The notes beneath the pieces were generated by a model. That model was given only the letters and a program-made list of their open reading frames with translations. It made no database searches and was not told the origin of the DNA. Source: an uncultured Thermoanaerobaculia bacterium (GTDB lineage: Bacteria; Acidobacteriota; Thermoanaerobaculia; Gp7-AA8). From it: a stretch of 64,000 bases of DNA. Positions 1 through 64,000 of this stretch are shown piece after piece (position 1 is the stretch's first letter; each line of letters begins with the position of its first letter). The translations under genes were made by a program, and so were the position numbers. The DNA is taken from positions 34,824 through 98,823 of the forward strand of contig CAZLGP010000232.1 of NCBI GenBank assembly GCA_964558905.1, read 5' to 3'.

Positions 1-1254
1 CGCGAAGGCGTGCCCGGTCCAGTGTTCCTCGAGCTGCCCATCGATCTTCTCTATGACGAGGCGCTCGTGCGGGAGTGGTTCGGCAAATCCGGCGGCGGCA
101 ACCGGCTCGTGCAGTGGTACCTGCGACGCTACCTGCGGCGCCTTTTCGCCGGTGAGGCGAGTCTGCCCTCGCCGCGAGATGTCGCCACCGACGCGCCGAG
201 CGACGCGCCCGTGCGCAACGTCTCCGAGCGCCTCGCGAGCGCCGAGCGTCCCGTGATCGTCGCCGGAAGTCAGGCCGCCTTGTCAGACGTTCCGCGTGCC
301 CTCGAGCAACTCGGTGTGCCGGTCTATCTCTCCGGCATGGCTCGCGGGCTGCTCGGCGCCGGGCATCCGCTGCAGATGCGGCATCGCCGGAAGAACGCAC
401 TGCGCGAGGCGGATCTGGTGATCCTCGCCGGCGTCCCGATGGACTTCCGTTTGAACTACGGACGCGACATCGGCTCGGGCGCCGTGTTGATCTCCTCCAA
501 CCGCAGCGCGGTCGATCTGAAGAAGAATCGCCGGCCCGACGTGGCGATTCATGCCGATCCGGGAGCATTCCTCCGTCGACTCGCGCAGGTGGCGACGACC
601 CGCGATCGCAGCGAGTGGATCTCCGTCCTGCGCCGCGCCGATGAAGAGCGCGAGCGCGAGATCGCTGCCAGCGCCGAGGAGCCGACCGAGCATCTCAATC
701 CGGTCGCGCTCTGCCGTGCGATCGAGCGGGCCATGGGTCCCGACAGCATCGTCGTCGCGGACGGCGGCGACTTCGTCTCCACCGCCTCCTACATCGTCCG
801 TCCGCGCGGGCCGCTGTCGTGGCTCGATCCCGGTCCGTTCGGCACCCTCGGCGTCGGCGCGGGTTTCGCGATCGGCGCCGGTGCCGCACGACCGGGGAGC
901 GAGTTGTGGATCCTCTACGGCGACGGTGCGCTCGGTTTCACGCTCGCCGACTTCGACACGCTCGCGCGGCACCGCATCGGCGCGATCGCAGTCGTCGCGA
1001 ACGACGCCTGCTGGTCGCAGATCCACCGCGAGCAGGTGGAAATCCTCGGCGACGACACCGCGTGCATGCTCACCCGCGCCGACTATCACCTCGCCGCCCA
1101 AGGCCTCGGCGGCCGCGGCCTGCTGCTGCAGGACGCATCCGCGATCGACGCTACGCTCGCCGAGGCGAAGCGCATCGCGGCCACGGGAGTGCCGGTGTTG
1201 GTGAACGCCTGGGTGGGGCGCACGGGGTTCAGGAAGGGCGCGATCTCGATGTAG
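1..1254 (+). CDS. Thiamine-diphosphate-dependent enzyme (acetolactate synthase / oxalyl-CoA decarboxylase-like), 5'-truncated by window edge
   Basis: ORF 10..1254 contains only central and C-terminal TPP domains, so the gene starts upstream of the window. TPP-binding region ILYGDGALGFTLADFDTLARHRIGAIAVVANDACW. Stop TAG 1252-1254 is also the first unit of the adjacent 9-mer array. Confidence 0.8.
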   Translation, partial: REGVPGPVFLELPIDLLYDEALVREWFGKSGGGNRLVQWYLRRYLRRLFAGEASLPSPRDVATDAPSDAPVRNVSERLASAERPVIVAGSQAALSDVPRALEQLGVPVYLSGMARGLLGAGHPLQMRHRRKNALREADLVILAGVPMDFRLNYGRDIGSGAVLISSNRSAVDLKKNRRPDVAIHADPGAFLRRLAQVATTRDRSEWISVLRRADEEREREIAASAEEPTEHLNPVALCRAIERAMGPDSIVVADGGDFVSTASYIVRPRGPLSWLDPGPFGTLGVGAGFAIGAGAARPGSELWILYGDGALGFTLADFDTLARHRIGAIAVVANDACWSQIHREQVEILGDDTACMLTRADYHLAAQGLGGRGLLLQDASAIDATLAEAKRIAATGVPVLVNAWVGRTGFRKGAISM

Positions 1255-1293
1255 GACGGATAGGACGGATAGGACGAATAGGACTCATAGGGA
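1252..1293. repeat. 9-mer tandem array A (TAGGACGGA-type, direct units only)
   Basis: Units TAGGACGGA TAGGACGGA TAGGACGAA TAGGACTCA TAGGGA. The first TAG is the stop of the TPP gene. The fourth unit carries the stop of the minus-strand four-helix-bundle gene. Confidence 0.85.
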
Positions 1294-1823
1294 GCGGTGA
1301 CGTTTTCTTTCGCGGGTCATTCGCTCGCGGATGCCGCCTTTCTCGAGAAACGCCTGCTCGAGATGACGGAGTTGTCGATCGAGCAGATAGTTCGCCTGGT
1401 GGATCAGGCAGATCGCGATGTTCGCGATGACATCAGCGGATCGTGTTTCGGCGAACGTGCCGAAGACCCCGTACGACTGCCCTCGGAGATCCCGAACGTA
1501 CTGCGCTTCTCGAGAGTCTTTGCTCCACTGCCTCAGGTTGCGGACGCGCAGGTAGCCTCGTAGTCCACCCGGAGCTCTTCGAGGCTGGCGCGCGCAACGC
1601 TCGTGAGCTTGATCTCCGTCTCGGTCGATGTTCCGGAGGCCTGGCTTGCCTCCGCGATGTTCTGCTTGCCGGAGCGGGCCGCCTGGATCATCTGGTCCAC
1701 GGTGCGGTCGCGTCTCTCGAGGAAGCGAGCGCAGAAGCGGACCGTGAGGTCATACACGATCTCTGCCTTCTTATACGAGATGAGCTTCCGGTAACCGCCG
1801 TGTCTTGGGATGAAACCGCTCAT
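1285..1823 (-). pseudogene. Four-helix-bundle suffix-domain protein (23S rRNA IVS protein-like family), frameshifted
   Basis: Track ORF 1533..2042 from Met74 (ATG 1823) reads GGYRKLISYKKAEIVYDLTVRFCARFL..DQMIQAARSGKQNIAEASQASGTSTETEIKLTSVARASLEEL. The expected family C-terminus (NIAICLIHQANYLLDRQLRHLEQAFLEKGGIRERMTRERK) continues in another frame down to a stop near 1285. This implies a 1-nt indel near 1553. Confidence 0.65.
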
Positions 1824-1874
1824 GCAGTCGAGACTACCTCGGATCGAGCGAGCGAAGCGTTTGGCTACAGGGGG

Positions 1875-1993
1875 TAGATGGGACGAATGGGACGGATGGG
1901 ACCCATGGGACCTATGCGACCCATGGGTAGCTACCATCCCATAGGTCCCATTCGTCCCATTCGTCCCATAGGTCCCATGGTCCCATTCGTCCC
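1875..1993. repeat. 9-mer inverted array B (hairpin)
   Basis: About six forward units (ATGGGACGA, ATGGGACGG, ATGGGACCC...), centre GGTAGC|TACC at ~1931, then about seven reverse-complement units (ATAGGTCCC, ATTCGTCCC...). Confidence 0.85.
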
Positions 1994-2008
1994 CGTGGTG
2001 GTGCTGGC

Positions 2009-2485
2009 TCACTCCGTGGGATCGACCTTCCTCTCCAGACACAGCCGCGGCGCGGGCTCGAATCCTTCGCTGCGGAGGAACGCCAGTAGCTCGAAGTGGC
2101 TCCAGTCGACTTCCGTCCGGATCGAGGTGGCACCGATGGCGCCGACGTTGCGGCGCAACTGCTCGAAGAGCTCGTGGGCGATGCGGGTGCGACGCATGCC
2201 GGCTTCGACGCCGATGGCGTCGATCGATGCTGTCGGCTCGGTCATCCCGTACTCGCCGTAGTAGAGGGACCCGATGAGGTAGCCGACGACGCGGCCGTCG
2301 ACTTCGGCGACGAGGGAAATCTGGAGGCCAGCGAACTGCAGCGCGCGCTGGAGCATGAGCTCGAAGTAGCGAGGTCGCGCGCGCCCCGTGGCGGCGGCGT
2401 CGATGCGGACGACGGCATCGATGTCGCTGTCGCGCATGAGCCGGATGGTGGCGATCTCGGTTTCAGGTTGATCGATGGTGGTCAT
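2009..2485 (-). CDS. GNAT family N-acetyltransferase
   Basis: Track ORF 2009..2566 trimmed to Met28 (GGAG just upstream). The discarded N-terminus is translated heptamer repeat (PPTANRQPPT). GNAT core VVGYLIGS...IDAIGVEAGMRRTRIAHELFEQL. Confidence 0.8.
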   Translation of the reverse strand: MTTIDQPETEIATIRLMRDSDIDAVVRIDAAATGRARPRYFELMLQRALQFAGLQISLVAEVDGRVVGYLIGSLYYGEYGMTEPTASIDAIGVEAGMRRTRIAHELFEQLRRNVGAIGATSIRTEVDWSHFELLAFLRSEGFEPAPRLCLERKVDPTE

Positions 2486-2500
2486 GGTGGCTCCTCGATG

Positions 2501-2607
2501 GGTTGGCGGTTGGCGGTTGGCGGTTGGCGGTTGACGGGCGTCCGTTGCTGAGTCTGGCGGGTGCATCCGCTGCGTCCCTTACTCCCGCCAACCGCCAACC
2601 GCCAACC
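2501..2607. repeat. Heptamer inverted array H1
   Basis: Left arm (GGTTGGC)x4 plus GGTTGAC at 2501-2537, ~47-nt spacer, right arm (GCCAACC)x3 at 2585-2607. Lies between the GNAT start and the SDR stop. Confidence 0.85.
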
Positions 2608-2610
2608 AGT

Positions 2611-3336
2611 TCATAGGCTCTGTCCCGCGTCGACCCGGAGGGTCTGGCCGGTGATGCGCCGGCCGCCGGCTCCGCACAGAAACACGACCGACGCGGCGAC
2701 GTCCTCGGGCTCGACGAGCTCGCCGAGAAGTGTTTCCGCGAGGGCTTGCTGGCGCACGGGCTCGGGATAGGTCTCGGTGAGTGGCGTGCGTACCCAGCCC
2801 GGCTCGATGACGTTGACGGTGATGCCGAGGCGACCGGTCTCGCGGCTGACGCTCTTGGCGAGGCCGAGCAGTCCGGCTTTGCTCGCGGCGTAGGCGGACG
2901 TGCCGAATTTTCCGCGGGAGCCGTTGATCGAGCCGATCAGGACGATGCGACCGCTTCCGGCCGCGCGCATCGCGGGGATCACGCTGCGCAGGAGCAGGAA
3001 CGCGCCGCGCAGGTTCACGTCGTGGACGAGGTCCCAATCGTCGACGGAGAGTTTCCAGACGACTCCGTCCCGCGAAACGCCCGCGGTGTGCACGGCGATG
3101 TCGATGCGGCCGTGCGCATCGAGCACCTGAGCTACAGCGCGCGCGACGGAGTCGGCGTCGCGAACGTCGCAGAAGACCGAGGATGGTTGACGGTTGGCGG
3201 TTGGCGGTTGGCGGGGGTCCACGACATCGAGGTTGACGACGGTCGCACCGGACGCGGTGAGTGCATCGAGGATTGCGCGGCCGATGCCGCCGCTGCCGCC
3301 GGTCACGACTGCGACGCGCCCGGCGAGATCGCTCAT
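2611..3336 (-). CDS. Short-chain dehydrogenase/reductase (FabG/BadH-like), translationally coupled to bcrD
   Basis: Track ORF 2611..3774 trimmed to MSDLAGR (ATG 3336; GGAG upstream; ATGA overlap with bcrD stop at 3333-3336). Motifs VTGGSGGIGRA, S..YAASKAG, NVIEPG. Residues 41-52 are encoded by a heptamer repeat. Confidence 0.85.
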   Translation of the reverse strand: MSDLAGRVAVVTGGSGGIGRAILDALTASGATVVNLDVVDPRQPPTANRQPSSVFCDVRDADSVARAVAQVLDAHGRIDIAVHTAGVSRDGVVWKLSVDDWDLVHDVNLRGAFLLLRSVIPAMRAAGSGRIVLIGSINGSRGKFGTSAYAASKAGLLGLAKSVSRETGRLGITVNVIEPGWVRTPLTETYPEPVRQQALAETLLGELVEPEDVAASVVFLCGAGGRRITGQTLRVDAGQSL

Positions 3337-4244
3337 GCGACGCTCCTCCGCGCCAGCACCTCGTGCCGATATGCGCCCCACAGCGCGGCGCCCAGGGCGC
3401 CGGCGTAGATCGCACGCGGATCGGTGACGATCTCCATCTGCAGCTTCTCCTCGGCCGCCTTCTCGCGCAGTGCCTTGGCCAGTCCCACGTCGGCGGAGAG
3501 CCCTCCCGTGATCGCTACCGTTCCCTCCGCGCCGATCGAGCGCAGCAGTTTGAGGTATCGCCCGGCCATCGAGAGGTGGATGCCCTTGAGGATGTCGTGC
3601 GTCTTGATGCCGCGGCTGACCATGTTGATCACGTCTGTCTCCGCGAGCACCGCGCAGATGCTGCTGACCATCTCCGGATCGGACGCGCTGCAGGACAGCG
3701 GCCCGATGTCCTCGAGGGTGATGCCGAGGTAGCGCGCAACGTTCTCGAGGAACTGTCCCGATCCCGACGCGCACTGACTGGTCATGCGGTACGCGAGGAC
3801 GCGGCTCTTGTCGTCCATCTTCAGCGCGCGTGCGTGCAGCGCACCGATGTCGAGCGCGGCGCGCGCGTCGGGCATGAGGAAGATCGCGCCGCGCGCATGC
3901 GTGGTCATCCCGTAGAAATGGCCGCGGCGAAACTCCACGAGCTCGCCCTCGCCGGTCGTTGCCAGATAGGCGACGTCGCTATTTTGAATTCCCGCGTCAG
4001 TGAGCGCGGCCTCCCACGATTCTTCGATGACCTTGCGCAGATCGCGGCGGCGGATGCGATCGGTGCGCATCGCGAGGACGTGGGTGTCATCCCGAGCGTC
4101 GAGCGAGGGACCTGGGTGGGTGGCGCGCGAGGCGCCTTCTTCGCGCCCCGCCAGCCCAGGTCCCTCGCTCATGCTCGGGATGACACGTGTGATGACAGTC
4201 TTTACGCTGCTCGAGCCGACGTCCATGCCCGCGGTGATGATCAT
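3333..4244 (-). CDS. bcrD: Benzoyl-CoA reductase subunit D-like (BcrAD_BadFG ATPase)
   Basis: Motifs MIITAGMDVGSSSVKTV, MTSQCASGSGQFLENVARYLG, AVLAETDVINMVSRG, GALGAALWGA. Last gene of bcrCBAD order. 4-nt overlaps with bcrA (4241-4244) and the SDR gene. Confidence 0.8.
   Translation of the reverse strand: MIITAGMDVGSSSVKTVITRVIPSMSEGPGLAGREEGASRATHPGPSLDARDDTHVLAMRTDRIRRRDLRKVIEESWEAALTDAGIQNSDVAYLATTGEGELVEFRRGHFYGMTTHARGAIFLMPDARAALDIGALHARALKMDDKSRVLAYRMTSQCASGSGQFLENVARYLGITLEDIGPLSCSASDPEMVSSICAVLAETDVINMVSRGIKTHDILKGIHLSMAGRYLKLLRSIGAEGTVAITGGLSADVGLAKALREKAAEEKLQMEIVTDPRAIYAGALGAALWGAYRHEVLARRSVA
4084..4185. repeat. REP-like palindromic element inserted in frame in bcrD
   Basis: 102 nt (34 codons). 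TGTCATCCCGAGC..GAGCGAGGGACCTGGG arm, ~38-nt loop, reverse-complement arm ending GCTCGGGATGACA. Encodes VIPSMSEGPGLAGREEGASRATHPGPSLDARDDT. Termini match the intergenic TGTCATCCTGAGC REPs at 18.9, 31.0 and 47.5 kb. Confidence 0.8.
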
Positions 4245-5563
4245 GCTGCCTTCCTCTCCGCCGCGCGACGCGCGAACAGCGCGGCGCCGAGGGCGCCGGT
4301 GTAGATGGAGTCCGCCGAGATATTGAGCGCGCGCTCGCCGTAGTTCTCGCGCACGAGCTCCTCGAGCGCGCCGACCGCCGCGGGGTTCTTGGCCACGCCG
4401 CCGGTGAAGGTGAACTGATCGTGGATGCCACCCGAGCGAGCGAGGAGCGACATCGCCCGCAGGATGATCGCGCGGTGCAGGCCGGCGAGGATGTCTTCGC
4501 GCTTCTGGCCGAGAGACAGCCGCTCGCGCAGTTCCGCGCCGGCGAACACGGTGCAGGTGCTGTTGATCTTGACGCGCGTGTGGCTCTCCTGCGCCAGCGG
4601 GCCGAGCTCGTGCAGGCCGAGGTTCATCTCGTCGGCGATGTATCCGAGGTAGCGGCCGCAGCCGGCGGCGCAGCGGTCGTTCATCTGGAAGCTCGTGACG
4701 ATACCCGCCGCATCGACCTGGATCGCCTTCGTGTCCTGGCCGCCGATGTCGAGCACCGTGCGCGTGCCGGGGAACATCGCGTGCGCGCCGAGTCCGTGGC
4801 AGAGGATCTCGCTGCGGATCTGTTCCTTGGGGAAGGGCAGCCGCGCGCGCCCGTAGCCTGTGCCGACGGTGCTGACTTCGACGAGCTCGGTCGCGCGAGC
4901 GCGCTCCACCGCCGCGCGCAGGCGCGCATCGCTCGACGTCTCATCGAGCGCGGCGCCGATGTGTTTCTGGAACGCGTTTTCGATCGTCAACGCCTCGACG
5001 GAGAGGATCGCCGCGTCGAAAACGCCGCAGAGCGCGTCGAAGCTGATGCCCTTCGGATCCGCCGCTGCTTCCGCGAGCAGCATGTAATCGGAGGAGGCGA
5101 GGTCGCGGAAGAAATCGCTCTTGCGCGTGGCTCCCGGCGCGAAATGCTGCCGTCCAAGCGCGGCCATGGAATCGCAGATCGTGTCGAGGATCGACCGCAG
5201 CTCCTGCGCGTGCGCGGCGTGCTTCGGACCGCCCGCGAGCATGAGCATCGCCTCGCGCAAGCGGTCCAGCTGCGCGAGGTGCTGGTGCATCTTGAAATTC
5301 CGCTCGAGGTCCGCGAGGGGATCAGTTGACAGTTGACCGTTCGCAGTTGGCAGGAGCTCCTGTCGACTGTCAACTGACAACTGCCGACTGATCATCGTGA
5401 ACCGCGTCCGGACGAACGCCTCCTCGCGCACGATCTGCGCGGCGACGTCGTAGTTGCTGCGGCTGTTCGTGATGCCGCGGCCGATCAGGTCGCCGTTGCC
5501 GTCGAGAACGACCGCCTTCGTCGTCGTGGAGCCGAGGTCGATGCCGAGGAAGACCTCCATCAC
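4241..5563 (-). CDS. bcrA: Benzoyl-CoA reductase subunit A-like (BcrAD_BadFG ATPase)
   Basis: Motifs FLGIDLGSTTTKAVVLD, VLDIGGQDTKAI, MNDRCAAGCGRYLGYIA, FTGGVAKNPA. 4-nt overlaps with bcrB and bcrD. Confidence 0.8.
   Translation of the reverse strand: MMEVFLGIDLGSTTTKAVVLDGNGDLIGRGITNSRSNYDVAAQIVREEAFVRTRFTMISRQLSVDSRQELLPTANGQLSTDPLADLERNFKMHQHLAQLDRLREAMLMLAGGPKHAAHAQELRSILDTICDSMAALGRQHFAPGATRKSDFFRDLASSDYMLLAEAAADPKGISFDALCGVFDAAILSVEALTIENAFQKHIGAALDETSSDARLRAAVERARATELVEVSTVGTGYGRARLPFPKEQIRSEILCHGLGAHAMFPGTRTVLDIGGQDTKAIQVDAAGIVTSFQMNDRCAAGCGRYLGYIADEMNLGLHELGPLAQESHTRVKINSTCTVFAGAELRERLSLGQKREDILAGLHRAIILRAMSLLARSGGIHDQFTFTGGVAKNPAAVGALEELVRENYGERALNISADSIYTGALGAALFARRAAERKAA
5321..5393. 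repeat. Inverted heptamer element inserted in frame in bcrA
   Basis: GATC-AGTTGAC-AGTTGAC-CGTTCGC-AGTTGGC-AGG / AGCTC / CCT-GTCGACT-GTCAACT-GACAACT-GCCGACT-GATC. Encodes ISRQLSVDSRQELLPTANGQLSTD. Confidence 0.8.
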
Positions 5564-6864
5564 GCGGCTGCTCCTCCATCTGAACGGACAGGCATGCTTG
5601 CCTGTCCTCGTTTCTGATCGAGCATCTGCAGGTAGCTCTCAATGCGGTTCTTGATGTTCGCGGCCGAGAAGTAGCGCGGGTCGACGAGGTCGCTCTCGAT
5701 GAACGCGCCGGGGACGCCGGTGCGCTCCTCGAGCTGGCGGAGCATCATCAGTTGCCCGACGCTGAACGAGTTGCAGCTCTTCACGCTGTTGATGAGGAAG
5801 CCGTCCGCGCGGTACTCGCGCACGTACTTCTCGAGCAGATCGACACGCGTCGGCAGGCCGAGGTTCGTGTAGCAGCCGAGGCAGTAGTCGGCGAGCGTCT
5901 CCAGCGGATGATCGGGATCGTGGCGGAAGCCGCGGTCGTACAGGCCGCCGACTTTCGTGTACGTGCTGGCGACGACGACCGCTTCCTCGTCATGGAACAT
6001 CTTCCAGAATTCCCGGAAGCTGGTCCAGTTCGGGGGACCTTCGACGACGAGGCGGTATTTCTCGTGCGCCATGGGGCCGTCCGGCGTGATCGGTCCGAGT
6101 CCGGCGTCGAGTCGCTCCTGAACTTCCGCTCGCAATGCCGCGTAGTAGTCGACCGCCTCCGGCGTCCCGCGGAACGCGCTGAAGATCGGGCCGATGTAGT
6201 AGACGCCGCCGAAATAGGCATCGATCGGCGAGGGGACGTTCTTCGCGCTCTCGAGCGTCCAGACGAGGTCATCCTCGGCGCGCGAGGAGAGTCTGAGCAT
6301 CTCCCGCAGCCGATCTTCGTCGTACGCCCGTCCACTGACCTGCTCGAGCTTCGGGATGACTTCCGTGCGCATCTGCTGGACGACGTACTCGCGCTGATGC
6401 GGCTCGATCACACCGTTGGCCTGATACGGCACGTGCAGCATCGCCACGGGAACGTCGCCATATTCCTCGCGCAGAAGCTCGAACCATTTCAGGAAGGTGA
6501 AGCATCCGGTGTACGAAAGCAGCAGCAGATCGGGCTTCGGCAGGCGCTTGCCGGTCGGGCCGATGTTGCCCTTCTTCAGCATGCCGATGTCGCATTTGAC
6601 GTATGTACAGACGTCTTCGCTGTGGCCCTGTTTCTCCGCCTCGGCGATGTACTCGCCGGAAAGCTTGCGCATGCCGGACTGCAGTGCGTTGATCTCCGGC
6701 AGCACCGGCAGCAGATCGAACGACCGAACGAGCTCGTTGAGGTTGCCGGGGACGAAGGTGTAGACGACTTTCTGTCCCTCGTCGTGCGCGGACGCGAGCC
6801 GGTCGTAGTGATCGGCGATCATCGTCTTCTGGAGGAGCATGGAGTCTTCTTTGCGAATGGTCAT
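5560..6864 (-). CDS. bcrB: Benzoyl-CoA reductase subunit B-like (2-hydroxyacyl-CoA dehydratase family)
   Basis: 434 aa. Strings CTYVKCDIGMLKKG, LLLLSYTGCFTFLKWF, INSVKSCNSFSVGQ. Sits between bcrC and bcrA with an ATGA overlap to bcrA. Confidence 0.8.
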   Translation of the reverse strand: MTIRKEDSMLLQKTMIADHYDRLASAHDEGQKVVYTFVPGNLNELVRSFDLLPVLPEINALQSGMRKLSGEYIAEAEKQGHSEDVCTYVKCDIGMLKKGNIGPTGKRLPKPDLLLLSYTGCFTFLKWFELLREEYGDVPVAMLHVPYQANGVIEPHQREYVVQQMRTEVIPKLEQVSGRAYDEDRLREMLRLSSRAEDDLVWTLESAKNVPSPIDAYFGGVYYIGPIFSAFRGTPEAVDYYAALRAEVQERLDAGLGPITPDGPMAHEKYRLVVEGPPNWTSFREFWKMFHDEEAVVVASTYTKVGGLYDRGFRHDPDHPLETLADYCLGCYTNLGLPTRVDLLEKYVREYRADGFLINSVKSCNSFSVGQLMMLRQLEERTGVPGAFIESDLVDPRYFSAANIKNRIESYLQMLDQKRGQASMPVRSDGGAAA

Positions 6865-6880
6865 GTTGGGTACGCCCCCG

Positions 6881-6986
6881 TAGGACGAATGGGACCTATA
6901 GGACGAATAGGACGAATAGGTAGCTGCCTATTCGTCCTATGGTCCTATTCGTCCTATTCGTCCTATTCGTCCTATTCGTCCTATAG
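6881..6986. repeat. 9-mer inverted array C (hairpin) inside the bcr operon
   Basis: TAGGACGAA TGGGACCTA TAGGACGAA TAGGACGAA, centre TAGGTAGCTGCCTA, then (TTCGTCCTA)x~6. Occupies almost the entire 133-nt bcrC-bcrB spacer. Confidence 0.9.
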
Positions 6987-6997
6987 ACTGAGATTCA

Positions 6998-8173
6998 TCA
7001 CGTTGCCCACAGTCGGATCGAGTCACTGAACGTCCCGGCCTGCTCGCGGATCACCGCGAACTGCCCCGTATCCTCCGAGTACTTGAACTCCGTATGCGGG
7101 ATCCCTTCGCGATCGAGCGCGGCGACGAGCATCGGCTGATCGAGCAGAGCGGGATCGCAGAAGCTCGCCGCGCAGAAGATCACTCCCTCGGCCGTGTTGC
7201 GGCCGACGGAGTCGATCACCCAGCGCCCGCGGTCGCCCTCCGGCGCATAGCGCGACGCGCTCATCGCGCTGTGATTCAGGTACGCGTCGACGAGGCTCCC
7301 CAGAGGGTCGTCGCTCTCCGGGACGTCGTCCTGCAGCCAGCGCAGACCGATCAGAAAGTCGTCGTCGACGACATAGCACCCGGCCCGTTCCAGGGTCAGC
7401 GCGAGCCCGTGCGGCGGTTGCTCGCAGAACATCCCCACGAGCACGACGCGGCTGCGGTCCTGGTCGCGGCGCTCGGTCTCCAGCGGCGCGAGTTCGAGGT
7501 ATTCGCGCAGCATCTCCGTGTGCTCTTCGACCGGCAGCACGTTGCCCGCGCGCAGGAGCAGGTAGGCCTCGGACATTGGATGGATCCACGGCTTGCGGCT
7601 GCGCGCGCGATAGAGATCGCGGATCGCGCGGCGGTTCTCGTTGTAGACGGCGACGCTCGCGCGGAGCGCGTCGTCGGTGATGGCGTTGCCCGAGATGCGC
7701 TCGAAGTCGCGCCGCAGCGTCTCCAGCTCGCGGCGCCAGAAGAGCCCTCCCACCGCCGGATCGAAGTTCTGCGGCAGGTCGACGTAATGGATATAGGGTT
7801 GTAAAGGGCGATCGGGGAAGATCATCGACCACATGCCCGAGAGATTGCGGATGACGTCGCAGATCGCGGGAAAGAGCATGCCGTCGAGGACGTCGAGACG
7901 ATGCGAGAGCGCCAGCTCGATCGTGCTGCGCGGGATGCGGCAGATGTAGCTCTGGAAATACGCGTCGCCGCGGATGATCTCCATCCGATCGCCGCCACCG
8001 ACGACTCCGACGGGGAGCATGCCCGCGGCGTGAATGAGCTCGCGGGGTACGTAGGTCGGCATGTGCCCGATCGCCTTGCGTCCGGATGCGCCCCCTTTCC
8101 AGCGCTTCACCGCCGTCAAGTCGAGGTCGTCCGACAGCGACTTCGTGCGCGTGAGCAGTTCGTCGAGGGTCAT
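6998..8173 (-). CDS. bcrC: Benzoyl-CoA reductase subunit C-like (2-hydroxyacyl-CoA dehydratase family)
   Basis: Track ORF 6998..8647 trimmed to MTLDELL (Met159, ATG 8173, ATGA overlap with dch stop). Strings YFQSYICRIPRSTIE, FPAICDVIRNLSGMW, GVIFCAASFCDPALLD. 391 aa. Confidence 0.8.
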   Translation of the reverse strand: MTLDELLTRTKSLSDDLDLTAVKRWKGGASGRKAIGHMPTYVPRELIHAAGMLPVGVVGGGDRMEIIRGDAYFQSYICRIPRSTIELALSHRLDVLDGMLFPAICDVIRNLSGMWSMIFPDRPLQPYIHYVDLPQNFDPAVGGLFWRRELETLRRDFERISGNAITDDALRASVAVYNENRRAIRDLYRARSRKPWIHPMSEAYLLLRAGNVLPVEEHTEMLREYLELAPLETERRDQDRSRVVLVGMFCEQPPHGLALTLERAGCYVVDDDFLIGLRWLQDDVPESDDPLGSLVDAYLNHSAMSASRYAPEGDRGRWVIDSVGRNTAEGVIFCAASFCDPALLDQPMLVAALDREGIPHTEFKYSEDTGQFAVIREQAGTFSDSIRLWAT

Positions 8174-8949
8174 GCGATCGCTTCCCTCCGCGCCCAGTTC
8201 GGCGTCCGCCGCTCGAGGAACGCGCGGATGCCTTCCTCGGCGTCCGGCTCGCGCATCAGCTCGTCGAGGTAGACGCGATCGACTCTCGGCAGCTCTTCGT
8301 GCAACGCCTGCACGATGCTGCGTCTTACGATGCGCGTCGTGTGACGGAGCGCGCTCGCGGAACGCGACGCGAAGTGATCTTCGATGTATGCCGCGACGGC
8401 CATGCGCAGGCCGCCCCCGGGGGTGACTCGGGTGACGAGCCCCTGCTGCATCGCGCGCATGCCCGTCCAGCTCTCGCCGGTGAGGATCATCGCCGAGGCC
8501 GGCGCGACGCCGATGCGGATCGGCAGCAGCACCGAGGCTGCGGGCGGGAACACGCCGAGCTTGATCTCCGGCGCGCCCAGCTGGGCGTTCTCCTCGGCGA
8601 GGATGATGTCGCATGCGAGCGCGAGCTCGAAGCCGCCGCCGAGGCACTGGCCGCGCACCGCGGCGATCGTCGGAGCGGCGGCAGCGGTTACGCGGCGGAG
8701 CAGACCGCCGAGGCGGGCCAGGGCTCCCTCGATCTGATCGGGGAGGTGCTCTTCGACGCTCGCGCCGAAGCTGAAGTGCGATCCCTCGCCTTCGATGACG
8801 ATCGCCCGCAGCTCGTGCTCGCGCTCGAGAGCCTCGAAGATCGCGTCGAGCTCCGTGACCATCTGGTCGTCGAGGATGTTGGCCTTCGGCGCGGCGAGAA
8901 ACACTCGCGCGATGCGCCCGTCGGAATCGACCTGAAGTTTCGCTTTCAT
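8170..8949 (-). CDS. dch: Cyclohexa-1,5-diene-1-carbonyl-CoA hydratase-like (crotonase family)
   Basis: Motifs EGSHFSFGASVEEHLPDQ, VRGQCLGGGFELALACD, EGIRAFLERRTPNW. 259 aa. Synteny with oah/had/bcr. Confidence 0.75.
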   Translation of the reverse strand: MKAKLQVDSDGRIARVFLAAPKANILDDQMVTELDAIFEALEREHELRAIVIEGEGSHFSFGASVEEHLPDQIEGALARLGGLLRRVTAAAAPTIAAVRGQCLGGGFELALACDIILAEENAQLGAPEIKLGVFPPAASVLLPIRIGVAPASAMILTGESWTGMRAMQQGLVTRVTPGGGLRMAVAAYIEDHFASRSASALRHTTRIVRRSIVQALHEELPRVDRVYLDELMREPDAEEGIRAFLERRTPNWARREAIA

Positions 8950-8967
8950 CGTTTCACCTCCTGTTCG

Positions 8968-9063
8968 CGCCGTTCAGGCGCGTCAGCACCGCCGTTCAGG
9001 CGCGTGTCAGCACCGCCGTTCAGGCGCGCCTCAGCATCGCGCCGTTCAGGTGCGTGTCAGCGT
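8968..9063. repeat. Four tandem ~24-nt repeats reiterating the 3' end and stop codon of oah
   Basis: Units CGCCGTTCAGGCGCG(TG)TCAGCAC at 8968, 8990, 9014 and 9038. The last unit contains the real oah stop (TCA on + at 9046-9048). Confidence 0.85.
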
Positions 9064-10143
9064 CGGCACCCATGGCGCGATCTCCTCGATCAGCTCGTCG
9101 CTCCACGCGGCCCCTTCGGCGAGGCGTTGGCGCAGGCGGATGAAGTCCACCTCGCGCCGCTCCTTCGTGCCGTAGTGGAATGCGCGGAAGCCCGCCTTCG
9201 CCTCCGTGGTCATGTTCAGCGACAGCCACGCGCGGTTCGTCTCGCGGTTGCGGTCCCAGTGCTCGAGCTTGTGTTTGCGCATGCTCTCGATCGTCTTCGT
9301 GAGGCAGTCGGGCATGGTGTAAAGGAGCTTCGTCGCGAGGTCGTCGACCGCGGCGTCGAGCAATGTGAGATCGACGTTCCCCCGACTCATGAGCGCCTTC
9401 GCGGCGTCACGCTCCGCGCCGCTCTTCATCTCGCCGATCACCACGCGGCCGAAGTCATCGAGATAGCGATCGGTGACGACCAGCGGGTTGGCGATCCACT
9501 GTCCGTCGACGCGCAGCGCGGGAACGATCTGCGTCAGACCGCCCAGCGAGTAGAAGCGATGCGCGCTCCAGCTCTGGCAGAGCGTCGCGCTGATCATCGC
9601 CCGCTCCATACCGACGAAGAGCGGGAGGAAATCCGTGCTCCCGCCGTCGGGCGCGGAGCCATGCTTCGGCCCGGCCTGACTGAAGAGCGCGAGGTCGCTC
9701 GCGACCGAGTAGTCGCAGGCCATGCCGATCTCCTGACCGCCGCCCACGCGCATGCCGTTCACGCGGCAGATCACCGGCTTGTCGCAATGGAGGATCGCCG
9801 TGACGGCGTCGTTGAAGAGGCGCATGTACTGCCGGTACTCGCCGGGATGCCCGGCGTACACCTCCGCGTACTCGCGCGTGTTGCCGCCGGTGCAGAACGC
9901 CGTCGTGCCCGCGCCGGTGAGGATGACCGCCACCGCCGCGCGATCGTTGCTCGCAGCGCGCAGGGAGAGGATCAGCTCCTTGAGCATCGTCGTCGTATAG
10001 CTGTTCAGCTCCTTCGGGTTGTTGAGAGTGATCCAGACGTTGTGCAGCCCGTCGACGGGAACGCCGCGCTGATCGAGCACCGCGCGTTTCGACACGACGA
10101 GCTCCTTCGCCGCAAATCCCTCGACGAGGTCGTGGTCCTTCAT
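9046..10143 (-). CDS. oah: 6-oxocyclohex-1-ene-1-carbonyl-CoA hydrolase-like (ring-opening Oah/BamA type)
   Basis: Long crotonase-family protein (365 aa). Motifs AFCTGGNTREYAEVYAGHPGEYRQYMRLFND, VNGMRVGGGQEIGMACD. ATGA overlap with had. Confidence 0.8.
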   Translation of the reverse strand: MKDHDLVEGFAAKELVVSKRAVLDQRGVPVDGLHNVWITLNNPKELNSYTTTMLKELILSLRAASNDRAAVAVILTGAGTTAFCTGGNTREYAEVYAGHPGEYRQYMRLFNDAVTAILHCDKPVICRVNGMRVGGGQEIGMACDYSVASDLALFSQAGPKHGSAPDGGSTDFLPLFVGMERAMISATLCQSWSAHRFYSLGGLTQIVPALRVDGQWIANPLVVTDRYLDDFGRVVIGEMKSGAERDAAKALMSRGNVDLTLLDAAVDDLATKLLYTMPDCLTKTIESMRKHKLEHWDRNRETNRAWLSLNMTTEAKAGFRAFHYGTKERREVDFIRLRQRLAEGAAWSDELIEEIAPWVPTLTRT

Positions 10144-11231
10144 GCGGTGATCTCCTCCACTTCTGCTTTCTGCCTTCTGCCTTCAGCCTTCGGTGGAGCC
10201 GCAATCACGCGCCTCCGCAGCTCGTGTCTGTGCGCAGCCTCGAACAGCTCCGGCAGCTCCGCGAACGGCCGCACGTCCACGAAGGGTTCGAGCTTCACCT
10301 TTCCCTCGAGCACGAGCGCGAGCGCCTTCGGGTACTTCGCCGGCGCGCAGCCCCAGTTGCCGCGCGCGGTCGCATCGAGCGCCATCAGGTTCGACAGCCG
10401 GATCTCGACCTTGTCCGTGGTGTAGCCGACGACGGCGAGATAGCTGCCGAAGTCGAGCAGGTTGAAGGCAGTCTGCTGCCCCGCGGTCGTGCCGCTCATC
10501 TCGAAGATCTTCGTGCCGACGCGTCCGTGGCCGCCTTCGCGGACGATGCCGCGGATCGTGTCCTTGATCGCCTTTGGCGAAGCGGTCTTCGGGTTGATGG
10601 CCGACGATGCGCCGTGGGCGAGGGCGAGCGCGAGCCGGTCGTCGTCGACGTCGATGGCGACCACGGTCGCGCCGCACGCGGCCGCGATCTGCGCGCCGAA
10701 CCCGCCGATGCCACCCACGCCGACGATCACCACGAGATCGTCCGAGCCGACCTCGGCGCGCACGATCGCCTCGTACGGCGTCGTCACCGCGTCGGCGACG
10801 ACGGAGAGCATCTCCAGAGTGAGTCCGTCCGGCAGCACATCGGGAACGACGCACAGTCCCCGCGCGGGCACGACGACGTGCGTCGCGAATCCGCCGTGGC
10901 CGTCGTTGCCGGGCATGAACTGCTTGCGGCAGATCGTCGGGCGATGGTTGTGACACGCCTCGCACCTGCCGCACGGAATCACCGCGGGGACGATGACGCT
11001 CTGGCCGCTGCCGACGATGCGCCCGGAAATCTCATGACCGAGGATCAGCGGGAGGGGGTGGCGGGTGGGGACGCCGTCGTATGCGAAGCCGACGTCGGTG
11101 TGACAGAGACCGCAACCGGCGATCTCGACGACGACTTCGTCCGGGCCGGGCTCCAACGGCGGTAACTCGCGCTCGGCGAAAACGGCCGGCGCCTCGAGGA
11201 AAAGCCCGCGTGCGCCTTGGATCGGGGGCAT
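10140..11231 (-). CDS. had: 6-hydroxycyclohex-1-ene-1-carbonyl-CoA dehydrogenase-like (Zn-dependent MDR alcohol dehydrogenase)
   Basis: Trimmed to Met24 (ATG 11231). Motifs GCGLCHTDV, GHEISGRI, CGRCEACHNHRPTIC, VGVGGIGGFGAQ. 363 aa. First gene of the cluster. Confidence 0.8.
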   Translation of the reverse strand: MPPIQGARGLFLEAPAVFAERELPPLEPGPDEVVVEIAGCGLCHTDVGFAYDGVPTRHPLPLILGHEISGRIVGSGQSVIVPAVIPCGRCEACHNHRPTICRKQFMPGNDGHGGFATHVVVPARGLCVVPDVLPDGLTLEMLSVVADAVTTPYEAIVRAEVGSDDLVVIVGVGGIGGFGAQIAAACGATVVAIDVDDDRLALALAHGASSAINPKTASPKAIKDTIRGIVREGGHGRVGTKIFEMSGTTAGQQTAFNLLDFGSYLAVVGYTTDKVEIRLSNLMALDATARGNWGCAPAKYPKALALVLEGKVKLEPFVDVRPFAELPELFEAAHRHELRRRVIAAPPKAEGRRQKAEVEEITA

Positions 11232-11438
11232 GCAACCTCCTTTGGCAGGTTGCAACCGATCGTAGACAGACGGCGCACGTGAGCCGGTGATGAAGCGCAC
11301 CCGTCGCGGTGATCCGGAGCGCGCAGGCGCCGCCGGCCGCGCGGAGATGAACTGTCATCCCGACCCGACACGGCCGGCTGCGTGGATTGACCAAGCCTCG
11401 GCCACCTGTTCATTGCCGCACTCCCTATACTCTTCCCG

Positions 11439-13601
11439 ATGCGCGTCGTTCTTCGCGTCCTTCTCGTTCTGATCGCGATCGTTCTCCTCGGCTGGTTCGG
11501 CGGTCGTGCGTACCTCGCGCGCTCGCTCCCGCCGCGTGAGGGCACGATCGTCGCCGGCGCGGATGCGCACATCACCTTCGACGCGAAAGGCATCCCCCAG
11601 GTCTGGGCGAAGACCGACGGCGATGCCTACTTCGCGATCGGCTGGCTGCACGAGTCCGATCGCCTATTTCAGATGGAGCTCGTGCGGAGGCTGGCGCGCG
11701 GCGAGCTGTCCGAGGTCTTCGGCGAGGCGGCGTACGAGGCGGACGTGCATCAACGGCGCATCGGCTTCGCGCGGCGCGCCAACGCGGCGAAGCTCTCGCC
11801 GGAAGCGAGGCGCGCCACGCAGCGCTACGTCGATGGCATCAACGCCTACATCACGAAGGCGAAGGTGCTCCCGCCCGAGCTCGTGATCCTGCGACTGAAG
11901 CCGCGCCCGTGGACCCTCGAGGACTGCATCGCGATCAGCAACTACCAGACCTGGTTCTCCCACGAGCTGATGGATCAGGACGGGAAGTATCAGAAGCTCA
12001 TCGAGAAGCTCGGCATGCCGGCGAGCGTGCTGGCGAACGCCGGGCATCCCTGGTCACCGCCCACGGTGCCGGACCTTCGCATCACGACGGCCTCGAACTC
12101 GTGGGTCGTCGCGCCGTCCCGATCGTCGTCGAAGGCAGCGCTGCACGCTTCCGACCCGCATCTCGCGATCGATCAGGCCCCGGGCCTCTGGTACCTGGCC
12201 GGATTGCATTCCGAGGAGGGACTGAACATCGTCGGGGTCACGTATGCCGGCGCGCCGTTCGTGGTGATGGGTCACAACGACGCGATCGCGTTCTCGTTCA
12301 CCGTCGCCTCCGTCGATCTCATCGACTCCTACGACGATGTGCCGCGGACCAGCGAGCGCGAAGAGATTCGCGTCAAAGGTGAGGACACGCCGCGCGTGCT
12401 CGACGTGAAGCACGGTTCCCGCGGCGTGATGATCGACGAGAAGACCTCCCTCTATTGGGCCGGCTTCGACTTCGAGCCGGCCGCGTCGACCGACGCCGCG
12501 CTTCGCCTGCAGAAGGCTCGCAACTTCGACGAGTTTCGCCGCGCCGTCACCGCCTTTGGCGCGCTCGACGCGAACTGGATCTACTCCGACCGGGACGGCA
12601 ACATCGGCTATCAGCTCGGCGCACCGATTCCCATCCGCGACCACGACACGTACGTGCGCCAGAGCGCGACCGATCCGCGCGCGGCCTGGCGCGGCTACCG
12701 CGCTCTCGAGGAGACGCCGCACGCGCTCAATCCGCCCCAGGGCTTTCTCGCGAACTGCAACAACCAGCCGGTCTCGCGCGAGTTTCCGTATCGCATCCCC
12801 GGCTTCTACGATCCCTATCGCATCACCCGCGCCTCGGCGCTCCTCGACGGCGTGACGTCCGCCGCGCCGAGACACATGCGCGCCATGCAGCTCGACCTCA
12901 CGTCGGGTCTGGCGATGCGATGGAAGTCGCTCGCCGCCGACGGCGCGCGCGCCGCGGGTCTGCAGAACGAAGCCCGGATGCTCGCGGCGTGGGACGCGCG
13001 CATGAATCCCGACAGTCGCGCGGCCACGCTCTTCGCCGCGTGGTGGCGGCGCCTTCCGCGCGCGATCTTCGAGGACGAGCTCGGAGAGGAGTGGGAGACG
13101 GGCCGGGTCCTGCTCGATGAGGCGCTCACGACGCGCACGCCGGCAATCGACGACCGCCGCACGCCGCGCGTCGAGACGCTCGTCGACGTGTCGGCATCGG
13201 CGATGCGCGAAGCCGTTGCGATCGCGAACGGACGCACCTGGGGCGAGGCCTGCACGCTCACGATCCACCATCCGCTGGCCCGGGTGAAGGTCCTCGACTG
13301 GTTTCTCGATCTCAATCGCGGGCCGTTTCCCGGCTGGGGCGATCCCGGCACGCTCAACGCGAACTTTTTCAGCTATCGCGACGAGACGAAGTCCTTCCGT
13401 GCGCACATCGGCCCGAGCATGCGCTTCGTGCTCGACTGGTCCGACGTGGACGCGTTCTCCCTCAGCGGCGCTCTCGGCCAGTCCGGCAATCCCTTCAGCC
13501 CCCACTACGATGACTTCCTCGGCGTCACCGAATGGAATGTGCCGTTCACGCGGGAGAAGGTATTCGCGAGCGCGAAGTCTCAGGTCGTGATGCGCCGGTA
13601 G
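11439..13601 (+). CDS. Penicillin acylase family protein (Ntn hydrolase; possible acyl-homoserine-lactone acylase)
   Basis: 720 aa. N-terminal TM/signal segment. Nucleophile context TTASNSWVVAPS. Family strings WLHESDRLFQMEL, GQSGNPFSPHYDD. Confidence 0.85.
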   Translation: MRVVLRVLLVLIAIVLLGWFGGRAYLARSLPPREGTIVAGADAHITFDAKGIPQVWAKTDGDAYFAIGWLHESDRLFQMELVRRLARGELSEVFGEAAYEADVHQRRIGFARRANAAKLSPEARRATQRYVDGINAYITKAKVLPPELVILRLKPRPWTLEDCIAISNYQTWFSHELMDQDGKYQKLIEKLGMPASVLANAGHPWSPPTVPDLRITTASNSWVVAPSRSSSKAALHASDPHLAIDQAPGLWYLAGLHSEEGLNIVGVTYAGAPFVVMGHNDAIAFSFTVASVDLIDSYDDVPRTSEREEIRVKGEDTPRVLDVKHGSRGVMIDEKTSLYWAGFDFEPAASTDAALRLQKARNFDEFRRAVTAFGALDANWIYSDRDGNIGYQLGAPIPIRDHDTYVRQSATDPRAAWRGYRALEETPHALNPPQGFLANCNNQPVSREFPYRIPGFYDPYRITRASALLDGVTSAAPRHMRAMQLDLTSGLAMRWKSLAADGARAAGLQNEARMLAAWDARMNPDSRAATLFAAWWRRLPRAIFEDELGEEWETGRVLLDEALTTRTPAIDDRRTPRVETLVDVSASAMREAVAIANGRTWGEACTLTIHHPLARVKVLDWFLDLNRGPFPGWGDPGTLNANFFSYRDETKSFRAHIGPSMRFVLDWSDVDAFSLSGALGQSGNPFSPHYDDFLGVTEWNVPFTREKVFASAKSQVVMRR

Positions 13602-13806
13602 CGCGCGTTCACGAGCGCGTACACGCCGTACGCCGCACCTCCCCTTTTCCTTTCCGGGGGTCGCTCGCTGTGCGCTCGCACCCCCGGCTACCGTCTGGCT
13701 GCCGCTCCGCGGCACAGGAGCGGGACGCCAACGGTCCGCTGGAAAAGCGGAGGGCAATGCCTCCGGCACTCCACATGGGCCCGTCTCCTGCAAGGAGAGC
13801 GAGCCC

Positions 13807-14553
13807 ATGTTGAAGAAGTTTCCGTTCATCATCCTCATCGCCCTTCCCCTTCTCGCACAGGAGCCCAGACCCGTCGATCCCCCTGTCGATCCCCCTGTGG
13901 ATCCATGGGCCAGCAGCATCGGAGCCGGGCTGGCCATCACCAGCGGCAACAGCGACACGACGAACATCAACGTCTCCGCGAATACCACCTGGGATCCGAA
14001 GACCGACCGTCTGTTCAAGGCGGAGGCCCTCTACCTCCTCGGCGAGACCGACGGCGAGAAGCAGGTCGACAAGAACACGGCCAACGCGCGCTACGAGCAG
14101 CTCTTCGACGAGCGAGCGTTCTGGTTCGGCGAGGTGCAGTACCTGCGCGATCCGTTCAAGGCCATCAACTACCTCGTGTCGCCGCTCGTCGGCGCGGGCT
14201 ATCACGTGATCCGCACCGACGCCCGCAAGCTGACGCTCGACGGCGCGGTCGGCGGCGTGGTCGAGGACAACGACGTCCTCGGACGCGACACGAGTGCGGC
14301 CGTGAAGGCCGGCGAGACGTTCGAGTGGTCCATCTCGCCGGTCAGCAAAGTGACGCAAACGCTCCGCGGTCTCTGGAAAGCCGACGACTTCGGCGACGCG
14401 CTCTACCACTTCGATGCCGGCCTGACGACGACCGTGGCCGCGCGCCTCGAGCTGAAGCTCTCCTACGTCTACGACTACAAAAGCAAGCCGCCTTCCCCAG
14501 ACATCGAGAGAGGCGACAGCTCGCTCTTCGCGGCCCTACTGGTGAAGTTCTAG
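13807..14553 (+). CDS. DUF481 family outer-membrane beta-barrel protein (YdiY-like)
   Basis: Signal peptide MLKKFPFIILIALPLLAQ. Strings GLAITSGNSDTTNI.., ..YEQLFDERAFWFGEVQYLRDPFK.., C-terminal ..LFAALLVKF. Confidence 0.8.
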   Translation: MLKKFPFIILIALPLLAQEPRPVDPPVDPPVDPWASSIGAGLAITSGNSDTTNINVSANTTWDPKTDRLFKAEALYLLGETDGEKQVDKNTANARYEQLFDERAFWFGEVQYLRDPFKAINYLVSPLVGAGYHVIRTDARKLTLDGAVGGVVEDNDVLGRDTSAAVKAGETFEWSISPVSKVTQTLRGLWKADDFGDALYHFDAGLTTTVAARLELKLSYVYDYKSKPPSPDIERGDSSLFAALLVKF

Positions 14554-14555
14554 CC

Positions 14556-14597
14556 GGGCCGGCACGGCCGGCGGCGCTGGTTGCTCCGCCTTACGGC
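14556..14597. repeat. Partial inverted copy of the ~95-bp repeat family (see 45759, 62045)
   Basis: GGGCCGGCACGGCCGGCGGCGCTGGTTGCTCCGCCTTACGGC is the reverse complement of the 3' half of the copies at 45.8 and 62.1 kb. Confidence 0.75.
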
Positions 14598-14600
14598 ACG

Positions 14601-15278
14601 TCACGCCGCGGGCGAGAGCCGCGCGATGCGCGCCAGCACGGCATCGCGCACGGTCGCGGGGACGTCGTCTTCTTCGCTCGCCAGGAGCTCCGTGACGAAA
14701 AACGGATTGCCGCCGGTGAGGGCGTGCAGGCGTTCCGCTTCGCGAGCGTCGCGTGCGAGCGTTGCCACCGCCGCCTCGCTCAGCGGGCGGAGGCGGATTC
14801 GTCGCGCCCCCGATCGCGCAAGGTCGCCGGCCACGGTCTGCATCCCGCGGCTCAGCTCTTCGTCGCGGAACGTCACGGCCATGAGACAGGGCAGCGCGCG
14901 GATGCGGCGTCCGAGGAAGCGGATCAGGTCGAGCGTGGCCTCGTCGGCCCAGTGCACGTCGTCGACGACGAAGAGCGCCGGCTCGCGGCGCAGATTCGCG
15001 TGCAGCTCCCGAAACAACGCGTTGCGATCGGACAGATCGCGCAGCTCGGGAAGGGCCATGTCGTGCAGCGGGCCGAGGGGGCGGGGCGTGAAGAGCTCAT
15101 CGCATCCGCCCCACAGCACGCGCGTCGTCGCGCGTTCGGCGAGCGCGCGCAGCAGCGTCGTCTTGCCGATGCCGGCCTCGCCACTGATGATCGCGATTGC
15201 TCCTTCACCCGCGACGGCGGCGTGGCCGAGGAGCATCTCGAGCTGGTCGAGGTGCGCGTCACGCTCGAGAAAGGGCAT
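14601..15278 (-). CDS. AAA ATPase domain protein, apparently the N-terminal fragment of a large LuxR/MalT-type regulator (truncated)
   Basis: Track ORF trimmed to MPFLERD (Met184, ATG 15278). Walker A GEAGIGKTTLL, Walker B LFVVDDVHWADEATL. Ends after 225 aa with no TPR or LuxR HTH, directly at a repeat element. Confidence 0.55.
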   Translation of the reverse strand: MPFLERDAHLDQLEMLLGHAAVAGEGAIAIISGEAGIGKTTLLRALAERATTRVLWGGCDELFTPRPLGPLHDMALPELRDLSDRNALFRELHANLRREPALFVVDDVHWADEATLDLIRFLGRRIRALPCLMAVTFRDEELSRGMQTVAGDLARSGARRIRLRPLSEAAVATLARDAREAERLHALTGGNPFFVTELLASEEDDVPATVRDAVLARIARLSPAA

Positions 15279-15461
15279 GCCTGATGGTACGAGTTGGGCA
15301 TCAGATGCACAACGGCCGCTGCAACTGCACGCGTGGCAAACGAAAAGTGTCGTTTTTTGGCCGAAAATCGCGAAAAAGCCATTGCGCATCGGCCCGTTCG
15401 TCGTTACATTGCGACCGCTCGTCCGCATGGACAGATCGCTGAAAGGAGAAACAACAAACAC

Positions 15462-15755
15462 ATGGCAGCAGGTCCGATGACCAAGTCGCAGCTCATCAAT
15501 CATCTCGCCGAAGAGGCCGAGGTCCCGCGCAAGACGGCCGCCCGCATGCTCGAGGCGCTCGGGGAAGTCGCCTACAAGGAAGCGAAGAAGGGGTTCACGC
15601 TTCCGGGGCTGGGCAAGCTCGTGCTCGTGAACCGCAAGGCGCGCATGGGCCGGAACCCGGCCACGGGCGCCACCATCAAGATCCCGGCAAAGAAGGTGCT
15701 GAAGTTTCGCATCGCCAAGGCCGCCAAGGACGCAATCCTCGGCTCGAAGAAGTAG
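15462..15755 (+). CDS. hup: HU family DNA-binding protein
   Basis: Met57 of track ORF (AAAGGAGAA about 12 nt upstream). Strings MTKSQLINHLAEE..., GFTLPGLGKLVLVNRKARMGRNPATGATIKIPAKKV. 97 aa. Confidence 0.9.
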   Translation: MAAGPMTKSQLINHLAEEAEVPRKTAARMLEALGEVAYKEAKKGFTLPGLGKLVLVNRKARMGRNPATGATIKIPAKKVLKFRIAKAAKDAILGSKK

Positions 15756-15767
15756 CTCCACACAACA

Positions 15768-15907
15768 GGGCGCAGGGGGCAGGGTGTTAAGTAGGGTCAG
15801 ACCTAGAATCTCTACTTGACGCGCCACGGCGGTGCGAGCGCGACAGGTGCGCGGCGTTAAGTAGAGATTCTAGGTCTGACCCTACTTAACACCTTGCCCC
15901 CTGCGCC
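15768..15907. repeat. 50-bp near-perfect inverted repeat (1 mismatch, ~40-nt spacer); REP/MITE-like, possible hup terminator
   Basis: GGGCGCAGGGGGCAGGGTGTTAAGTAGGGTCAGACCTAGAATCTCTACTT ... AAGTAGAGATTCTAGGTCTGACCCTACTTAACACCTTGCCCCCTGCGCCC. Confidence 0.85.
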
Positions 15908-15932
15908 CTGACTCACGTCCGGAGGTTTTCTC

Positions 15933-16469
15933 TTGCCGCATCTTTATCCCCAGGAGGCCACTCTGCGCGATGGCCGCCGCGTCCTCATCCGCCCCTTTGC
16001 CGCAACAGACGTCGACGCCCTCTACGACTTCTTCCACCGGATGCCGATCGAGTACCGGCGCTTCGCGTGGGACAACGTCGACAGCCGGCCGCTCATCGAG
16101 TCGTGGGGACGCGACATCGACTATGGGAAGGTTTTCCCCCTCATCGCTCTCGACAGCAGCCGCATCGTCGCCGACGCCACCCTGCATCGCCGCGAGGGCG
16201 GTCCGCTCCGCCTGGTCGGCCGCGTCAAGTGGATGCTCGACCCCGCCTTCCGCGGCGCCGGACTGGGCATGATCCTCGTGCAGCAGCTGATCAAGATCGC
16301 GCGCGAGCGCGGCCTGCGCCATCTGAGCTGCATGCTCATCAGCGATCTCGAAGCCGACGCCGTACAGACCCTCGAGGGCCTCGGCTTCTCCTCCCTCGTG
16401 CAACCCGGCTACGGAACCGATCCGGACGGGAACCAGCACGACATGACGAAGCTCATCCTCAAGTTGTGA
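15933..16469 (+). CDS. GNAT family N-acetyltransferase
   Basis: 178 aa with non-ATG (TTG) start per track. Strings IRPFAATDVDALYDFF, DPAFRGAGLGMILVQQLIKIARERGL. Confidence 0.75.
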   Translation: MPHLYPQEATLRDGRRVLIRPFAATDVDALYDFFHRMPIEYRRFAWDNVDSRPLIESWGRDIDYGKVFPLIALDSSRIVADATLHRREGGPLRLVGRVKWMLDPAFRGAGLGMILVQQLIKIARERGLRHLSCMLISDLEADAVQTLEGLGFSSLVQPGYGTDPDGNQHDMTKLILKL

Positions 16470-16470
16470 A

Positions 16471-16554
16471 CGGTTGGCAGTTGACGGTTGGCGGTTGGCG
16501 GGAGACCGCAAGCGCCCGTCGTTCCACCGCCAACCGCAACCAGCAACCGCCAAC
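16471..16554. repeat. Heptamer inverted array H4
   Basis: CGGTTGG CAGTTGA CGGTTGG CGGTTGG CGG, 23-nt spacer, CCACCGCCAACCGCAACCAGCAACCGCCAAC. Starts 2 nt after the GNAT stop. Confidence 0.85.
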
Positions 16555-16697
16555 GATGGCCGCACCGATTCCTCCCGCGGATACGCGAGGCGGCGATGGG
16601 AATGCTGCACCGGCGGATCGAAATAGATCGAAGCTGATCCCGAGGCTGTAAGTGGCAGTTTGCAGTTGCGCAGGAGATCAAGCCGCCATGCATCCCC

Positions 16698-17753
16698 TCA
16701 CTTCGCGCGCAAATACGGATCCGGCCACTTCACGTCCACGCCCAGCTCCCTGGCCGCGTGCAGCGGAAAGTACGGGTCGCGCAGCAACTGCCGCGCGAGC
16801 AGCACCGCGTCCGCCGAGCCGTCGCTGACGATCGCCTCGGCCTGGCGCGCATCCGTGATCAGTCCCACCGCGCCCGTCGCGATCCCGGCCCGCTCGCGGA
16901 TCGCGCGCGCGAACGGGACCTGATAGCCGGGGCCGAGCTCCACCTTCGCGTGCGCCACCGCGCCGCCGCTCGAGCAGTCGATCAGATCGACGCCGAGGGT
17001 GCGAAGGCGCGAGGAGAGTTCCACCGATTGATCGAGGTCCCATCCGCCGTCCGCCCAGTCGGAAGCGGAGATTCTCACGAACAGCGGCAGCTCCGCGGGC
17101 CACGCGTCGCGCACCTCCTGGGCCACGCGCAGCGTCAGACGCATCCGGTTCTCCAGCGAGCCGCCGTACTCGTCGTCGCGCGTGTTGCAGAGCGGCGAGA
17201 GGAACTCGTGCAGCAGATAGCCGTGCGCCGCGTGGATCTCGAGCACCCGGAATCCCGCGCGCAACGACAGCCGCGCGGCCCGGACGAACTGCTCGACGAT
17301 CCCGTCGATCTCTCCGGAGGTCAGCGCGTGCGGAACGGGATCGCCGTCGCGGAACGGAATCGCGCTCGGCGCGAGCGGCGTCCACGAGTCCGGCCCCTCG
17401 GCGATCACCCTTCCGCCGCGCCACGGCTTGTCCGTCGACGCCTTCCGTCCCGCGTGTGCGATCTGGATCCCGGCGACCGAGCCCTGCGCGTGGATGAAGT
17501 CGACGATCGGACGGAACGCATCGGCATGCGCCTCCGACCAGATCCCGCTGTCCCACGCCGTGATCCGACTCTCGGGAGAAATCCCGCTCGCCTCGACGAT
17601 CACCAGCCCCGCCCCGCCGACCGCGCGACTGCCAAGATGCACCAGGTGCCACTCGTTCGGCATCCCGTCGTCGCTCGAATACTGACACATCGGCGAGACG
17701 AAGATGCGATTGGGAAAGGTGACGGAGCGGAGCGTGAGGGGCTCGAACAGCAT
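16698..17753 (-). CDS. NADH:flavin oxidoreductase, Old Yellow Enzyme family (YqjM/NamA-like)
   Basis: Strings MLFEPLTLRSVTFPNRIFVSPMCQYS, EIHAAHGYLLHEFLSP, GLITDARQAEAIV. 351 aa. Confidence 0.9.
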   Translation of the reverse strand: MLFEPLTLRSVTFPNRIFVSPMCQYSSDDGMPNEWHLVHLGSRAVGGAGLVIVEASGISPESRITAWDSGIWSEAHADAFRPIVDFIHAQGSVAGIQIAHAGRKASTDKPWRGGRVIAEGPDSWTPLAPSAIPFRDGDPVPHALTSGEIDGIVEQFVRAARLSLRAGFRVLEIHAAHGYLLHEFLSPLCNTRDDEYGGSLENRMRLTLRVAQEVRDAWPAELPLFVRISASDWADGGWDLDQSVELSSRLRTLGVDLIDCSSGGAVAHAKVELGPGYQVPFARAIRERAGIATGAVGLITDARQAEAIVSDGSADAVLLARQLLRDPYFPLHAARELGVDVKWPDPYLRAK

Positions 17754-17859
17754 GGGGGCATCGTAGCGAAATCCGCGTGTGCCCGCCGCACGCGGGTGGG
17801 GCGTCAGGAGAGCTTGTGCTGCACGGCGCTGGCGGTTTCGGCTCGAGCTTCCCGACTAG

Positions 17860-17925
17860 CCCGCATTTCTCACAGCCTTTCGTCGCGAGACAGCCGTTTT
17901 TAGCCGTGACACGACACTATCGCTG
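17860..17925. repeat. Partial copy (left end) of the CTAG-flanked MITE seen complete at 47283-47459
   Basis: CTAG then CCCGCATTTCTCACAGCCTTTCGTCGCGAGACAGCC, identical apart from one base to the left TIR and adjacent sequence of the 47.3-kb element. Confidence 0.7.
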
Positions 17926-18801
17926 GGGCGGCAACCATGCCGGCAACATCCGTTCGCGTAGCCGACTCAGTCCCTCGACATCATGCTCGTCGGCTCGCAT
18001 TGGCACAACGACGATGTAGCCCTCGTCGTAGTGTGCCTGATCGCTGTCAGATTCAGGAGGGACGCTCGATGGAGTCACGCTGAGCCGCCAGGTGCTCGTG
18101 TTGCCGGTACTGTCCACCGCCGGCTCGAATGCCACCGCTACTCTCAGTCCGGCACGTCTCGACACTCGCACGCCACAGATCTCTGATGGCGCGACGCGAG
18201 GCATACTGACCGTGAGGTACTGCCCTTCTTCGAGGCTGCGTACAGGATGGCTCTGAGCCAAGCGGACGACCCAGCTCGTCGCAGCTTCGACTGAGCCCGG
18301 TATGTCATCATTGAGGCCCGATACCGCGATCGCTGGGTAGCCCAGGTATGCGGCCATACGAGCAGCGCCTATCGTTCCCGAACCGAGCCAGTCGTGGGCC
18401 AGGTTTGGTCCCCCGTTGATCCCGGATATCACCAGGTCCGGCGGGTCGTCTCGCATGATTCCGAAAAGGCCGACCAATATGGCGTCGGCTGGGTATCCGT
18501 CCACAGCGTAGGCGCGGACCCCGGATCCAAGATCGCGCTTCTCGACGCGGAGCTGACCCGCCGCCGTCACCGACAAGAAGTGAGTGCTCCCGCTCCGGTT
18601 TGCGATCGGTGCAACAACCCATGTTTCCGCGTGCGGGCTGAATGCCCTTGCCAGTGCGACGATCTTCTCATCGGACAGGCCGTTGTCATTGGTGATGAGA
18701 ACCCGTCGAGGCCAGCGGTCATGATGATCTCGAGCCGAAGCCGGCAGACAGAGCGGCCCGGGAAGCATGACGACAACGATCAAAGCCATGTACACGCGCA
18801 T
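17917..18801 (-). CDS. surE: 5'/3'-nucleotidase SurE with signal peptide
   Basis: Trimmed to MRVYMAL (ATG 18801, GGAG 6 nt upstream). Strings VLITNDNGL, VISGINGGPNLA, GSGTIGAARMAA. Confidence 0.85.
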   Translation of the reverse strand: MRVYMALIVVVMLPGPLCLPASARDHHDRWPRRVLITNDNGLSDEKIVALARAFSPHAETWVVAPIANRSGSTHFLSVTAAGQLRVEKRDLGSGVRAYAVDGYPADAILVGLFGIMRDDPPDLVISGINGGPNLAHDWLGSGTIGAARMAAYLGYPAIAVSGLNDDIPGSVEAATSWVVRLAQSHPVRSLEEGQYLTVSMPRVAPSEICGVRVSRRAGLRVAVAFEPAVDSTGNTSTWRLSVTPSSVPPESDSDQAHYDEGYIVVVPMRADEHDVEGLSRLRERMLPAWLPPQR

Positions 18802-18834
18802 CAGTGTCTCCAAGTTTGAAGGAGTACTAGAGGG

Positions 18835-18948
18835 CTAGGAGTCTGCGCAGCAGAAGAGGTGTCATCCTGAGCTGCGCAGACAGCGAAGGACCTTCCAGTA
18901 CGCAACGGAGAAGGTCCTTCGCCGTCTACGCGGCTCAGGATGACACGC
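18835..18948. repeat. REP/MITE-like palindrome (TGTCATCCTGAGC family)
   Basis: CTAGGAGTCTGCGCAGCAGAAGAG-GTGTCATCCTGAGCTGCGCAGACAGCGAAGGACCTTC ... GAAGGTCCTTCGCCGTCTACGCGGCTCAGGATGACAC. Confidence 0.85.
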
Positions 18949-19032
18949 TCCTCGAAAGCGGCTCCTGGTGGTGTCTCACAAATAGCGGTGTTGCTCCATA
19001 CCGTCCACGTGGCACTCGACTTCGACCCGTCG

Positions 19033-19524
19033 CTAAAATGGATTCTTCTCAGTGAACTCGTCCCAGGTGAGCGACGACGAATAGAAGTACTCGCGCCAGT
19101 TCGAGATCCGACCGTCCCGAACCCGGATGACGGTCACGCCGTGGACGCGCCCACCATACTCGAACGTGAACTCGCCCATCCCGACCTGCCGCTGCTCGTC
19201 AAACGCCATGTGATGCCAGGTCATCCGCATCTGCCCACGACGCCCCGCATCACCGCCGAAGAACTCGTAGAGCCGCTGGCGGCCGCGGTACTCCTGCTTG
19301 TCAGGCGGCTCGGTGTACACGGCGTCTTCCGTGAAGCAGTCGGCCGCTTTCCGCGCATCACCCTCGTTCCAGGCGGATGCGAGTCGCTCCAGCAGTGCCC
19401 GAAACTCCGCCGAAGCCAGCGGTGTCGATGCCGGCTCTTGTGGCGACGCGAGGCCAATTCCGGAACTTGACCAGAGTACGAGCAGGGTCGCCAGTGTCCA
19501 TAGGCGCGTCCGTTGTGTCGTCAT
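19033..19524 (-). CDS. SnoaL-like / NTF2-fold protein with signal peptide
   Basis: Signal MTTQRTRLWTLATLLVLWSSSG. Strings LERLASAWNEGDARKAADCFTEDAVY, VIRVRDGRISNWREYF. Confidence 0.7.
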   Translation of the reverse strand: MTTQRTRLWTLATLLVLWSSSGIGLASPQEPASTPLASAEFRALLERLASAWNEGDARKAADCFTEDAVYTEPPDKQEYRGRQRLYEFFGGDAGRRGQMRMTWHHMAFDEQRQVGMGEFTFEYGGRVHGVTVIRVRDGRISNWREYFYSSSLTWDEFTEKNPF

Positions 19525-20033
19525 GAGCTCACCTTTCTCGCGCGTAGGCCGACTATGGTACCTCCGCCACCGGCCGAGCAGGGAAGGTCGATGTTGAATC
19601 TTGCTCCGCGGACTTCTTCACTTTCGACGGCGATCGTTCCTCGCTGGATCTCCATTGAACGCGTTCAAGATTGTCCTTGACTCCCTTCGAACCTGAGCCT
19701 TTCTTGGAATTGAACGGGTTTAAAACAAAGACAACATGATCGCCTTCGGAAGCCACGTCGCCTACCTCCTCATCACCATCAGCATCACCATCAGCATCAC
19801 CATCTGGGTCGCCAGGACCCTCCACCGCAACGGCCGGGTCTTCCTGGTCGACTCGTTTCTGTAGTAGTCCATCGCCTGACGAGCCCAGCTCGTCGCGGCA
19901 ATAAGTATGGCGCAGCATGAATCTCCGTCAGCCCGTCTACTGCCTGACGAGACGAGAGCATCTGGTATGCTGAGCTTCCTCCCGCCGCGCCTGTTCGCAT
20001 CGCCATCAGGCACGCCCTGTATTTGGAGACGCT

Positions 20034-22631
20034 ATGAAAGATGTAGGGTACGCCATGAAAGACGGCCCGGTTGACGGAACGACCGGGCGAGCCAACGGTC
20101 GCCCGCATGGGCCCGATCCGCGCGGTCCTCGCGGTACCGCGGACGAGCGTGAACCGGGCTTGGGCCGTTGGCTGGGCAGGCGACGGGCGTCAGGGAAACG
20201 AACGCTCATTGCTGGATGGACGATCTGGCTCGCCTGGATGACCGTCCTTGCCAGCGGAAGCGCGCTCGCGGGGGAGTGCCCCAATGTGTTCTTTTATCCG
20301 CTCAGGAACGTCATCTATTCAGACTGCGAAGCTCGGTCCAGCGGGCAGCACTTTGTCTTCAGAATCGACAAGAGCGATTTCTTCTCGGGTGAGCTCGCCG
20401 CATCCGTTCTCGAGCCTTTTGAGCCTGCCGCGGGAGGGCCAATCCCGTATTTCACGCCCGTGTACTACGGGTTCTACGAGAGCACTACGGGCGATGCCTG
20501 CGCGCTGATCAGTTATCCGCTCAACGATGTCAGGGAAATAGTCGGGACATCGGGCCGCTACTATTGTCTCGTCGCCAGCGAATCGAATACCGCGGGAGGT
20601 CGCGAACAGCGGATCAGCGGGCAGTGGTTCATCGTCCCTGGGGCGGGAACCAATTGGGAAGGCATACGGATGACTGACTCGGCCATCCCCTGGTCCCTGA
20701 CCCTCGATTCCTCCGGCAGCGGGAGCGGCACCATTGGAGGCGCCGGCTCCTATGTCGTCGGCGAATCCATCAGCCTCACGGCGATCGCGGACAGCGGCAG
20801 CACCTTTACCGGCTGGAGTGGCGACGCCCCCTGTGCCGCCAGCTTCACGATGCCGGATGCAGACGTGAGCTGCACCGCGAACTTCACCCTCAATAGCCAC
20901 GCCGTTTCGACGAGCAGCGGAGGAACCGGCAGCGGCAGCACCGGTGGCGACGGGACGTACGTTTTCAATTCGACCGTCACGCTCACCGCCAGCCCGGCCA
21001 CCGGCAGCACCTTTACCGGTTGGAGCGGTCACCCGCTGTGTGCTCCCAGTTTCAGCATGCCCGACGAGGCGGTGAGCTGTACTGCAATCTTCACTCTGAA
21101 CAGCTACGCCATCACCACCACCGCGAGCCCGGCGGCGGGCGGCACGGTCGACTGCAGCCCGAACCCGGTGGATCATGGCAGTGAGAGCACCTGCACCCCC
21201 TCCGCGACCCTCGGCTACACCTTCGCCGGCTTCAGCGGCGACTGCAGCGGAACGACCTGCGTGTTGACGAATGTCACGGCCGACCGAAGCGTCACCGCGG
21301 ACTTCACCCTGAATAGCCACGCCGTTTCGACGAGCAGCGGAGGAACCGGTAGCGGCAGCACCGGTGGCGACGGGACCTACGACTTCGGTTCGACCGTCAC
21401 ACTCACCGCCAGCGCGGACACCGGCAGCACCTTTACCGGCTGGAGTGGCCACCCGCTCTGCGCCGCCAGCTTCAGCATGCCCGACGAGGCGGTGAGCTGT
21501 GTCGCAAGTTTTAGTGTGAACAGCTACGCCATCACCACCACCGCGAGCCCGGCCGCCGGCGGCACGGTCGATTGCAACCCGAACCCGGTGGATCATGGCA
21601 GTGAGAGCACCTGCACCGCCTCCGCGAACCTCGGCTACACCTTCGCCGGCTTCAGCGGCGACTGCAGCGGGACGACCTGCGTGTTGACGAATGTCACCGC
21701 GGACAGAAGCGTCAGCGCAGACTTCACCCTGAACAGTCATGCCGTTTCGACCAGCAGCGGAGGAACCGGCAGCGGCAGCACCGGTGGCGACGGGACCTAC
21801 GACTTCGGTTCGACCGTCACACTCACCGCCACCCCCGACATCGGCAGCACTTTCACCGAATGGAGCGGTCACCCGCTCTGTGCCGCCAGCTTCAGCATGC
21901 CCGACGAGGCGGTGAGCTGTGTCGCAATTTTTATTCTGAACAGCTACGCCATCACCACCACCGCGAGCCCGGCCGTCGGCGGCACGGTCGATTGCAGCCC
22001 GAACCCGGTGGAGCATGGCGGTGAGAGCACCTGCACGGCAACCGCCACACCGGGTGAAGGCTATGAGCTCGCAGGCTTCAGCGGTGACTGCTCGGGCCCG
22101 AATTGCAGCCTCGTGAGCATTACGTCGCCGCAGCATGTGACGGCACATTTTGATCCCGTGACCGAAATCGTTCTCGTCACTCGGGCCGGATCAGAAGCCT
22201 CGCTTTCGGTCAGTGGTCCGGGTTGCCGGATCGTCGAAGGGCAATTCGTTTCAGCCCCGAGTGGCGGACCGGCCAACGTGACGTTCCCATTCGGGTTGTT
22301 GGACTTCACGCTGAGAGGTTGTACCGGGGAAGCGGTGGTCACGGTGACCTATCCGACCGCGCTGCCTTCGGACGCCGGCTATTGGAAAGAAGCTGACGGT
22401 GTATTCAGTCCATACCCCGCCGACTTCAGCGGGAACAGTGTGACCTTCACTCTGGTGGACAACGGCTCGGGCGACAGCGACCCCACCGCCGGCACGATCC
22501 GGGATCCCAGTGGCGTCGGGTTTGTCTCCGCTTCGGCGATCACCTCGATCCCTCTGCTGTCTCCATGGAGCGCGCTCGCGTTGGCGCTCTTCATGGCCTT
22601 GATCGCCGGTTGGCGCATTGCCCACGCATAA
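20034..22631 (+). CDS. Large secreted repeat protein (InlB-B-repeat-like modules) with IPTL-CTERM-like C-terminal sorting signal; start uncertain
   Basis: Repeated modules ..GSTFTGWSG.P.CA.SF.MPD..VSC.A.F.LNS... Three near-identical ~420-nt DNA repeats (about 20886, 21306, 21726). C-terminus SIPLLSPWSALALALFMALIAGWRIAHA. Confidence 0.75.
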   Translation: MKDVGYAMKDGPVDGTTGRANGRPHGPDPRGPRGTADEREPGLGRWLGRRRASGKRTLIAGWTIWLAWMTVLASGSALAGECPNVFFYPLRNVIYSDCEARSSGQHFVFRIDKSDFFSGELAASVLEPFEPAAGGPIPYFTPVYYGFYESTTGDACALISYPLNDVREIVGTSGRYYCLVASESNTAGGREQRISGQWFIVPGAGTNWEGIRMTDSAIPWSLTLDSSGSGSGTIGGAGSYVVGESISLTAIADSGSTFTGWSGDAPCAASFTMPDADVSCTANFTLNSHAVSTSSGGTGSGSTGGDGTYVFNSTVTLTASPATGSTFTGWSGHPLCAPSFSMPDEAVSCTAIFTLNSYAITTTASPAAGGTVDCSPNPVDHGSESTCTPSATLGYTFAGFSGDCSGTTCVLTNVTADRSVTADFTLNSHAVSTSSGGTGSGSTGGDGTYDFGSTVTLTASADTGSTFTGWSGHPLCAASFSMPDEAVSCVASFSVNSYAITTTASPAAGGTVDCNPNPVDHGSESTCTASANLGYTFAGFSGDCSGTTCVLTNVTADRSVSADFTLNSHAVSTSSGGTGSGSTGGDGTYDFGSTVTLTATPDIGSTFTEWSGHPLCAASFSMPDEAVSCVAIFILNSYAITTTASPAVGGTVDCSPNPVEHGGESTCTATATPGEGYELAGFSGDCSGPNCSLVSITSPQHVTAHFDPVTEIVLVTRAGSEASLSVSGPGCRIVEGQFVSAPSGGPANVTFPFGLLDFTLRGCTGEAVVTVTYPTALPSDAGYWKEADGVFSPYPADFSGNSVTFTLVDNGSGDSDPTAGTIRDPSGVGFVSASAITSIPLLSPWSALALALFMALIAGWRIAHA

Positions 22632-22804
22632 GGGCCTAACCTAACCGGCGTTTCTCACAGCTTCGGCGAGACCTTCGACACCTCGGTCACGCGGCGTGTA
22701 TCGCTTCGAAGCTGTGAGGCGCTCCCGCTGCGCGTTCATAGCACGGAATGCAGTCAGCGTATCCTGCCGCGACGAAGAACGCTGGGAACTGTAGAAATCG
22801 CACG

Positions 22805-23121
22805 ATGCGCTACCGTATGCTGTCCGTCCTTCTGGTGGTCGCCTTGCCGCTCTCCGCGGCGACGTTCACCGTCACCAACACCAACGACAGCGGTGCGGGA
22901 TCGCTGCGTCAGGCGATCGACGACGCCAACAGCGCCGGCGTCGGCCCGCACAACATCGAGTTCAACAGGGTGCGACCCTCGGATCACCGGCCACCGCGGT
23001 CGTGACGATCATCGACAACGATGCCGCCACGCTCGCCGCGATTCCGACGGCCTCGGAGTGGGGACTGCTCCTGTTGTCGATGGTCCTCGCGTTCGCGGGC
23101 GCGATGGCGATGCGACGTTGA
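22805..23121 (+). pseudogene. Deletion remnant of an IPTL-CTERM surface protein (signal peptide + CSLREA-like start fused out of frame to last ~45 aa)
   Basis: [49 protein letters not shown] stops at 23005. In another frame [50 protein letters not shown] runs to TGA 23119-23121. Confidence 0.55.
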
Positions 23122-23248
23122 GGTCCCCGCGCGCTATTCGGCCAACACCCTCGAGATCGCGGCATGCAACGCCGGGAGGCTTCACGTAGGGAGCAGAATT
23201 TGGGGTATCCTTCCGCCCTGCCAAGTGTGACACCACTGGAGGCGCGCA

Positions 23249-23604
23249 ATGAAATACCTGCCCGTCCTACTGTTTTCCATCGCCGCCGTTGGCTGCGCTA
23301 GTTCGCCCGATGTGAACCGCGGGACGGTTGGCGGTGACGTTCGAGCCCCACGCGTGATCTATAAGGTCGATCCCGACTACCCGGCCGAGCTTCGCCGCGA
23401 GCGGGTTACCGGCGTGGTCAGGATCGCAGCAACCATCGATCGAGCCGGGCGACTCGTGGGCCGCGCGTGTTGCGGAGCTCCGACCCCAGGCTGGACAGTT
23501 CGGCTCTGGCCGCTGTCCGAAGGTGGAGGTTCAAGCCCGGTACGTTGGATGGCGAGCCTGTCGATGTGCTGTTCGAGGTGGACGTGAAGTTCTCGATTCC
23601 ATAG
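23249..23604 (+). pseudogene. TonB C-terminal-domain lipoprotein, frameshifted
   Basis: MKYLPVLLFSIAAVGC.. then PRVIYKVDPDYPAELRRERVTGVVRIAATIDRAGRLVG in frame 2. RVLRSSDPRLDSSALAAVRRWRFKPGTLDGEPVDVLFEVDVKFSIP continues in frame 1 to TAG 23602-23604. Indel near 23465. Confidence 0.65.
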
Positions 23605-24082
23605 CACGCGCGCGCACGAGATTTGTCCGCGGCTCATCGTCGCTCCTTTCTTCCGACGGCGCTCGAGAAATGCTTCCTAGCTCCACTCGGGTGATGTGCT
23701 GACGATCGAGCGCGATCTGAGTCTCCCCTCCCACGAAAGCGATTGCCGGCCAGTCGAGCTCCACCGGTCCGTCGTAGTACAGCGGTTCGAGGCGCGCTTC
23801 TACCTCCGCGAGGGCGACAATCGGCTGCTCGAACGGCTGGTGTGAGCGTGCCCGAAAAGACCCCAATCCCCGTTCGACAGAGGCAATGGCCTCTTCCTTC
23901 TCCATCGTGTCGCCGCCGACCATGTGCTCCTTCAGATACGCGACGATGGACTGGCACGCTCGGGCAGGACCGAGGCCCCACGCATCGGCGACAGCGGCAT
24001 GATTGGCCCGAACGATGCGATCGAAGACGGGCACGTTCGCAGTCCCTTTCTGGCTCTCAGTCGTCGATTGGCTCGACACCAA
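23531..24082 (-). CDS. Hypothetical protein downstream of arr (boundaries doubtful)
   Basis: 183-aa ORF with no recognisable motif. Its 5' end overlaps the arr stop by 26 nt and its 3' end overlaps the TonB-C pseudogene. The C-terminal third looks non-protein-like (RPPRTAHRQARHPTYRA). Confidence 0.3.
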   Translation of the reverse strand: MVSSQSTTESQKGTANVPVFDRIVRANHAAVADAWGLGPARACQSIVAYLKEHMVGGDTMEKEEAIASVERGLGSFRARSHQPFEQPIVALAEVEARLEPLYYDGPVELDWPAIAFVGGETQIALDRQHITRVELGSISRAPSEERSDDEPRTNLVRARAMESRTSRPPRTAHRQARHPTYRA

Positions 24083-24779
24083 GTCGGACGAGTCGCTCGA
24101 GGCCGTCCTTCATGGCTTTGAGCATCTCAGGCGAGTGTCCCTGCCAATCCGTGAGCTCGCCCGTGACCCGCAGCGGTTCTCGGGAGCGGTACGACTTCGT
24201 CGGATTCCCGCGGAACTTCTTGTCCGTCAGATTGGGGTCATCTTCGATCGGGCCGGTCGGTTCCACGGTGTAGATCCTGGCGGGACCTTCGCCGGCGGCC
24301 AACTCCGCTCCCCACGTGGCTGCATCCAGGGTGCGGGTCAGGTAGACGTAGGTCGTCGTCCTGTCCTGATTCCCGAAGTTCGGGGCATGGCCCGGCTTGA
24401 TCAGGTCTCCCGGCGCGAGGTCCGCCCGAGTGCCATGGTAGAAACGCCACTCCGTGACCTCGCCCGTGACCCGCAGCGGCTGCCGCGAGCGATAGGACAT
24501 CGTCGGATTCCGCGGAGAGTTGTCGTCCGTCAGGTCGGGGTCTCGTTCAATCGCGCCGGTCGGCGCCACGATGTAGACCCTGCCTGGGCCTTCGCCGACC
24601 GCCAGCTCTGCCGCCCAGATGGCCGCATCCGGATTAGGGGTCAGGTAGACGTAGGTCGTCAGCGAGTCCCGCTCAGCGCCGTCAGGGCGAGGGCCGGGCT
24701 CGATCAGCTCTCCCGGCTTCAGGTCGGCCCGTGTGCCATGGTAGAGCCGCTGTGACTTCAGGTCGTCTGTGGCCGCCAT
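24057..24779 (-). CDS. arr: Rifampin ADP-ribosyltransferase (Arr) family protein with tandemly duplicated catalytic domain
   Basis: Two consecutive Arr cores. Copy 1: YHGTRADLKPGELIEPG..TYVYLTPNPDAAIWAAELAVGEGPGRVYIVAPTGAIERDPDLTD..PRNPTMSYRSRQPLRVTGEVTEW. Copy 2: YHGTRADLAPGDLIKPG..TYVYLTRTLDAATWGAELAAGEGPARIYTVEPTGPIEDDPNLTDKKFRGNPTKSYRSREPLRVTGELTDWQGHSPE... Confidence 0.85.
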   Translation of the reverse strand: MAATDDLKSQRLYHGTRADLKPGELIEPGPRPDGAERDSLTTYVYLTPNPDAAIWAAELAVGEGPGRVYIVAPTGAIERDPDLTDDNSPRNPTMSYRSRQPLRVTGEVTEWRFYHGTRADLAPGDLIKPGHAPNFGNQDRTTTYVYLTRTLDAATWGAELAAGEGPARIYTVEPTGPIEDDPNLTDKKFRGNPTKSYRSREPLRVTGELTDWQGHSPEMLKAMKDGLERLVRLGVEPIDD

Positions 24780-24998
24780 CGGCTCGTCCTTTCATGCTGC
24801 GTGGCTTCCCTGCGGTGCGAGAGCGTCGGTCCTGGATGGGACGCGCGCCGCACGCACAACGACTTTCCGAGTCAGACCATCTGGTCAGCCGAACGAAGGA
24901 GGCCGCGCCTTAGTAAAGCCCCCACGCTCAGCCGTGAGAGCCGCACGGGAGAACGACGGCGCGGGCTGCGTCGGCTGCAAGCGCTTGTTGGACGGCGG

Positions 24999-25256
24999 TC
25001 ATGACGACATGATCCGGTCGTACTCAGCGTGAGTGCCGATCCAGCCCCAGAGAATCCCACCTTCCACATCTCTGCCGAGGGCGCGATAGTGGAGGCCGAT
25101 ACGAACGACCCAGTAGCCGCGGGCTTTCTTCAGCCGGAGAGAGGGATGGCGCGAATCTCTCTTGAGGAGGTCGTAGTTCGCTCGCGCGAGCCGTTGGATT
25201 TCGGTGGGGAGTTGATCGAACAACTCCCAGAAATCCGGACTCGTCAGGTGCTTCAA
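24999..25256 (-). CDS. RelE/ParE-family type II toxin
   Basis: Probable TTG start at 25256 overlapping the antitoxin stop (TTGA). Sequence LKHLTSPDFWELFDQLPTEIQRLARANYDLLKRDSRHPSLRLKKARGYWVVRIGLHYRALGRDVEGGILWGWIGTHAEYDRI. Confidence 0.7.
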   Translation of the reverse strand: MKHLTSPDFWELFDQLPTEIQRLARANYDLLKRDSRHPSLRLKKARGYWVVRIGLHYRALGRDVEGGILWGWIGTHAEYDRIMSS

Positions 25257-25465
25257 ATCGCGCGGCTCTTCCCTGCCTGGTGATCGGCAATCGATTTCTT
25301 GAAGAGTTTGTCCAGCTTGCCTGAGGCGGCGTCTCGCTCGATCTGGCGATCCCATTCTTCAGCGTCGAGCTCGAGCAGCCAGTCTCGCAATCTGGAGAAT
25401 TCTTCGGGCGAGAGCTTCTTGATCTCAGTTTCGATTTGTTCGAGCTTGGTCATCCTCTGCTCCAA
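25253..25465 (-). CDS. Putative antitoxin (addiction-module component)
   Basis: 70 aa, acidic, coiled. Sequence MTKLEQIETEIKKLSPEEFSRLRDWLLELDAEEWDRQIERDAASGKLDKLF. Directly upstream of and overlapping the toxin. Confidence 0.65.
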   Translation of the reverse strand: MEQRMTKLEQIETEIKKLSPEEFSRLRDWLLELDAEEWDRQIERDAASGKLDKLFKKSIADHQAGKSRAI

Positions 25466-25548
25466 CGGTCTACCGGAAAGGTCAATTGCGCCCGCCTGAC
25501 GCTCAGCCGCGGCAACCGTACACGATAGAGTAGCAGCCTACGAGAACG

Positions 25549-25849
25549 GTGGCGCGGTTGCCGGCGGCTGCAGCGGCCGAGTTGGCGCGCGAGTTTCTCG
25601 ATCTGACGCCCGGCGAGTCCGCGTTCGTGGAGATCAAGCTCGCCCTTGCACGACGGGTTCGGGAACTTCGGGAGGAGCACTGGACGCAGGCCGAGTTTGC
25701 GAGACGCGTTGGATCAGAGTCAGTCCAGAGTCGCGAAAACGGAAGCGGCCGATCCCCCAGTGAGCGTTGATCTACTCGTTCGATCGTTGCTCGCTGCAGG
25801 TGCCGATCGTCGCGAGCTCGGACGCGTCGTCGGCTCTCGGCGACGTTAA
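25549..25849 (+). pseudogene. XRE-family HTH antitoxin-like gene, frameshifted
   Basis: FLDLTPGESAFVEIKLALARRVRELREEHWTQAEFARRVG in one frame. SQSRVAKTEAADPPVSVDLLVRSLLAAGADRRELGRVVG follows in the next frame. Junction near 25715 splits the HTH. Confidence 0.55.
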
Positions 25850-25931
25850 CGGAGTGGTCGACGAGACCGTCGATCAACTACGAGTTGCAGGCCAAGCCGG
25901 CAACCTCGCCGCTTCACGGTCCGCGGCTGCA

Positions 25932-26570
25932 TCACTTGATACATACGGCGATGTCGTTCGCAATAGCCTGCTCGTCGTACACTGTCAGGCGCCGATCGAG
26001 TCGTTGTAGGGAGTAACTCAAGCGGCCTACGTGCAAGACGAGTGAGCGGAGATCGAGATCTTGAGGACGGCTACGGAGCCCCTCCCGGACGCGATCGTAC
26101 AGCCACTCCGCCTCGGCCGGCCCTGCCTGCCGCATGGCGCGATTGACGAGACGCTGAAGCGCGACCGCCGACGCCTCGTTGCTCGCATTCATGAGACTCG
26201 TCAGCCAAAGCAGAACCTTCTCCATGCGTCCAGCAGGGAAGGCGAAACACTCAAAATACCACTCTACCGTCCCGAATGTAGCCGGATCGCGGACCAATGC
26301 TGCCAACGTTGGTGAAGCCTCTGCGAATAACGCTTCGAGCGTTGGCACGAACCCGATCCGTTCGCTCCGTAACGCGGAGTCGAGCTCGTGCAACGCTGAG
26401 GTGGAGCGGCTTCGACCGAAAGTCCGAATCAGGCGGTGAATGCGATCGGCACGCTGCTCCCGATTCGCTGCCGCCGATCGTTCTTGGCGGACCCGAGCCC
26501 AGATATAGATCAGCGGTATGGCGACAAAGAACGCCAGCGCCACGAGAACGCAACCCATGTCTTCCGTCAT
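25932..26570 (-). CDS. Hypothetical protein with one N-terminal transmembrane helix
   Basis: N-terminus MTEDMGCVLVALAFFVAIPLIYIWARV. Remainder helical with no recognised motif. AAGG 7 nt upstream of the ATG. Confidence 0.5.
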   Translation of the reverse strand: MTEDMGCVLVALAFFVAIPLIYIWARVRQERSAAANREQRADRIHRLIRTFGRSRSTSALHELDSALRSERIGFVPTLEALFAEASPTLAALVRDPATFGTVEWYFECFAFPAGRMEKVLLWLTSLMNASNEASAVALQRLVNRAMRQAGPAEAEWLYDRVREGLRSRPQDLDLRSLVLHVGRLSYSLQRLDRRLTVYDEQAIANDIAVCIK

Positions 26571-27075
26571 GTGTCGACCTTACGCCGCGTTGCGCGGCCT
26601 TCTTTTACCTCGCACCCTATTTTGACACCGGCTCGCACAAAAAGAGGGGGCTCATGGTCGAGATCTTGCGGTTGGCCCGGCTACAGTAACGGACTAGCAC
26701 TCAGCCGCGCCAATCCGCACGGGTAAGTCTATCGCGCTTCGAACTCACGTGGCGCGGGTTGGCGACGGGCAGTGCAGAGCTAGACAGCGTGGCGCCGCCT
26801 ACGAGTCTCGCGGCCGGCTGAGATGTTTCCAACGACCAATCCTATGAGCCGCCTCGCGAACGATGTGCTCAGAGAGTTTCTTCCAGTCTCGCCCCGGGGG
26901 TCGGGCTGCCGACAAGACCTCCGTCGGCAAATTCACACGAACTGTTCGGTTCTATCCTGGACTCGATCTCGACGTGGGAATGCCCACGGTGATCGTGTCC
27001 CACTCGAGTTTCGCCGACGATGATTTAAGACGAAGACGCGCCGCATACGCTTCGGGTAGGCTGGCGGCAAGCTTC

Positions 27076-28071
27076 CTACGCCCGCCTCACAAGAGCTATT
27101 GCTCTGACCGCCGACGGCGCCAACGTGGCATCGATGCGGGCAGCGCCTGAGAATGTCTTTGTCTCGAGAGGATTGACCACCATGCCAGAGTGATCAATGT
27201 CCTTGTCGAGTTCGTGGCCATTGTTATCCAACACTCGACACTCGATGCGGTAGGCAGACGGTCCCCTGGAACGGTTCGTTATCTCCACCTGCCAGCCGAA
27301 GCGCCAGAAGGGCGTTTCAGGCTTCAACAGGCGACAGGTGAAGTTCTTTGCGGAGGTGGTCTCGGGTTCGGCGCATTCCACCACAGTTGACAGCCAGCCG
27401 CTGAGCGCCACTGAGGGCGGCGGATCTGATGCTGGTAAGGAGGGTGTAACCAGAGCGGCGGGAAGCGAGAAGTCGCCGGCCGACAGCCAGTCCGCTCCAG
27501 AGTCGTCTGCCTCGCAGCCGGCGAGTCGCAGACGATTCACGAGGTCCCTCCGTGTGGTGGCGGCATTGGATAGCCGAACAATATGGCGCCCGGCGTTGTC
27601 ACTGAACGGCTTCACGTGTCCCAGTTCAACAAACACCGTATTGTCCGGAGATCTGGCGAGAGCTAGGCCGGCTTCGAACAGGACGTTCGGGCGTGCCTGT
27701 GGCGATAAGTCGCGCTCGACCGGCGGTTCGGAAACACCCCACAGCGACGGAGAAAGCCGCACTTCATCGTCACCGGTCAACAGCACGACGACCGCCTGGG
27801 CCTCAGCGAACGCGGCGTCGAGGATCTCTGCGATCATCGGGGATGGCCTGCCGGTACGGGCGACGGCCTGCGTCCATTCGAGGGGGCGCAGGCTCACGCT
27901 ACGCAGGAATGCGAAGAGGGCGTCGCGCGCAGCGACGTTCCTTCCGTGAACCACGAATACTGTGTCCTTGCGTGGCAAGATTGCCCTCAATCTGTTTTCA
28001 GGACTATCAAATCCTGACCGGGCGGCTTCGCACAAGCCGCCGAACTCATTTCGGTCTCTCTCGAGCCCCAT
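27076..28071 (-). CDS. TIR-like domain protein (Cap12/PycTIR-type, PF10137-like) with uncharacterised C-terminal domain
   Basis: Strings TVFVVHGRNVAARDALFAFLRSVSLRPLEW, AQAVVVLLTGDDE, QARPNVLFEAGLAL (conserved F-E-x-G Glu), FSDNAGRHIVRL. Residues ~190-331 are unrecognised and beta-rich (FWRFGWQVEITNRSRGPSAYRIECRVLDNNGHEL). Confidence 0.75.
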   Translation of the reverse strand: MGLERDRNEFGGLCEAARSGFDSPENRLRAILPRKDTVFVVHGRNVAARDALFAFLRSVSLRPLEWTQAVARTGRPSPMIAEILDAAFAEAQAVVVLLTGDDEVRLSPSLWGVSEPPVERDLSPQARPNVLFEAGLALARSPDNTVFVELGHVKPFSDNAGRHIVRLSNAATTRRDLVNRLRLAGCEADDSGADWLSAGDFSLPAALVTPSLPASDPPPSVALSGWLSTVVECAEPETTSAKNFTCRLLKPETPFWRFGWQVEITNRSRGPSAYRIECRVLDNNGHELDKDIDHSGMVVNPLETKTFSGAARIDATLAPSAVRAIALVRRA

Positions 28072-28135
28072 CTACATGTAGATACAAGTCTATACCCGTA
28101 GATATCTACATCTACCGGTAGATATCTGCTGCCGC
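28072..28135. promoter_or_regulatory. AT-rich cluster of three TAGAT/ATCTA dyads abutting the TIR-like gene start (putative operator)
   Basis: TCTACATGTAGA (overlaps the ATG), GTAGATATCTAC (perfect 12-bp palindrome), GTAGATATCTGC. On the coding strand ...CTACATGTAGATGGGG gives an ATG-TAG mini-ORF fused to the start codon. No GGAG-type RBS is visible. Confidence 0.45.
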
Positions 28136-28178
28136 GCACCCCGCGCGCGCTCGACCCTCTGTACTCCCACTCCAAACC

Positions 28179-29489
28179 TCACCGCGCCCGAATCGCGCGC
28201 AGCGCGCTTGTCCGCGCCTCTGCCTCCCGCGACTCTGCCTCCCGTCCGAGGGTCTTGTAGATCCATACGAGTTGCAGTGGGGGGCGGAAGTCGGCGGGTT
28301 CGAGGGATGAGGCGCGGTCGAACATCTCGGCGGCCTCCTCGAGCTTCGCCTCGCGCACGCGGAGGTGGCCGAGGCGGTAGTAGGCCTCGGCGGAGCGAGG
28401 GTTGATGGAGATCGCGAGCTCGAGCTCCTGGGACGCCTCCGCGAAGCGCTCCTCGGCGATGAGGACGTGGCCGCGGCTGATGTGGGTCTCGGCGAGTTGG
28501 GGCGCGAGCTCGACCGCGCGCGTGGACGCGTCGTCGGCGCGCTGCAGGAGGGTCGCGGAACGGCGAATCCCATACAGCTCGGCGAGGGCGTCGGCGAGGC
28601 CGGCGTGCGCGGGCGCGTACTCGGCGTCGAAGTCGATGGCGAGCTCAAACATCCCCACGGCGGCGTCGAAGGACTCGGGCGTGGCCTCGCTGAGGTAGGT
28701 GCGGCCGCGCAGGTGGAACTCGTAAGCGTCGATGCGCACGGGAGTGGAGCGGAGCACGTCGCGCTGGCGGTCGACCATCACGCCGAGGAGGACGCGCGCG
28801 GTCTTGTTCGCAATCTCTTCCTGCAGCGCGAAGATGTCGCCGAGCTGGCGATCGTATTTCTCGGACCAGACGTGATGGCCCTTGGCGGTGTCGACGAGGT
28901 GGACGGTGATGCGCATCCGGTCCTCGGACTTGCGGACGCTCCCGCGCAGCACGTGGCCGACGCCGAGCTTCGTACCGAGCTCGCGGACGTCGTCGTCTTC
29001 GCGAAAGTCGAACGCGGTCGCGCGGGACACAACGCGGATCTCCTGGATGCGCGTCAGGGTGTTGATCAGCTCCTCGGCGATGCCGTCGCAGAAGTGACGC
29101 TGATCGTGCGCGGGGCTGAGATCGGTGAACGGCAGGACGGCGATGGACTTGGGATCCAGCACCGGTGCCGCCGATACAGACGCAACAGCGGCGAGGGCGC
29201 CGACGAAGCGGAAGCCGCGGCCGTAGACGGTGCGGATCCAGCGCGGCTCGGTCGGGGAGTCGCCGAGGGCGCGGCGCGCGTCGCGGATGGCGGTGGTGAG
29301 CGCGGACTCCGAAACGTGCACGTCGGGCCAGAGCTTGTCGAGGAGCTCCTCCTTCGGCACGACCCGGTCGCGATGCTCGATCAGGTAGTTGAGAACTTCC
29401 AGGACACGCGGCTCGGCCTTGACGGACGCACCGTCGCGGCGCAGCTCATAACGGTCGAGATTGAGCTCGAACTCACCAAAACGGAACAT
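28179..29489 (-). CDS. Winged-helix (OmpR/CadC-type) DNA-binding protein with TolB-N-like and TPR domains
   Basis: MFRFGEFELNLDRYELRRDG..EPRVLEVLNYLIEHRDRVVPKEELLDKLWP..WIRTVYGRGFRF. Central SIAVLPFTDLS.. module. C-terminal TPR-like repeats. Start taken at Met11. Confidence 0.8.
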   Translation of the reverse strand: MFRFGEFELNLDRYELRRDGASVKAEPRVLEVLNYLIEHRDRVVPKEELLDKLWPDVHVSESALTTAIRDARRALGDSPTEPRWIRTVYGRGFRFVGALAAVASVSAAPVLDPKSIAVLPFTDLSPAHDQRHFCDGIAEELINTLTRIQEIRVVSRATAFDFREDDDVRELGTKLGVGHVLRGSVRKSEDRMRITVHLVDTAKGHHVWSEKYDRQLGDIFALQEEIANKTARVLLGVMVDRQRDVLRSTPVRIDAYEFHLRGRTYLSEATPESFDAAVGMFELAIDFDAEYAPAHAGLADALAELYGIRRSATLLQRADDASTRAVELAPQLAETHISRGHVLIAEERFAEASQELELAISINPRSAEAYYRLGHLRVREAKLEEAAEMFDRASSLEPADFRPPLQLVWIYKTLGREAESREAEARTSALRAIRAR

Positions 29490-29577
29490 GGAAGGATTGA
29501 TCCCGAACTTTCCCCACATTCTCTCCCGGATTCGCGGGGCGCACGGACTCTACCTTGCGTGTAACCGGTTACGGGGA

Positions 29578-29800
29578 GCGGTTGGCGATTGGCGGTTGGC
29601 GGTTGGCGGAGATGAGGATGAGCGCCGCATCTGACCTGCTCGGCCGACCGGCTCCGCCACCCGCCAACCGCCAACCGGAGTCAGTGATGTACCAGGAGCC
29701 ACCTGCCGGCAGCGCGGATGTCTGGAAAACCGGAGAGGGATGCGCGCCGTACCTGACCTGCTCCGCCAACCGCCAACCGCCAACCGCCAACCGCCAACCG
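29578..29800. repeat. Heptamer inverted array H5 with tandemly duplicated right arm
   Basis: Left arm GCGGTTGGCGATTGGCGGTTGGCGGTTGGCGG at 29578-29609. Right arm CCGCCACCCGCCAACCGCCAACCGG at 29654-29678. Second right arm (CGCCAAC)x5 at 29763-29800. Confidence 0.85.
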
Positions 29801-29808
29801 GAGAATCG

Positions 29809-30996
29809 ATGTCAGTGATGTACCAGGAGCCACCTACCGCCAGCGCGGATGTTTATGCAAACCGGATCGGACGCACGCTCAACAGCGGGTTCGTCTCCCT
29901 GATGATCAGCATCGGTCACCGGACCCGTCTCTTCGACGTGATGGCGTCGCTGCCGCCGTCGACGAGCAACGCCGTCGCCGACGCGGCCGGCCTCACGGAG
30001 CGCTACGTGCGCGAGTGGCTGGCGGCGATGACGACGGCGCGCATCGTCCACTACGACGTCCGCACGGGGACGTACTTTCTGCCGATCGAATACGCGGCGG
30101 TGCTGGGCCGCGGAGCGGGCTCGGGCAATCTCGCGCCGGCCGCGCAGCTGCTGTCGATGCTGGCCGGCATCGAGGATAAGGTCGTGGCCGGATTCCACGG
30201 AGGCGGCGGCGTGATGCCGGAGGCATACGACCGGCTGCATGCGTTCCTCGCGGAAGAGAAGCATCTGCACATCGACGAGGAGTATGTGGAAGAGCTGCTC
30301 GAGCTGATGCCGGGGATGGACCTGCGTCTCGCCGCCGGCGCGTGCGTGCTGGACGCCGGGTGCGGCGACGGCGCGGTGCTGATGGTCCTGGCGCGGATGT
30401 TCCCCCGCTCCGCATTCCGCGGCTATGACATCTCACAGGCGGCGATCGACCGCGCGAACGAGCGCGTCGACGAGGCGGGCCTGCAGAACATCGATTTTGC
30501 CGTCGGCGACATGGCCTCGCTCGACGAGCCGCGCGCGTACGATCTGGTGCTGGCTCTGGAATCGATTCACGAACAGGCGTTCCCTCGTCTCGTCCTGAGC
30601 AACATCGCGAACGCACTCAAGCGCGACGGCGTGTTCCTGATGCAGGAGGTCGCCGCATCGAGCCATCTCGCGCGCAACGTGGAGAACCCGTTCGCGCCGA
30701 TGCTCTACGCGCTCTCGCTCCTCCACGCCGTCCCGGTCTCCCTCGCCCAGGACGGCGAAGCCCTCGGCCGCATGTGGGGCGAGGAGCGCGCCCGCCAGAT
30801 GCTGCAGGAGGCGGGATTCACGAAGACGCGGTTCGACGGGATCGCCGCGGATCCGCTGCGGTATTACTGCGTGGCCACGCGTCAATCTTCGTCTTCGTCA
30901 ATCCTGAGCGAGCGCAGCGAGTCGAAGGATCAGGTGAGCCCTCTCGCTGGACGTGCATCGGAGCGCTTTGCGAGAGGGCAGTCGCCAAAATCCTGA
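29809..30996 (+). CDS. Class I SAM-dependent methyltransferase with N-terminal winged-helix-like dimerisation region
   Basis: Start MSVMYQE (Met24 of track ORF). Motif I VLDAGCGDGAVLM, DLVLALESIHE. The last ~30 aa (ILSERSESKDQVSPLAGRASERFARGQSPKS) are encoded by REP units. Confidence 0.8.
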   Translation: MSVMYQEPPTASADVYANRIGRTLNSGFVSLMISIGHRTRLFDVMASLPPSTSNAVADAAGLTERYVREWLAAMTTARIVHYDVRTGTYFLPIEYAAVLGRGAGSGNLAPAAQLLSMLAGIEDKVVAGFHGGGGVMPEAYDRLHAFLAEEKHLHIDEEYVEELLELMPGMDLRLAAGACVLDAGCGDGAVLMVLARMFPRSAFRGYDISQAAIDRANERVDEAGLQNIDFAVGDMASLDEPRAYDLVLALESIHEQAFPRLVLSNIANALKRDGVFLMQEVAASSHLARNVENPFAPMLYALSLLHAVPVSLAQDGEALGRMWGEERARQMLQEAGFTKTRFDGIAADPLRYYCVATRQSSSSSILSERSESKDQVSPLAGRASERFARGQSPKS

Positions 30997-31194
30997 GTGA
31001 GCGAAGCGAGTCGAAGGATCAAGCGAGCCCTCACGGTTGGCGTGCATCGGAGCGCGCTGCGTGAGGGCAGTCGCCAAAATCCTGTGTGAGCGAAGCGAGT
31101 CGAAGGATCAACGGAGCCCTCACGCTGGACGTGCATCGGAGCGCTTTGCGAGAGGGCTCCCTTGATCCTTCGCCGCTGTGCGGCTCAGGATTTG
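30898..31194. repeat. Three tandem ~89-bp REP units plus a closing inverted half-unit
   Basis: Unit (A)ATCCTGAGCGAGCGCAGCGAGTCGAAGGATCA..GAGCCCTC..GCATCGGAGCGC..GAGGGCAGTCGCCAA at 30898, 30987 and 31076. Terminal CTTGATCCTTCGCC..GCTCAGGATTT is the inverted copy. Confidence 0.85.
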
Positions 31195-31893
31195 TGGGGG
31201 GGGGCCGGCGAGCTTCCGCACCATCGCCAGCAGCAGCGACGCCTCGCGCGTCGTCAGGACCGCGCGGCCGGTGATGGCTTGGAGCTCCGCGCACATGCGG
31301 TCGGGGCTCTTCTCGCCCCAGTAGCCGATGTCGTCGAGAAGGGCCCGGGCGTGAGTGTTGAGCCGGTGAAGGAGCTGGTGCGGCGCGGGATCGGGGTCCT
31401 TCGCGCGGGGGCGGAGTCCCTTGCCGAGCTCGTAGCAGAAGATCGCCACCGACTGGGCGAGGTTCATCGTCGGGAACTCCAGCCAGGTCGGGATGGACGC
31501 GGTGCGCTGGCAGAGCAGGACCTCGCGTCCGCTGAGGCCGTACTTCTCGCGACCGAAGACGAGCGCGAGGCGATGCTCGTCGCCGAGCTGCTCCTCGGCG
31601 ACCCGCGCGACGTCGGCGGGGGTGAGCTGTTCGTAGACCTGACGTGCGCGGACCGCGGTCGTGGCGACGGTGAGGTGGCAATCGGCGAGCGCTTCCTCCA
31701 GCGTGTCGACGCGCGTGGCCGTGTTCACGACGTCGATCGCGCCGACCGCCCACCAGCTCGACACGTTGTCGGTCCGCTCCGTTTTTCCGCCGACGATCCA
31801 GAGGTCGGTGAAGCCGAAGTTCTTCATCGCCCGCGCGGCGGCGCCGACGTTTCCGGACTCCAGCGGCTCGACGAGAACGATCCGGACCTTCAC
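31120..31893 (-). CDS. SpoU/TrmH-family RNA 2'-O-methyltransferase (TrmJ-like)
   Basis: Probable GTG start at 31893 (VKVRIVLVEPLESGNVGAAARAMKNFGF). The track start at 31950 is a GTG inside a heptamer repeat. String MNLAQSVAIFCYEL. The C-terminal ~25 aa are encoded by REP sequence. Confidence 0.8.
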   Translation of the reverse strand: MKVRIVLVEPLESGNVGAAARAMKNFGFTDLWIVGGKTERTDNVSSWWAVGAIDVVNTATRVDTLEEALADCHLTVATTAVRARQVYEQLTPADVARVAEEQLGDEHRLALVFGREKYGLSGREVLLCQRTASIPTWLEFPTMNLAQSVAIFCYELGKGLRPRAKDPDPAPHQLLHRLNTHARALLDDIGYWGEKSPDRMCAELQAITGRAVLTTREASLLLAMVRKLAGPPPQILSRTAAKDQGSPLAKRSDARPA

Positions 31894-31941
31894 GGCGGGA
31901 AGGCTATCATCGGGCCCTGCTCGAGGTAGGACCCCCGGCCG

Positions 31942-31969
31942 ACCCAGCACCCAGCACCCAGCACTCAGC
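31942..31969. repeat. Short heptamer tandem repeat (ACCCAGC)x3 + ACTCAGC
   Basis: Read directly. Lies between the trmJ-like start and the stop of the next minus-strand gene. Confidence 0.8.
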
Positions 31970-31975
31970 CCCCAC

Positions 31976-33610
31976 TCATCGCCGCACGGTGAACACGGGC
32001 CACTCTCCGAGGCGCTGGCCGAGGCTGGCGATTCCGCGGGGGTCGAATTCGAGGCCGGAGCCGGCGACGAGGTCGCGGACGGTGTTCGAGACGACGATCT
32101 CGCCGACGGCGGCGGCTTCGGCGAGCAGCGCGCCGATCTCCACGCTCACGCCGGCGATTCCTTCCGGCGTGAGCTCGCATTCGCCGGTGTGCAGTCCCGC
32201 GGCGAGCCGCAGCCCGCGCGCTTCGGAGGCGTCGAGGAGTGCGCGGGCGCAGCGGATCGCGCGCGCGGGGCCGTCGAACGTGGCCACGAGCGCGTCGTCG
32301 ATGCGGGCGATCTTCTCTCCCTGGAACCAGCGGATCTCGCGCGTCGCGTCTCGATCGAGCTCGTTGGAGAAATGGTCCATGCGGACGAAGAGCAGCGTTG
32401 CCAGGACGCGCGTTCGATCCGTTCCGCCGCCGAGCTCCCTGACGATACGCTGAACGAAACGCTGAACGGCTTCGAGGATCGCGTCCTGATCGCCGACGAA
32501 CGGGAGGTGGTCATTGCCCGGCAGCTCGAGGAACCGCGCGCCGGGGATCCGCTCGGCGATGTATCGCCCTTCCTCCACACGCAGGCAGCGGTCCTCGCTG
32601 CGGTGGATCACCAGCGCCGGCACGCGGATCGTCGGGAGCACGTTGCGGATGTCGATGTCCGCGTTCATGCGCGTGAGCGCCGCGGCCGCGCCGGGGCTCG
32701 CTCCCATGCGCAGGTACGTGCTCCACCACCTCCGGAAGTCGGGATCGCCCGCGCGGCTCGGGGCCCGCTCGTCGATGCCGACCGGGCCCCCCCACTCGCG
32801 CTCGAGCATCTCGATGAAGGCCTCGCGCTGTTCCGGCGTCGGCCCCCACGGGTAGTCGTCCGCTCGCAGGCGGCGCGCGTAGCCGCCGATGATGACGATG
32901 CCGGCGGTGTGCTCGGGATATGTCGCGGCGAACAGGCTCGACATCGTGCCGCCTTCCGAGACACCCATCACGACGGCGCGCGTCGAGCCCGCGGCGTGCA
33001 TCACCGCGCGCACGTCGTCCATCCGCTCCTCGAGCGTCGGGAGCTGCGAGATCGGCACGGCGTCGGACAGGCCGGTGCCGCGCTTGTCGAAGAGGATCAG
33101 CCGCGAGAAGCTCGCCAGGCGGTTCAGAAAGCTCGCGAAGGATGGCTCCTCCCAGAACATCTCGAGGTGGGAAACCCAGCCCATGACGAACACGAGGTCG
33201 ATGGGGCCGTCGCCGATGACCTGATAGGCGATGTTGACGTTGCCGCTGCGCGCATACCGGGTGACCCGCTCGGTCTGGAGTGCGGAGGCAGCGCCTCCGC
33301 TTTCCGACACATCGGCAACGAATCGGTAGCCACGCCGGGGAATCGTCTGCACGTATTCGACCGACGGATCGGCCGCGGCGAGGGCCTTGCGCACGAGCGA
33401 GACGTTCTGGGCGAGGTTGTTCTCGTCGACGAAGGTATCGGGCCAGACGCGATCGAGCAGCTCGCGCTTCGTGAGCACCGTGCCCGAGCTCTCGACGAGC
33501 ACGCGCAGTGTCTCAAACGCCTTCGGCGCGAGGGTGATCTCCCCCTCGTGCGTGGAGAGCAGCCCCTGAGCAGTGTCGAGTCGGAAGGGTCCGAACTGGT
33601 AGACGTTCAT
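31976..33610 (-). CDS. Three-domain fusion: OmpR-type winged helix + alpha/beta hydrolase + class III nucleotidyl cyclase-like domain
   Basis: N-terminus FGPFRLDTAQGLL..KAFETLRVLVESSGTVLTKRELLDRVWP..IPRRGYRF. Middle VFVMGWVSHLE..VVMGVSEGGTM (GxSxG). C-terminus ..ATFDGPARAIRCARALL..AAGLHTGECEL..GVSVEIGA... The first metal-Asp region reads LFVRMDHFS instead of F(T/S)D(I/L)xGS. Confidence 0.8.
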   Translation of the reverse strand: MNVYQFGPFRLDTAQGLLSTHEGEITLAPKAFETLRVLVESSGTVLTKRELLDRVWPDTFVDENNLAQNVSLVRKALAAADPSVEYVQTIPRRGYRFVADVSESGGAASALQTERVTRYARSGNVNIAYQVIGDGPIDLVFVMGWVSHLEMFWEEPSFASFLNRLASFSRLILFDKRGTGLSDAVPISQLPTLEERMDDVRAVMHAAGSTRAVVMGVSEGGTMSSLFAATYPEHTAGIVIIGGYARRLRADDYPWGPTPEQREAFIEMLEREWGGPVGIDERAPSRAGDPDFRRWWSTYLRMGASPGAAAALTRMNADIDIRNVLPTIRVPALVIHRSEDRCLRVEEGRYIAERIPGARFLELPGNDHLPFVGDQDAILEAVQRFVQRIVRELGGGTDRTRVLATLLFVRMDHFSNELDRDATREIRWFQGEKIARIDDALVATFDGPARAIRCARALLDASEARGLRLAAGLHTGECELTPEGIAGVSVEIGALLAEAAAVGEIVVSNTVRDLVAGSGLEFDPRGIASLGQRLGEWPVFTVRR

Positions 33611-33758
33611 CGGTCGCTCAGGAAAACCTCAGGCGTCCTTCACGACACCGCAAGGCATGGAACGTACGTTGGCGTCAACGATTCTACGGAGGTTCCATGG
33701 CAGTCGAAGCACGAATCCCAATCAACGCTCATTTTCTTCAGCAGGAAAGGATGACCCC

Positions 33759-34490
33759 ATGACCTGGATCGATGTGGCCACCTGGGCCACCCTCGGGATG
33801 TTGCCCCTGTTTCTCATCCTCGACGCCTTCTATCGCGCGCGGAAATACGACACGCCGCGTTTCTGGCGCGTGCGCGCGCTGGCGGTGGCGATCGTCGCGT
33901 TCGCTCTCTCGTTCGCGGTGCCGATGGTGTGGGCGCGCCTGCTCGGCGGGTGGACTCTGTTCGACCTCTCATTCCTCGGCATCGCCGGCGGCGCGGTCGT
34001 GGGCATCCTCATCTACGAGCTCGGGCACTACTGGTACCACCGCACCGTGCATCGCAACGATCAGCTCTGGCTGGCGTTCCACCAGATGCATCACAGCCCG
34101 GAGAGCCTCGACGCCTGGGGCGCGTACTACCTCGCGCCGACGGACGTGATCGGCTTCGTCACGCTGCAGACGCTCATCTTTGGACCGCTCCTCGGTCTGC
34201 CGGTGGGCGCCGTGGTGATCGGAAGCCTGTTCCTGACCTTCAACGCCGTGTTCCAGCATGCGAACCTGCGGACGCCGCGCTGGCTGGGCTACATCATTCA
34301 ACGGCCGGAGAGCCACGGTATCCACCACGAGCGCGGCGTGCACGCGTACAACTACAGCGACCTTCCGCTGTGGGACATGATCTTCGGCACGTACCGCAAC
34401 CCGGAGAGGTTCGAGGGGAAGGTGGGATTCTGGGATGGCGCGTCGTCGAAGGTGGGAGCGATGTTGCTGGCGAGGGATGTGAGCCGATAG
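33759..34490 (+). CDS. Sterol desaturase / fatty-acid hydroxylase family membrane protein
   Basis: Start MTWIDVATW (Met35). His boxes HYWYHRTVH, HQMHHSPE, HGIHHERG. Stop TAG 34488-34490 is the first unit of a 9-mer array. Confidence 0.8.
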   Translation: MTWIDVATWATLGMLPLFLILDAFYRARKYDTPRFWRVRALAVAIVAFALSFAVPMVWARLLGGWTLFDLSFLGIAGGAVVGILIYELGHYWYHRTVHRNDQLWLAFHQMHHSPESLDAWGAYYLAPTDVIGFVTLQTLIFGPLLGLPVGAVVIGSLFLTFNAVFQHANLRTPRWLGYIIQRPESHGIHHERGVHAYNYSDLPLWDMIFGTYRNPERFEGKVGFWDGASSKVGAMLLARDVSR

Positions 34491-34639
34491 GACGAATGGG
34501 ACGAATGGGACGAATGGGACGAATAGGACGAATGGGACGAATGGGACGAATGGGGAGTCTACCTATCCGTCCTATGGGTCCCATAGGTCCTATGAGTCCC
34601 ATGAGTCCCATGAGTCCCATGGGTCCTATGAGTCCTATC
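34488..34639. repeat. 9-mer inverted array D (hairpin)
   Basis: Seven forward units (TAGGACGAA/TGGGACGAA), centre TGGGGAGTCTACCTA near 34555, then about eight reverse units (TCCGTCCTA, TGGGTCCCA, TGAGTCCCA...). Confidence 0.9.
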
Positions 34640-34735
34640 GCCTATCTCCCGCAATGGTGCTGCTCGACCTCGACCTCGACGAAGAGGCTCGCATCGAGTG
34701 GGTTCTCTTCCTTCCGCCGCGCGCGGCATAAACTG

Positions 34736-35263
34736 ATGAGCACGATGAAAGTAGCATCTCTCGACGCACCGTCGCTAACGACCGACCGCCTGCTTCTGCG
34801 CATGCTGCAGGAGGCGGACTTCGAGGAGTACGCGGCCATCCATACCGACGCCGAGGTGACGAAGTACACGATGCGGACGCACCTGACTCGGATCGAGGCC
34901 TGGCGGCATCTCGCGGTGCTCGTCGGCCACTGGCACCTGCGCGGGTTCGGGATGTGGGGCGTGTTCGAGAAGAGCACCGGCGCGCTCGTCGGCCGGGTCG
35001 GATTCCATCAGCCCGACGGCTGGCCCGACTTCGAGCTCGGCTGGACGATCGGTCGCAACTGGTGGGGCAAGGGCTACGCATCCGAGGCCGCGAAGCGTTG
35101 CGTGGAGCTCGCGTTCGGCGAGATGGGGCGCGAGCACCTGATCAGCCTCATCGATCCGGAGAACGTCGCGTCGATCCGCGTAGCCGAACGGATCGGCGAG
35201 AGCCTCGAGGGGGAGGTTCAGCTGGGCGAGCACCGGTTGCTGATGTACGGAATCACCAGGTGA
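34736..35263 (+). CDS. GNAT family N-acetyltransferase (RimJ/RimL-like)
   Basis: In-frame tail of track ORF 33929..35263 from MSTMKVAS. Strings TDRLLLRMLQEADFEEY, GWTIGRNWWGKGYASEAAKRCVELAF, PENVASIRVAERIG. Confidence 0.8.
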   Translation: MSTMKVASLDAPSLTTDRLLLRMLQEADFEEYAAIHTDAEVTKYTMRTHLTRIEAWRHLAVLVGHWHLRGFGMWGVFEKSTGALVGRVGFHQPDGWPDFELGWTIGRNWWGKGYASEAAKRCVELAFGEMGREHLISLIDPENVASIRVAERIGESLEGEVQLGEHRLLMYGITR

Positions 35264-35328
35264 TGTGCCACTCGCGTCGATACAGAAGGATGTGATCGTC
35301 GCCTCGCAAGCGGGTACGATCGCGCCCC

Positions 35329-37731
35329 GTGAGCACTCCGACCATCCCCAAGCCGAAGCCAGGCAAACTCGATTCCGATGCGATCGTCGATACCTTCTCG
35401 CATCGGATGATGTATTCGGTCGCGCGAGACGAGTTCAACGCTACCGAGGAGAACGCGTACCAGGCGCTCGCTTACGCGGCGCGGGATCGCCTGATGGATC
35501 GCTGGTTCGAGACGCAGGACCGGTACTACCGCGAAGACGTGAAGCGCGTGTACTACCTCTCGCTCGAGTTCCTCCTTGGCCGGCTGCTGACGAATGCGGT
35601 CGTGAATCTCGGCGCGAAGGGGGAGTACGCCGCGGCCATGAAGCAGATCGGACTCGATCTCGAGCAGCTCGCCGAGCGCGAGCCGGACGCGGGGCTCGGC
35701 AACGGCGGCCTCGGACGTCTCGCGGCGTGCTTCCTCGACTCCGCGGCGACGCTTGGCTTGCCTTTCTACGGCTACGGGATCCGCTACGAGTACGGCATCT
35801 TCAACCAGCGCCTGAAAGACGGGCAGCAGATCGAGGCGCCCGACAACTGGCTGCGCTACGGCAATCCCTGGGAGGTCGCGCGACCGGACGTGCTCTTCCC
35901 GGTGAAGTTCTACGGCCGCGTCGAGAGCTACACCGACGCGATCGGACGCAGTCGCATGCGCTGGGTCGAGGCCCACGAGGTGTATGCGATGGCGTACGAC
36001 ATCCCCGCACCCGGATACAGGAACGACGTCGTGAACTCCCTGCGTCTGTGGGGCGCGAAGTCGAGCCGCGAGTTCGATCTCGAGAAGTTCATCGCCGGCG
36101 CGTACGTCGCCGCCGTCGAGGACAAGACCTCGACTGAGAACATCTCCAAGGTGCTCTACCCGCCCGACGATCAGTACGCGGGCCGCGAGCTGCGGCTCAA
36201 ACAGCAGTACTTCTTCACCTCGGCGACCATCCAGGACATCCTCCGCCGCTTCCGCAAACACCATCCGGACGAGTGGCAGCGGCTTCCCGAGAAAGTGGCC
36301 ATCCAGCTCAACGACACCCATCCGGCGATCGCCATCCCGGAGATGATGCGCGTGCTCGTCGACGAGGAAGCGCTGGACTGGGAGGCGGCTTGGTGGATCT
36401 GCGAGCGCGTGTTCGCGTACACGAACCACACCGTGTTGCCCGAGGCGCTGGAGTCGTGGTCGCGTGAGCTCATGGGACGCCTGCTCCCGCGACACCTGCA
36501 GATCATCGAAGAGATCGACCGCCGCTTCCGCGCCGTCATTGTCCTGGCGCATCCGGGCGACGAGACGAAGGTGCGGCGGATGGCGATCCTCGACGAGCAC
36601 AACGTGCGGATGGCCAACCTGGCGATCGTCGGCTCGCACTCGGTGAACGGCGTGGCCCGGCTGCACAGCGAGATCCTGAAGTCACGGATCTTTCCGGAAT
36701 TCGCGCGGCTCTACCCGAAGAAGTTCAACAACAAAACGAACGGCATCACGCCCCGACGCTGGCTGCTGCAGGCCAACCCGGAGCTGACGGAGCTCATCGA
36801 CTCGGCCATCGGCGACCGGTGGCACGCGGACCTCGACCGTCTGCGCGAGCTGGAGTCGTTCGTGGAGGTTCCGTCGTTCCGCGAGAGCTGGCACCGGGTG
36901 AAGCTCGAGCGGAAGCGGCACCTCGACCGGTGGCTGCGCCGCTGCTTCCGCATCGACGTCGATCCGGAGTCGCTGTTCGACGTGCAGATCAAGCGGATGC
37001 ACGAGTACAAGCGCCAGCTTCTGAACGCGATGCACGTCATCGCCCTCCATCACCGTCTCCTCGAGGGGCAGGAGTGTCCGCCGCGCACGGTGATCTTCGG
37101 AGGGAAAGCGGCGCCGAGCTACTTCATCGCGAAGCTGATCATCAAGCTGATCCACGACGTCGGGACGCTCATCCGCGCGAATCCGTTCGTGTCGCAGCGC
37201 CTCAACGTCGTCTTCGTGCCGAACTACAACGTCACGGCCGCGGAGGTGCTGTTCCCGGCGACGGAGCTCTCCGAGCAGATCTCGACCGCGGGCACGGAGG
37301 CCTCCGGAACGGGGTGCATGAAGGCGGTGCTCAACGGCGCGGTCCTCATCGGAACGCTCGACGGCGCGAACATCGAGATCCGCGAGCAGGTCGGAGAGGA
37401 GAACCTGTTCGTCTTCGGCCACACGGCCGAGGAGATCGCGTCGATGAATCCTGGCGATCACGCGCCGAGCGCGGAGCTCGATGCGGTGATCAACCACATC
37501 GCGGAGATGAGCGGCGGCATCTTCCGCCCGATCGTGGACATCCTCCGCGGCGACGACCGCTACTTCCATTGCGCGGACTTCACCTCGTACGTCGAGACGC
37601 AGCAGCGCGCGGCGGAGGCGTGGGCGGATCGCGAGCGATGGACGCGCATGTCGATCCTGAACACGGCCCGCAGCGGGTTCTTCTCGGCGGACCGCACGGT
37701 CGCGCAGTACGCCAAGGAGATCTGGGCTTAA
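35329..37731 (+). CDS. glgP: Glycogen/alpha-glucan phosphorylase
   Basis: 800 aa. Strings YLSLEFLLGRLL, GLGNGGLGRLAACFLDS, TNHTVLPEALE, ISTAGTEASGTGCMKAVLNGA (PLP-Lys region). Confidence 0.9.
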   Translation: MSTPTIPKPKPGKLDSDAIVDTFSHRMMYSVARDEFNATEENAYQALAYAARDRLMDRWFETQDRYYREDVKRVYYLSLEFLLGRLLTNAVVNLGAKGEYAAAMKQIGLDLEQLAEREPDAGLGNGGLGRLAACFLDSAATLGLPFYGYGIRYEYGIFNQRLKDGQQIEAPDNWLRYGNPWEVARPDVLFPVKFYGRVESYTDAIGRSRMRWVEAHEVYAMAYDIPAPGYRNDVVNSLRLWGAKSSREFDLEKFIAGAYVAAVEDKTSTENISKVLYPPDDQYAGRELRLKQQYFFTSATIQDILRRFRKHHPDEWQRLPEKVAIQLNDTHPAIAIPEMMRVLVDEEALDWEAAWWICERVFAYTNHTVLPEALESWSRELMGRLLPRHLQIIEEIDRRFRAVIVLAHPGDETKVRRMAILDEHNVRMANLAIVGSHSVNGVARLHSEILKSRIFPEFARLYPKKFNNKTNGITPRRWLLQANPELTELIDSAIGDRWHADLDRLRELESFVEVPSFRESWHRVKLERKRHLDRWLRRCFRIDVDPESLFDVQIKRMHEYKRQLLNAMHVIALHHRLLEGQECPPRTVIFGGKAAPSYFIAKLIIKLIHDVGTLIRANPFVSQRLNVVFVPNYNVTAAEVLFPATELSEQISTAGTEASGTGCMKAVLNGAVLIGTLDGANIEIREQVGEENLFVFGHTAEEIASMNPGDHAPSAELDAVINHIAEMSGGIFRPIVDILRGDDRYFHCADFTSYVETQQRAAEAWADRERWTRMSILNTARSGFFSADRTVAQYAKEIWA

Positions 37732-37776
37732 TGTGGGTGTCATCCTGAGCCGCGCAGGCGGTCGCCGCACTCCACA

Positions 37777-38757
37777 TCACATCGCCGGTGGTGCCGGCTT
37801 CAACTTCGTGATCAGCGCCTCCAGCCGTGCTCGAGCCTCGGTCTGCTCGTCGAGCGTGCCGCTGAGCATCCGCGCGATGTCGGAGAGCTCTTTCGTGACG
37901 TCCGGCGTGGCGTCACCGAGGTTGATCGAGCCGGTGGTCGTGCCGCCTTCCGCCATCTGCTTGCGGACGCGGGCCGCCTCTTCCTGTTCGGCGGTGCGTT
38001 TCTCCAGCTCGCCGGGCAGCGTGAGGATGGCCTCGTCGATGATGTTCTTGATCGCGCCGCGGTTCATGTCGCGCTCGGCCGTGAGCTCCCGCACCTGCAG
38101 GAGCTTGGTCACCGCCGGGTAGTACGGACTGTTGGGATCGTCGATGAGCTTCGCCTGGACGAGCGCCACCTCGGCCACCGCGGCCTTGCCGCCGGTCTCG
38201 ACGCCCAGCTCCGCGGTCGCCTTCACCGACTTGCCGATCTCCGGCAGCGGTACACCGGTCGCGTCGCCGGGATTCACCCACGCGGCCACCGGGATCTCGT
38301 GATGCGAGATCCTGCCGTCGAAGCCCGTGGACTCGACGAGGATGTTCCGCACCCACACGCGGTTGTTCGCCGAAAACGTCCCCCGCTTCCGGGGCACGGT
38401 CACTTCGACGCGGTAGCCATTCGAGCCGGTGACCATCACGTAGCGGAGCTCACTCTCCGTGTACACGCGCTCGATCGTCTTCTCGTCTTTCACGCGACCG
38501 CCTTCTTCGCGCTGCAGGGAGGCCCACTGGTACGTTCCGTCTTCCCGCGGCATGCGCAGCGTCTCGACGTCGCTGTCGACGATCGCCAGCAGCACCTGCC
38601 GCGAGTCGGGGAGATTGTTCGCGACCGACGTCACGCGGCCGAGGGCGTGCAGGTCGTTCGCGAGCATCTCGATGTTCTTGTCGGCCACGGCCGGATCGAG
38701 AGCCAGGGAGGGGAATGCCAGGAGGAGGAGAACCGGGACGAGGGCGAAGCGATCCAT
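37777..38757 (-). CDS. Hypothetical secreted protein
   Basis: Signal peptide MDRFALVPVLLLLAFPSLALD. 326 aa with no motif recognised. Confidence 0.6.
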   Translation of the reverse strand: MDRFALVPVLLLLAFPSLALDPAVADKNIEMLANDLHALGRVTSVANNLPDSRQVLLAIVDSDVETLRMPREDGTYQWASLQREEGGRVKDEKTIERVYTESELRYVMVTGSNGYRVEVTVPRKRGTFSANNRVWVRNILVESTGFDGRISHHEIPVAAWVNPGDATGVPLPEIGKSVKATAELGVETGGKAAVAEVALVQAKLIDDPNSPYYPAVTKLLQVRELTAERDMNRGAIKNIIDEAILTLPGELEKRTAEQEEAARVRKQMAEGGTTTGSINLGDATPDVTKELSDIARMLSGTLDEQTEARARLEALITKLKPAPPAM

Positions 38758-38810
38758 TTGTTGCCTCCGTGTTGGTTTTGAGAGGAGTGCATGTTACATG
38801 AACGGTCTTG

Positions 38811-38853
38811 ACCAGTAGCCAGTAGACCCCGCCAACCGCCAACCGCCAACCGG
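38811..38853. repeat. Heptamer array H6 (single arm)
   Basis: ACCAGTAGCCAGTAGACCCCGCCAACCGCCAACCGCCAACCGG, in the divergent intergenic region. Confidence 0.8.
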
Positions 38854-38909
38854 AAGAACCGATGTAACGAATTCTCCTCTGGCGTCACTAATCGGCAGTG
38901 GAGGATCTC

Positions 38910-41840
38910 ATGCGTCCGGTCGTCCGTCTCGTTTTCGCGTTGTTGATTCTCGTATCGGTGCGTTGTGCGCACCAGCAGGCCTGGACCGCGCCAGGTGTGA
39001 AACTCACTGTCGCAGATCCCGCGGGGATTGCACCGAGATCGCTCGAACAGCTCGAGATCGGCGATTCGCTGTCCGCCGGGATCTCCGGTGCGACGCCGAA
39101 CGTCCCCGTCGAGTTCCTGCTCGAGGACGAGCGTGGACGGGAATGGTCGTACATGCGCATGCGGAGCGACGCGCGTGGCAACGTCGAGCCGACGCTGTTC
39201 TGGTATCAGTCAGGCGTCATCGGCACCACGCTGCGCGAGATCGCATTCCGCCCCGACCCGGCGTTCACCACGTTCGAGGAGGCGGATCGCTTCTTCGCCG
39301 AGAACGCCCTTCGTCTCACGGTGCGGGAAGCGTCCGGACGCGAGCTCGCGCGGCAGAGCTTCCGTCCGCGTCCGCGAAGCACGCCGTTCGTCTATCCGTC
39401 GAATGCCAAAGGAATCCTCGAGAATGCCGTCGATGTGCGTCGTGAAGACCTGCACGTCAGCGGCCGCAACTTCCCGGCCGGCGCCACGGTGAATCTGTTC
39501 GTCGTTCCGAATCGCTTCGCCTGGCGCGCCGGCGATCCGCTCGAGGCGCCGGAAGGCGCGGTCCGGACGATCCGGCTCGGCGCCGGGGAGACCAGCTTCA
39601 CCACGCAGGTGTGGGATCGCCGCCTGGCACGTCCCGGCGCGTACGACATCGTCGCCCGCATCGGCGAGATGGGCCGCCCGGTGCTGAGGCCCGACGACAT
39701 CGTCTCCTTCGGCGAGGACACGGGCGTGCTGATGTACATCATCATCAACGGCAACATCGTCATCGACGCGGCGGGACGGATGAAGGATTCGCCCGCGTAC
39801 TTCGAGTTCTCCGACGCCTTCGAGAAGGGGCAGGACGTGTACGCCGCGGTCGATCCCAGCGACGTCCCGGCCATGCATCCCGGCGGCAACTACGCCGCGT
39901 ACTGGGTCGTCGCCGATCAGCCGGAGGCATACTGGGACGGCGTGTCGCCGGCGCTCGTCGATGTGTCGTCGGATGGACGAAACATCGCCCGCGTGAAGTA
40001 CTTCTGCATCAACGGCACGCGCTTCAAGATCTGGCCCGCCGCGACCCAGGTTGCGCCAATGGCCGCATACGACGTGGTCGTCGATTTCGGCTCCGTGCCG
40101 GCGAACGTACACACCGATTTCGTCGACGACAACACCTACGACAAGGGCATCGACTTCATCGACGGATACGACACCGCGGGATTTTGGGTGTTCGAAGATC
40201 CTGGATCGGTGGGACCGATGCCGGTCGGAACGGTCGAGTACCTCGACCCGAACGGCATCTCCGGCATCACGGACCCGGAGGGCATTGAAGGCCCGACACA
40301 GCCGGTGACGCTGGGGTGGGCGAGGATCATGTATCCCGCGACGGTGGCCGGTACCGGCCAGCCGGTCGCCGCGGGGGGCCCGTTCCCCATCGCGCTGTTC
40401 CTGCACGGCCGCCACCATCGCTGTGACAACGATGGTGCGGGACCGGGGCTCACGGGCAGCACCATACAGCCCTGTCCTCAGAACCAGCGCCATCCGAGTC
40501 ACGAGGGCTACAACTACATCATGGAGCGCCTCGCGAGCCATGGGATCTTCTCGATCTCGATCAACGCGTACGACATCCAGCCCGGCCTCGGCCAGTGGGA
40601 CTACAGCTCGCGCGGACGGCTCGTGCTGAAGTTCCTCGACAAGTTGCGCGACTGGACGAATGCACCGGTCGATCCGTTCGGCGGGATCTTCAACGGTCAG
40701 CTCGACATGACACGCATCGCGCTGTCCGGGCACAGCCGCGGCGGCGAGGGCGTCGTGTCGGCGCAGCAGCTCAACGCGAACTGGCCGATGCCGCACTCGA
40801 TCGTCGCGGTCAACACGATTGCGCCGACCGATCAAGACTCGGTGTCGTGGGTTCCGGCGTCGACGTTCTTCCTCCTCATCGGCGCGCGCGACGGGGACCT
40901 GGACAACATGCAGGGCTTCCGCACGTACGACCGCGCGTTCCCCGACGGCATGATGAACCGCAAGCCGAAGGCGATCGCATGGGTCTACGGCGCGAATCAC
41001 AACTACTTCAATACCGTCTGGACGCCGACCGCGGAGCTCGGGACTCCGAACCCATGGTCGGGCTCCGTCGACGACTGTTTCGCGGGCGGATGTGGATCGC
41101 CCATCTCGGGCGCGGCACAGCGGCAGATCGGCTTGACGACGATCTCCGCGTTCTTCCGCTGGCAGTTGCAGGGCATCACCCAGTACCGCGAGATCCTGAC
41201 GGGAATCGTGCGGCCGGCGGCGATGGACAACGACAAGATCTTCTGGACGCTGCAGGATCCCGATCGCAAGGCCGTCGACAACTTCGAGCAGACGCCGTTC
41301 ACCACGGCGACCAATACGCTCATGGGACCGGCGAGTGCACCAGGATTCACGACGTTCGCCGAGGCGCTGCTCAATGCCGATTCGACCGACTACGCGGTGA
41401 CGCCCGCCACGACCGACTCGAGCTTCCGCCACGACACGATCGGCCTCAAGCTGGCGTGGGCTGCACCGCAGACGTACACGACCGAGATTCCGGCGGGACC
41501 GCATCGCGACGTGAGCGCGTTCACCCACCTCACGCTCCGCGCGGCGAAGAAAGTCACGGGAGCGGTGGTGCCCGGACCGGATGTGCGCCTGTTCGTGAGC
41601 GTCGAGGACAACATGGGACGCACGGGCACGACCGCCTGGTCGAGTCAGTTCGGCCGCATCCCGCATCCGTTCACCGGCAGCGAGGACCCGAACCTCGCGC
41701 AGATGTCGGGGATCCGCATCCCGCTGCGCCTGTTCACCCGCAACAACTCCGAGGTGGATTTGACGAACATCGTTCGGATTCGCATCCGGACCGAGGGTGC
41801 CGGGGAAATCGGAATCGACGACGTGGAGTTTGGAAAGTGA
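38910..41840 (+). CDS. Large secreted protein with embedded alpha/beta (serine) hydrolase-like region
   Basis: ATG 38910 with GGAGG 5 nt upstream. Signal MRPVVRLVFALLILVSV. GxSxG context IALSGHSRGGEGV preceded by FPIALFLHGRHH. 976 aa. Confidence 0.7.
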   Translation: MRPVVRLVFALLILVSVRCAHQQAWTAPGVKLTVADPAGIAPRSLEQLEIGDSLSAGISGATPNVPVEFLLEDERGREWSYMRMRSDARGNVEPTLFWYQSGVIGTTLREIAFRPDPAFTTFEEADRFFAENALRLTVREASGRELARQSFRPRPRSTPFVYPSNAKGILENAVDVRREDLHVSGRNFPAGATVNLFVVPNRFAWRAGDPLEAPEGAVRTIRLGAGETSFTTQVWDRRLARPGAYDIVARIGEMGRPVLRPDDIVSFGEDTGVLMYIIINGNIVIDAAGRMKDSPAYFEFSDAFEKGQDVYAAVDPSDVPAMHPGGNYAAYWVVADQPEAYWDGVSPALVDVSSDGRNIARVKYFCINGTRFKIWPAATQVAPMAAYDVVVDFGSVPANVHTDFVDDNTYDKGIDFIDGYDTAGFWVFEDPGSVGPMPVGTVEYLDPNGISGITDPEGIEGPTQPVTLGWARIMYPATVAGTGQPVAAGGPFPIALFLHGRHHRCDNDGAGPGLTGSTIQPCPQNQRHPSHEGYNYIMERLASHGIFSISINAYDIQPGLGQWDYSSRGRLVLKFLDKLRDWTNAPVDPFGGIFNGQLDMTRIALSGHSRGGEGVVSAQQLNANWPMPHSIVAVNTIAPTDQDSVSWVPASTFFLLIGARDGDLDNMQGFRTYDRAFPDGMMNRKPKAIAWVYGANHNYFNTVWTPTAELGTPNPWSGSVDDCFAGGCGSPISGAAQRQIGLTTISAFFRWQLQGITQYREILTGIVRPAAMDNDKIFWTLQDPDRKAVDNFEQTPFTTATNTLMGPASAPGFTTFAEALLNADSTDYAVTPATTDSSFRHDTIGLKLAWAAPQTYTTEIPAGPHRDVSAFTHLTLRAAKKVTGAVVPGPDVRLFVSVEDNMGRTGTTAWSSQFGRIPHPFTGSEDPNLAQMSGIRIPLRLFTRNNSEVDLTNIVRIRIRTEGAGEIGIDDVEFGK

Positions 41841-41848
41841 GACCAGCC

Positions 41849-42307
41849 ATGCGACAGCTCATCGGATTTCTCGCCCTGACGACGATGATGTGCGCCAGTG
41901 CACCCACGACCGCGCAGACGACGGCAAAACCGGCGCGCGTGGATCGCACGGAAGTGCCGTTCCGCATCGCGACCGCCGAGGTGCAGCGTTTCGAGCGCGC
42001 CTTGCCGTCGCGCAAAGGGGAGTACCGCGAGGCACTCGTGCTGCGCATCGAGGCCGCGGTGGCCGATTACGAAGCGCTGCAGCCCGCGAAGGAGGCCTTT
42101 CTCTACGTAGGCCGCCACGAGCTCCGGCCGATCGATTTCCAGTGGGGGAAAGAACGCGTGATCGTCACGTTCCACGATCCGGAGTGGCGCGAGCTCCGCG
42201 GCGGTGAGCCGATGGTGCTGACGACCGAGCACGGCGAGCCGTTGCGGAATCCGGAGAAGTACCGTCAGGCGCAGCGATTCGACCGCGGGCTGATCGGTAG
42301 CCGGTAG
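41849..42307 (+). CDS. Hypothetical secreted protein
   Basis: In-frame tail of track ORF 40595..42307 from MRQLIGFLALTTMMCASAPTTAQ (signal). 152 aa. Its stop TAG lies inside the heptamer array. Confidence 0.55.
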   Translation: MRQLIGFLALTTMMCASAPTTAQTTAKPARVDRTEVPFRIATAEVQRFERALPSRKGEYREALVLRIEAAVADYEALQPAKEAFLYVGRHELRPIDFQWGKERVIVTFHDPEWRELRGGEPMVLTTEHGEPLRNPEKYRQAQRFDRGLIGSR

Positions 42308-42541
42308 CCGTTGGCGGTTGGCGGTTGGCGGTAGCCGATTGGCGAGGGTACGCACTGGCGATACCGCCCCTCGGCAACGGCTACTGGCTGGCTACTGGCA
42401 AGTGGCTACTGGCTGGCAACCGGCAACTGGCAACTAGCAACTGGCAACTAGCAACTAGCAACTAGCAACTAGCAACTAGCAACCGGCTACTGGCTACTGG
42501 CTACCGCCAACCGCCAACCGCCAACCGTCCACCGCCCACCC
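42297..42541. repeat. Heptamer inverted array H7 with graded unit variants
   Basis: GGTAGCC GGTAGCC GTTGGCG x3 ... spacer ... GCTACTG, GCAACCG, GCAACTG, (GCAACTA)x5, GCTACTG x2, (CCGCCAA)x3. Fills the whole gap between two convergent stops. Confidence 0.9.
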
Positions 42542-43456
42542 CTACGCCAGCGAAGCGGTTGCCCGTCTCAGTACGTCCGCCGACGCGTGGAGCCGCGCGC
42601 GCTCCTCGTCCGACATCTCCGGCTCGATGATCGACGTCGCGCCGTCCACGTCGACGACGGCGGGGAGCGACAGCGCGACGCCGCGGATGTCGCACGCGCC
42701 TTCCTGCACGCGCGACACCGTGAGCACCCGCCGGTCGCCGCGGAGGATGTACTTGAGCAGCGCGGCGGTCACGAGTCCGATGGCGTGATTCGTCGCTCCT
42801 TTGCGTTTGATGATCTCGTACGCGGCCGTGCGCACGCGGCCGGCGATGTTCGCCTCGTGCGTCTGAGTCCAGCCGGGCCAGTTGCGGAGTCCGCGGCCTC
42901 CGATGTTCGCATCGGACCAGAGCACGACCTCGGAGTCGCCGTGCTCGCCGACGACCTGTGCATGGACGGAGCGTGGGTCGACGTGCAGCTGCTGGCCGAG
43001 GATCTGGCGGAGGCGCGCGGTGTCGAGCATCGTGCCGGTCCCGATGACGCGTGACGGCGGCAGCCCCGAGGCCTCGGTCATGACCGCGGTGAGGACGTCG
43101 ACGGGATTCGTGACCATGACGATGATGCCGCGGTATCCGGCGAGCCTTTGGGCGATGCCGCGCACGATCTCGGCGTTGTCGCGCAGCAGGTCTAGGCGAG
43201 ACTCGCCGGGACGTCCGCCGCGTCCGGCGGTGACGACGATTGCGCCGCACTCGCGCATCCCTTCGATCGAGGACGTGCGCACGCTCGCGGGCGGATAGAA
43301 TGGCGCGCCGTGCGCGAGGTCCATCGCGTCCCCCTCGGCGACCTCCTCCCGCACATCGTGCAGGAGCATTTCCGCCGCCACGCCCGCATGAAGCGTGGAG
43401 ATGGCCACGCTCGATCCAACCCAACCCGTGCCGATGATTCCGACGCTCGTTCGCAT
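42542..43456 (-). CDS. ldh: L-lactate dehydrogenase
   Basis: Strings VGIIGTGWVGSS, IVMVTNPVDVLT, VVGEHGDSEVVLWS. 304 aa. Confidence 0.85.
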   Translation of the reverse strand: MRTSVGIIGTGWVGSSVAISTLHAGVAAEMLLHDVREEVAEGDAMDLAHGAPFYPPASVRTSSIEGMRECGAIVVTAGRGGRPGESRLDLLRDNAEIVRGIAQRLAGYRGIIVMVTNPVDVLTAVMTEASGLPPSRVIGTGTMLDTARLRQILGQQLHVDPRSVHAQVVGEHGDSEVVLWSDANIGGRGLRNWPGWTQTHEANIAGRVRTAAYEIIKRKGATNHAIGLVTAALLKYILRGDRRVLTVSRVQEGACDIRGVALSLPAVVDVDGATSIIEPEMSDEERARLHASADVLRRATASLA

Positions 43457-43477
43457 GGTGGTAGCTTCTCACGGCTC

Positions 43478-44332
43478 ATGCCGATCGGTCGCTTCGCTCC
43501 TTCGCCCACGGGTCCGCTTCACCTGGGCAGCCTCGTGGCCGCCGTCGGCTCGTGGCTGTTCGGGCGAGCGGAGAATGGTCGCTGGCTCGTCCGGATGGAG
43601 GACATCGACGCGCCGCGCGTGGTTCCCGGGTCCGCGGAGGAAATCCTCGCCGCGCTGCGCCGGTATGCTCTCGAATGGGACGGCGAGGTCGTGTGGCAGT
43701 CGCGTCGCACGGCGCTGTACGAGCGCGCACTGAATGAGCTGCGCGCGAAGAACCTCGTATACGACTGCGCCTGCTCGCGGGCGGACCTCCAGCGCGCCGC
43801 GTCGGCGCCGGTCGGCAGCGAGCCGGTGTATCCCGGCACGTGCCGCAACGGCATCGCTCCCGGGAAAACGGCCCGCGCGATCCGCTTCCGCGTGCCGGAC
43901 GAGATCATCTGCTTCGACGATCGACGGGTCGGTCCTCAGCAGGAGAACGTCGCCGAGCGCACGGGCGACTTCGTCGTGCGTCGCGCGGACGGGCTGTTCG
44001 CCTATCAGCTTGCCGTCGTCGTCGATGATGCGGAGCAGGGCGTGACGCAGGTCGTGCGCGGTGCGGATCTGCTGACATCGACGCCCCGGCAGATCGCCCT
44101 GCAGCGCGCGCTCGGATATCCGACGCCGGCCTACGCGCATCTGCCGCTGGTCGTGAATCCCGACGGCTCGAAGCTCGGAAAACGCGACGGCGCGTTGCCG
44201 CTGCCCGCGCTCGACGAGGCGCGCGTCCGGGAGACGCTTGCACTGGCCCTTCGACATCTCGGAATCGAGGGGGTACCGGAACGGCCTCCGAGGGTGATGC
44301 TGGAACTCGCGTTGCGGCGCTTCGACGTGTGA
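43478..44332 (+). CDS. gluQ: Glutamyl-Q tRNA(Asp) synthetase
   Basis: Met57 of track ORF. Strings GRFAPSPTGPLHLGSL, YDCACSRADL, DGSKLGKRDG. 284 aa with no anticodon-binding domain. Confidence 0.85.
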   Translation: MPIGRFAPSPTGPLHLGSLVAAVGSWLFGRAENGRWLVRMEDIDAPRVVPGSAEEILAALRRYALEWDGEVVWQSRRTALYERALNELRAKNLVYDCACSRADLQRAASAPVGSEPVYPGTCRNGIAPGKTARAIRFRVPDEIICFDDRRVGPQQENVAERTGDFVVRRADGLFAYQLAVVVDDAEQGVTQVVRGADLLTSTPRQIALQRALGYPTPAYAHLPLVVNPDGSKLGKRDGALPLPALDEARVRETLALALRHLGIEGVPERPPRVMLELALRRFDV

Positions 44333-44370
44333 TTCGGCACGCGCTCTCGTGCGTTCCATGCCGCCCGCGC

Positions 44371-44434
44371 CGGGGCGGATCAACCACGAACACCGATCCG
44401 GTGGCCGCTCCGCGCGCGCCACCGGTTACCCTCT
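44371..44434. repeat. Partial (right-end) copy of MITE-A
   Basis: GGGGCGGATCAACCACGAACACCGATCCGGTGGCCGCTCCGCGCGCGCCACCGGTTACCCTCT matches the right end of the copy at 61800-61866. Confidence 0.75.
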
Positions 44435-44537
44435 GAGCGCCTCCGGCCCACCGGAGCCCGCGTAGCGGGCAAAAGTAAATAGCCCCCGGCTTCAGGTCTG
44501 TTGCCCAGATGCCTGTGTCGCGGGGCCCGAGCCGTGC

Positions 44538-44932
44538 CCGCGTAGCGGGCTAAAGGCAATAGCCCCCGGCTTCAGCCGCAATGGCGTTAACTTTAGGCGA
44601 GGGCGTCGTCTTGTTGGCGTTCAGCGACTCCCCACTCGACGAGAGAGTGGCCTGATCAGCGCCGGAGGCGCGGCAGAGGGTAGCCGGTGGCGAGCGCGGG
44701 CGCCGCCACCGGAAGAAGACGGCGTGCAGGAAGTCCGCCCCGGCGGGGCGGAAGAGGTTGTCTGCCGCCCCACCGGGGCGGGTCATTCGCGGTCGCCCGC
44801 GTTTACGGGGGCGGCGCATTCGCGCTCGCCACCGGCTACCCTCTTTAGCGCCTCCGGCGCAGGTGCCCGAGCCTAAAGTTAACGCCATTGCGGCTGAAGC
44901 CGGGTGCTATTTCCTACCGCCGCCTACGGCGG
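44538..44932. mobile_element. Nested palindromic elements: MITE-A (about 44675-44844, extended IR 44657-44862) inside a second inverted-repeat element
   Basis: Outer arms are CCGCGTAGCGGGCTAAAGGCAATAGCCCCCGGCTTCAGCCGCAATGGCGTTAACTTTAGGC and its inverted copy at 44871-44932. Inner arms are AGAGGGTAGCCGGTGGCGAGCGCG ... CGCGCTCGCCACCGGCTACCCTCT. Confidence 0.75.
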
Positions 44933-45335
44933 CTGAAATCTTCGCGTCGCGCGAAGAAACTTCAGGTAAGTAGTACAGAGAGCGTCCTCCTCTGTGTCTC
45001 CGTGGCTCTGTGGTGAATACGAACGTGCCTCACGGATCGAACGCCGTGTCTCGCGCTGAGCACGAGAAGGCCCGCCGCCCTGGCCATCACCGCAGCACCA
45101 CCGCCATCGCCATCAGCACCGCTCCGCCGATCGCCGCTCCCGCGGCGCGGCCGATCGTCGCCCACATCCACTGGCGGCGGTTCTGCTTCGCCATCTCCGG
45201 GTTCACCGACTTCTCTCACGCCATGCGGCGCTCCAGGATGCGCGGCAACCGGAACACGTAGCCGACGCGGGGTAGAGCGTCTGCCGCAACCGAGTAGCGC
45301 CGCGGAGAAACTCGTGGCGGCGAGCGGCTGAGGCG

Positions 45336-45704
45336 TCACGAAACGGGAGCGAAACGCTCCGGCGGGATCGCGAGATCCGGGCATGCAGCCAGGAGCCGTC
45401 GATCCGAGGTCACCAGCGGAACGTCCAGATCAGCCGCGGCGACGACGAATTGTGCGTTCGTGTCCGCCACGATCACCGTTCTCTCCGGCGGGCGCGGTCG
45501 ATGATCGACTGGCCCAGAGGCCGACGGCCATGCGTACGGAGAGACGGTCGATGTCCGCGAGCGTCGGGGGGCTGGAGGGTCGTGCAGGGCCTTCTCGAGA
45601 ATGACGATCGCTTCGCTGCTCAGACTCCGCCGATTGGCCGAGGCGCGGGCCTTCAATCTGCGATGAAGCTCCTTCGGAAGTTCTTTGATCAGGAGTCCAG
45701 CCAT
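45336..45704 (-). pseudogene. Decayed vapBC-like toxin-antitoxin locus (frameshifted RHH antitoxin fused to internally deleted PIN toxin)
   Basis: MAGLLIKELPKELHRRLKARASANRRSLSSEAIVILEKAL (RHH type). PTLADIDRLSVR and GRRPLGQSIIDRARRRER lie in two other frames (G6 run near 45556). Then VIVADTNA..DVPLVTSDRRLLAACPDLAIPPERF lacks about 80 aa of PIN core. Confidence 0.5.
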
Positions 45705-45758
45705 GGTATCGGAATTCTAGCAAAGCGATACCCGGCTTGGAGGCTACGCGGTAGAAAC

Positions 45759-45854
45759 GTCAGGCGCGTTGCGCCGCCCGAAGCCGCTAGCCGTCGAACG
45801 CATCGAGTGGCGTGCCGCAAGGCGGAGCAACCAGCGCTGCCGGCCGTGCCGGCC
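45759..45854. repeat. ~95-bp repeat, copy 1, ending 18 nt upstream of the halogenase-like start codon
   Basis: GTCAGGCGCGTTGCGCCGCCCGAAGCCGC...AAGGCGGAGCAACCAGCGCTGCCGGCCGTGCCGGCC. Confidence 0.8.
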
Positions 45855-45872
45855 GTGGTAGCCTCGAAAGGC

Positions 45873-47168
45873 ATGACCACGCCTCACTACGACTTCGATT
45901 TCGCCGTTGCCGGCGGGGGGCCGGCGGGTTGTTCCGCGGCCATCCGGCTCGCGCAGCGCGGCCATTCCGTCGTGCTCTTCGAGCGCGAGACCTTCCCTCG
46001 TTTCCACATCGGCGAGTCGTTGCTCGCCACGGCAAACGATCACTTCGCGACCCTCGGCGTCGCGGAAAAAATCGCCGCGGCCGGCTTCCCGGAGAAGTGG
46101 GGGGCGCGGCTGCTCACACACGACGGGCGGAGCGGACGCGGCGTCAACTTCGCCGACGTGCGGGAAGTCAATCGGCCGCAGACCTATCAGGTGCCGCGCG
46201 CGGAGTTCGATCGCATCCTCCTGGATCGCGCGCGCGAGGTGGGCGTCGACGTCCGCGAAGGACATCGCGTGACCGGATGCGAGCTCACCTCGGACGCAGC
46301 CGTCCTCGAGTACGCCAACGGCGAGGCCGGGCGTGTCCGCGTGCGGGCGATGGTCGACGCCACCGGGCGGAACGGATTGATCGCCCGAAAACTCGGCCTG
46401 CGGACCGACGAGCCGCTTCTCGCCAACATCGCGATCTTTTCGCACTACAGCAACGTGCCCCGCCTCCCGGACGGTTGCCCGAACGACATCCGCATCGTCG
46501 CGCGCGAGGACTCGGGCTGGTACTGGCTCATCCCGATCTCGGCGGACCTGATGAGCGTCGGCGTCGTCCTGCCGCGGACTCTGTACATGCAGATGCCGGA
46601 AGGATCGCCCGAGGAGCGGCTCGAGCGGGCGCTCGCCGACACGCCCGTCATCGCGGAGCTGATGCGCGACGCGCGACGCGAGTGGCCGGTACGCGTGGAG
46701 AAGGACTTCTCGTACAGCGCGTCGTCCTATGCCGGCGACCGCTGGATCCTCGCCGGCGACGCCGGATCGTTCCTCGATCCAGTCTTCTCCACGGGCGTCT
46801 CGATCGCCATGGAGTCCGGAATCGAAGCCGCCGACGAGCTCGATCGCGCCCTGGCGCGCAATGATTTCTCGGCGCGGGCATTCGCGGCGTTCTCGCGCCG
46901 GCAGCGCAAGCGCTTCCGGACCTTTCGCCGTTTCGTCATCGGCTTCTACACGCCGCAGTTCCGCGACCTCTTCTTCAGCCCCGATCCGCCACGGCAGCTC
47001 TTCCGCGCGGTGGTCACGATTCTCGCGGGGCGATGGGACGCGAGCCTCCGGACGCGGATCCTGAATCACATCTTCTTCGCCGTGGTCGCGGTGCAGAAGC
47101 GTCTCTCGCTGGCGCGCCCGATCTTCAAGCGCGGGGAGAGCGCGGGCTATCCCGACGCATCGGCATGA
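45873..47168 (+). CDS. FAD-dependent oxidoreductase of the flavin-dependent halogenase type
   Basis: Met142 of track ORF. Motifs FAVAGGGPAGCSAA, FPRFHIGESLL, GWYWLIP (WxWxIP), GDAGSFLDPVFSTGVSIA. 431 aa. Confidence 0.75.
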   Translation: MTTPHYDFDFAVAGGGPAGCSAAIRLAQRGHSVVLFERETFPRFHIGESLLATANDHFATLGVAEKIAAAGFPEKWGARLLTHDGRSGRGVNFADVREVNRPQTYQVPRAEFDRILLDRAREVGVDVREGHRVTGCELTSDAAVLEYANGEAGRVRVRAMVDATGRNGLIARKLGLRTDEPLLANIAIFSHYSNVPRLPDGCPNDIRIVAREDSGWYWLIPISADLMSVGVVLPRTLYMQMPEGSPEERLERALADTPVIAELMRDARREWPVRVEKDFSYSASSYAGDRWILAGDAGSFLDPVFSTGVSIAMESGIEAADELDRALARNDFSARAFAAFSRRQRKRFRTFRRFVIGFYTPQFRDLFFSPDPPRQLFRAVVTILAGRWDASLRTRILNHIFFAVVAVQKRLSLARPIFKRGESAGYPDASA

Positions 47169-47282
47169 AGAGCGTCGGCTGATCGTTGCTCGGGATAGGC
47201 GAGCCCGCGCCTGAGGCAGGGGGTCCTTCGCCGCGCTCCGCCGGCTCAGGACGACACCGATTTCTACCGCGCAGACTCCTAG

Positions 47283-47459
47283 CCCGCATTTCTCATAGCC
47301 TTTCGTCGCGAGACAGCCGAGAGTGGCCTGGATGCGAGTCGCACGGCGATTTCGCGACGAAAGCATAGTTGACACTATGTCGAGGAGCGAAATCGTCGTG
47401 CGGCGAAGCAGACAGGCCGCTATCGGCTGTCGCAGCAGAAGGGCTGTGAGAAATGCGGG
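47283..47459. mobile_element. 177-bp MITE with 18-bp terminal inverted repeats flanked by CTAG on both sides
   Basis: CTAG|CCCGCATTTCTCATAGCC....GGCTGTGAGAAATGCGGG|CTAG. No ORF. Inserted within a REP-family flank (TTCTACCGCGCAGACTCCTAG recurs at 47572-47592). Confidence 0.75.
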
Positions 47460-47482
47460 CTAGGAACCGCTTTCCAGGAACG

Positions 47483-47594
47483 TGTCATCCTGAGCCGCGG
47501 AGACGGCGAAGGATCTTCTCTGTTGCATGCTGGAAGGTCCTTCGCTGTCTACGCAGCTCAGGATGACACCTCTTTCTACCGCGCAGACTCCTAG
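47483..47594. repeat. REP/MITE-like palindrome (TGTCATCCTGAGC family)
   Basis: GTGTCATCCTGAGCCGCGGAGACGGCGAAGGATCTTC...GAAGGTCCTTCGCTGTCTACGCAGCTCAGGATGACAC plus flank TCTTTCTACCGCGCAGACTCCTAG. Confidence 0.85.
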
Positions 47595-47596
47595 GC

Positions 47597-47908
47597 CTAG
47601 GCGCTCGCTTTCTTGTAGGCCGCGGCGTAGCGCTTCGACGCTTCCGGATCTTCGGTGACCTCGCGGATCGCAGTTTCGAACGTTTTCTCCGTCAGGCCGC
47701 GCTCGCGCAGGATCTCGTTCGCGCGATCGGGCGTCTTGCGGATCTGCGCGCCGAGCTCGCCGAGCTCCTCGGGCGTGAGGTTCGCGCTTGCCTGCGTCTG
47801 CGGCGACGACTCGACGTTCGTGGCCGCGGTCTGCTGGTCCTTCGCGCCGCAGCCGGCCAAAGCCAGCAGCACGACGAGAGACATCGTCAGTGTGGTTCTC
47901 ATGTTCAT
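47597..47908 (-). CDS. Small lipoprotein, function unknown
   Basis: Lipobox LLALAGC. 103 aa. ATGA overlap with the upstream gene. Confidence 0.6.
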   Translation of the reverse strand: MNMRTTLTMSLVVLLALAGCGAKDQQTAATNVESSPQTQASANLTPEELGELGAQIRKTPDRANEILRERGLTEKTFETAIREVTEDPEASKRYAAAYKKASA

Positions 47909-49089
47909 CCCTTCCCTTTTCCTTTGCCCTCGCCCTTGCCGCCGGAGTTGCCCTTGCCGCCCGCGTTGCCTTTGCCGGAATTGCCTTTGTCTCCGGGGTT
48001 GCCTTTGTCGACTCTTCCGCCCTGCCCCTGCGAGCCGGACGCGCGTGGCGGCTTGCTGACGCGACGCTCATCACGGTCGCGATCCGGCTTGGCCACTTTC
48101 TTCGGACGCGCCGCCCGATCGTCGTTCCGATCGCGATCGACGCGCACCACGGCGCGGTCCGGGCGCGAGCGCCGCGTTCCGTGCACGACCTCCGCGCCGG
48201 TCTGCAGACCCAGTTCCTTCTTCACCTGTCCCGGAGGACCGCCGTGCGGATGCGTCCTCACCGAGGCGACACGCCTCACGACCGTGGGCGGGAGAAACCC
48301 ATCGCGGTCGACGATGATCGCCGGCGGCTGGAGGACGTCGATGTCGTCGATTCCGATCCTGTTCGCGAGTGCAAACGCGAGCGGCCTTCCCACGACTCCG
48401 CGATCGATCTCCGTCGTCACATACGAGAGCAGCAGCGGTCGTTCGCGGCTGTCGACGAGCAACACCGGCGAATAGCGCACGACCTCGACGAACTGCGTCG
48501 GCGGCATCCTGGCCCGGTTCAGCGAGGAAATGAAGCTGACGAGATCGCCGGACGGCACGTCCGTCAGCTCCGCGACCGCGGCCACCGCAAGCGGCATGGC
48601 CACGAGCGCAAGCGGATCGAACGCCGTCGGCTCGAAGCGCGTGACGACGACCTGCGGCAGGATCGTCTGCCGCTCGACGTAGGTGTAGACCGGCGGATCG
48701 ACGATCTCGATCTCCTCCACGCCATAGGTCGGGTAGCGCTCCGCGATCGAGAGCGCGAGCGGCTCACCGACGACGCCGCGTGCGTATTCGGTCGTCACGT
48801 AGGTCGTGAATCGCGGCTCGGCGGGCGCGACGATCGCGACCGGCGCGTAGCGGACGATCTCGACGAACTGCGTTGGAGGGACCGCCGCGTTGTTGAGCGT
48901 GCTGACCACGTTCATCAGCTCGCTCGTCGGCACGTCGGTCAGCTCGGCTGCCGCGGCCACCACGAGCGGCATCGCCGTGAGGGCGATCAGCTCATTCGTT
49001 TCGAAAGCGTATGCGCTGCCCGGCAGACCGAGCAGGACGAGCACGATCAGCGCACAAATTGGTTTCTTCATGCCCATGCACATGTGCAA
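47905..49089 (-). CDS. Hypothetical secreted protein with internal ~125-aa duplication and Lys/Gly-rich tail
   Basis: Signal MKKPICALIVLVLLGLPGSAYA (start may be Met7 at 49071). Repeats ..AMPLVVAAAAELTDVP..PPTQFVEIVRYAPV.. and ..AMPLAVAAVAELTDVP..PPTQFVEVVRYSPV... Tail GNPGDKGNSGKGNAGGKGNSGGKGEGKGKGKG. Confidence 0.6.
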   Translation of the reverse strand: MHMCMGMKKPICALIVLVLLGLPGSAYAFETNELIALTAMPLVVAAAAELTDVPTSELMNVVSTLNNAAVPPTQFVEIVRYAPVAIVAPAEPRFTTYVTTEYARGVVGEPLALSIAERYPTYGVEEIEIVDPPVYTYVERQTILPQVVVTRFEPTAFDPLALVAMPLAVAAVAELTDVPSGDLVSFISSLNRARMPPTQFVEVVRYSPVLLVDSRERPLLLSYVTTEIDRGVVGRPLAFALANRIGIDDIDVLQPPAIIVDRDGFLPPTVVRRVASVRTHPHGGPPGQVKKELGLQTGAEVVHGTRRSRPDRAVVRVDRDRNDDRAARPKKVAKPDRDRDERRVSKPPRASGSQGQGGRVDKGNPGDKGNSGKGNAGGKGNSGGKGEGKGKGKG

Positions 49090-49120
49090 GGCCCGGTCCT
49101 CGTACTAAGCTGCGCTCGCC

Positions 49121-50854
49121 ATGACGCGACTGCTCGCCCTGCTCTCTCTTCTGCTCACTCTGCCTGCCTGGGCGGATGAGGTCGCGAAACTCCACGCGCT
49201 CTTCGATCGCACGTGGGAGTTTCAGTTGAAAGAAGACCCCCTCTTCGCCACGTCCGTGGGACGCCATGAGTATGGCGATCGCCTTCCCGCGATCGCTCCC
49301 GCGGACCTGGCGCGGCAGCATGCGTTCGCGAAGGCGGCGCTCGCCGAACTGGCGACGATCGATCGCGCGAAGCTCCCTCCTTTCGAGGCGGTAAGCTACG
49401 ACGAGTTTCGGCGGCAGTTCGACGTCGCGGCCGCGAACTTCGAGCTCGGCGACTATCAGATTCCCTTCAACGCCGACTCCGGATTTCACAGCTCGTTCTC
49501 GCGACTGCCGCAGGACGTGCCGCTGGTCACGGTGAAGGACTACGAGAACTACATCGCCCGGCTGCGCGCGTGGCCGGCGTATGTCAGCCAGCAAATCGCG
49601 CACATGCGCGCGGGGCTCGAGCGCGGGATGAGCATCCCGCGGGCGACGCTCGACGGCTACGAAGGGACGATCGCGGCGCACGTCGTCGACGATCCGGCGA
49701 AGAGCGTCTTCTGGACGCCGTTCGAGAAGTTCCCCCCGTCGGTGCCGGCGTCCGAGCACGAGCGATTGCGTCGCGACGGTCGCGCCGCCGTCCGCGCGGC
49801 GATCTCCGGCTACGCCGACTTCCTCGAGCTCTTCCGCAAGGAGTATCTCCCCGGCGCGCGCACGACGCTCGGCGCATCCGAGCTGCCCGACGGCCGCGCG
49901 TACTATCGGCAGAAGATCCGCGAGTTCACGACTCTCGATCTGACGCCGGAAGAGATCCACGGGAAAGGGCTGTCGGAAGTCGCGCGGATCGGCGCGGAGA
50001 TGAACGCGGTCATGAAACAGGTCGGCTTCGAGGGCGACTTCGCCGCGTTCCTGCGGTTCCTCCGCAACGATCCGCGGTTCTACGCGAAGACTCCGGAGGC
50101 GTTGCTCGAGCGGGCGTCGCGCATCGCCAAGCGCATGGACGGAAAGCTCCCGTCGCTCTTCAAGACGCTTCCGCGCCTGCCGTATACCGTCGATCCGGTG
50201 CCGGCGGACATCGCCCCGAAGTACACGACCGGCCGTTACGTCAGCGCACCGCAGGGAAGCACGCAGCCGGGCATCTATTGGGTGAACACGTACAAGCTCG
50301 AGGCCCGTCCCCTGTACAACCTCGAGGCGCTCACGCTGCACGAGGCCGTCCCGGGACATCACCTGCAGATCGCGCTCAGCCGCGAGCTGGAGAACCTACC
50401 GAACTTCCGCCGCTTCTCCTACATCTCCGCGTTCGGCGAAGGCTGGGCGCTCTACTCCGAGTGGCTGGGCCTGGAGGCTGGCTTCTACACCGATCCGTAT
50501 GACAACTTCGGACGACTCACGTACGAGATGTGGCGGGCGTGTCGCCTCGTCGTCGACACGGGCATTCACTCGATGGGCTGGACGCGCCAGCAGGCCATCG
50601 ACTACATGGCCACGCGCACGGCCCTGCCGATCCACGAGGTGACGACGGAAGTCGACCGCTACATCTCCTGGCCGGCCCAGGCTCTGTCGTACAAGCTCGG
50701 CGAGCTGAAGATCAGGGAGCTCCGCAAGCGCGCCGAGACCGCCCTCGGCCCACGCTTCGACGTCCGCGAATTCCACGACGTCGTCCTCGGCAGCGGCTCC
50801 GTACCATTGAGCGTGCTCGAGGCCAACATAGACGCCTGGATCGCGCGGCAGTAG
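49121..50854 (+). CDS. DUF885 family protein (metallopeptidase-like HExxH variant)
   Basis: Signal MTRLLALLSLLLTLPAWA. Strings LTLHEAVPGHHLQ, GEGWALYSEWLG, VDRYISWPAQALSYKLG. Confidence 0.85.
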   Translation: MTRLLALLSLLLTLPAWADEVAKLHALFDRTWEFQLKEDPLFATSVGRHEYGDRLPAIAPADLARQHAFAKAALAELATIDRAKLPPFEAVSYDEFRRQFDVAAANFELGDYQIPFNADSGFHSSFSRLPQDVPLVTVKDYENYIARLRAWPAYVSQQIAHMRAGLERGMSIPRATLDGYEGTIAAHVVDDPAKSVFWTPFEKFPPSVPASEHERLRRDGRAAVRAAISGYADFLELFRKEYLPGARTTLGASELPDGRAYYRQKIREFTTLDLTPEEIHGKGLSEVARIGAEMNAVMKQVGFEGDFAAFLRFLRNDPRFYAKTPEALLERASRIAKRMDGKLPSLFKTLPRLPYTVDPVPADIAPKYTTGRYVSAPQGSTQPGIYWVNTYKLEARPLYNLEALTLHEAVPGHHLQIALSRELENLPNFRRFSYISAFGEGWALYSEWLGLEAGFYTDPYDNFGRLTYEMWRACRLVVDTGIHSMGWTRQQAIDYMATRTALPIHEVTTEVDRYISWPAQALSYKLGELKIRELRKRAETALGPRFDVREFHDVVLGSGSVPLSVLEANIDAWIARQ

Positions 50855-51013
50855 GAGGGCGCGCCGGCCGCTGGCCGGCCGGTCCGCCGGCTGCCAGCCG
50901 GCGAGGGTCGCACCGCCGAGCCGGCGGTGGACCGGCCGGCGGGCCGCCGGCGGTCCTGTAAACACGAGAAGCCGTCTCCCCGTCTCATCGTTCAAATGGA
51001 AGGAGCACACCGC

Positions 51014-51913
51014 GTGAAACGAATGTTCTCGATTGCCCTGTTGTCGATTTTCGTCTTCGCGACCGCGGCCGATGCCGCGCGCGTCCGGGTGACGAAAAAA
51101 GGTCCGCGCGGCCGCCGCACCACCGTCACGGTCCGCACGGGATTCCCCATCCGCCGCACGCTGCCCCCGGTCGTCGTCCGTCCCGCCCCCGTCGTGCGCG
51201 TCGCACCGCGCGCCTATCTCGCGCCGGTCGCCTTCGGCGCGGTGGTCGTGGCCTCGCTTCCCGCGAACCGCGAGTGGAGAGGTGTGGAGGAGCTGGAGCG
51301 TGAAGACGGCTGGACCGACTTCACGATGAACGTGGATCGTCGCGGCACGAAGCTCTTTCTCGAGATCGACCGCGGCGCCGCGCAGGTCAGCTTCGCAGAG
51401 GTCGTGTTCGAGAACGGCGAGGCGCAGGTGGTCGACTTCGCCGACCGCGTCCACCGCACCGGCGTGTACGAGCTGCTCGACTTCCGGAGCGGCCGCAAGG
51501 TCGATCACGTGCGCGTCATCGCAAAGGCGTCGACAAAAGAGAGCGAGGTCACCCTCCACCTCGTCTCGTCACAATCAATCGGCCGGCGAGGAGTTCACAC
51601 TTCGCCGGCCGATGACTCCGGTCTCCGGTGGCAGTTTGATGGCGAAAGGTTCTCCTTGAATCCCTTTTCGTCGTCCCCGCAAGCATCCGGACTCGGGGTG
51701 CCGGCGTGCTGCGGCCGGCACTCATACGATGCGTCCGCGCGGCGGAGCAGGCCGTGTCGCAGGGCACAGGTCGGAGTGAGGGATGTGGAGTGCGGCGACG
51801 GCGAGTCGCCGCTGTTCATTGCGGCAGCGTCGAGCTGCCGCGCGGAGGACTGCAACCAGACTTGTGTCGTGTCACGCAGAAAGAGGTGTCATCCTGAGCT
51901 GCGTAGACAGTGA
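51014..51913 (+). CDS. Hypothetical secreted protein (3' boundary doubtful)
   Basis: GTG 51014 with GGAAGGAG upstream. Signal VKRMFSIALLSIFVFATAADA. The plausible domain ends near 51570 (..EVTLHLVS). The ORF then reads through a stem-loop and a REP half-site to 51913. Confidence 0.45.
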   Translation: MKRMFSIALLSIFVFATAADAARVRVTKKGPRGRRTTVTVRTGFPIRRTLPPVVVRPAPVVRVAPRAYLAPVAFGAVVVASLPANREWRGVEELEREDGWTDFTMNVDRRGTKLFLEIDRGAAQVSFAEVVFENGEAQVVDFADRVHRTGVYELLDFRSGRKVDHVRVIAKASTKESEVTLHLVSSQSIGRRGVHTSPADDSGLRWQFDGERFSLNPFSSSPQASGLGVPACCGRHSYDASARRSRPCRRAQVGVRDVECGDGESPLFIAAASSCRAEDCNQTCVVSRRKRCHPELRRQ

Positions 51914-51919
51914 AGGGCA

Positions 51920-52111
51920 TCACACGACGTGATGCTTCAGCGCGTCATCCCGATTCCGCGAGAACAAGATCAGGACGATCGCCCCGACCAGGATGAGCCA
52001 CTTCCACGGCTCGACCTTCGGCAGGTCCTGAATCAGGTAGACCTGCACCGCGAAGATCAGCGGCAGCACGGCCAGGACGATCCAACCGAACCAGAAGAGG
52101 GCTTTACGCAT
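51920..52111 (-). CDS. Small two-TM membrane protein
   Basis: MRKALFWFGWIVLAVLPLIFAVQVYLI..WKWLILVGAIVLILF (Met17 of track ORF). Confidence 0.45.
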   Translation of the reverse strand: MRKALFWFGWIVLAVLPLIFAVQVYLIQDLPKVEPWKWLILVGAIVLILFSRNRDDALKHHVV

Positions 52112-52174
52112 CGCGACCTCCAAGTGTCGTATGCCCAATATCGGCTTCGGGCGCCGCATCCCATTTGACGGACG

Positions 52175-53392
52175 TCACCGTCGAGCGTGATTGGACGACG
52201 CCGCCGTCGTCACGCAGGCGAGGGCCTGACTCAGGTCCGCGAGGAGATCGTCGAGATCCTCACAGCCGGCCGCGAGTCGCACGAGCCCGGGAGTGATCCC
52301 TTCGCGACGCTGAACCTCTTCCGCCACACCCTTGTGGGTCATCGACGCCGGATGCTCGATCAGCGATTCGACGCCGCCCAGCGAGACGGCGAGCGTGATC
52401 GTACGGACGTTGTTCATCAGCACCCGGCCCGCTTCCACGCCACCCCGCAGCTCGAACGCCAGGACCGATCCGGGCCCGGACATCTGCCGCTGCGCGAGCG
52501 CGTACTGCGGATGCGACGGCAGACCGGGAAAGCGCACCCACGACACCTCTTCGTGCTGCTCGAGCCACTCCGCGATCGCGAGCGCATTCGCTTGCGCGCG
52601 CTCGACCCGCATGCCCAGCGTACGGATCCCGCGGAGGACCAGCCACGCCTGGTGGGGATCCATCGTCAGACCGAGCGACACCGCGGCGTCACGAATCGCC
52701 GCGAGCGTCGCCGACTCCCGAGCGACGACGATTCCCGCCACGACGTCACTGTGCCCGTTGAGCGACTTCGTCATCGAGTGCAGCACGACGTCGGCGCCGA
52801 GCTCGATCGGCCGCTGCAGATGCGGGCCGGCAAAGGTGTTGTCGACGACCAGAGGAATGCCCGCCGCATGCGCGGCCGCCGAGGCCGCCGCGAGATCGAC
52901 GAGCACGAGGGTCGGATTGGCAGGCGTTTCCACGAGGAGCATCCGCGTCCGCGGCCCGATCGCCGCCGCAATCGACTTGTCGTCCTCGGCGGGGACGAAC
53001 GTCGTCGTCACGCCGAACCTCGGCAGCCACCGCGTCAGCACTCCATGGGTGGTGCCGTAGAGCGGATGCGCCGCGACGACATGGTCGCCTTCGCGGAGCA
53101 ATCCGAAGAGCACCGCCGTCACCGCGGCCATCCCGGTGGCCGTGCCCACGGCGCCACATCCCCCTTCCAACTCCGCCACGCACTCCTCGAGGGCCTGCAC
53201 GGTCGGATTGCCGAGGCGCGTGTAGATCGGGCCCGGCGACGTCCCCGCGAACCGCGCGGCCCCCTCCTCGGCCGATGGAAAGGCGAACGTGGAGGTCTGA
53301 TAGATCGGCACGGACACCGCGCCGCGGTGCTCCAGCGGATCGAGACCTGCGTGAATGGCACGGGTATGAGGGCCGGTCGATGATTTCGTCAT
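52175..53392 (-). CDS. PLP-dependent Cys/Met metabolism enzyme (cystathionine gamma-synthase / methionine gamma-lyase family)
   Basis: Strings RAIHAG, PIYQTSTFAF, YTRLGNPT, HSMTKSLNGHSDVVAG (PLP Lys). 405 aa. Confidence 0.85.
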   Translation of the reverse strand: MTKSSTGPHTRAIHAGLDPLEHRGAVSVPIYQTSTFAFPSAEEGAARFAGTSPGPIYTRLGNPTVQALEECVAELEGGCGAVGTATGMAAVTAVLFGLLREGDHVVAAHPLYGTTHGVLTRWLPRFGVTTTFVPAEDDKSIAAAIGPRTRMLLVETPANPTLVLVDLAAASAAAHAAGIPLVVDNTFAGPHLQRPIELGADVVLHSMTKSLNGHSDVVAGIVVARESATLAAIRDAAVSLGLTMDPHQAWLVLRGIRTLGMRVERAQANALAIAEWLEQHEEVSWVRFPGLPSHPQYALAQRQMSGPGSVLAFELRGGVEAGRVLMNNVRTITLAVSLGGVESLIEHPASMTHKGVAEEVQRREGITPGLVRLAAGCEDLDDLLADLSQALACVTTAASSNHARR

Positions 53393-53502
53393 GGCAAGCC
53401 CGATCGTACGGGCGCATGCGATGGGACCGTGCGGCGGTCGTCACCGCGCAGCGTGACTGTCACCCGCGCAGCTCCGCGCCGCGCCTACGGGGAGGGGGCG
53501 AT

Positions 53503-53615
53503 TAGGACGGATAGGACGAATGAGACGGATAGGACGAATGGGTAGCCCGGCTACCTATCAGTCCTATCAGTCCTATCAGTCCTATCCGTCCTATCCGTCC
53601 CATCCGTCCCATTCG
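53503..53615. repeat. 9-mer inverted array E (hairpin) in a divergent promoter region
   Basis: TAGGACGGA TAGGACGAA TGAGACGGA TAGGACGAA, centre TGGGTAGCCCGGCTACCTA, then (TCAGTCCTA)x3, TCCGTCCTA x2, TCCGTCCCA x2. Confidence 0.9.
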
Positions 53616-53737
53616 CCCCCGCCGCCGTCGACGGGATCGTGGACAGGGAACGCTGCGCGACACACGGATTTCACGCACCGCGCGCTCGGCTTGCGGCAGA
53701 ATGTCGGACCGCACCGATAAACGAAGGGGAAGTCTTC

Positions 53738-54454
53738 ATGGAAGCTCTGGTCGAGATTCGCGACGTTCACAAGGTCTACCGCCGGGACTCGTTCGACGTC
53801 CCCGTCCTCAACGGCGTCTCCGTCAACGTCCCGCGCGGCGATTTCCTCGCGCTCATGGGGCCGTCCGGCTCCGGCAAGACCACGCTACTCAACCTCATCG
53901 CCGGGATCGACCGTCCCACGCGCGGGCAGGTCCTCGTCGACGGGAAGGAGATCTCCTCGCTCAGCGAGACGAAGCTCGCCACCTGGCGCGCCACCCACGT
54001 CGGCTTCATCTTCCAGATGTACAACCTCATTCCCGTGCTCAACGCCTTCGACAACGTCGAGCTCCCGTTGCTCCTGACGCACCTGAAGAAGAAAGAGCGC
54101 CGCGAGCACGTCGAGGCCGCGCTGCAGATCGTCGGCCTCGCCGACCGCATGGATCACTTCCCCCGCCAGCTCTCCGGCGGCCAGGAGCAACGCGTGGCCA
54201 TCGCCCGCGCCGTCGTCACCGACCCCACCATCCTCGTCGCCGACGAGCCCACGGGCGACCTCGACGCGAAGAGCGCACACGAGATCCTCGATCTCCTCCA
54301 TCTCCTCAACGCCGATCACGGCAAGACCATCGTCATGGTCACCCACGATCCGAAGGCCGCCGAGCGCGCCAACCACGTCCTCCATCTCGACAAAGGGATT
54401 CTTGTCGAAACACAGACAGAGGCCCGAGAGGAAGGAGCGCCGCACCAGGCATGA
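53738..54454 (+). CDS. ABC transporter ATP-binding protein (MacB/LolD type)
   Basis: Met34 of track ORF. Motifs [37 protein letters not shown]. Confidence 0.9.
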
Positions 54455-55599
54455 AGTTCGGCAAGCTGATCCTGCGCAACCTCTTTCGCAACAAGCTGCG
54501 CACCATCCTCACCCTCGTGCTGATGGCGGCGATCTTCTTCTTCATCGCCACGCTCCTCTCGATCCTCGCGAACTTCGAGACCGCCGCGAGCTCGGGCGAG
54601 GGGCAGAACCGGCTCTGCGTGCAGTCGGCCATCTCGCTCGGCAATCCCCTGCCGCTGTCTCACGAGTCGAAGATCGCCACGATCCCCGGCATCGTCGACA
54701 TCGCCAAGCTGCAGTGGGTCGGCGCGTACTACAAAGAGCCCCGGAACTTCTTCGCCAATTTCGCCGTCGATCACGACAAGATGGAGACGGTCTGGGACGA
54801 CTACGCCACGCCGAAAGACCAGCTCGAGGCCTTCAAGGCCGACCGCACCGCCGCGATCGTCGGGCCGGAGCTCCTCGAGCGCTACGGCTGGAAGATCGGC
54901 GACCGCGTCACTCTCATCGGCACGATCTTCCCCTTCAACCCCGAGGTCACGATCCGCGGAGTCTACGAGCACAAGATCGACTCCTCGTCGTTCTTCTTCC
55001 GCTGGGACTACTTCTACGAGGCCACGAAAGACATCACCGGAGGCATGATCGGCACGTACTGGGTGCGCGTGCGCGATCCGAAGGACATGCCCGCGATCAG
55101 CCAGAAGGTCGACGACATGTTTCGCAACTCCGACTACCCCACCGAGACGTTCACGGAGAAGGAGTTCCAACAGCAGTTCATGGCAATGATCGGCAACATC
55201 AAGCTGCTGTTCACGGTCGTCTCGATCTGCTCGATCTTCATGGTCATCCTGCTCGCGGCGATCACGATGAGCATGGCCGCGCGAGAGAGGGTGACCGAGG
55301 TGGCGGTGCTGAAGGCGATCGGCTTCACGCGCGGGATGATCCTCACCATGATGCTGATCGAGTTCATCACCCTCGGCCTCCTCGGCGGAGCGCTCGGCAC
55401 GTTCGGCGCGAAGATCCTCTACCGCTTCGTCAACATGACCGAGGTGACGCAGGGCTTCCTCCTGGCGTTCGGGGTGAATTCCGAGACCGTGTTGACCTGC
55501 CTCGCCGCGGCGGCGATCGTCGGCCTCCTGGCCGGCGGCCTGCCGGCGTTGCGCTCGGCGCGGCTCTCGGTCGTCGACGGCCTCAGGAAGGTGTGGTGA
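54451..55599 (+). CDS. ABC transporter permease, FtsX/MacB family
   Basis: [21 protein letters not shown].. ATGA overlap with the ATPase gene. C-terminal FtsX 3-TM block ([14 protein letters not shown]). Confidence 0.85.
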
Positions 55600-55603
55600 C
55601 GCG

Positions 55604-56767
55604 ATGGCCATCCCGCTGAAGTACAACATCGGAAATCTCATGAGCCGCAAGGGCTCGTCGGCAATGACGGTCCTCGGCATCGGCGTGGTCATCGCGGTGA
55701 TGGTGGCCATGATGGCGCTCTACAACGGCGTGCAGCAGGCCCTCGTCTCCTCGGGGTCGAAGGAGAACATGATCATCCTGCGCGAGGGTGCGCAGGCCGA
55801 GTCGACGAGCCTGGTGTCGCGCGACAAATACCGCATCCTCCGCGACCTGCCCGGCATCGCGAAGGCAGCGGACGGCCAGCCGCTGGTCTCGCCCGAGCTC
55901 GTGATCATCTTCAAGCTCCCCCGCCGCGACAATCCCACCGGTTCGAACGTGAACGTCCGCGGAGTCACGCCGAATGCGCTCGAGCTCCGGCCGTTCATGA
56001 AGCTCGTCGAGGGGCGCATGTTCCGCTCGGGAGTGAACGAGGTGATCGTCTCGCAGCGCATGCGCGAGCGCTTCGTCGACCTCGACATCGGCGACACGTT
56101 CCGGTTCGGGACGCAGACCTGGTCGGTGGTGGGCGTCTTCGACGCGAAGGGCACGAGCTTCGACTCCGAGATCTGGGCCGACGTCGAGACCCTCGGCCTG
56201 GCCCAGAAGCGTCCCGATTACTCCGCGGTGCTGACCCGGCCGGAAAGCGCGAGCGCGTTCAAGACCATCGCCGACGCCATCCAGTCCGACCCGCGCCTCA
56301 AGCTGCAGTCGAAGACGGAGTACACGTACTACGACGAGCAGACCACCGGGCTGCTCGGGATCCGCATCCTCGTGACCATCGTCGCCTTCTTCATGGTCCT
56401 CGGCGCCACGCTGGGGGCGATGAACACGATGTTCTCGGCCGTCGCCTCGAGGAAGCGCGAGCTGGCCACCATGCGCGCCCTCGGCTTCAAGCGCCGCGAC
56501 GTCCTGCTATCCGTGGTCGTGGAGGCGATCGTCCTCAGCGGCCTGGCCGGCATCGCCGGCGTGCTCATGGCCCTCCCGGTCAACGGCATCGCCACCGGAA
56601 CGGCGAACTTCATCACGTTCTCCGAGGTGGCCTTCAACTTCACCATCTCCACGGAAGTGGCCGTCTTCGCGGTCGTCCTGGCGATCGTGGCCGGCGTGAT
56701 CGGAGGGCTCCTGCCCGCGATCAGCGCGGCCAGGCTGCCGATCACGCAGGCGTTGCGGGAGATTTGA
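55604..56767 (+). CDS. ABC transporter permease, FtsX/MacB family (second)
   Basis: MAIPLKYNIGNLMSRKGSSAMTVLGI.. and ATMRALGFKRRDVLLSVVVEA. 387 aa. Confidence 0.85.
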   Translation: MAIPLKYNIGNLMSRKGSSAMTVLGIGVVIAVMVAMMALYNGVQQALVSSGSKENMIILREGAQAESTSLVSRDKYRILRDLPGIAKAADGQPLVSPELVIIFKLPRRDNPTGSNVNVRGVTPNALELRPFMKLVEGRMFRSGVNEVIVSQRMRERFVDLDIGDTFRFGTQTWSVVGVFDAKGTSFDSEIWADVETLGLAQKRPDYSAVLTRPESASAFKTIADAIQSDPRLKLQSKTEYTYYDEQTTGLLGIRILVTIVAFFMVLGATLGAMNTMFSAVASRKRELATMRALGFKRRDVLLSVVVEAIVLSGLAGIAGVLMALPVNGIATGTANFITFSEVAFNFTISTEVAVFAVVLAIVAGVIGGLLPAISAARLPITQALREI

Positions 56768-56768
56768 T

Positions 56769-56922
56769 TAGGACGGATGGACCGATGGGACGAATGGGAC
56801 CCATGGGACCCATGGGACGAATGGGTAGACCGTTCCACCCATTCGAATAGGATCTATGAGACGAATGGGGAGACCGTTCCACCCATTCGTCCCATGGGTC
56901 CCATGCGTCCCATAGGTCCCAT
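56769..56922. repeat. 9-mer inverted array F with duplicated hairpin centre
   Basis: Six forward units, then GAATGGGTAGACCGTTCCACCCATTCG and GAATGGGGAGACCGTTCCACCCATTCG (two copies of the centre), then four reverse units. Lies between two convergent stops. Confidence 0.9.
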
Positions 56923-56935
56923 CCCCCTCCCCCCT

Positions 56936-57709
56936 TCAGTGCTCGCAGCCCGCTCCGCACCCTCCGCCCGCGAGCGCGAACGCCGGGGTGTTCCCCGCCT
57001 GCTCCTCCATCGCGATCGCGCGGGGGAAGTAGACGTTGTTCTCGATGTGCACGTGCTCGTGCGTGCGCGCTTCGAATTCCGCGAGGCGGCGGTACAGCTC
57101 GCGATAGCTGAAGCAGGCGTCCTGCGGCACCAGGTAGCCGTCCGTGACGCTGCGCAGGCGCGCCAGCAGCTCGCCGACGCGATCGTGCTCGAGCATCATC
57201 ATCCGCACCGGGTTCTTCACCGTGCCGAAGAACGGCGTCGGCGCGGGGGTGCCGGACTCGCGCGCTTCCTCGAGCTGCTCCACGTACGGGAAGAGCACCT
57301 GCTCCTCCTTCAGCATGTGCGGCAGCATGTCGTTCGACAGATCGTGGACCGTCGCCAGAACGACGGCCAGCTCGTCATGGCGGCCACCGTGCACGCCGTA
57401 CACCTTCTCCGCGAGCGGCCGGAGCGTCTCCAGCTCCTCGCGCGTGTAGCGGTGATACGCCTCGCAGATGTGCGCGGCGATGCCCGCGAGCGACTCCTTC
57501 GCCCAGTCTCGGCTCACGTTGTCCGGAACCACGGCAGCCATCTCCAGCGCACGGATGAACTCGTCGACGCTCTTCCCCGCCGCCGCGCACGCGTCCGGCA
57601 GCGGCGTCATCCCGCCGCAGCAGTAATCGATCTTCCAGGCCTCGAAGATCCGGATCGAGACCGGGACATCGGCGGCAAGCTCGCCAACAGTACGTTCGTG
57701 CATGTTCAT
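56936..57709 (-). CDS. ytfE: Iron-sulfur cluster repair di-iron protein (RIC/YtfE/ScdA family)
   Basis: ScdA_N string WKIDYCCGG. Hemerythrin-like HxxxE/H motifs (HMLKEEQVLFP, MMLEHD, HEHVHIENNVYFP). Unusual Cys/Gly tail GGGCGAGCEH. Confidence 0.85.
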   Translation of the reverse strand: MNMHERTVGELAADVPVSIRIFEAWKIDYCCGGMTPLPDACAAAGKSVDEFIRALEMAAVVPDNVSRDWAKESLAGIAAHICEAYHRYTREELETLRPLAEKVYGVHGGRHDELAVVLATVHDLSNDMLPHMLKEEQVLFPYVEQLEEARESGTPAPTPFFGTVKNPVRMMMLEHDRVGELLARLRSVTDGYLVPQDACFSYRELYRRLAEFEARTHEHVHIENNVYFPRAIAMEEQAGNTPAFALAGGGCGAGCEH

Positions 57710-57782
57710 GTGTGTTTCCTCCGTAGGTCGTGATTGTCGGAGGTCGCGCGGCCCGCGGCTATGACGGAAGTCATGGGGGGAG

Positions 57783-58195
57783 GCGGTTGGCGGTTGGCGG
57801 TGGCCGGTTTCCCGTGGCCGGTTGCCCGTTGCCCGTGGCCCGTGGCCGGTGGCCAGTTGCCCGTGGCCGGTTGCCCGTGGCCCGTGGCCGGTTGCCCGTT
57901 GCCGGTTGCCGGTTGCCAGTGGCCGGTTGCCAGTTGCCAGTTGCCAGTTGACAGTGCCGGTGGCCAGTTGCCAGGAAGGTGCCGGGCGTGGCGCGCGAAG
58001 GCGCGCCGTACAATCTGGCCCCGGGCTCTGCCCGGGGTCGGGGTTAGATTGGATTGCGCGCCTTCGCGCGCATCACCGCACCGCCTTCGTCGACGCCGGG
58101 CCCACTACTGGCAACCGGCAACTGGCAACTGGCAACCGGCCACTGGCAACTGGCAACTGGCAACCGGCCACTGGCAACTGGCAACTGGCCACTAT
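57783..58195. repeat. Giant heptamer inverted array H8 (about 27 units left, about 13 units right, ~130-nt core)
   Basis: Left arm 57783-57974 has units GGTTGGC, GGTGGCC, GGTTGCC, CGTGGCC, AGTTGCC and others. The core contains GGCGCGCGAAGGCGCGCC. Right arm 58103-58195 has units ACTGGCA, ACCGGCA, ACCGGCC. Confidence 0.9.
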
Positions 58196-58273
58196 CGGCA
58201 AGATCTCTCACTCGATTCCGCTCCGGTGGTGTATGTTGACCCATAAGTCGCTATCCGCTGCAAGGAGTCGCCA

Positions 58274-61200
58274 GTGCTGAATACCTTCCGTCGTGCCCTC
58301 AGGACTGTGGCCGTTTCCTTTTTTCTCGCTGCCGCCCTCACCGCGGCCGCCCAGTCCGACGTCGACATCGAAAAGTTCACGAACGGCCAGAACGCGGACA
58401 CCGCGCCCGGGCCCGGCGTCATCGTCGGCTCCACCGTCAACTGGACCTACGTCGTCACCAACACCGGCAGCCGTCCGCTGACCGACATCGAGGTCACCGA
58501 CGATCAGGGCGTCGTCGTCACCTGTCCCGCGACCACCCTCGGCGCCGGCGAGTCCTTCAACTGCACTGCCAGCGACGTCGCGATCGCCGGCCAGTACGCG
58601 AACATCGGCACCGTCATGGCCACGCTGCCCGACGCCAGCGAGGTCACGGACTCCGACCCCAGCCACTACTTCGGCCAGGCCGCACCGGCGGTCACCATCG
58701 AGAAGCACACCAACGACGAGGACGCGGACACGGCCCCCGGTCCCTCCCTCCCGGTCGGCAGCACCGTCGACTGGACCTACGAGATCACCAACATCGGCAC
58801 CGAGGACCTCATTGAGATCGTCGTGACCGACGATCAGGGAGTCAGTGTCAGCTGCCCCGGGACGGATCTCGCCCCCGGCGCGTCGATGACCTGCACTGCG
58901 TCCGGCATCGTGCAGCCCGGGCAATACATGAATCTCGGCACCGTCGAGGCCTTGCTCCCCGATGAGAGCGGCGTCGTCGCCTCCGACCCCAGCCACTACT
59001 ACGGGCAGACACTCGAGCTCATCAAGCGTACGAACGGCGTCCAGGCACCCGGGCCGCCCGGACCGACGGTCGCCCCCGGCTCCACCGTCAACTGGACCTA
59101 CGAGGTCACCAACCCCGGCCCGGCCACCGTCACCGGGCTCTCGGTCACCGATGACCAGGGCGTCGTCGTCACCTGCTCCCAGGCAACACTGGCGGCCGGG
59201 GAAAGCGTGACCTGCACGGCCAGCGGCCCCGCCATCGCCGGCCAGTACGCCAACGTCGGCACCGCCACCGCCACCCTCCCCCTCGGCGGCGTGATCACCG
59301 TCAACGACGCCAGTCACTATTTCGGCAACCCGATCGCCATCGAGAAATCGACGAACGGTGTCGATGCCGACACGCCGCCCGGAGTCGCGGTGCCTCCCGG
59401 CGATCCCGTGACCTGGACGTACGAGGTCACGAACCTCGGCAGCGATCCGCTCACCGACGTCACCGTCACCGACGACCAGGGCGTCACCGTCACCTGCCCG
59501 CAGACGACGCTCGCCGCCGGCGAGTCGATGACCTGCACGGCGAACGGCATCGCCATCGCCGGCCAATACGCCAACCTCGGCACGGTCGAAGGCACGCTGC
59601 CCTCGACCGCCACGGTCTCCGCATCCGACCCGAGCCACTACTTCGGCCAGGACACGAGCATCGACTTCGGCGACGCGCCGGATCCGACCTACCAGACCCT
59701 CCTCGCCTCGAACGGCGCGCGGCACATCCTCGGCGGCACGCTTTTCCTGGGACAGTGCGTCGACGCCGAGGCCGACGGCCTCCCGAGCGCCGCGGCCGAT
59801 GGCGACGATCTCGACGCCGGTCCCGTTTTCGGCACCTGCGCCGTGGCCGGCGACGACGAAGACGGCGTGACCTTCACCTCCGACCTTCGCACCGGCTTCA
59901 CCGCCGGCGTCGACGTCGTCGCGTCCGAACCGTGCACCCTGTCCGCGTGGATCGACTTCAACGGCGACGGCGACTGGGGAGACCCCGACGACGATCTCTT
60001 CCCCGGCGGGACGGCACTCCTCGCGGGCACGAATTCGCTGACCTTCAATGTCCCCGCAGGCGCGACTCCCGGAGCCTCCTTCGCGCGCTTCCGCTGCACC
60101 ACGGACGGCGCCGTCGGCTTCACCGGCGAGGCGAGCGACGGCGAGGTCGAGGACTACGCCGTCACGATCATCGTGCCCACTCCCGCGGTCGGCGCGACCA
60201 AGGATGACGCTCTGCTCGTCGACGGCGACAGCGACGGACTCGCCGATCCCGGCGACACGCTCCGCTACACCATCGTCATCACCAACAACGGCACCGGCGA
60301 CGCCACCTCCGTCGTCTTCAACGACACCCCCGACCCGAACACCGCCCTCGTCGTCGGCTCCGTCACCACCACCGCCGGCACGGTGACCACCGGCAACACC
60401 GCCGGCGACACCACCGTCGCTGTCGACGCCGGAACGCTCGCCGCGTACGGCGGGTCCGTGACCATCACCTTCGACGTCGTCGTCGACGACCCCCTCGCGG
60501 CCGGCGTGACCGAGGTGTCGAACCAGGGGAGCGTGAGCGGCGCGAACTTCAGCACCGTCGCGACGAACACGGTCGTCACGCCCATCAACCGCACGCCCGA
60601 TGTCACCGCGACGAAAGACGACGCTCTGCTCGTCGACGGCGACAGCGACGGACTCGCCGACCCGGGCGACACGCTCCGCTACACCATCGTCATCACCAAC
60701 AACGGCACCGGCGACGCCACCTCCGTCGTCTTCAGCGACACCCCCGACCCGAACACCGCCCTCGTCGTCGGCTCCGTCACCACCACCGCCGGCACGGTGA
60801 CCACCGGAAACACCGCCGGCGACACCACCGTCGCCGTCGATGCCGGAACGCTCGCCGCGTACGGCGGGTCCGTGACCATCACCTTCGACGTCGTCGTCGA
60901 CGACCCCCTCGCATCCGGCGTGACCGAGGTGTCGAACCAGGGGAGCGTGAGCGGCGCGAACTTCAGCACCGTCGCGACGAACACCGTCGTCACGCCCATC
61001 AACCGCACGCCGATCGTCAGTGCGACGAAGACCGCCGAGCTGCAGAACGACCAGGAGACCCTTCGCTACACCATCATCATCACCAACAGCGGCACCGGCG
61101 ACGCCACCGGCATCATGTTCGACGACACGCCCGATCCGAACACCTCGATCGTCATCGGCTCGGTCACGACGACCCAGGGAACGGTCACCTCCGGCAACAC

Positions 61201-61507
61201 CGCGGGCGACACCACGGTCGCCGTCGACGCCGGCACCATCGGCCCGTACGGAGGCACGGTCACGATCGTCTTCGACGTGGCCATCAACGATCCCCTGCCC
61301 GAGGGCGTTACCGAGATCGTGAATTCCGGAACGGTCAGCGGCTCGAACATCGCCCCGGTCCAGACCGACGATCCCGCGCAACCCGGCTCCTCCGACCCGA
61401 CGATTTTCGCCTGGGCGCTCTTCGCCATCCCAACCCTGAAGACCTGGGCCCTCATGGCCCTCCTCGCGACCCTCGGCACCGTCGCCGCGTTGAAGCTCGC
61501 GCGGTGA
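58274..61507 (+). CDS. Large surface protein: 5 Ig-like repeats + GEVED domain + 3 DUF11-type repeats + IPTL-CTERM sorting signal
   Basis: Signal peptide. Five repeats of ..V.WTY.VTN.G...L..I.VTDDQGV.V.CP...L..GES..CTA... Strings SDGEVEDYAVTI and ATKDDALLVDGDSDGLADPGDTLRYTIVITNNGTGDAT (two copies nearly identical at DNA level). C-terminus AIPTLKTWALMALLATLGTVAALKLAR. Confidence 0.8.
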   Translation: MLNTFRRALRTVAVSFFLAAALTAAAQSDVDIEKFTNGQNADTAPGPGVIVGSTVNWTYVVTNTGSRPLTDIEVTDDQGVVVTCPATTLGAGESFNCTASDVAIAGQYANIGTVMATLPDASEVTDSDPSHYFGQAAPAVTIEKHTNDEDADTAPGPSLPVGSTVDWTYEITNIGTEDLIEIVVTDDQGVSVSCPGTDLAPGASMTCTASGIVQPGQYMNLGTVEALLPDESGVVASDPSHYYGQTLELIKRTNGVQAPGPPGPTVAPGSTVNWTYEVTNPGPATVTGLSVTDDQGVVVTCSQATLAAGESVTCTASGPAIAGQYANVGTATATLPLGGVITVNDASHYFGNPIAIEKSTNGVDADTPPGVAVPPGDPVTWTYEVTNLGSDPLTDVTVTDDQGVTVTCPQTTLAAGESMTCTANGIAIAGQYANLGTVEGTLPSTATVSASDPSHYFGQDTSIDFGDAPDPTYQTLLASNGARHILGGTLFLGQCVDAEADGLPSAAADGDDLDAGPVFGTCAVAGDDEDGVTFTSDLRTGFTAGVDVVASEPCTLSAWIDFNGDGDWGDPDDDLFPGGTALLAGTNSLTFNVPAGATPGASFARFRCTTDGAVGFTGEASDGEVEDYAVTIIVPTPAVGATKDDALLVDGDSDGLADPGDTLRYTIVITNNGTGDATSVVFNDTPDPNTALVVGSVTTTAGTVTTGNTAGDTTVAVDAGTLAAYGGSVTITFDVVVDDPLAAGVTEVSNQGSVSGANFSTVATNTVVTPINRTPDVTATKDDALLVDGDSDGLADPGDTLRYTIVITNNGTGDATSVVFSDTPDPNTALVVGSVTTTAGTVTTGNTAGDTTVAVDAGTLAAYGGSVTITFDVVVDDPLASGVTEVSNQGSVSGANFSTVATNTVVTPINRTPIVSATKTAELQNDQETLRYTIIITNSGTGDATGIMFDDTPDPNTSIVIGSVTTTQGTVTSGNTAGDTTVAVDAGTIGPYGGTVTIVFDVAINDPLPEGVTEIVNSGTVSGSNIAPVQTDDPAQPGSSDPTIFAWALFAIPTLKTWALMALLATLGTVAALKLAR

Positions 61508-61689
61508 AGACCCGCGGAGCGCCCGCATGCGGAGCGCCGGCTTCCAGCCGGCCGCTCCGCCGGCATCCTGCCGGCCCGCTCTCGCGAGGAACCCGGCGGC
61601 TGGAAGCCGGCGTAGCGGCCGCCTGGAAGGCGGCGCTGGAGTTTGGCCTTTTCGCGGCGCCGCAGGGAGATCGTCCCGGAGGGACATCA

Positions 61690-61866
61690 GTGGGTAGCCG
61701 GTGGCAAGCGCGAAAGCGCGCAGCCACCGGAATGGAGAGCACGCATATCAAGCCGCCCCGAAGGGGCGGAAGAGATAGCCGTCTGCTGCCGCCCCTACCG
61801 GGGCGGAGATCAACCACGAACGCCGGTCCGGTGGCGGCGCTTCGCGCTCGCCACCGGCTACCCTCT
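61690..61866. mobile_element. MITE-A, second full copy
   Basis: GTGGGTAGCCGGTGGCAAGCGCG ... CGCGCTCGCCACCGGCTACCCTCT. The interior matches 44675-44844 (GCCGCCCC(T)ACCGGGGCGG). Flanked by a ~40-bp direct repeat GGCTGGAAGCCGGCGTAGCGGCCGCCTGGAAGGCGGCGCT at ~61587 and ~61933. Confidence 0.75.
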
Positions 61867-62044
61867 ACCGCGCCTCCGGCGCAACCGGGGACCCGCGTAG
61901 CGGACCATCGGACTCGCGTAGCGCGCCCGGTGCCGGCTGGAAGCCGGCGTAGCGGCCGCCTGGAAGGCGGCGCTCCGCGAAGGCGGTGCTCCGCGGTTTC
62001 CGTGACCAGTGCTCCAATCCGCAGTACAACTGCGCGGTAGTAAG

Positions 62045-62139
62045 GTCAGGCGCGTTGCGCCGCCCGAAGCCGCGACCATCGAAGAGATCCGCGAACGCGC
62101 CGTAAGGCGGAGCAACCAGCGCAGCCGGCCGTGCCGGCC
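62045..62139. repeat. ~95-bp repeat, copy 2, ending ~34 nt upstream of the malate synthase start codon
   Basis: GTCAGGCGCGTTGCGCCGCCCGAAGCCGC...AAGGCGGAGCAACCAGCGCAGCCGGCCGTGCCGGCC. Same orientation relative to the downstream gene as copy 1. Confidence 0.8.
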
Positions 62140-62173
62140 CGGTCGGCACGACTCTGGCTTCGAAGGAACACGA

Positions 62174-64000
62174 ATGCCGCAATCGATCGAGTTTCAAAAG
62201 CATCTGCTGGACACCTACCCCGACGTCTACACCCCCGCCGCGCACGCGGCCATCGAAGCCCTCGCGCCGCTGGACGAGGCCCGCCGCGACGTCATGACCC
62301 GGCGCACGCAACGGCGCGCCGAGCGCGCGCGCACGCGGACGCGCATCGATTTCCTCGACGCCGATGCCGTGATTCCGCGCACCCACCTCCGCGTCCGCGA
62401 CGCGCGCGAGGGCAACTTCGACGGTGGCGAGATCCCGCGCGATCTGCAGCGGCAGTGGATCCAGGGCACCGGTCCCGCGACGAAACCACGCGCGTCGACG
62501 GAGTCCGGCATTCGCAACGTCGCCTACGCCCTCCTCTCCGGTGCCGACGGCTGGATGTTCGACGGCGAGGACGCCCTCGGCCAGGTCGACACGATGTCGC
62601 TCGACAACCAGCGCAACCTGAGCCTCGCCATCGCCCGCGATCCGCTCTTCCTCCGCGTCGCCGAGCAGGTCGCGTCCGAGATGAACGACTGGGCGAAGGG
62701 CTTCTTCGGTCGGACGATCATCGACGACTGGCGCGCGCAGCTCGATTTCACGACGATCCTCTTCCGCGCCCGCGGTCTCCACCTCGACGACCGCCACATC
62801 GCCGCGTCCGACGGCGGCTTTTCCGCTTCCATCATCGACGTCGCACTGTTCGTCACGAACAACCACCAGCGCCTACGCGAGCGAGGCTCGTCGATCGCAC
62901 TCTATCTGCCCAAGATCCAGACCGCCGAGGATGCAGCACTCTGGAACGACATCCTCACCGCGCTCGAGCAACACCTCGGACTGCCCCTTGGAACGATCAA
63001 GGCCTATGTCCTCGTCGAACAGCTCGAAGCCGCATTCCAGTTGATGGAGATCCGCGCCGCCCTCGGCCTGCACTTCGTCGGCTTCAACACCGGCCGCTGG
63101 GACTACATCAACAGCGTCGCCGACGCGCTCTGGTGGGACCGCACCTTCACCAATCCCAACATCGACGCCATCACCATGACCTACGGCTACATGCGGATCT
63201 ACGAAGACCGGGTGCGCCGCGCCGTCAATACGCCCGATCGCAACGGCCGCTTCGCGCTCTGGCAGGGCGGGATGGAGCCGAACATCCCCGTCGGCTCCGA
63301 GGCCGGCGTCACCGCGGGCATGACCCGCGCCGTCGCCGGCGCGGAGCGCGAGCAGCGCGAAGGCGCGAGCGGCAAGTGGGTCGCGCATTGGAAGATGGTC
63401 CACATCGTCCGCCCCGTGTGGGAAAAGACCGGCCAGACGAACCAGCTCGGCCGCCAGTTCCCGCCCCTCACCTACACGAAGGACGACGCCGCCGCGCTCG
63501 CGCTGCTCGAGCCGGCGCCGCGCACCGAGCGCGGCGCGCGCGATCTCCTCAGCGTCGCCCTGCAGTACGGCAACGCCTTCGGGCGCGGCTTCCAGGCCGC
63601 CGCACTCAAGCCCGCCGACTTCTTCGGCAACGAGGACGTCCTCTATCTGATGGAGGACATGGCCACCGGCGAGATTCGCGTGAGCATCCTCTGGGAGTGG
63701 CTGCACAAGGACGCACGCTTCACCGACGACGATGCTCCCTTCACCGCGGAGCTGTTCGATCGCCTCCTCGAAGAGGAGTACGCGAAGCTGCTCGCCGCGA
63801 AGAACAAGGACGTCCACGACGACTCGAAGACGACCACCCTGCCCATCGCGCGCGCCGTCGTCGAAGCCATCGTCCGCCACCCGACCAAGGGCCCCTGGTA
63901 CATCGACCTCCTCAATCTCAATCTCAACAACCACGATCTGAAGACCGCCCAGCAGCGCATCGCCCGCTACTTCGAAGCCTTCGACCGCGACGGAACGCGG
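62174..64000 (+). CDS. Malate synthase family protein, 3'-truncated by window edge (not in supplied ORF track)
   Basis: ATG 62174 with GAAGGAA 6 nt upstream. Open frame of 609 codons to the last base. Strings IPRDLQRQWIQGTGPA, LYLPKIQTAEDAALWNDI, IKAYVLVEQLEAAFQLMEI, GFNTGRWDYINS, MEDMATGEIRVSILWEW. Confidence 0.8.
   Translation, partial: MPQSIEFQKHLLDTYPDVYTPAAHAAIEALAPLDEARRDVMTRRTQRRAERARTRTRIDFLDADAVIPRTHLRVRDAREGNFDGGEIPRDLQRQWIQGTGPATKPRASTESGIRNVAYALLSGADGWMFDGEDALGQVDTMSLDNQRNLSLAIARDPLFLRVAEQVASEMNDWAKGFFGRTIIDDWRAQLDFTTILFRARGLHLDDRHIAASDGGFSASIIDVALFVTNNHQRLRERGSSIALYLPKIQTAEDAALWNDILTALEQHLGLPLGTIKAYVLVEQLEAAFQLMEIRAALGLHFVGFNTGRWDYINSVADALWWDRTFTNPNIDAITMTYGYMRIYEDRVRRAVNTPDRNGRFALWQGGMEPNIPVGSEAGVTAGMTRAVAGAEREQREGASGKWVAHWKMVHIVRPVWEKTGQTNQLGRQFPPLTYTKDDAAALALLEPAPRTERGARDLLSVALQYGNAFGRGFQAAALKPADFFGNEDVLYLMEDMATGEIRVSILWEWLHKDARFTDDDAPFTAELFDRLLEEEYAKLLAAKNKDVHDDSKTTTLPIARAVVEAIVRHPTKGPWYIDLLNLNLNNHDLKTAQQRIARYFEAFDRDGTR

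Follow-up and report, generated by a model that had tools for sequence, protein, structure and literature searches.

We analyzed a 64-kb stretch of DNA from an uncultured Thermoanaerobaculia bacterium (the window), in which three neighboring genes of a benzoyl-CoA operon on the minus strand contain repeat elements. These genes encode an SDR-family oxidoreductase (2611..3336) and subunits D (bcrD, 3333..4244) and A (bcrA, 4241..5563) of benzoyl-CoA reductase (BCR). The elements are present at 3178..3218, 4084..4185, and 5320..5393, respectively, and all three genes are intact. The initial annotation had held that the reading frame stays open through each element and that the segments are lineage-specific insertions. 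Both statements were borne out: the encoded peptides lie in the frames of the intact genes, and alignments with syntenic operons from related Thermoanaerobaculia bins (81–94% nucleotide identity per gene) reveal empty sites exactly opposite the elements in bcrD, bcrA, and the SDR gene. Relative to these syntenic relatives, the segments are lineage-specific insertions. From DNA and protein alignments with the same relatives, the net gains over the empty alleles are 96 nt in bcrD, 48 nt in bcrA, and 33 nt in the SDR gene.

The SDR protein (241 aa; Pfam adh_short_C2, 1e-53) hosts just one heptamer arm, read as (CCAACCG)n in the mRNA. This arm was found with TRF, belongs to repeat family D1, and encodes PRQPPTANRQPS(S). 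Its 4.3 GGTTGGC units at 3185-3214 are 92% identical to the intergenic array at 2508-2543. The latter position falls in an inverted heptamer element of the same family, (GGTTGGC)5 - spacer - (GCCAACC)3, which fills the gap between the SDR stop codon and the acetyltransferase start codon (2501..2607) and folds at −67.3 kcal/mol (z = −7.1). A 116-nt intergenic element of this family is present in the relative L003 and not in L002, although these two are 99% identical. On folding, the SDR arm itself gave no local RNA structure (z = +0.6). Every syntenic relative lacks the SDR insert; at that site, L002 and L003 read LDVMEADVFCD, and the protein has 230 aa in L001-L003 vs 241 aa in the window. Among the assemblies searched, the insert was found in this one contig only. 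It was annotated as standing where SDRs normally have the helix after strand β2. The heptamer insert is indeed there, but the orthologues without it have no helix at that place, only a 4-residue link. Strand 2 ends in an Asp three residues before the insert, a position that in SDRs adjoins the adenosine-ribose pocket. Loop lengths of 7–13 residues are typical here among 120 homologues, and the dN/dS of the SDR gene is 0.14 vs L002. In the relative L008, a 12-nt duplication forms a non-repeat indel in the same loop.

BcrD (303 aa) matches TIGR02261 with 350 bits, above the NCBIfam cutoff, and its fold matches 9gai_C (MbdP) with a TM score of 0.79. The element inside its gene is a REP/MITE-like palindrome, here called type A, which is recognized by its termini, its hairpin, and the empty sites in relatives, and which encodes VIPSMSEGPGLAGREEGASRATHPGPSLDARDD(T). 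The span from GTCATCC to GGATGAC covers 99 nt (4086-4184), with the termini GTCATCCCGAGC at 4086-4097 (+) and 4173-4184 (−). As RNA, it folds at −87.7 kcal/mol (z = −11.6). The motif GTCATCCYGAGC was matched 11 times in the window vs 1.4 expected. Previously, a 102-nt palindrome with the termini of intergenic REPs was described at this site. The palindrome is present. Its termini recur in the intergenic copies at 18861-18944 and 47484-47567; the interior does not match theirs, and the bcrD element is therefore a separate subfamily. These intergenic copies are termed type B; the first (GTCATCCTGAGC...GCGAAGGACC...) folds at −69.6 kcal/mol (z = −11.8), and the second was recognized by its termini and interior. 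The insertion in bcrD is in frame, but it adds 32 codons relative to the empty alleles and not exactly 34 as proposed. Its site had been placed right after the N-terminal phosphate-binding strand; it is in fact located beyond the phosphate-1 loop, in the turn that joins strands 2 and 3.

This hairpin turn holds no element, another REP-like family, nested inserts, or remnants in close relatives. Type A is absent from L001, L006, and L007, where BcrD has 271–277 aa vs 303 aa in the window, and type B sits inside bcrD of L002, L003, L005, and L008. One BcrD cluster at 90% identity comprises proteins of 271, 302, 303, 305, and 316 aa, the alleles of which carry no element, type A, type B, or type B that holds a 33-nt insert nested within it. 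L128, from a JGI sample, has type A at the bcrD site of the window; both copies are 99 nt long, with a nearly perfect hairpin in each (−91 kcal/mol vs −88 kcal/mol in the window). Between these two copies, a 1-nt deletion and a 1-nt insertion change the frame of the left arm, which reads VIPSMSEGPG in one and VIPSVARDLG in the other. The right arms of type A and type B are likewise read in different frames (ARDD vs RLRMT), so that the inserted peptides share no conserved sequence. At the bcrD site of L129, from an ENA sample, there is only a decayed, non-palindromic 54-nt remnant of type A. The AF2 model of BcrD places the insert between strands E13-21 and E54-63 with a pLDDT of about 43; among 120 homologues, this loop typically has 12 or 17 residues, with a maximum of 46.

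BcrA (439/440 aa) matches TIGR02259 (NCBIfam) with 564 bits, a profile score just below its TIGRFAM cutoff. Its gene contains an inverted heptamer palindrome of 74 nt, in which the 39-nt arms show 79% complementarity. This palindrome encodes (M)ISRQLSVDSRQELLPTANGQLSTD(P) and folds as RNA at −36.3 kcal/mol (z = −4.6). An inverted element of 4+4 heptamers had been annotated; the inverted palindrome was confirmed, but it consists of about 5+5 degenerate heptamers. The element replaces about 10 native codons (~30 nt of linker) and yields a net gain of 16 codons. It is common to the window and L002/L003 (439 aa) and absent from L001, L006, L007, and L008 (423–426 aa), and the insert is also found in independent NCBI, ENA, and Logan assemblies. 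In the AF2 model, residues 67-79 have a pLDDT <50 and lie between helices 38-65 and 82-110, in a loop that typically has 13–22 residues among 120 homologues. Between the window and L002, the dN/dS is 0.07 for the whole of bcrA and about 0.5 for the insert.

Just upstream of the bcrA start, the bcrB C-terminal tail contains a further in-frame insert of 33 nt (5578..5610, minus strand), which is absent in L001, L002, and L003. It holds a 22-nt mini-hairpin, GGACAGGCAnnnnTGCCTGTCC, at 5586-5607 (−19.9 kcal/mol, z = −3.7), and members of this mini-hairpin family occur in the bcrB tail as two tandem copies in L007 and four in L051. The bcrC-bcrB gap is occupied by an intergenic inverted 9-mer array (TAGGACGAA / CCTATTCGT, 6881..6984; −65 kcal/mol, z = −10.4) that is absent in L002/L003. 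Nearly every gene junction of the benzoyl-CoA operon bears a hairpin repeat.

The families involved are multicopy. In MAGs of Thermoanaerobaculia/Acidobacteriota, at least 119 loci match type A. There are many copies per genome, including in that of L007, the bcrD site of which is empty. Copies are 85–196 nt long with a mode of 100 nt and end in TGTCATCC...GGATGACA. Among 67 full copies, the length is divisible by three in 10 and leaves a remainder of one in 29 and of two in 28; only about 3 of the 67 look genic. Heptamer arrays match at least 120 metagenome loci and occur at about 11 loci in the window, where TRF finds period-7 arrays at 2501, 3185, 5323, 16471, 29578, 29763, 38829, 42295, 57784, and 58107; inverted pairs fold stably. 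The heptamers are stop-free in all six frames, and the palindrome is open in about 2–3 of six. The flanks of the 67 type A copies contain no conserved target beyond a palindrome-extending T...A and no duplications. Neither the window copies nor the type A copies inspected have consistent target-site duplications next to them, and no transposase or RAYT (REP-associated tyrosine transposase) was detected among about 28 window ORFs scanned. Because of the latter result, the mobility of the elements is deduced from copy number and polymorphism. Short junction similarities suggest that insertion occurred by mobilization in trans or by template switching/recombination, not by cut-and-paste.

Purifying selection on the host genes is strong (dN/dS 0.03–0.19), and the catalytic and cluster motifs of the host enzymes are all invariant. 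The intact frame and the purifying selection on codons downstream of the inserts bear on translation from the sequence side only. The insert segments are modeled by AF2 with a pLDDT of about 41–43 and no secondary structure. They fall in low-confidence loops that connect regular secondary-structure elements; the length of these loops varies among orthologues. The inserts appear to be accepted as floppy surface loops. Their peptides are not conserved, as seen from the frame-shifted arm, the higher dN/dS, and the decayed remnants.

We consider it probable, at roughly three chances in four, that the three segments, together with at least one and probably two others in this operon, are independent, evolutionarily recent insertions of selfish, multicopy hairpin-forming repeat DNA that were filtered only for a length divisible by three and an open frame. 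Three families are involved: a REP/MITE-like palindrome of ~100 nt that terminates in TGTCATCC(C/T)GAGC, heptamer arrays of the CCAACCG unit and its variants as one arm or as an inverted pair, and the 22-nt mini-hairpin. Most elements are intergenic; from time to time one would insert into a loop, linker, or tail with room for extra residues, or take the place of part of it. For a genic copy to survive, the net change in length would have to be a multiple of three and the frame free of stops. The encoded peptides would be by-products in the form of disordered surface loops whose sequence is hardly or not at all constrained, and with time the inserts would decay by in-frame deletions, leaving loops of odd length. 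This agrees with the earlier proposal that intergenic-type repeats enter genes and are retained there only if their length and frame can be tolerated, which is supported by presence and absence among close relatives, by the mostly intergenic multicopy families, by family lengths that are seldom a multiple of three vs 99 nt for the genic copy, by the disordered and length-variable loops, and by the purifying selection on the hosts. The two alternatives offered at the time, exapted loops and regulatory mRNA hairpins, are not required and have little support, given that the frame differs between orthologous copies, that one copy is a decayed remnant, and that the SDR arm forms no hairpin. A point against this reading is the concentration of the three internal insertions in 2.3 kb; all other arrays of the 64-kb window lie between genes or at the ends of genes.

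We infer that the inserts are neutral, but the palindrome is nearly perfect in both the window and L128 despite the changed peptide frame, which could mean selection on the DNA or RNA structure. Hairpins in the bcrB tail, at most junctions, and in the opening ~250 nt of both bcrA and bcrD might be cis elements that act on the operon mRNA or DNA through ribosome pausing, exonuclease block, or transcript segmentation and so tune translation, mRNA decay, or BCR stoichiometry, the structure being selected and the peptide incidental. The very stable folds in bcrD, bcrA, and the bcrB tail, the changes in both arms of the window and L128 palindromes, and the hairpin repeats at almost every junction point in this direction, and intra-operon heptamer STRR hairpins of cyanobacteria have been suggested to affect transcripts (PMC2670836). 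If true, the hairpins would tune an oxygen-sensitive, ATP-costly enzyme, and the palindrome would be kept while the peptide frame drifts. We regard such a role as unlikely, however. Close relatives have the same operon without elements or with different ones, L129 keeps only its non-palindromic remnant, the SDR insert is a single arm without a local fold, and the hairpin elements have no match in Rfam. Moreover, an intact palindrome is also expected of young copies or of independent insertions of different family members.

The same loops have been struck repeatedly by unrelated families, which fits tolerance and equally fits targeted insertion, in which the elements would home to sequence or structure contexts, such as GTCATC codons native to bcrD, which look like the REP terminus. 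Among relatives, the BcrD turn is occupied by at least four different inserts (type A, type B, the 'VIPSAVEGS' type of P0004, and the heptamer-like insert of P0006). In the insert-bearing alleles, GTC ATC precedes or coincides with the GTCATCC end of the element, and the right end, CGGGATGAC-ACC, is similar to the native CGCGACAAC-ACC. In addition, the same mini-hairpin family is found in the bcrB tail of two distantly related genomes. Nevertheless, we hold targeting to be improbable because the 67 type A flanks lack a conserved target and duplications, as described above, and the empty alleles of L006, L007, and L001 have no GTCATC at the site. Non-repeat indels such as the L008 duplication also gather in the same loops, as simple tolerance predicts.

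Exaptation of the peptides as functional surface loops, for instance with an interacting or regulatory role in the BcrAD ATPase module or the SDR, seems very unlikely. The bcrA insert has been kept in frame in the window and L002/L003 over about 6% nucleotide divergence of bcrA, and the SDR insert is close to the terminal Asp of strand 2, but the peptides are unconserved (frame shift between the window and L128, bcrA insert dN/dS), the segments are predicted to be disordered, and most orthologues lack the inserts under equally strong purifying selection. Repeat-induced chimeric joins from assembly or binning, which the frequent position of arrays at contig ends (41 of 126 heptamer arrays within 200 nt of an edge) and the single contig with the SDR insert might suggest, are scarcely credible since every insert is shorter than a sequencing read or read pair with collinear gene sequence on both sides, since independent assemblies and the JGI and ENA samples contain the same bcrA insert and the type A copy or its remnant, respectively, and since all inserts keep the frame, unlike artefacts.

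For insertion of tolerated repeats, the precedent is the palindromic elements of Rickettsia (RPEs; Ogata et al. 2000, 2002, reviewed in PMC10969869). Both systems have multicopy palindromic elements of about 100–150 bp, in-frame insertion into unrelated metabolic genes with a peptide added where fold and function permit, and several coexisting families with decaying copies. The host here, in contrast, is a free-living, high-GC member of the Acidobacteriota, and the sequences are unrelated. Furthermore, a sizable fraction of RPE copies is genic, and each family encodes a conserved peptide (PMC10969869), whereas the elements here are mostly intergenic with lengths mostly not divisible by three, and their peptides are unconserved even between orthologous copies.

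Like the REP/REPIN elements that are mobilized by RAYTs (PMC3733652), those in the window are abundant imperfect palindromes, mostly extragenic, without target-site duplications, and form very stable hairpins. However, they measure about 85–130 nt, and up to 196 nt among the copies, vs 20–40 nt, end in TGTCATCC and not in GTAG or CGTC (PMC3733652), and are single, not REPIN doublets. The cognate RAYT is an IS200/IS605-like Y1 transposase gene, often flanked by REPs (PMC3733652); none was found in the window ORFs scanned. Length and the missing GTAG/CGTC tag speak against a RAYT-type REP/REPIN identity. Intragenic MITEs (ERIC, BOX, Correia, Nezha; PMC10969869) are non-autonomous as well and at times produce in-frame fusions or extensions of host ORFs, but, as is typical of IS-derived MITEs, they have terminal inverted repeats and target-site duplications (PMC10969869), neither of which is evident here. 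An IS-derived MITE identity is not supported, as the whole element is palindromic and its flanks show no consistent duplication.

The STRR1-3 units of heterocystous cyanobacteria are CCCCAGT, TTGGTCA, and CAACAGT. The period-7 arrays of the window are tandem, dispersed, and hairpin-capable, and are thus of the STRR type, but their units are CCAACCG, CAACTG(C/T), and CTGGCAA and their host belongs to another phylum, the Acidobacteriota, which sets them apart from STRR1-3. Cyanobacterial STRRs (PMC2670836; Vioque 1997, cited in PMC2858038) share the tandem 7-bp units, the frequent inverted-array hairpins, and the location between operon genes. The arrays here also stand in enzyme coding frames; in-frame protein-coding STRRs are not documented in these papers.

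Our comparison extends in-frame insertion of palindromic repeats from the obligate intracellular Rickettsia to a free-living, high-GC, uncultured Acidobacteriota lineage and adds heptamer arrays as a second repeat architecture. Close relatives display the full life cycle at single loops, from the empty site through insertion of either family and nested insertion to in-frame decay. Hairpin-repeat turnover is thereby a concrete source of otherwise unexplained loop-length variation in protein alignments. On a broader reading, which we consider unlikely, the birth and decay of such repeats would be a major generator of this variation throughout Acidobacteriota proteomes and would even have given rise to gene fusions, such as at the UvrA-UvrA linker and the leuB-leuC junction. 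The segments lower profile scores, as for BcrA against its TIGRFAM cutoff, yield spurious low-complexity loops in structure predictions, and break metagenome assemblies. They also map positions in the BcrA/BcrD ATPase module and the SDR that tolerate insertions of 11–45 residues, which is useful for tagging and engineering.

At the had/oah junction (10160..10191, minus strand), 4.6 CTTCTGC heptamers identified by TRF and by frame encode the last had residues (PKAEGRRQKAEV...). The NCBIfam profile match of had stops at residue 369 of 386, and this tail is probably repeat-derived, judging from its sequence. Together with bcrD, bcrA, the SDR gene, and the bcrB tail, this probable case brings the in-frame repeats in the operon to five.

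A minus-strand operon for benzoyl-CoA degradation occupies the left end of the window. Matches to NCBIfam and Pfam place had at 10140-11300, oah at 9046-10143, dch at 8170-8949, bcrC at about 6998-8173, bcrB at 5560-6864, bcrA at 4241-5563, bcrD at 3333-4244 and an SDR gene at 2611-3336, with a GNAT acetyltransferase gene (2009-2485) downstream of SDR. Genes were called by family searches and ORF inspection at each locus; a GC3-based finder was too crude and missed bcrD and SDR. The closest relatives at the protein and DNA level are all metagenome-assembled Thermoanaerobaculia (Acidobacteriota), and the G+C content of the window is 66%. Because the operon genes have dN/dS values of 0.03-0.19 (against the related operons L002 and L008), they are taken to be functional and not decaying, and these values rule out pseudogenisation of the operon. 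The invariant motifs of BcrA, BcrD and SDR are all intact.

Period-7 (heptamer) arrays were found at about eleven loci in the window and inverted 9-mer arrays at six, together with REP-like palindromes that have the termini GTCATCC(C/T)GAGC. The motif GTCATCCYGAGC, with at most one mismatch, matches 11 times in the window versus 1.4 expected. The initial annotation had described repeat elements lying in frame within bcrD, bcrA and SDR and had quoted their peptides; both are present, and the observation is confirmed. Insertion status was assessed by DNA-level alignment with the syntenic operons of seven related assemblies (L001-L003, L005-L008). All three segments are insertions: the bcrA insert is also found in L002 and L003, and the heptamer arm in SDR is absent from all the syntenic relatives aligned.

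The bcrD element is a REP-like palindrome of type A with termini at 4086-4097 and 4173-4184. Its RNA folds into a hairpin of ~45 bp with a few mismatches (-87.7 kcal/mol, z = -11.6). In L001, L006 and L007, whose BcrD has 271-277 aa, the empty site is a two-residue hairpin turn (e.g., VKTCIVRDNTVVAMRTDR). The window BcrD (303 aa) reads VKTVITR-[VIPS...ARDD]-THVLAMRTDR, a net gain of 32 codons relative to the empty alleles. Across the inserts of the window as a group, the encoded peptides include VIPSMSEGPG..., ...PTANGQLSTD... and PRQPPTANRQPS. In the AlphaFold model of BcrD, the insert (residues ~21-54) is predicted to be without secondary structure (pLDDT near 43) and would lie between strands 13-21 and 54-63, i.e., in the strand 2-3 turn after the phosphate-1 loop. 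The model aligns to the delta subunit of 3-methylbenzoyl-CoA reductase (9gai_C) with a TM score of 0.79 over the whole target. A literature search on the class I benzoyl-CoA reductase structure (9gai) and on benzoyl-CoA metabolism in Thermoanaerobaculia gave no usable paper.

The bcrD site shows turnover. A single BcrD cluster at 90% identity contains alleles of 271, 302, 303, 305 and 316 aa, which are either empty or carry type A, type B or a type-B copy with a 33-nt insert nested in it. Type B, a sister subfamily with intergenic window copies at 18861 and 47484, sits inside bcrD of L002, L003, L005 and L008; its site is roughly four codons further upstream than that of type A. The homologue P0004 has a different REP-like insert with VIPSAVEGS twice, and P0006 has a heptamer-like insert, judged from the peptide alone. 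Further relatives have loops of intermediate length that look like insert remnants. The sample locus L128 also carries type A in bcrD, at the same position and, at 99 nt, of the same length as the copy in the window. Its left arm is read in another frame owing to a 1-nt deletion that a 1-nt insertion compensates, giving VIPSVARDLGG... versus VIPSMSEGPGL... in the window. The hairpin is unbroken in both (-91 kcal/mol in L128, -88 in the window), and another sample locus, L129, retains just a 54-nt remnant that is non-palindromic and in frame. Young age of the copies, separate insertion events or selection acting on structure may account for the palindrome kept in the window and L128. A regulatory role, in which very stable hairpins within the ORF affect expression, would fit the unbroken copies; beside these stand the L129 remnant and the SDR arm, which has no local RNA fold, and we regard this explanation as unlikely.

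The bcrA element (5320-5393) is a palindrome of degenerate heptamers (-36.3 kcal/mol, z = -4.6). BcrA has 423-426 aa in L001, L006, L007 and L008 and 439 aa in the window, L002 and L003. The 74-nt palindrome took the place of ~30 nt of variable linker, a net gain of 48 nt. The TIGRFAM profile equals the protein in length, and we considered that the segment might not be an insertion. This was rejected because at exactly this position the nearest relatives lack 16 residues and the DNA forms a heptamer palindrome. For the insert, which has only 24 codons, dN/dS is ~0.5 in the comparison of the window with L002, versus 0.07 for bcrA as a whole. The BcrA model predicts the insert (residues 67-79) as a low-confidence loop between two long helices, which belong to the BcrA-specific helical region. 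When BcrA is aligned in sequence to MbdQ and HgdC, residues ~55-230, including the insert, are skipped. Among BcrA homologues, P0224 has an in-frame RDVGPTLSRTVPAGEPAL in threefold tandem and P0237 a heptamer-like 'PPTADG...EPTADGG' segment.

The SDR element is one heptamer arm. It shares 92% identity with the array in the inverted heptamer element that occupies the intergenic gap immediately 3' of the gene. It adds 33 nucleotides, and the window SDR has 241 aa. SDR has 230 aa in L001-L003, which read LDV(M/K)(E/D)ADxxCD at the insert site, 229 aa in L006 and 226 aa in L007; in L005 (246 aa) and L008 (234 aa), different indels affect the same loop. The insert had been placed where a helix follows strand 2. 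This holds for classical FabG-type SDRs (alignment to 4m8s) but not for the orthologues, which have only a four-residue link. In these orthologues, the link after strand 2 is a hot spot for several kinds of indel. The homologue P0284 has a repeat-like in-frame insert in this loop: its link spans 49 residues (7-13 is typical) and includes the motif 'SAAATLPLS...SSAAALES'.

Other parts of the operon differ as well. The bcrB tail has a 33-nt in-frame insert containing the 22-nt mini-hairpin GGACAGGCAnnnnTGCCTGTCC (5586-5607). Two distantly related genomes have this mini-hairpin in frame in the C-terminal tail of bcrB: it occurs once in the window and twice in tandem in L007 (2662-2705). Further loci have four tandem copies (L051, 1498-1612) or a copy at 6172-6193 (L042). 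A 12-nt in-frame insertion in bcrC (~7797-7808; RPLQPYIHY versus R----YVHY in L002/L003) is not obviously of repeat origin. The had gene ends in CTTCTGC heptamers, which encode its final residues and are probably repeat-derived. Window elements in the bcrC-bcrB gap and 3' of SDR are missing from some relatives. Between L002 (6368-6380) and L003 (6010-6138), whose operons are 99% identical, a 116-nt intergenic heptamer element is present in one and absent from the other, and the adjacent acetyltransferase gene differs in its initial codons too, which suggests recent recombination or mobility.

The type-A element, a single copy in the window, occurs at no fewer than 119 loci when one genome per species is scanned for the exact pattern. 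The matches listed are all in genome bins of Thermoanaerobaculia or other Acidobacteriota, with many copies per genome; L007 has type-A copies though its own bcrD site is empty. Among the 67 full copies in the matches listed, the modal length is 100 nt, and in 10 the length is a multiple of three; the genic copy has 99 nt. On average, the palindrome is stop-free in fewer than three of its six frames. About three of the 67 look intragenic, including those in an RND-like transporter gene (L086) and at a leuB-leuC junction (L048). At the latter, the palindrome (589-683) lies between leuB-like and leuC-like coding regions, which appear fused via the element since that frame has no stop codon. The (CCGCCAA)3 array is found at 120 or more metagenome loci. 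Judged from sequence, some appear to be in-frame linkers, e.g., between UvrA-like halves, in a DnaX-like linker (L174) and in a permease (L163). As the heptamer unit is stop-free in all six frames, any insertion of 3n length keeps the ORF open. In L139 (~4925-4951) and L172 (~9221-9247), a complete inverted heptamer element (GGWRLAV...PTANRQP) is the in-frame linker between two UvrA-like halves of one ~5.6 kb ORF, possibly a repeat-mediated gene fusion.

The main inference of the initial annotation, that intergenic-type repeats invade coding DNA and survive if length and frame are tolerated, is supported; it fits the empty sites, the family membership, the turnover and the purifying selection on the hosts. 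Abundant hairpin-forming repeats would now and then insert in coding DNA and be retained just where extra residues are tolerated and length and frame leave the ORF open; the inserted peptides would be by-products. The three gene-internal insertions lie within 2.3 kb, the remaining window arrays being at gene ends or intergenic, and the same loops were struck by unrelated repeat families. Targeting, not tolerance, might explain the latter, a reading that we consider improbable. Among 120 homologues per protein, length is variable at all three sites, with the window proteins as outliers at the long end.

Insertion with tolerance is the same phenomenon as that of the Rickettsia palindromic elements, which insert in frame, as other intragenic MITEs do more sporadically (PMC10969869). 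The heptamer arrays resemble cyanobacterial STRR repeats. The class of REPs associated with RAYT (REP-associated tyrosine transposase) is defined by size and GTAG/CGTC tags (PMC3733652), and by both our elements fall outside it. IS-derived MITEs have target-site duplications, whereas no consistent one was found at the window copies or the type-A copies. CACG on either flank of the bcrD copy was rejected as such and taken as chance because other copies are without it. The insertion mechanism is one that we infer, since the elements are outside the RAYT-associated class and without target-site duplications. No transposase or RAYT was found in the window ORFs scanned, and none of the elements matched Rfam.

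The third repeat class comprises inverted 9-mer arrays of the TAGGACGAA and ATGGGACCC types at 1252-1291, 1533-1823(-) and 1878-1993, and also at 6881-6984, 34490-34635, 53503-53609 and 56771-56922. One array pair brackets a truncated four-helix-bundle ORF (PF05635, 23S rRNA intervening-sequence protein family), which suggests a composite element of 9-mer arrays around PF05635-type genes. A 24-nt tandem repeat (x3.9, CGCCGTTCAGGCGCGTGTCAGCAC; 8968-9061) occupies the oah-dch intergenic gap. An 89-nt tandem repeat (x2.9, 'ILSERSESKD'-type; 30900-31157) lies between the convergent genes 29740-30996(+) and 31120-31950(-), each of which takes its C-terminal tail and stop codon from the repeat. In the rifampin ADP-ribosyltransferase (Arr-ms) gene (24057-24779(-)), the Pfam domain is matched in two stretches that correspond to a tandem duplication of 303 nt at 24143-24745 (78% identity), so that the Arr domain is duplicated internally.

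Follow-up and report, generated by a model that had tools for sequence, protein, structure and literature searches.

A family of 9-bp tandem repeat arrays at gene ends and its linkage to a four-helix-bundle suffix gene

Arrays and a gene-bearing cassette in the 64-kb window

The whole stretch of DNA analysed, 64 kb in length, is referred to here as the window. The repeat unit was 9 bp long and consisted of a constant core, AT(A/G)GGAC, and two variable bases. The pattern TRGGACSRA was found 34 times in the window, against 2.91 expected and a largest count of 7 in shuffled sequences, and all matches but one fell inside six loci. Tandem Repeats Finder reported period-9 arrays at six of the six loci, where a preliminary description of this DNA had placed them, and a chain search found no seventh 9-mer locus in the window. 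According to the chain search, the GGAC-type arms had 4, 4, 4, 7, 3, and 6 units, and the GTCC-type arms had 6, 6, 8, 6, and 4 units. Because the units were contiguous, with no unique spacers between them, a CRISPR array was rejected. The features were as follows:

1252–1293, unstranded: 9-mer array of 4–5 TAGGACNNA units, which provides the gene-bearing element with the 3' strand of its outer stem
1285–1823, minus strand: four-helix-bundle suffix-domain gene, with TIGR04258 and TIGR02436/PF05635 matches
1828–1877, minus strand: cassette leader, two small hairpins upstream of the ATG
1875–1996, unstranded: 9-mer foldback that has GGTAGCTACC at its apex and follows closely on the stop of the acetyltransferase gene (2009–2011)
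6881–6986, unstranded: solo (gene-less) 9-mer foldback in the bcrC/bcrB spacer (6865–6997), with a perfect apical stem of 23 bp
34488–34643, unstranded: solo 9-mer foldback between convergent genes, with 7-bp helices and 2x2 GA/GA internal loops
53491–53626, unstranded: solo 9-mer foldback between divergent genes for a Cys/Met PLP enzyme and an ABC ATPase
56769–56923, unstranded: solo 9-mer foldback between convergent genes for a MacB/FtsX permease and a hemerythrin-domain protein

Each of the six loci was situated between protein-coding ORFs or at their ends, and no rRNA was present in the window. Inspection of the ORFs of the 64 kb revealed no gene for a transposase, an integrase, or a reverse transcriptase. 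As had been described, the TAG of a first unit served as the stop of the upstream gene at two loci: TAG 1252–1254 was the stop of a convergent TPP-enzyme gene, and in the 34488 array the terminal TAGs ended both ORFs (34488–34490 on the plus strand and 34642–34644 on the minus strand). The 56769 array began 2 nt past a stop, which was TGA. Its apex segment GAGACCGTTCCACCCATTCG was present twice, in agreement with the doubled hairpin centre noted earlier. The array at 53.5 kb had divergent genes on either side, again as described, and its stem continued into the flanking GGGGGCGA and TCGCCCCC. The GGTAGC/GCTACC-like centre was found at the apex of all five hairpin loci. The ends of the elements were fuzzy and consisted of a G-run, CGAT, and units of the (A/G)GGAC type. 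The 6881–6986 foldback was oriented so as to be transcribed on the minus strand within the bcr operon.

The array at 1252–1293 had been described as direct repeats only. It was not an orphan, as it paired with the outer units (1974–1996) of the 1937–1993 arm; the 1252 and 1875 arrays are parts of one element. In the 1875–1996 foldback, the inner units paired locally and the outer units 1974–1996 paired with 1256–1290 around the gene. When the minus-strand transcript (2000 to 1240) was folded, this outer stem was present in the MFE structure as well as in the centroid structure (z −8.1), and the gene, its leader, and the inner hairpin lay within it. The four-helix-bundle gene ended within the 1252–1293 array, at a minus-strand TGA (1285–1287). 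The gene was frameshifted near 1556 and is therefore probably a decaying copy. In the leader, the hairpin CCGAGGTAGTCTCG (1828–1842) held a GAGG Shine-Dalgarno sequence just before the ATG, and the second hairpin CTACCCCCTGTAG was located at 1863–1877. Both hairpins were conserved upstream of homologous genes elsewhere, in the order CTACC-N-GTAGC, CCGAGGTANCCTCGG with the Shine-Dalgarno sequence, and ATG. The region 1252–1996 is one cassette, composed of the outer stem, the inner hairpin, the leader, and the frameshifted gene.

The 9-mer elements had no match in Rfam at gathering scores; at E ≤ 1, the only matches were sub-threshold ones to miRNA-precursor hairpins of eukaryotes, long stems of a generic kind. 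A literature search yielded no description of the 9-mer family, of its TIGR04258 link, or of elements outside rRNA that resemble rRNA intervening sequences (IVS). That the family had not been recognised as a described one in the preliminary description was in line with both Rfam and the searchable literature. The 9-mer repeat family is real, non-random, and previously undescribed.

Folding of the arrays and comparison of gene junctions

Five of the six loci were inverted pairs, with an arm complementarity of 74–87%, and the long hairpins of the preliminary description were reproduced as very stable predicted folds. The RNA 6997 to 6865 had a predicted energy of −68.3 kcal/mol (z −9.25) and contained fully paired stretches of 23 bp or more; the DNA 34484–34646 had a z of −8.0; and the energies of the other hairpins were predicted at −63 to −124 kcal/mol. 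At 34488, the mismatches were regular 2x2 GA/GA loops separating 7-bp helices, one arm having GA throughout and the other TC, CC, or CT. The variable dinucleotide was common to paired units in 40% of cases, compared with 31 ± 2% for unrelated hairpins. The covariation of the two arms that had been claimed was thus a real excess, but as evidence of selection for pairing it was marginal. The strand test, which measured G-U versus A-C asymmetry as sense versus antisense fold energy, favoured the sense strand in 15 of 22 orientable hairpins and was not significant (p = 0.13). No U-tract or T-run followed the hairpins in the flanks of all window hairpins, and no terminator-like site was seen at 6881–6986; owing to the lack of a U-tract, an intrinsic terminator was rejected. 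Pairing exists and is strong in the window hairpins.

The minus-strand bcr operon of the window contained two HGD-D and two BcrAD_BadFG genes, and the bcr genes downstream of the bcrC/bcrB spacer overlapped by 4 nt. The preliminary description had placed the array in the spacer of an otherwise translationally coupled operon. The filled spacer and the downstream overlaps were present as described, but the upstream ECH1/ECH2 junction had another repeat insertion. In a survey of 86 related operons, the bcrC/bcrB junction was a 4-nt ATGA overlap in 65 operons and a short spacer or small overlap in 13, and the spacer was 89 nt or longer in 8 (133 nt in the window, 184 nt in L120–L122, 132 nt in L123–L125, and 89 nt in L158). 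Among the 86 operons, only the window had a 9-mer hairpin at this junction. The operons L120–L125 (BcrB identity 94–95%) had unrelated heptamer foldbacks there, (GTCAGTG)n/(CACTAAT)n or (GTGGTCA)n/(CACTGAC)n, and L119 (BcrB identity 95%) had no spacer. Homologues of BcrB with 95% identity were named as Thermoanaerobaculia (Acidobacteriota), which places the window in a relative of that group. The inserts of the window and of L120–L125 were flanked by ATGA at either end, and this could equally be a 4-bp target duplication or selection for the stop and start codons; no clean target-site duplication was seen at the other insertion sites examined.

A second, heptamer-based foldback family was also present in the window. 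In the operon of the window, a heptamer foldback was located at the SDR/acetyltransferase junction and a 24-mer tandem repeat at ECH1/ECH2, and the coding sequences of bcrA, bcrD, and SDR contained foldbacks.

Similar comparisons were made at other junctions. The convergent stops orthologous to the 34488 junction were 4 nt apart in L218 (TGA TCGA TCA), and L216 and L217 had other GC-rich palindromes at this position. The fatty-acid hydroxylase of the window ended in ...DVSR*, two residues short of the ...DVSRAA* of its orthologues; it stopped at the TAG of the element, so that each of the two ORFs now terminates at an element-borne TAG. Downstream of the acetyltransferase gene, a 9-mer hairpin was found only in the window and L123 had an ordinary hairpin, and L084 had an ordinary GC hairpin where L021 had a 9-mer hairpin. 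Of 61 ORFs ending near arrays at high-GC loci, 37 had TAG stops and 11 used the TAG of the first TAGGAC unit.

The arrays were located at gene ends and often supplied the stop, consistent with the placement reported earlier. Comparison of orthologous loci showed that they were derived, lying at junctions that were spacer-less in relatives (65 of 86 bcr operons; L218). On this comparison, the arrays are insertions at gene boundaries. Together with the gene-end placement, this supported the suggestion in the preliminary description of a mobile element targeting gene ends. The other suggestion made there, a structured RNA element, would be compatible with these observations.

Linkage to the suffix gene and distribution across phyla

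A profile search of all ORFs of the fetched loci found the four-helix-bundle suffix gene only beside arrays, namely in the window and in L060, L062, and L112, where the homologues directly abutted 9-mer arrays. Five more homologues (L206, L208, L209, L212, and L213) were picked blind to arrays, on the length of their contigs alone, and arrays lay within about 100 nt of the gene in five of five. Among these, L206, L208, and L209 had a full 9-mer hairpin upstream of the gene, L212 had an arm-gene-arm layout with 48 long-range pairs around the gene, and L213 had a small hairpin downstream. The Prevotella nigrescens copy had a TAGGAA-type hairpin just downstream of the gene. In total, all 10 genes examined, representing 9 independent sites, had arrays within about 100 nt; the linkage between the arrays and the TIGR04258/PF05635 gene family is tight. 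About 95% of arrays had no gene nearby, so that solo arrays far outnumbered genes, and no gene copy was seen in 24 array loci of one heavily colonised MAG.

The suffix protein had dN/dS values of 0.09–0.17, indicating purifying selection, and the suffix subfamily comprised 3,913 clusters at 50% identity. Nineteen of 270 family proteins ran into 3-residue periodic tails or linkers, compared with 0 of 240 controls. The model of a close homologue had a pLDDT of 83.6, and its top Foldseek matches were the S23p structures 2GSC and 2RLD; according to this predicted structure, the suffix protein has the S23p fold. A sequence search against solved structures gave no match, and PADLOC gave no meaningful match for a defence role. 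The S23p family is otherwise known from 23S rRNA intervening sequences and as the Avd protein of DGRs. To our knowledge, the four-helix bundle is not a known recombinase.

A cross-species scan with one genome per species, in which three consecutive units were required, found arrays at 118 or more loci. Coding arrays were removed with a Gly-periodicity filter, which replaced an ORF-span filter that failed in high-GC genomes because the arrays had no stops in five frames. Five collagen-like coding repeats were present among the matches listed (Paenibacillus, Magnetococcales, and others). The non-coding arrays among the matches listed came from Acidobacteriota (many of them Thermoanaerobaculia), Planctomycetota, Verrucomicrobiota, Lentisphaerota, and Chlamydiota, and further from Myxococcota, Chlorobiota, Armatimonadota, and others. 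The same architecture was found in more than 100 independent assemblies, including the complete chromosomes CP070717 and OY759675, and the isolates Stieleria sedimenti and Chlorobaculum sp. 24CR carried arrays.

By a strict criterion, the matches listed included 37 short-loop hairpins and 8 long-loop pairs, and the rest were one-directional. Among the matches listed, the Acidobacteriota arrays were hairpins with a GGAC-arm followed by a GTCC-arm, those of Planctomycetota were often loop-less palindromes with the arm order reversed, and those of Verrucomicrobiota were mostly direct and one-directional. The constant feature of the family is the tandem unit with the AT(A/G)GGAC core, and not the hairpin. 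No true array was found in 506 kb of relatives' DNA, compared with six loci in the 64 kb of the window; the density of arrays is lineage-specific.

Of 120 viral pattern matches, 109 were collagen-like GXY coding repeats, and only two viral loci resembled true arrays. No viral contig encoding the four-helix-bundle suffix protein was found, and a phage vector was rejected on these two grounds. Plasmids gave one match only, in Prevotella.

Relation to known systems and interpretation of the arrays

Intervening sequences with an S23p ORF occur in the 23S rRNA of Leptospira, Coxiella, Xanthomonas, and Brucella, at helix 9, 25, or 45. In the Coxiella IVS, RNase III cuts the terminal stem, the S23p ORF is in the loop, and tandem, copy-number-variable GACAGAT heptamers lie at the cut site (PMC4990558). 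The unit variant TAGGACAGATA of L021 and L060 includes the string GACAGAT. Like an IVS, the gene-bearing elements had terminal inverted repeats forming a long stem around an S23p/PF05635 ORF (window 1252–1996 and L212), the ORF was often decaying, and the distribution was sporadic and horizontal-looking. Unlike IVS, the 9-mer copies were never in an rRNA gene and lay between protein-coding genes or, occasionally, at their ends, their stems were composed wholly of phased 9-mers, and the protein had an extra TIGR04258 suffix domain. Most copies were also gene-less, such as the four solo copies of the window, which consisted of a stem and a short loop. Among the known systems, the rRNA IVS came nearest in design, and location was the ground on which membership was rejected.

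In style, the nearest known repeats were the heptamer inverted pairs of Xanthomonas and the TAACTGA repeats. The arrays shared several features with heptamer simple-sequence repeats (GGGAATC of Xanthomonas, STRR/GGGGAYT of cyanobacteria, and TAACTGA of Beggiatoaceae), namely intergenic short tandem units near start or stop codons, variable copy number, and a cross-phylum distribution with no known vector (PMC4692102, PMC4679880). The Xanthomonas repeats include 70–75 convergent/inverted pairs per genome that are able to form stem-loops, and the intergenic heptamer repeats studied by Rehm et al. form G-quadruplexes (G4) in vitro (PMC4692102). However, the 9-mer family had a unit of 9 nt and of other sequence, was linked to one gene family, and was inserted at spacer-less junctions, and G4 formation was not its common denominator.

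REP/REPIN elements and MITEs (Correia, RPE, and RAYT-mobilised REPs) are likewise abundant, lineage-specific intergenic palindromes downstream of genes, with some copies in coding regions, presence/absence polymorphism, and presumed mobilisation in trans (PMC3733652). The 9-mer elements had neither a GTAG nor a CGTC tag, and their stems were 40–70 bp of tandem units, compared with a unique palindrome of 20–40 bp in REPs. Membership in REP/REPIN was rejected on the missing tag and on arms of 30–70 nt made of tandem 9-mers. No RAYT, TIRYT, or IS parent was present among the ORFs of the window. The 9-mer foldbacks had terminal inverted repeats, as MITEs do, but the sole gene found between or beside the arms was the four-helix-bundle suffix gene and not a transposase. 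The Drosophila Foldback (FB) element has long inverted terminal repeats made of short tandem repeats, and many of its copies have no internal coding region. As FB is eukaryotic, kilobase-scale, and unrelated in sequence and machinery, the likeness is an analogy only.

In our main reading, which we hold with about even confidence, most of the arrays are copies, without the gene, of a mobile four-helix-bundle cassette of the IVS type, and this cassette colonises gene ends. On this reading, the 6881, 34488, 53503, and 56769 arrays are solo derivatives that have no gene, much like MITEs or solo LTRs. Upon read-through from a neighbouring gene, the arms would fold into an imperfect RNA duplex of 40–70 bp, and by analogy with rRNA intervening sequences this duplex is probably a substrate of RNase III. 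The bcr mRNA would then be cut between bcrC and bcrB, replacing translational coupling, and each half would keep a protective terminal stem. Cleavage of a gene-bearing copy would likewise free the mRNA of the cassette itself. Because the Verrucomicrobiota arrays are mostly one-directional, the hairpin, and with it RNase III, cannot explain everything. The 7-nt core is conserved even where a hairpin is absent, and therefore the units are probably also binding sites of a sequence-specific partner; conservation of the core without an inverted arm points to sequence recognition rather than to pairing alone. The candidate binder of (TAGGACGAA)n DNA or RNA is the cassette's own protein, and the four-helix-bundle suffix protein may act in trans on solo copies.

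A wider and rather doubtful proposal is that the suffix protein and the phased 9-mer arrays form a new type of self-contained mobile system that has no classical transposase, the free-living form of the rRNA IVS. The protein would read the AT(A/G)GGAC units, and host enzymes (RNase III, and perhaps a polymerase or reverse transcriptase) would spread gene-bearing and gene-less copies to gene ends across phyla.

The arrays could instead be host-selected 3'-end barriers, terminators, or insulators that arose locally by repeat expansion and inverted duplication and not by transposition. Most copies are located right after stops or between convergent genes, the folds are very stable, and the unrelated GC-rich hairpins of the relatives L084, L123, L216, and L217 at the same positions would fit a general demand for some hairpin there. 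Unit numbers also differed between orthologues (the heptamer hairpin was 3F/5R in the window and 4F/4R in L119), and arrays promote local duplications. However, the hairpins lacked a U-tract throughout and nothing terminator-like was seen at 6881–6986, a spacer of 4 nt suffices in L218, one copy interrupts an operon that shows translational coupling in 65 of 86 relatives, and another lies in a divergent promoter region. Covariation was weak and strand asymmetry not significant, and a local origin leaves unexplained the 7-nt core shared by many phyla and the linkage to the gene in 10 of 10 cases. We consider this explanation unlikely. It is also improbable, in our view, that the arrays are non-mobile, phased DNA or RNA sites, putatively for the suffix protein or a host factor, acting as a regulatory or sequestering array like the CsrB decoys, with the hairpin being incidental. 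Such sites would account for the AT(A/G)GGAC core conserved across phyla beside two bases that drift and barely covary, for the arrays without an inverted arm that are common in Verrucomicrobiota, and for the close association with a conserved protein that evolves under purifying selection. Avd and S23p, which are related proteins, form oligomers, and Avd binds nucleic acid. On the other hand, binding by itself does not explain the insertion polymorphism at junctions or the vast excess of solo arrays over genes, and the sites would be buried within long duplexes.

Two further explanations carried far less weight. In runs of TGGGACGAA, at least four G3 tracts are separated by 6-nt loops, as at 34497–34550, and intergenic heptamer repeats, including inverted pairs, form G4 in vitro (PMC4692102). 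Even so, it is very unlikely that the arrays are G4-forming simple-sequence repeats like the GGGAATC heptamers of Xanthomonas and the GGGGA(C/T)T heptamers of Nostoc. TAGGAC, which has only GG, is as common as TGGGAC and dominates the 1252, 6881, and 53503 arrays, the unit in Prevotella is TAGGAA, and the complementary arm would compete through duplex formation. An assembly artefact or chance is extremely improbable. Tandem and inverted repeats can be mis-assembled from short reads, and the contigs that carry the family gene are in many cases short. Against this stand the 34 matches versus 2.9 expected, an orthologous foldback conserved between the window and L119, and the architecture shared by more than 100 independent assemblies, with complete chromosomes and isolate genomes among them.

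The main reading, in which the arrays are mostly gene-less copies of an IVS-type cassette, bears on the rRNA IVS and the S23p/four-helix-bundle family, the origin and function of which have been open for more than 30 years. Should the link to the gene be borne out, the family would provide hundreds of copies outside rRNA for which matching empty sites exist, together with a conserved cis motif, and the cultured carriers Stieleria sedimenti, Chlorobaculum sp. 24CR, and Prevotella nigrescens would be available. The mechanism of mobility, processing by RNase III, and the binding specificity of the protein would then become directly testable. For the genomes that carry them, the TAG stops supplied by the elements change the C-termini of neighbouring proteins, and the arrays, which are open in five of the six reading frames, lead to spurious or extended ORF calls. 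The insertions disrupt translational coupling in catabolic operons such as bcr.

Foldback repeats in the bcr operon

Comparison with the related bcr operons showed that in L120-L125 (loci from close relatives, BcrB identity 94-95%) the bcrC|bcrB junction carried foldbacks, (GTCAGTG)n/(CACTAAT)n or (GTGGTCA)n/(CACTGAC)n, whose heptamer units were unrelated to the 9-mers and which lay at the exact position of the 9-mer hairpin of the window. Because the same junction held a 9-mer array in the window and heptamer foldbacks in L120-L125, the ATGA overlap at bcrC|bcrB was struck independently by two repeat families.

Further repeats were located inside or between genes of the operon.

Repeats inside or between bcr-operon genes (window positions)
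3185-3214: heptamer-coded 12-residue in-frame insertion, SDR gene
4084-4187: palindrome of ~100 nt, GTGTCATCCCGAGCG...CGCTCGGGATGACAC, 5' part of the bcrD ORF
5323-5383: heptamer hairpin, within the bcrA coding region
8968-9061: 24-nt unit × 3.9, junction of two enoyl-CoA hydratase genes

The hairpin in bcrA coded for a variable loop, common to the related operon L119 and different in L120 and L123; the SDR insertion was not present in L119. The 24-nt array occupied the whole junction, each unit containing a small CGCC-GTTCA-GGCG hairpin, and this junction was a 4-nt overlap in L120.

Heptamer foldbacks and other repeats of the window

Tandem-heptamer foldbacks formed a second foldback family in the window, likewise occupying intergenic spacers, with the units GGTTGGC/GCCAACC, CTGGCAA, CGGTTGC, and CGGTAGC. 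The L119 ortholog of the foldback at 2501-2607 differed in its unit numbers (4F/4R, against 3F/5R in the window); the foldback was missing in L120 and L123, where the junction was 9 nt.

Other features of the window (window positions)
2501-2607: heptamer foldback family
16471-16554: heptamer foldback family
29578-29800: heptamer foldback family
38829-38852: heptamer foldback family
42295-42540: heptamer foldback family
57784-58193: heptamer foldback family
15766-15910: long inverted repeat of other sequence (57-nt arms, 96% complementarity)
44536-44933: long inverted repeat of other sequence (69-nt arms, 260 nt apart)
20873-22036: InlB B-repeat protein, large in-frame coding repeat (420 nt × 2.8)
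60193-61251: DUF11/DUF7507 surface protein, large in-frame coding repeat (414 nt × 2.6)
30900-31157: 89-nt unit × 2.9, intergenic (31 kb)
Within 24000-28100: Arr (rifampin ADP-ribosyltransferase) domain, tandem duplication (303-nt repeat)
24999-25355: ParE-like toxin ORF
27076-28071: TIR-domain ORF, CAP12/Pycsar effector type

The 89-nt unit had a ATCCTGAGCGAGCGAAGCGAG...GGAT motif that looked similar to the 4084-4187 palindrome. The stretch at 24000-28100, which was lower in GC, resembles an islet of defence or resistance genes.

Alongside arrays, the neighbouring end of a gene was duplicated in tandem: at window 29650-29830, the array and the start of the downstream gene were duplicated, and at 4020-4740 of L114, a locus from another genome, the 9-mer array was triplicated along with a transporter gene's 3' end.

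9-mer arrays outside the window

The arrays of L103 (500-830) and L071 (4300-4660), two MAGs (one Myxococcales, one deltaproteobacterium), shared a conserved centre of ~105 nt that included TTGACT...GCTAGGCA and was flanked by 9-mer arms, and are a distinct long-loop subfamily.

Collagen-like Gly-X-Y coding repeats (GPIGPI...) also matched the search pattern of three consecutive 9-mer units, in L038, L076, L117, and 109 of the 120 viral loci (L219 onward), the false positives coming from Paenibacillus and Magnetococcales as well as from many viral contigs; a census of the 9-mer family therefore requires a filter against them.

Five proteins of the four-helix-bundle suffix family (P0400, P0430, P0441, P0448, and P0504) had 3-residue (xSD)n repeats in the linker that joins the bundle to the suffix domain. 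Since these repeats were encoded by 9-nt units with a GGAC end, 9-mer arrays of this kind also occur within the four-helix-bundle suffix gene itself.

Follow-up and report, generated by a model that had tools for sequence, protein, structure and literature searches.

The gene for a TIR-like protein, unaccompanied by any recognisable partner and preceded by a cluster of palindromes, raises the question of whether this locus harbours a tightly repressed defence module of a new kind, as proposed in its initial annotation, or whether its surroundings point to a different origin. The whole 64-kb stretch of DNA that was analysed, drawn from a genome that has a GC content of 66% and is probably Acidobacteriota-like, is referred to hereafter as the window.

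The answer that we consider probable, if well short of certain, is that the locus is the part of a chromosomal integron that comprises attI and the leading cassettes, without an integrase, and that it carries a putative abortive-infection effector in which a TIR domain is joined to an Ig-like domain (TIR-Ig). The integron would either have lost its integrase or never have had one nearby. Read along the minus strand, the order would be the native wHTH-TPR gene, an array of dyads, a simple site GACCGAA-ATGA-G|TTCGGC and cassette 1 (TIR-Ig), followed by eroded DNA plus an orphan gene, a RelB/ParE-type toxin-antitoxin (TA) cassette with attC-like sites and, finally, an arr cassette. This integron context, indicated by the array found beside integrases, the G|TT junction and the attC sites of orthologous cassettes, had previously been overlooked. 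A more ambitious formulation, offered as a tentative possibility, would combine a new single-protein system, in which the Ig-like domain senses a phage component, clusters a PF10137 TIR NADase and spreads as a cassette, with a ATCTACnnGTAGAT array and a ~115-aa DUF5710-like protein that together make up a hitherto undescribed accessory module in a widespread environmental integron clade, controlling cassette capture or expression at attI.

The features assigned to the gene and its product are as follows.

27979..28044, minus strand: 66-nt 5' leader of the cassette, which moves with the TIR-Ig gene (nucleotide homology with L002/L004, by alignment)
27984..27988, minus strand: Shine-Dalgarno sequence GAGGG, read from the sequence, 5 nt ahead of TTG 27978
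27076..27978, minus strand: probable coding sequence of TIR-Ig, 300 aa, TTG start, stop codon TAG 27076-27078
27568..27960, minus strand: TIR domain of the PF10137 (Cap12/PycTIR) type, from Pfam (83.1 bits) and hhalign to SfSTING
27403..27459, minus strand: variable Pro/Ser/Ala-rich linker, predicted to be disordered
27082..27396, minus strand: C-terminal seven-strand Ig-like beta-sandwich, putative sensor/clustering domain (pLDDT about 90)

The open reading frame at 27076..28071(-) is real and at its maximal extent encodes 331 aa up to ATG 28071, where the reported ATG-TAG mini-ORF fused to the ATG (ATG-TAG-ATG) is visible in the sequence. The initiation codon had been placed within the dyads, with no Shine-Dalgarno sequence, but a start at TTG 27978-27976, ~93 nt downstream of ATG 28071, is far likelier, and is very likely the real one: it is preferred because an alignment of the relatives indicated that their N-termini correspond to MPRKDTVFVVHG, because the context TTG-CCA-CGN-AAG is kept in L001, L002 and L163, and because GAGGG precedes it with a 5-nt spacer. 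At the position equivalent to GAGGG, both L001 and L163 have GGAG/GGAGG. The locus thereby presents an annotation trap, in that the longest reading frame begins inside attI and not at the real start of the gene.

Assignment of the N-terminal region to the PF10137-type TIR family was confirmed by Pfam (E=2e-23; 83.1 bits against a cutoff of 24.7), the match spanning residues 38-168 of the maximal reading frame and 117 of 119 profile positions. The hallmark motifs noted earlier, VFVVHGRN, AQAVVVLLTGDDE and QARPNVLFEAGLAL, were all found, with key residues invariant in 19 relatives, and the FSDNAGRH loop is likewise invariant in the TIR core. When the family profile was compared by hhalign with SfSTING (PDB 7UN8; the sequence deployed was identical to 7UN8_A) at E=3.8e-4, the Glu already placed in the catalytic position, E133 of the reading frame and E102 of the 300-aa protein (codon GAA 27675-27673), aligned with E84, and W35, R96 and N98 aligned with W33, R78 and N80, respectively. 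All four window residues are invariant in the alignment of relatives, and their SfSTING counterparts have catalytic/NAD-pocket roles (PMC9402430); the PF10137 NAD-pocket constellation of the domain is complete. Sequence searches of the PDB with the protein or the family profile returned no TIR match, and the top 50 Foldseek matches of the whole model were exclusively to Ig domains, TIR chains being absent among the matches listed.

Beyond the TIR domain, residues 174-192 of the 300-aa model form a linker of low confidence (pLDDT <50) that is hypervariable in both length and sequence across relatives. The beta-rich region that follows, described initially as residues ~190-331 and unassignable, indeed gave no sequence match in Pfam, NCBIfam or the PDB, and subsequent modelling yielded a confident Ig-like domain of 105 aa of the ApaG/DUF1425/GH2-Ig type, for which the Foldseek matches were ApaG (1xvs, the best at 3.7e-5), GH2 Ig-like domains, DUF1425 (3o0l) and Cj0090; a viral structure library returned uncharacterised beta-sandwich proteins only. 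As modelled, the domain is unlike any known nucleotide sensor, and no earlier description assigns it a sensor role. A profile search with it recovered 601 cluster representatives, Pfam DUF1425 being matched by 10 of 147 family members, and the family, which is uncharacterised, consists mostly of small exported, extracytoplasmic proteins. Fusions to at least three other TIR-like families (P0127/P0159, P0140 and P0160, the last being TIR_2) show that the domain has been joined repeatedly to TIR-like enzymes. Since it is elsewhere mostly extracytoplasmic, a cytoplasmic sensor role is a conjecture.

The view that the protein stands alone, with its catalytic constellation intact and without a cyclase, sensor or ThsA partner, held throughout. 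At E<=1e-5, the 55 reading frames of the window yielded no cyclase, SAVED, CARF-effector or ThsA; the sole CARF-named match came from two FtsX/MacB permeases, of which it covered the LolE_TM part. Neither cyclase, SAVED, PycC nor ThsA-type effector was present among the neighbours of eight relatives, and since the neighbours are different at every TIR-Ig locus, the gene forms a unit of its own. By analogy, we infer that it functions as a single-protein abortive-infection NADase. On the model of SfSTING and SpbK, the beta-sandwich would bind a multimer that acts as the trigger, a structural protein of a phage being the most plausible candidate; binding would bring the TIR domains together in the head-to-tail arrangement on which catalysis depends, and NAD+ would be hydrolysed. 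SpbK sets the precedent of a single-protein TIR NADase that senses phage proteins directly (PMC12847820).

It is unlikely that TIR-Ig is not an NAD-depleting suicide effector but a ThsB-like signal maker, some other nucleotide or nucleoside hydrolase (acting, for example, on a modified phage nucleotide in the manner of MilB/NDT) or a protein with a role outside defence. Such an activity would accord with the resemblance of PF10137 folds to nucleoside/nucleotide glycohydrolases (SrMilB comparison, PMC9402430), with the unusually high conservation of the TIR core (50-62% identity across phyla) and with the mainly extracytoplasmic character of the Ig-like family; however, the SfSTING NAD-pocket residues are conserved one for one, no conserved neighbour is present as a possible effector, TIR-Ig cassettes lie beside TA modules, other TIR or restriction-modification (R-M) cargo, and relatives picked up as PDC-S35 are embedded in BREX, DISARM or R-M loci (10.1101/2024.01.29.577857).

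The evidence that the gene is carried on a cassette came from the limits of its nucleotide homology. Identity of 90% with the closest locus, L002/L004, is confined to 27082-28045, beginning precisely at G|TTCGGC and ending at the TIR-Ig stop codon. The junction, G|TT at 28045/28044, has equivalents in L163 (GTTCGGCGGC, GTTCGGC), L001 (GTTGGGC) and L002 (GTGCGGC), and the DNA upstream of it is unrelated among the four loci; a 5' boundary at a core site is thus common to copies in different contexts, as in integron cassettes. With C at position 4, the window core GTTCGGC is one base removed from GTTRRRY, the same variant being present in the attI of L089, L128 and L142. Counted as a bare motif, GTTCGGC occurs 26 times in the window where 19.8 matches would be expected, which is no enrichment.

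Two orthologous cassettes have an attC directly past the stop codon: that of L004 folds into a stem of 22 bp with bulges (z about -3), and that of L163, with R''=GCCGAAC and R'=GTTCGCC, folds to -21.7 kcal/mol on the bottom strand as opposed to -15.9 kcal/mol on the top strand. The corresponding region of the window is eroded.

27030..27075, minus strand: degenerate remnant of the TIR-Ig cassette attC, with the L''-like GCTTGCCGCCAGCCTACCCG kept and the R'' box lost

Alignment indicated that a CCGCCGAAC block present in the attC of both L004 and L163 is missing from this remnant, which gave no significant hairpin (z=-0.87), and loss of the R'' box has probably left the gene immobile here; domestication of cassettes with loss of attC has a precedent (10.1101/2022.09.11.507474). 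Downstream of the genes in L001 and L005, neither a clear attC nor a significant hairpin was found. Structural attC scans of the window, by constraint-folding and by R/L-box scoring, gave nothing convincing, but carry no weight because both also failed to recover the good attC of L004; a generic inverted-repeat finder overlooks bulged stems. An inverted repeat at 22994-23098 was rejected as an attC, having AAC/GTT on the loop side.

The cassette is compact, contains a single reading frame and shares its strand with the TA and arr cassettes. The GC3 of the TIR-Ig gene is 0.70 and that of the cassettes 0.64-0.70, as against 0.84-0.89 in the native flanking genes. A scan for sigma-70 promoters detected no promoter-like site for the cassette, and the single terminator-like site (26584-26598) lies on the opposite strand; being promoterless, cassette 1 would be expressed by transcription that arrives from the direction of attI. 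Because of the confined homology and the attC sites of the L004 and L163 orthologues, TIR-Ig is best regarded, from sequence comparison, as the leading cassette in what remains of an integron that has no integrase. Searches of the window by tblastn with the IntI sequences of L159 and L154 detected no intI, and the window is for that reason not a complete integron.

Further along the minus strand, the following were distinguished.

26571..27029, minus strand: stretch without a same-strand reading frame, conserved RNA or protein signal or frame-specific GC pattern
25932..26570, minus strand: 212-aa orphan with one N-terminal hydrophobic helix (GC3 0.68)
25481..25590, minus strand: attC-like site upstream of the TA cassette (nhmmer with the L004 attC, E=0.13, weak alone)
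24999..25465, minus strand: TA cassette, a 70-aa antitoxin-like reading frame (25253-25465) overlapping a ParE-like toxin (24999-25355)
24888..24996, minus strand: attC-like site past the TA cassette (nhmmer E=0.006, matching L004 attC positions 2-90)
24057..24779, minus strand: tandem-domain rifampin ADP-ribosyltransferase, arr (Pfam Arr-ms 2.2e-85, two stretches; NCBIfam NF033144, 326 bits)

The region 26571-27075 had been described as free of reading frames, a description that applies to the TIR-Ig strand, where none of 60 aa or more is present, but not to the plus strand, which has one frame of 66 aa at 26823..27023 and another of 95 aa at 26863..27150. Neither of these two stretches exhibits a coding-type codon-position GC pattern, Rfam returned no family match at gathering or E-value thresholds, and 26571..27029 is probably eroded or non-coding cassette DNA. 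The orphan gave no match in Pfam, NCBIfam or PADLOC and was not found at any other TIR locus, and would be unrelated cargo as opposed to a partner of the TIR protein; indeed, in a set of 168 loci, no other TIR locus has the orphan, the TA pair, arr or the stretch without reading frames as a neighbour. The suggestion of an RNA or membrane partner is not supported, homology having stopped at the stop codon.

Two related attC-like sites, separated by about 590 bp, flank the ParE-like toxin (Pfam ParE_like 4.1e-8) and the antitoxin-like reading frame, the site at 25481..25590 being a direct repeat of the one at 24.9 kb. The latter, for which blastn gave 23/23 nt and 96% identity, closes with another copy of GTTCGGC (24894-24888) before arr; both sites are non-canonical and weak by nhmmer (E 0.006 and 0.13 at ~24.9 and ~25.5 kb, respectively). 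The arr gene is classic integron cassette cargo. Although the wHTH-TPR gene upstream (28179..29519(-), its end 54 nt from the array), the ParE-like gene and the tandem Arr gene were all found as first described, the genes of the window are mostly metabolic, and the label of defence island did not survive.

The palindromes upstream of the cassette, and the site between the two, were delineated as follows.

28069..28124, no strand assigned: phased dyad array, three 14-bp ATCTACnnGTAGAT units of 20-bp period, the middle one degenerate
28039..28056, minus strand: attI-type simple site GACCGAA-ATGA-GTTCGGC (L box 28056-28050; R box/core 28045-28039)

The three TAGAT/ATCTA dyads are real and exactly 20 bp apart (28070-28083, 28090-28103, which is the degenerate one, and 28110-28123), their pattern being matched in none of 100 shuffles. 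They occupy a stretch of low GC (27/65), as was claimed, although its rank as the most AT-rich 65 nt of the window is only tied, a stretch at ~19.67 kb having the same value. Arrays of ATCTACnnGTAGAT with the same 20-bp phase were found in 79 other contigs, comprising 77 metagenome and 2 viral contigs, and adjoin IntI-like genes in L085, L090, L094, L116 and L159; the recombinase beside the array of L159 scored 473 bits on TIGR02249 'integron integrase' (cutoff 265). A GTTRRRY motif lies 23-35 nt past the array in 18 of 24 loci, as against 3.9% by chance, and the GTTCGGC variant 24-26 nt past it in L089, L128, L142 and the window (24 nt). Because it recurs beside integrases and 23-35 nt ahead of GTTRRRY, the array would be part of the integron attI region, a predicted attI-associated protein-binding array and not an operator specific to the gene. 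GACCGAA-ATGA-GTTCGGC, whose layout and distance from the array are the same as at intI-linked loci, is a predicted attI simple site with IntI boxes around the crossover.

In complete integrons a conserved ~115-aa protein is encoded just 5' of the array; its only Pfam match is a borderline one to DUF5710, and no fold match was found in the PDB (best E 0.48). This protein, or IntI itself, would be the candidate dyad binder in such integrons, the binder being in any event a factor of the integron platform. The wHTH-TPR regulator was ruled out in that capacity, as no such gene clusters with arrays. Neither the palindromic array nor the linked small gene is mentioned in the literature on attI architecture and cassette insertion that was consulted (PMC3146285; 10.1101/2022.09.11.507474).

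That the array and GTTCGGC junction are not an integron attI, the gene having arrived by ordinary recombination or on another mobile element and the likeness being coincidental, is distinctly improbable. The window lacks intI, its TIR-Ig attC is degenerate, the bare core motif is not enriched, and 52 of the 79 array loci have no detectable small gene or intI, often owing to short contigs; set against these points are the core sequence and its 24-nt distance from the array, both as at intI-linked loci, a homology breakpoint exactly at G|TT, a proper attC in two orthologous cassettes, and a TA pair, arr and attC-like repeats that fit a cassette array.

The original proposal of a palindromic operator tightly repressing the gene, whereby a dedicated repressor on three dyads over the start codon silences a toxic stand-alone TIR partnered by the downstream RNA or the single-TM orphan, is very improbable and largely refuted by comparative sequence data since, for all that the dyads are non-random, the wHTH-TPR regulator adjacent and an ORF-poor stretch and orphan present downstream, the probable TTG start with its own Shine-Dalgarno sequence puts the dyads 92-146 nt upstream, no dyads precede the relatives in L001, L002/L004, L005 and L163, arrays instead precede unrelated first cassettes in other contigs (those of L159 and L117 hold an R-M pair and a GrpB-like gene, respectively), no wHTH-TPR gene accompanies them, and the downstream elements are unconserved.

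The gene is probably, then, that of a compact, NAD-destroying anti-phage protein on a mobile integron cassette. Were that function to hold true, the protein would be a PF10137 TIR effector of 300 aa that works without a cyclase, is encoded by one gene small enough for a cassette and bears a sensor domain of a new type; it would be tractable for studying how TIR NADases are switched on without a second messenger, and the stockpiling of phage defences recently found in clinical and Vibrio integrons would extend to genomes of the Acidobacteriota type in soil. An attI with three to five palindromes in 20-bp phase, 23-35 nt from the crossover point, and a dedicated small gene could also bear on cassette recruitment and expression in non-class-1 integrons.

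Set beside known systems, the gene is a new variation on established themes and does not amount to a novel type of defence system. Cap12/TIR-STING of CBASS, as exemplified by SfSTING, shares with it PF10137 and the order of N-terminal TIR and C-terminal sensor, but the sensor is STING as opposed to an Ig-like beta-sandwich and the similarity is at profile level only; CBASS requires a CD-NTase and a STING/SAVED sensor, and neither is present in the window or next to the relatives of the gene. PycTIR of Pycsar (PDB 8JSJ) belongs to the same Pfam family and follows the same NAD-depleting logic, whereas Pycsar needs PycC and a cNMP-binding domain, both lacking in the window, and the PADLOC PycTIR model matched at only E=0.019. 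Thoeris (ThsB) needs an adjacent ThsA-type effector (SIR2/SLOG, Macro or TM), which is found neither in the window nor at the relatives' loci.

The initial description of an undescribed module is at odds with the presence of the TIR core in PADLOC as PDC-S35, and with the prior recognition of SpbK-type TIR NADases and defence cassettes. PDC-S35, likewise a single gene, was the closest PADLOC profile (E=8e-14), but the match covers the TIR part only (residues 35-189 of the window protein, aligned with positions 118-258 of the 264 in the model), the Ig domain lying outside the models. In these the TIR domain is C-terminal to a region of ~80-130 aa, the commonest architecture of the family, and the window protein is devoid of that region. 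PDC-S35 is a single-gene phage-defence candidate by virtue of its embedding, and untested (10.1101/2024.01.29.577857); a search of the literature on PDC-S35 and COG4271 returned nothing useful. For the C-terminal domain the best structural likeness is to the ApaG, DUF1425 (YcfL) and GH2 Ig-like domains (E 4e-5 to 4e-4), at a low identity of 11-18%, and these have no established tie to TIR enzymes or immunity.

The best functional analogy is to SpbK of Bacillus subtilis, a one-protein abortive-infection system in which the TIR is clustered by the multimeric phage portal YonE (PMC12847820), albeit with another TIR subfamily and another non-TIR domain. Defence genes are already known as integron cassettes (10.1101/2024.07.02.601719), and both these cassettes (BRiCs) and sedentary chromosomal integrons resemble the window in their compact, promoterless G|TTRRRY/attC units with TA and resistance neighbours. 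The window differs in its lack of intI and its eroded attC and has an attI with a phased palindromic array, to which complete copies add the linked small gene, PMC3146285 and 10.1101/2022.09.11.507474 mentioning neither feature. Defence cargo in first position is common to both settings, as the R-M pair in L159 and as the putative effector TIR-Ig in the window.

The open reading frame 27076..28071(-), hereafter the TIR-Ig gene, was confirmed as present in the window, and residues 38-168 of its product fell within the Pfam family PF10137 ('CAP12/Pycsar effector protein, TIR domain'), scoring 83.1 bits where the cutoff is 24.7; an NCBIfam search with the same protein returned no match, and a sequence search of the PDB matched no chain. 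The best PADLOC models were five PDC-S35 profiles (best E=8e-14), the match being limited to residues ~35-189 and aligned to the C-terminal end of those models, and the PycTIR model gave only 0.019. Comparison by hhalign of the family profile with the SfSTING TIR sequence (identical to 7UN8_A; E=3.8e-4) paired W35, R96, N98 and E102, numbered for a 300-aa protein, with W33, R78, N80 and E84, exactly the residues to which the NAD+ pocket and catalysis were assigned by Morehouse et al. (PMC9402430). These four residues, together with an FSDNAGRH loop, were invariant across 19 relatives. The TIR assignment of the initial annotation, including its catalytic glutamate, was thereby upheld, and at the level of sequence the predicted PF10137 catalytic constellation was demonstrated to be intact.

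The TIR core was shared by >2000 database clusters and, among GTDB species representatives, by 445 loci, with an identity of 50-62% across many phyla including Chloroflexota, Acidobacteriota, Planctomycetota, Myxococcota and Actinomycetota. The commonest architecture, a ~100-aa N-terminal extension followed by TIR, corresponded to the layout of PDC-S35, which belongs to a set of 145 untested 'phage defence candidates' detected inside loci for BREX, DISARM or type I R-M (10.1101/2024.01.29.577857). Other architectures comprised TIR-TIR tandems and TIR with various C-terminal extensions, the Ig-like domain occurring in only about 17 clusters; a systematic TIR survey explicitly excluded 'TIRs found in standalone proteins' (10.64898/2025.12.03.692087). 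Some family members (P0006, 405 aa; P0065; P0068) bear an N-terminal winged-helix DNA-binding domain, and P0006 combines its helix-turn-helix-like N-terminus with both TIR and Ig domains.

Sixteen full-length relatives start ~5 residues ahead of TVFVVHG, typically with MPRKDTVFVVHG, and the equivalent window position is a TTG at 27978-27976, preceded by GAGGG with a spacer of 5 nt; the same TTG-CCA-CGN-AAG-GA context plus a GGAG-type SD was also found in the related loci L001, L002 and L163. Because the 31 codons from the ATG at 28071 to this TTG were flat in codon-position GC and without counterpart in the relatives, the predicted protein is most likely 300 aa long. The start codon, previously placed inside a set of palindromic dyads, accordingly moves to the probable TTG, with the dyads 92-146 nt upstream.

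An AlphaFold2 model built with a 19-sequence alignment consisted of the TIR domain, a disordered hypervariable linker (174-192) and a seven-strand beta-sandwich (195-299; pLDDT about 90). Foldseek searches of the PDB matched it to ApaG (1xvs, 3.7e-5), DUF1425 (3o0l), Cj0090, the TMEM106B lumenal domain and the Ig-like domains found in GH2 glycosidases; none of these was a SAVED, CARF, STING or cNMP fold. The C-terminal part, described initially as beta-rich and unassignable, was indeed modelled as beta-rich, and could be assigned to the Ig-like fold of a widespread domain. A profile of this domain recovered 601 proteins at E<=1e-3 from 1.84 billion representatives. Among the best 148 of the 601, it lay at the extreme C-terminus in 140; 71 had a signal-peptide-like or TM-like N-terminus, 12 carried tandem Ig-like copies, and 5 began with a TIR-like domain, these N-terminal domains representing at least three further families. 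The motif NVx(F/Y)ExG was present in the fusion proteins P0127/P0159 and P0140, and the N-terminal domain of the fusion P0160 was Pfam TIR_2. Given its occurrence in so many proteins and in several TIR-like fusions, the Ig-like domain is not unique to the TIR-Ig protein; it is a common module, recruited repeatedly and joined to TIR-like enzymes more than once. The modularity of the TIR-linker-Ig architecture was demonstrated likewise.

Nucleotide identity with L002/L004, from a Thermoanaerobaculia MAG, was 90% over 27082-28045 and zero outside, and position 28045 is the G of GTTCGGC, the integron crossover point. The shared sequence begins at GTTCGGCGGC in L163, GTTGGGCGGC in L001 and GTGCGGCGGC in L002, with unrelated DNA upstream. 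Directly 3' of the stop codon, L004 carries GCCGAAC...GTTAGCC around a 22-bp bulged stem (z about -3), and L163 carries GCCGAAC...GTTCGCC, for which the bottom strand gave -21.7 versus -15.9 kcal/mol for the top; L001 and the further locus L005 had no clear attC. These comparisons mark the TIR-Ig gene as a one-gene mobile unit, probably occupying the first cassette position. At its end in the window the CCGCCGAAC block was lost and only an L''-like remnant kept, so that the cassette is probably immobilised, an outcome described by Loot et al. (10.1101/2022.09.11.507474). No intI was located within the 64-kb window, and GTTCGGC alone was not enriched there. In L163 the next cassette (1716-2753) codes for another TIR protein, unrelated to the first (PF13676 TIR_2, 345 aa), placing two TIR cassettes in tandem. 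In a further TIR-Ig locus, L165, near-identical ~67-nt hairpins (4442-4510 and 7021-7092) follow the TIR-Ig gene and, 2.6 kb away, another ORF; both hairpins lie in a series of small ORFs on the same strand, among them an erythromycin-esterase-like gene, and may be non-canonical attC sites.

The dyads form an array of three 14-bp units ATCTACnnGTAGAT with a period of exactly 20 bp, which is far from random. The initial annotation took them for an operator specific to this gene, a view that was not sustained: the array was absent upstream of all TIR-Ig relatives, and recurred at integron platforms. Scanning of public contigs for ATCTACnnGTAGAT-N6-ATCTAC yielded 77 metagenome and 2 viral contigs (GC 0.30 to 0.69), many of which contain 3-5 units in this phase; at least two perfect dyads were present in 18 of the 79. 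A conserved small gene encoding ~115-130 aa was located 5' of the array in 27/79 contigs, at a distance of 13-259 nt (median 68 nt). Examples of both features (array contigs L084-L162) are as follows:

Window 28069-28124: array module
L159 3491-3597: array module
L090 2099-2160: array module
L106 2321-2414: array module
L093 731-1075 (-): small attI-linked gene
L159 3535-3948 (-): small attI-linked gene

The small-protein family comprises >1100 clusters, all annotated 'hypothetical' (examples P0269-P0388); a borderline DUF5710 match comes from the motif GGKWNxxxxxW at the C-terminus, and a PDB fold search with the AF2 model (pLDDT 78) returned no match (best E 0.48). A tyrosine recombinase adjoins the small gene in L085, L090, L094, L116 and L159, that of L159 reaching 473 bits with the TIGR02249 model 'integron integrase' (cutoff 265). 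A strict GTTRRRY was found 23-35 nt downstream of the array in 18 of 24 loci, compared with 3.9% at random positions, and GTTCGGC at 24-26 nt in L089, L128 and L142. In the window GTTCGGC lies 24 nt from the array and is preceded by the inverted box GACCGAA, the 'simple site' layout of inverted box plus core described for attI (PMC3146285). Judged by these recurrent placements, the dyad array is a predicted attI feature of integrons. The platform order reads intI, the DUF5710-like gene, the 13-259 nt interval, 3-5 palindromes ATCTA(C/T)nnGTAGAT at the 20-bp period, 23-35 nt, and GTTRRRY; intI and the DUF5710-like gene are both oriented towards the cassettes in several of the loci. Neither PMC3146285 nor 10.1101/2022.09.11.507474, which deal with attI architecture and cassette insertion, mentions this module. 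The phased array and linked small gene at many environmental attI sites constitute the most unexpected result, peripheral to the original claim. In L159 the first cassette (1419-3388, -), its translation read by eye, resembles a restriction enzyme plus a Dam-like methylase and, if so, would represent defence cargo in the first cassette position; this unit, with a 278-aa ORF overlapping the methylase, follows the attI of a complete integron.

Further cassette-like features were located downstream of the TIR-Ig gene:

25590-25481 (-): attC-like site (nhmmer E 0.13, weak)
24999-25465 (-): RelB-like/ParE-like toxin-antitoxin pair, between two related attC-like repeats
24996-24907 (-): attC-like site (nhmmer E 0.006)
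24057-24779 (-): rifampin ADP-ribosyltransferase gene, arr (two Pfam stretches; NCBIfam 326 bits)

The attC-like sites delimit a unit of ~590 bp around the RelB/ParE-like pair, which is the pattern of toxin-antitoxin cassettes in chromosomal integrons. Another GTTCGGC, located before arr, closes the second site. The arr product is one 240-aa protein with two tandem Arr domains; since the gene follows an attC-like site, arr is probably also a cassette. GC3 was 0.64-0.70 in the cassette-side genes versus 0.84-0.89 in native neighbours. Just past the cassette region, 20034-22631(+) encodes an 865-aa protein in which InlB-B-repeat/DUF7507-like modules recur and which ends in a hydrophobic tail resembling a C-terminal sorting signal.

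Among 55 window ORFs, most of them metabolic, neither PADLOC nor Pfam detected a cyclase, SAVED or ThsA, which bears out the earlier reading that such partners are missing from the window. The RNA or membrane partner also proposed there found no support: in the 168 loci compared (1.37 Mb), no TIR gene had nearby a counterpart of the ORF-free stretch, the 212-aa orphan, arr or the toxin-antitoxin genes, and Rfam returned nothing. No neighbours were shared among P0001/L004, P0002, P0009, P0003, P0013, P0016 and P0008, or with the window. One of the 55 ORFs matched PADLOC mad2 of the MADS system (E=9e-21), no further mad gene being present, and two FtsX/MacB permeases matched the 'CARF_LolE_TM' model via their permease part. 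Both orientations are represented among ~200-nt repeats (window ~44570-44940 and ~61670-61885 versus L004 7913-8119; 70-72% identity), which suggest a dispersed element common to related genomes.

The TIR-Ig protein is a predicted abortive-infection NADase that would use its Ig-like domain to bind a multimeric trigger and thereby cluster the TIR domains; less probably, it has another activity, such as producing a signal or hydrolysing another nucleotide. Transcription of the cassette would enter from the attI side, and the dyads may bind a factor of the integron platform, with the small protein and IntI as the two candidates. Defence systems are known as cargo of integron cassettes, at a cost dependent on array position (10.1101/2024.07.02.601719).

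Overall, the initial observation was partly confirmed and its interpretation partly supported. SfSTING assembles into filaments when driven by its sensor, and the active site is completed by D110 of the neighbouring TIR (PMC9402430); the clustering of SpbK TIR domains by the portal protein YonE offers an analogy for Ig-driven clustering. TIR-Ig is best described as a new variation combining already known kinds: a putative PF10137 TIR effector, cyclase-independent and ending in an Ig-like domain, that is probably carried as an integron cassette where an attI lacks an integrase.
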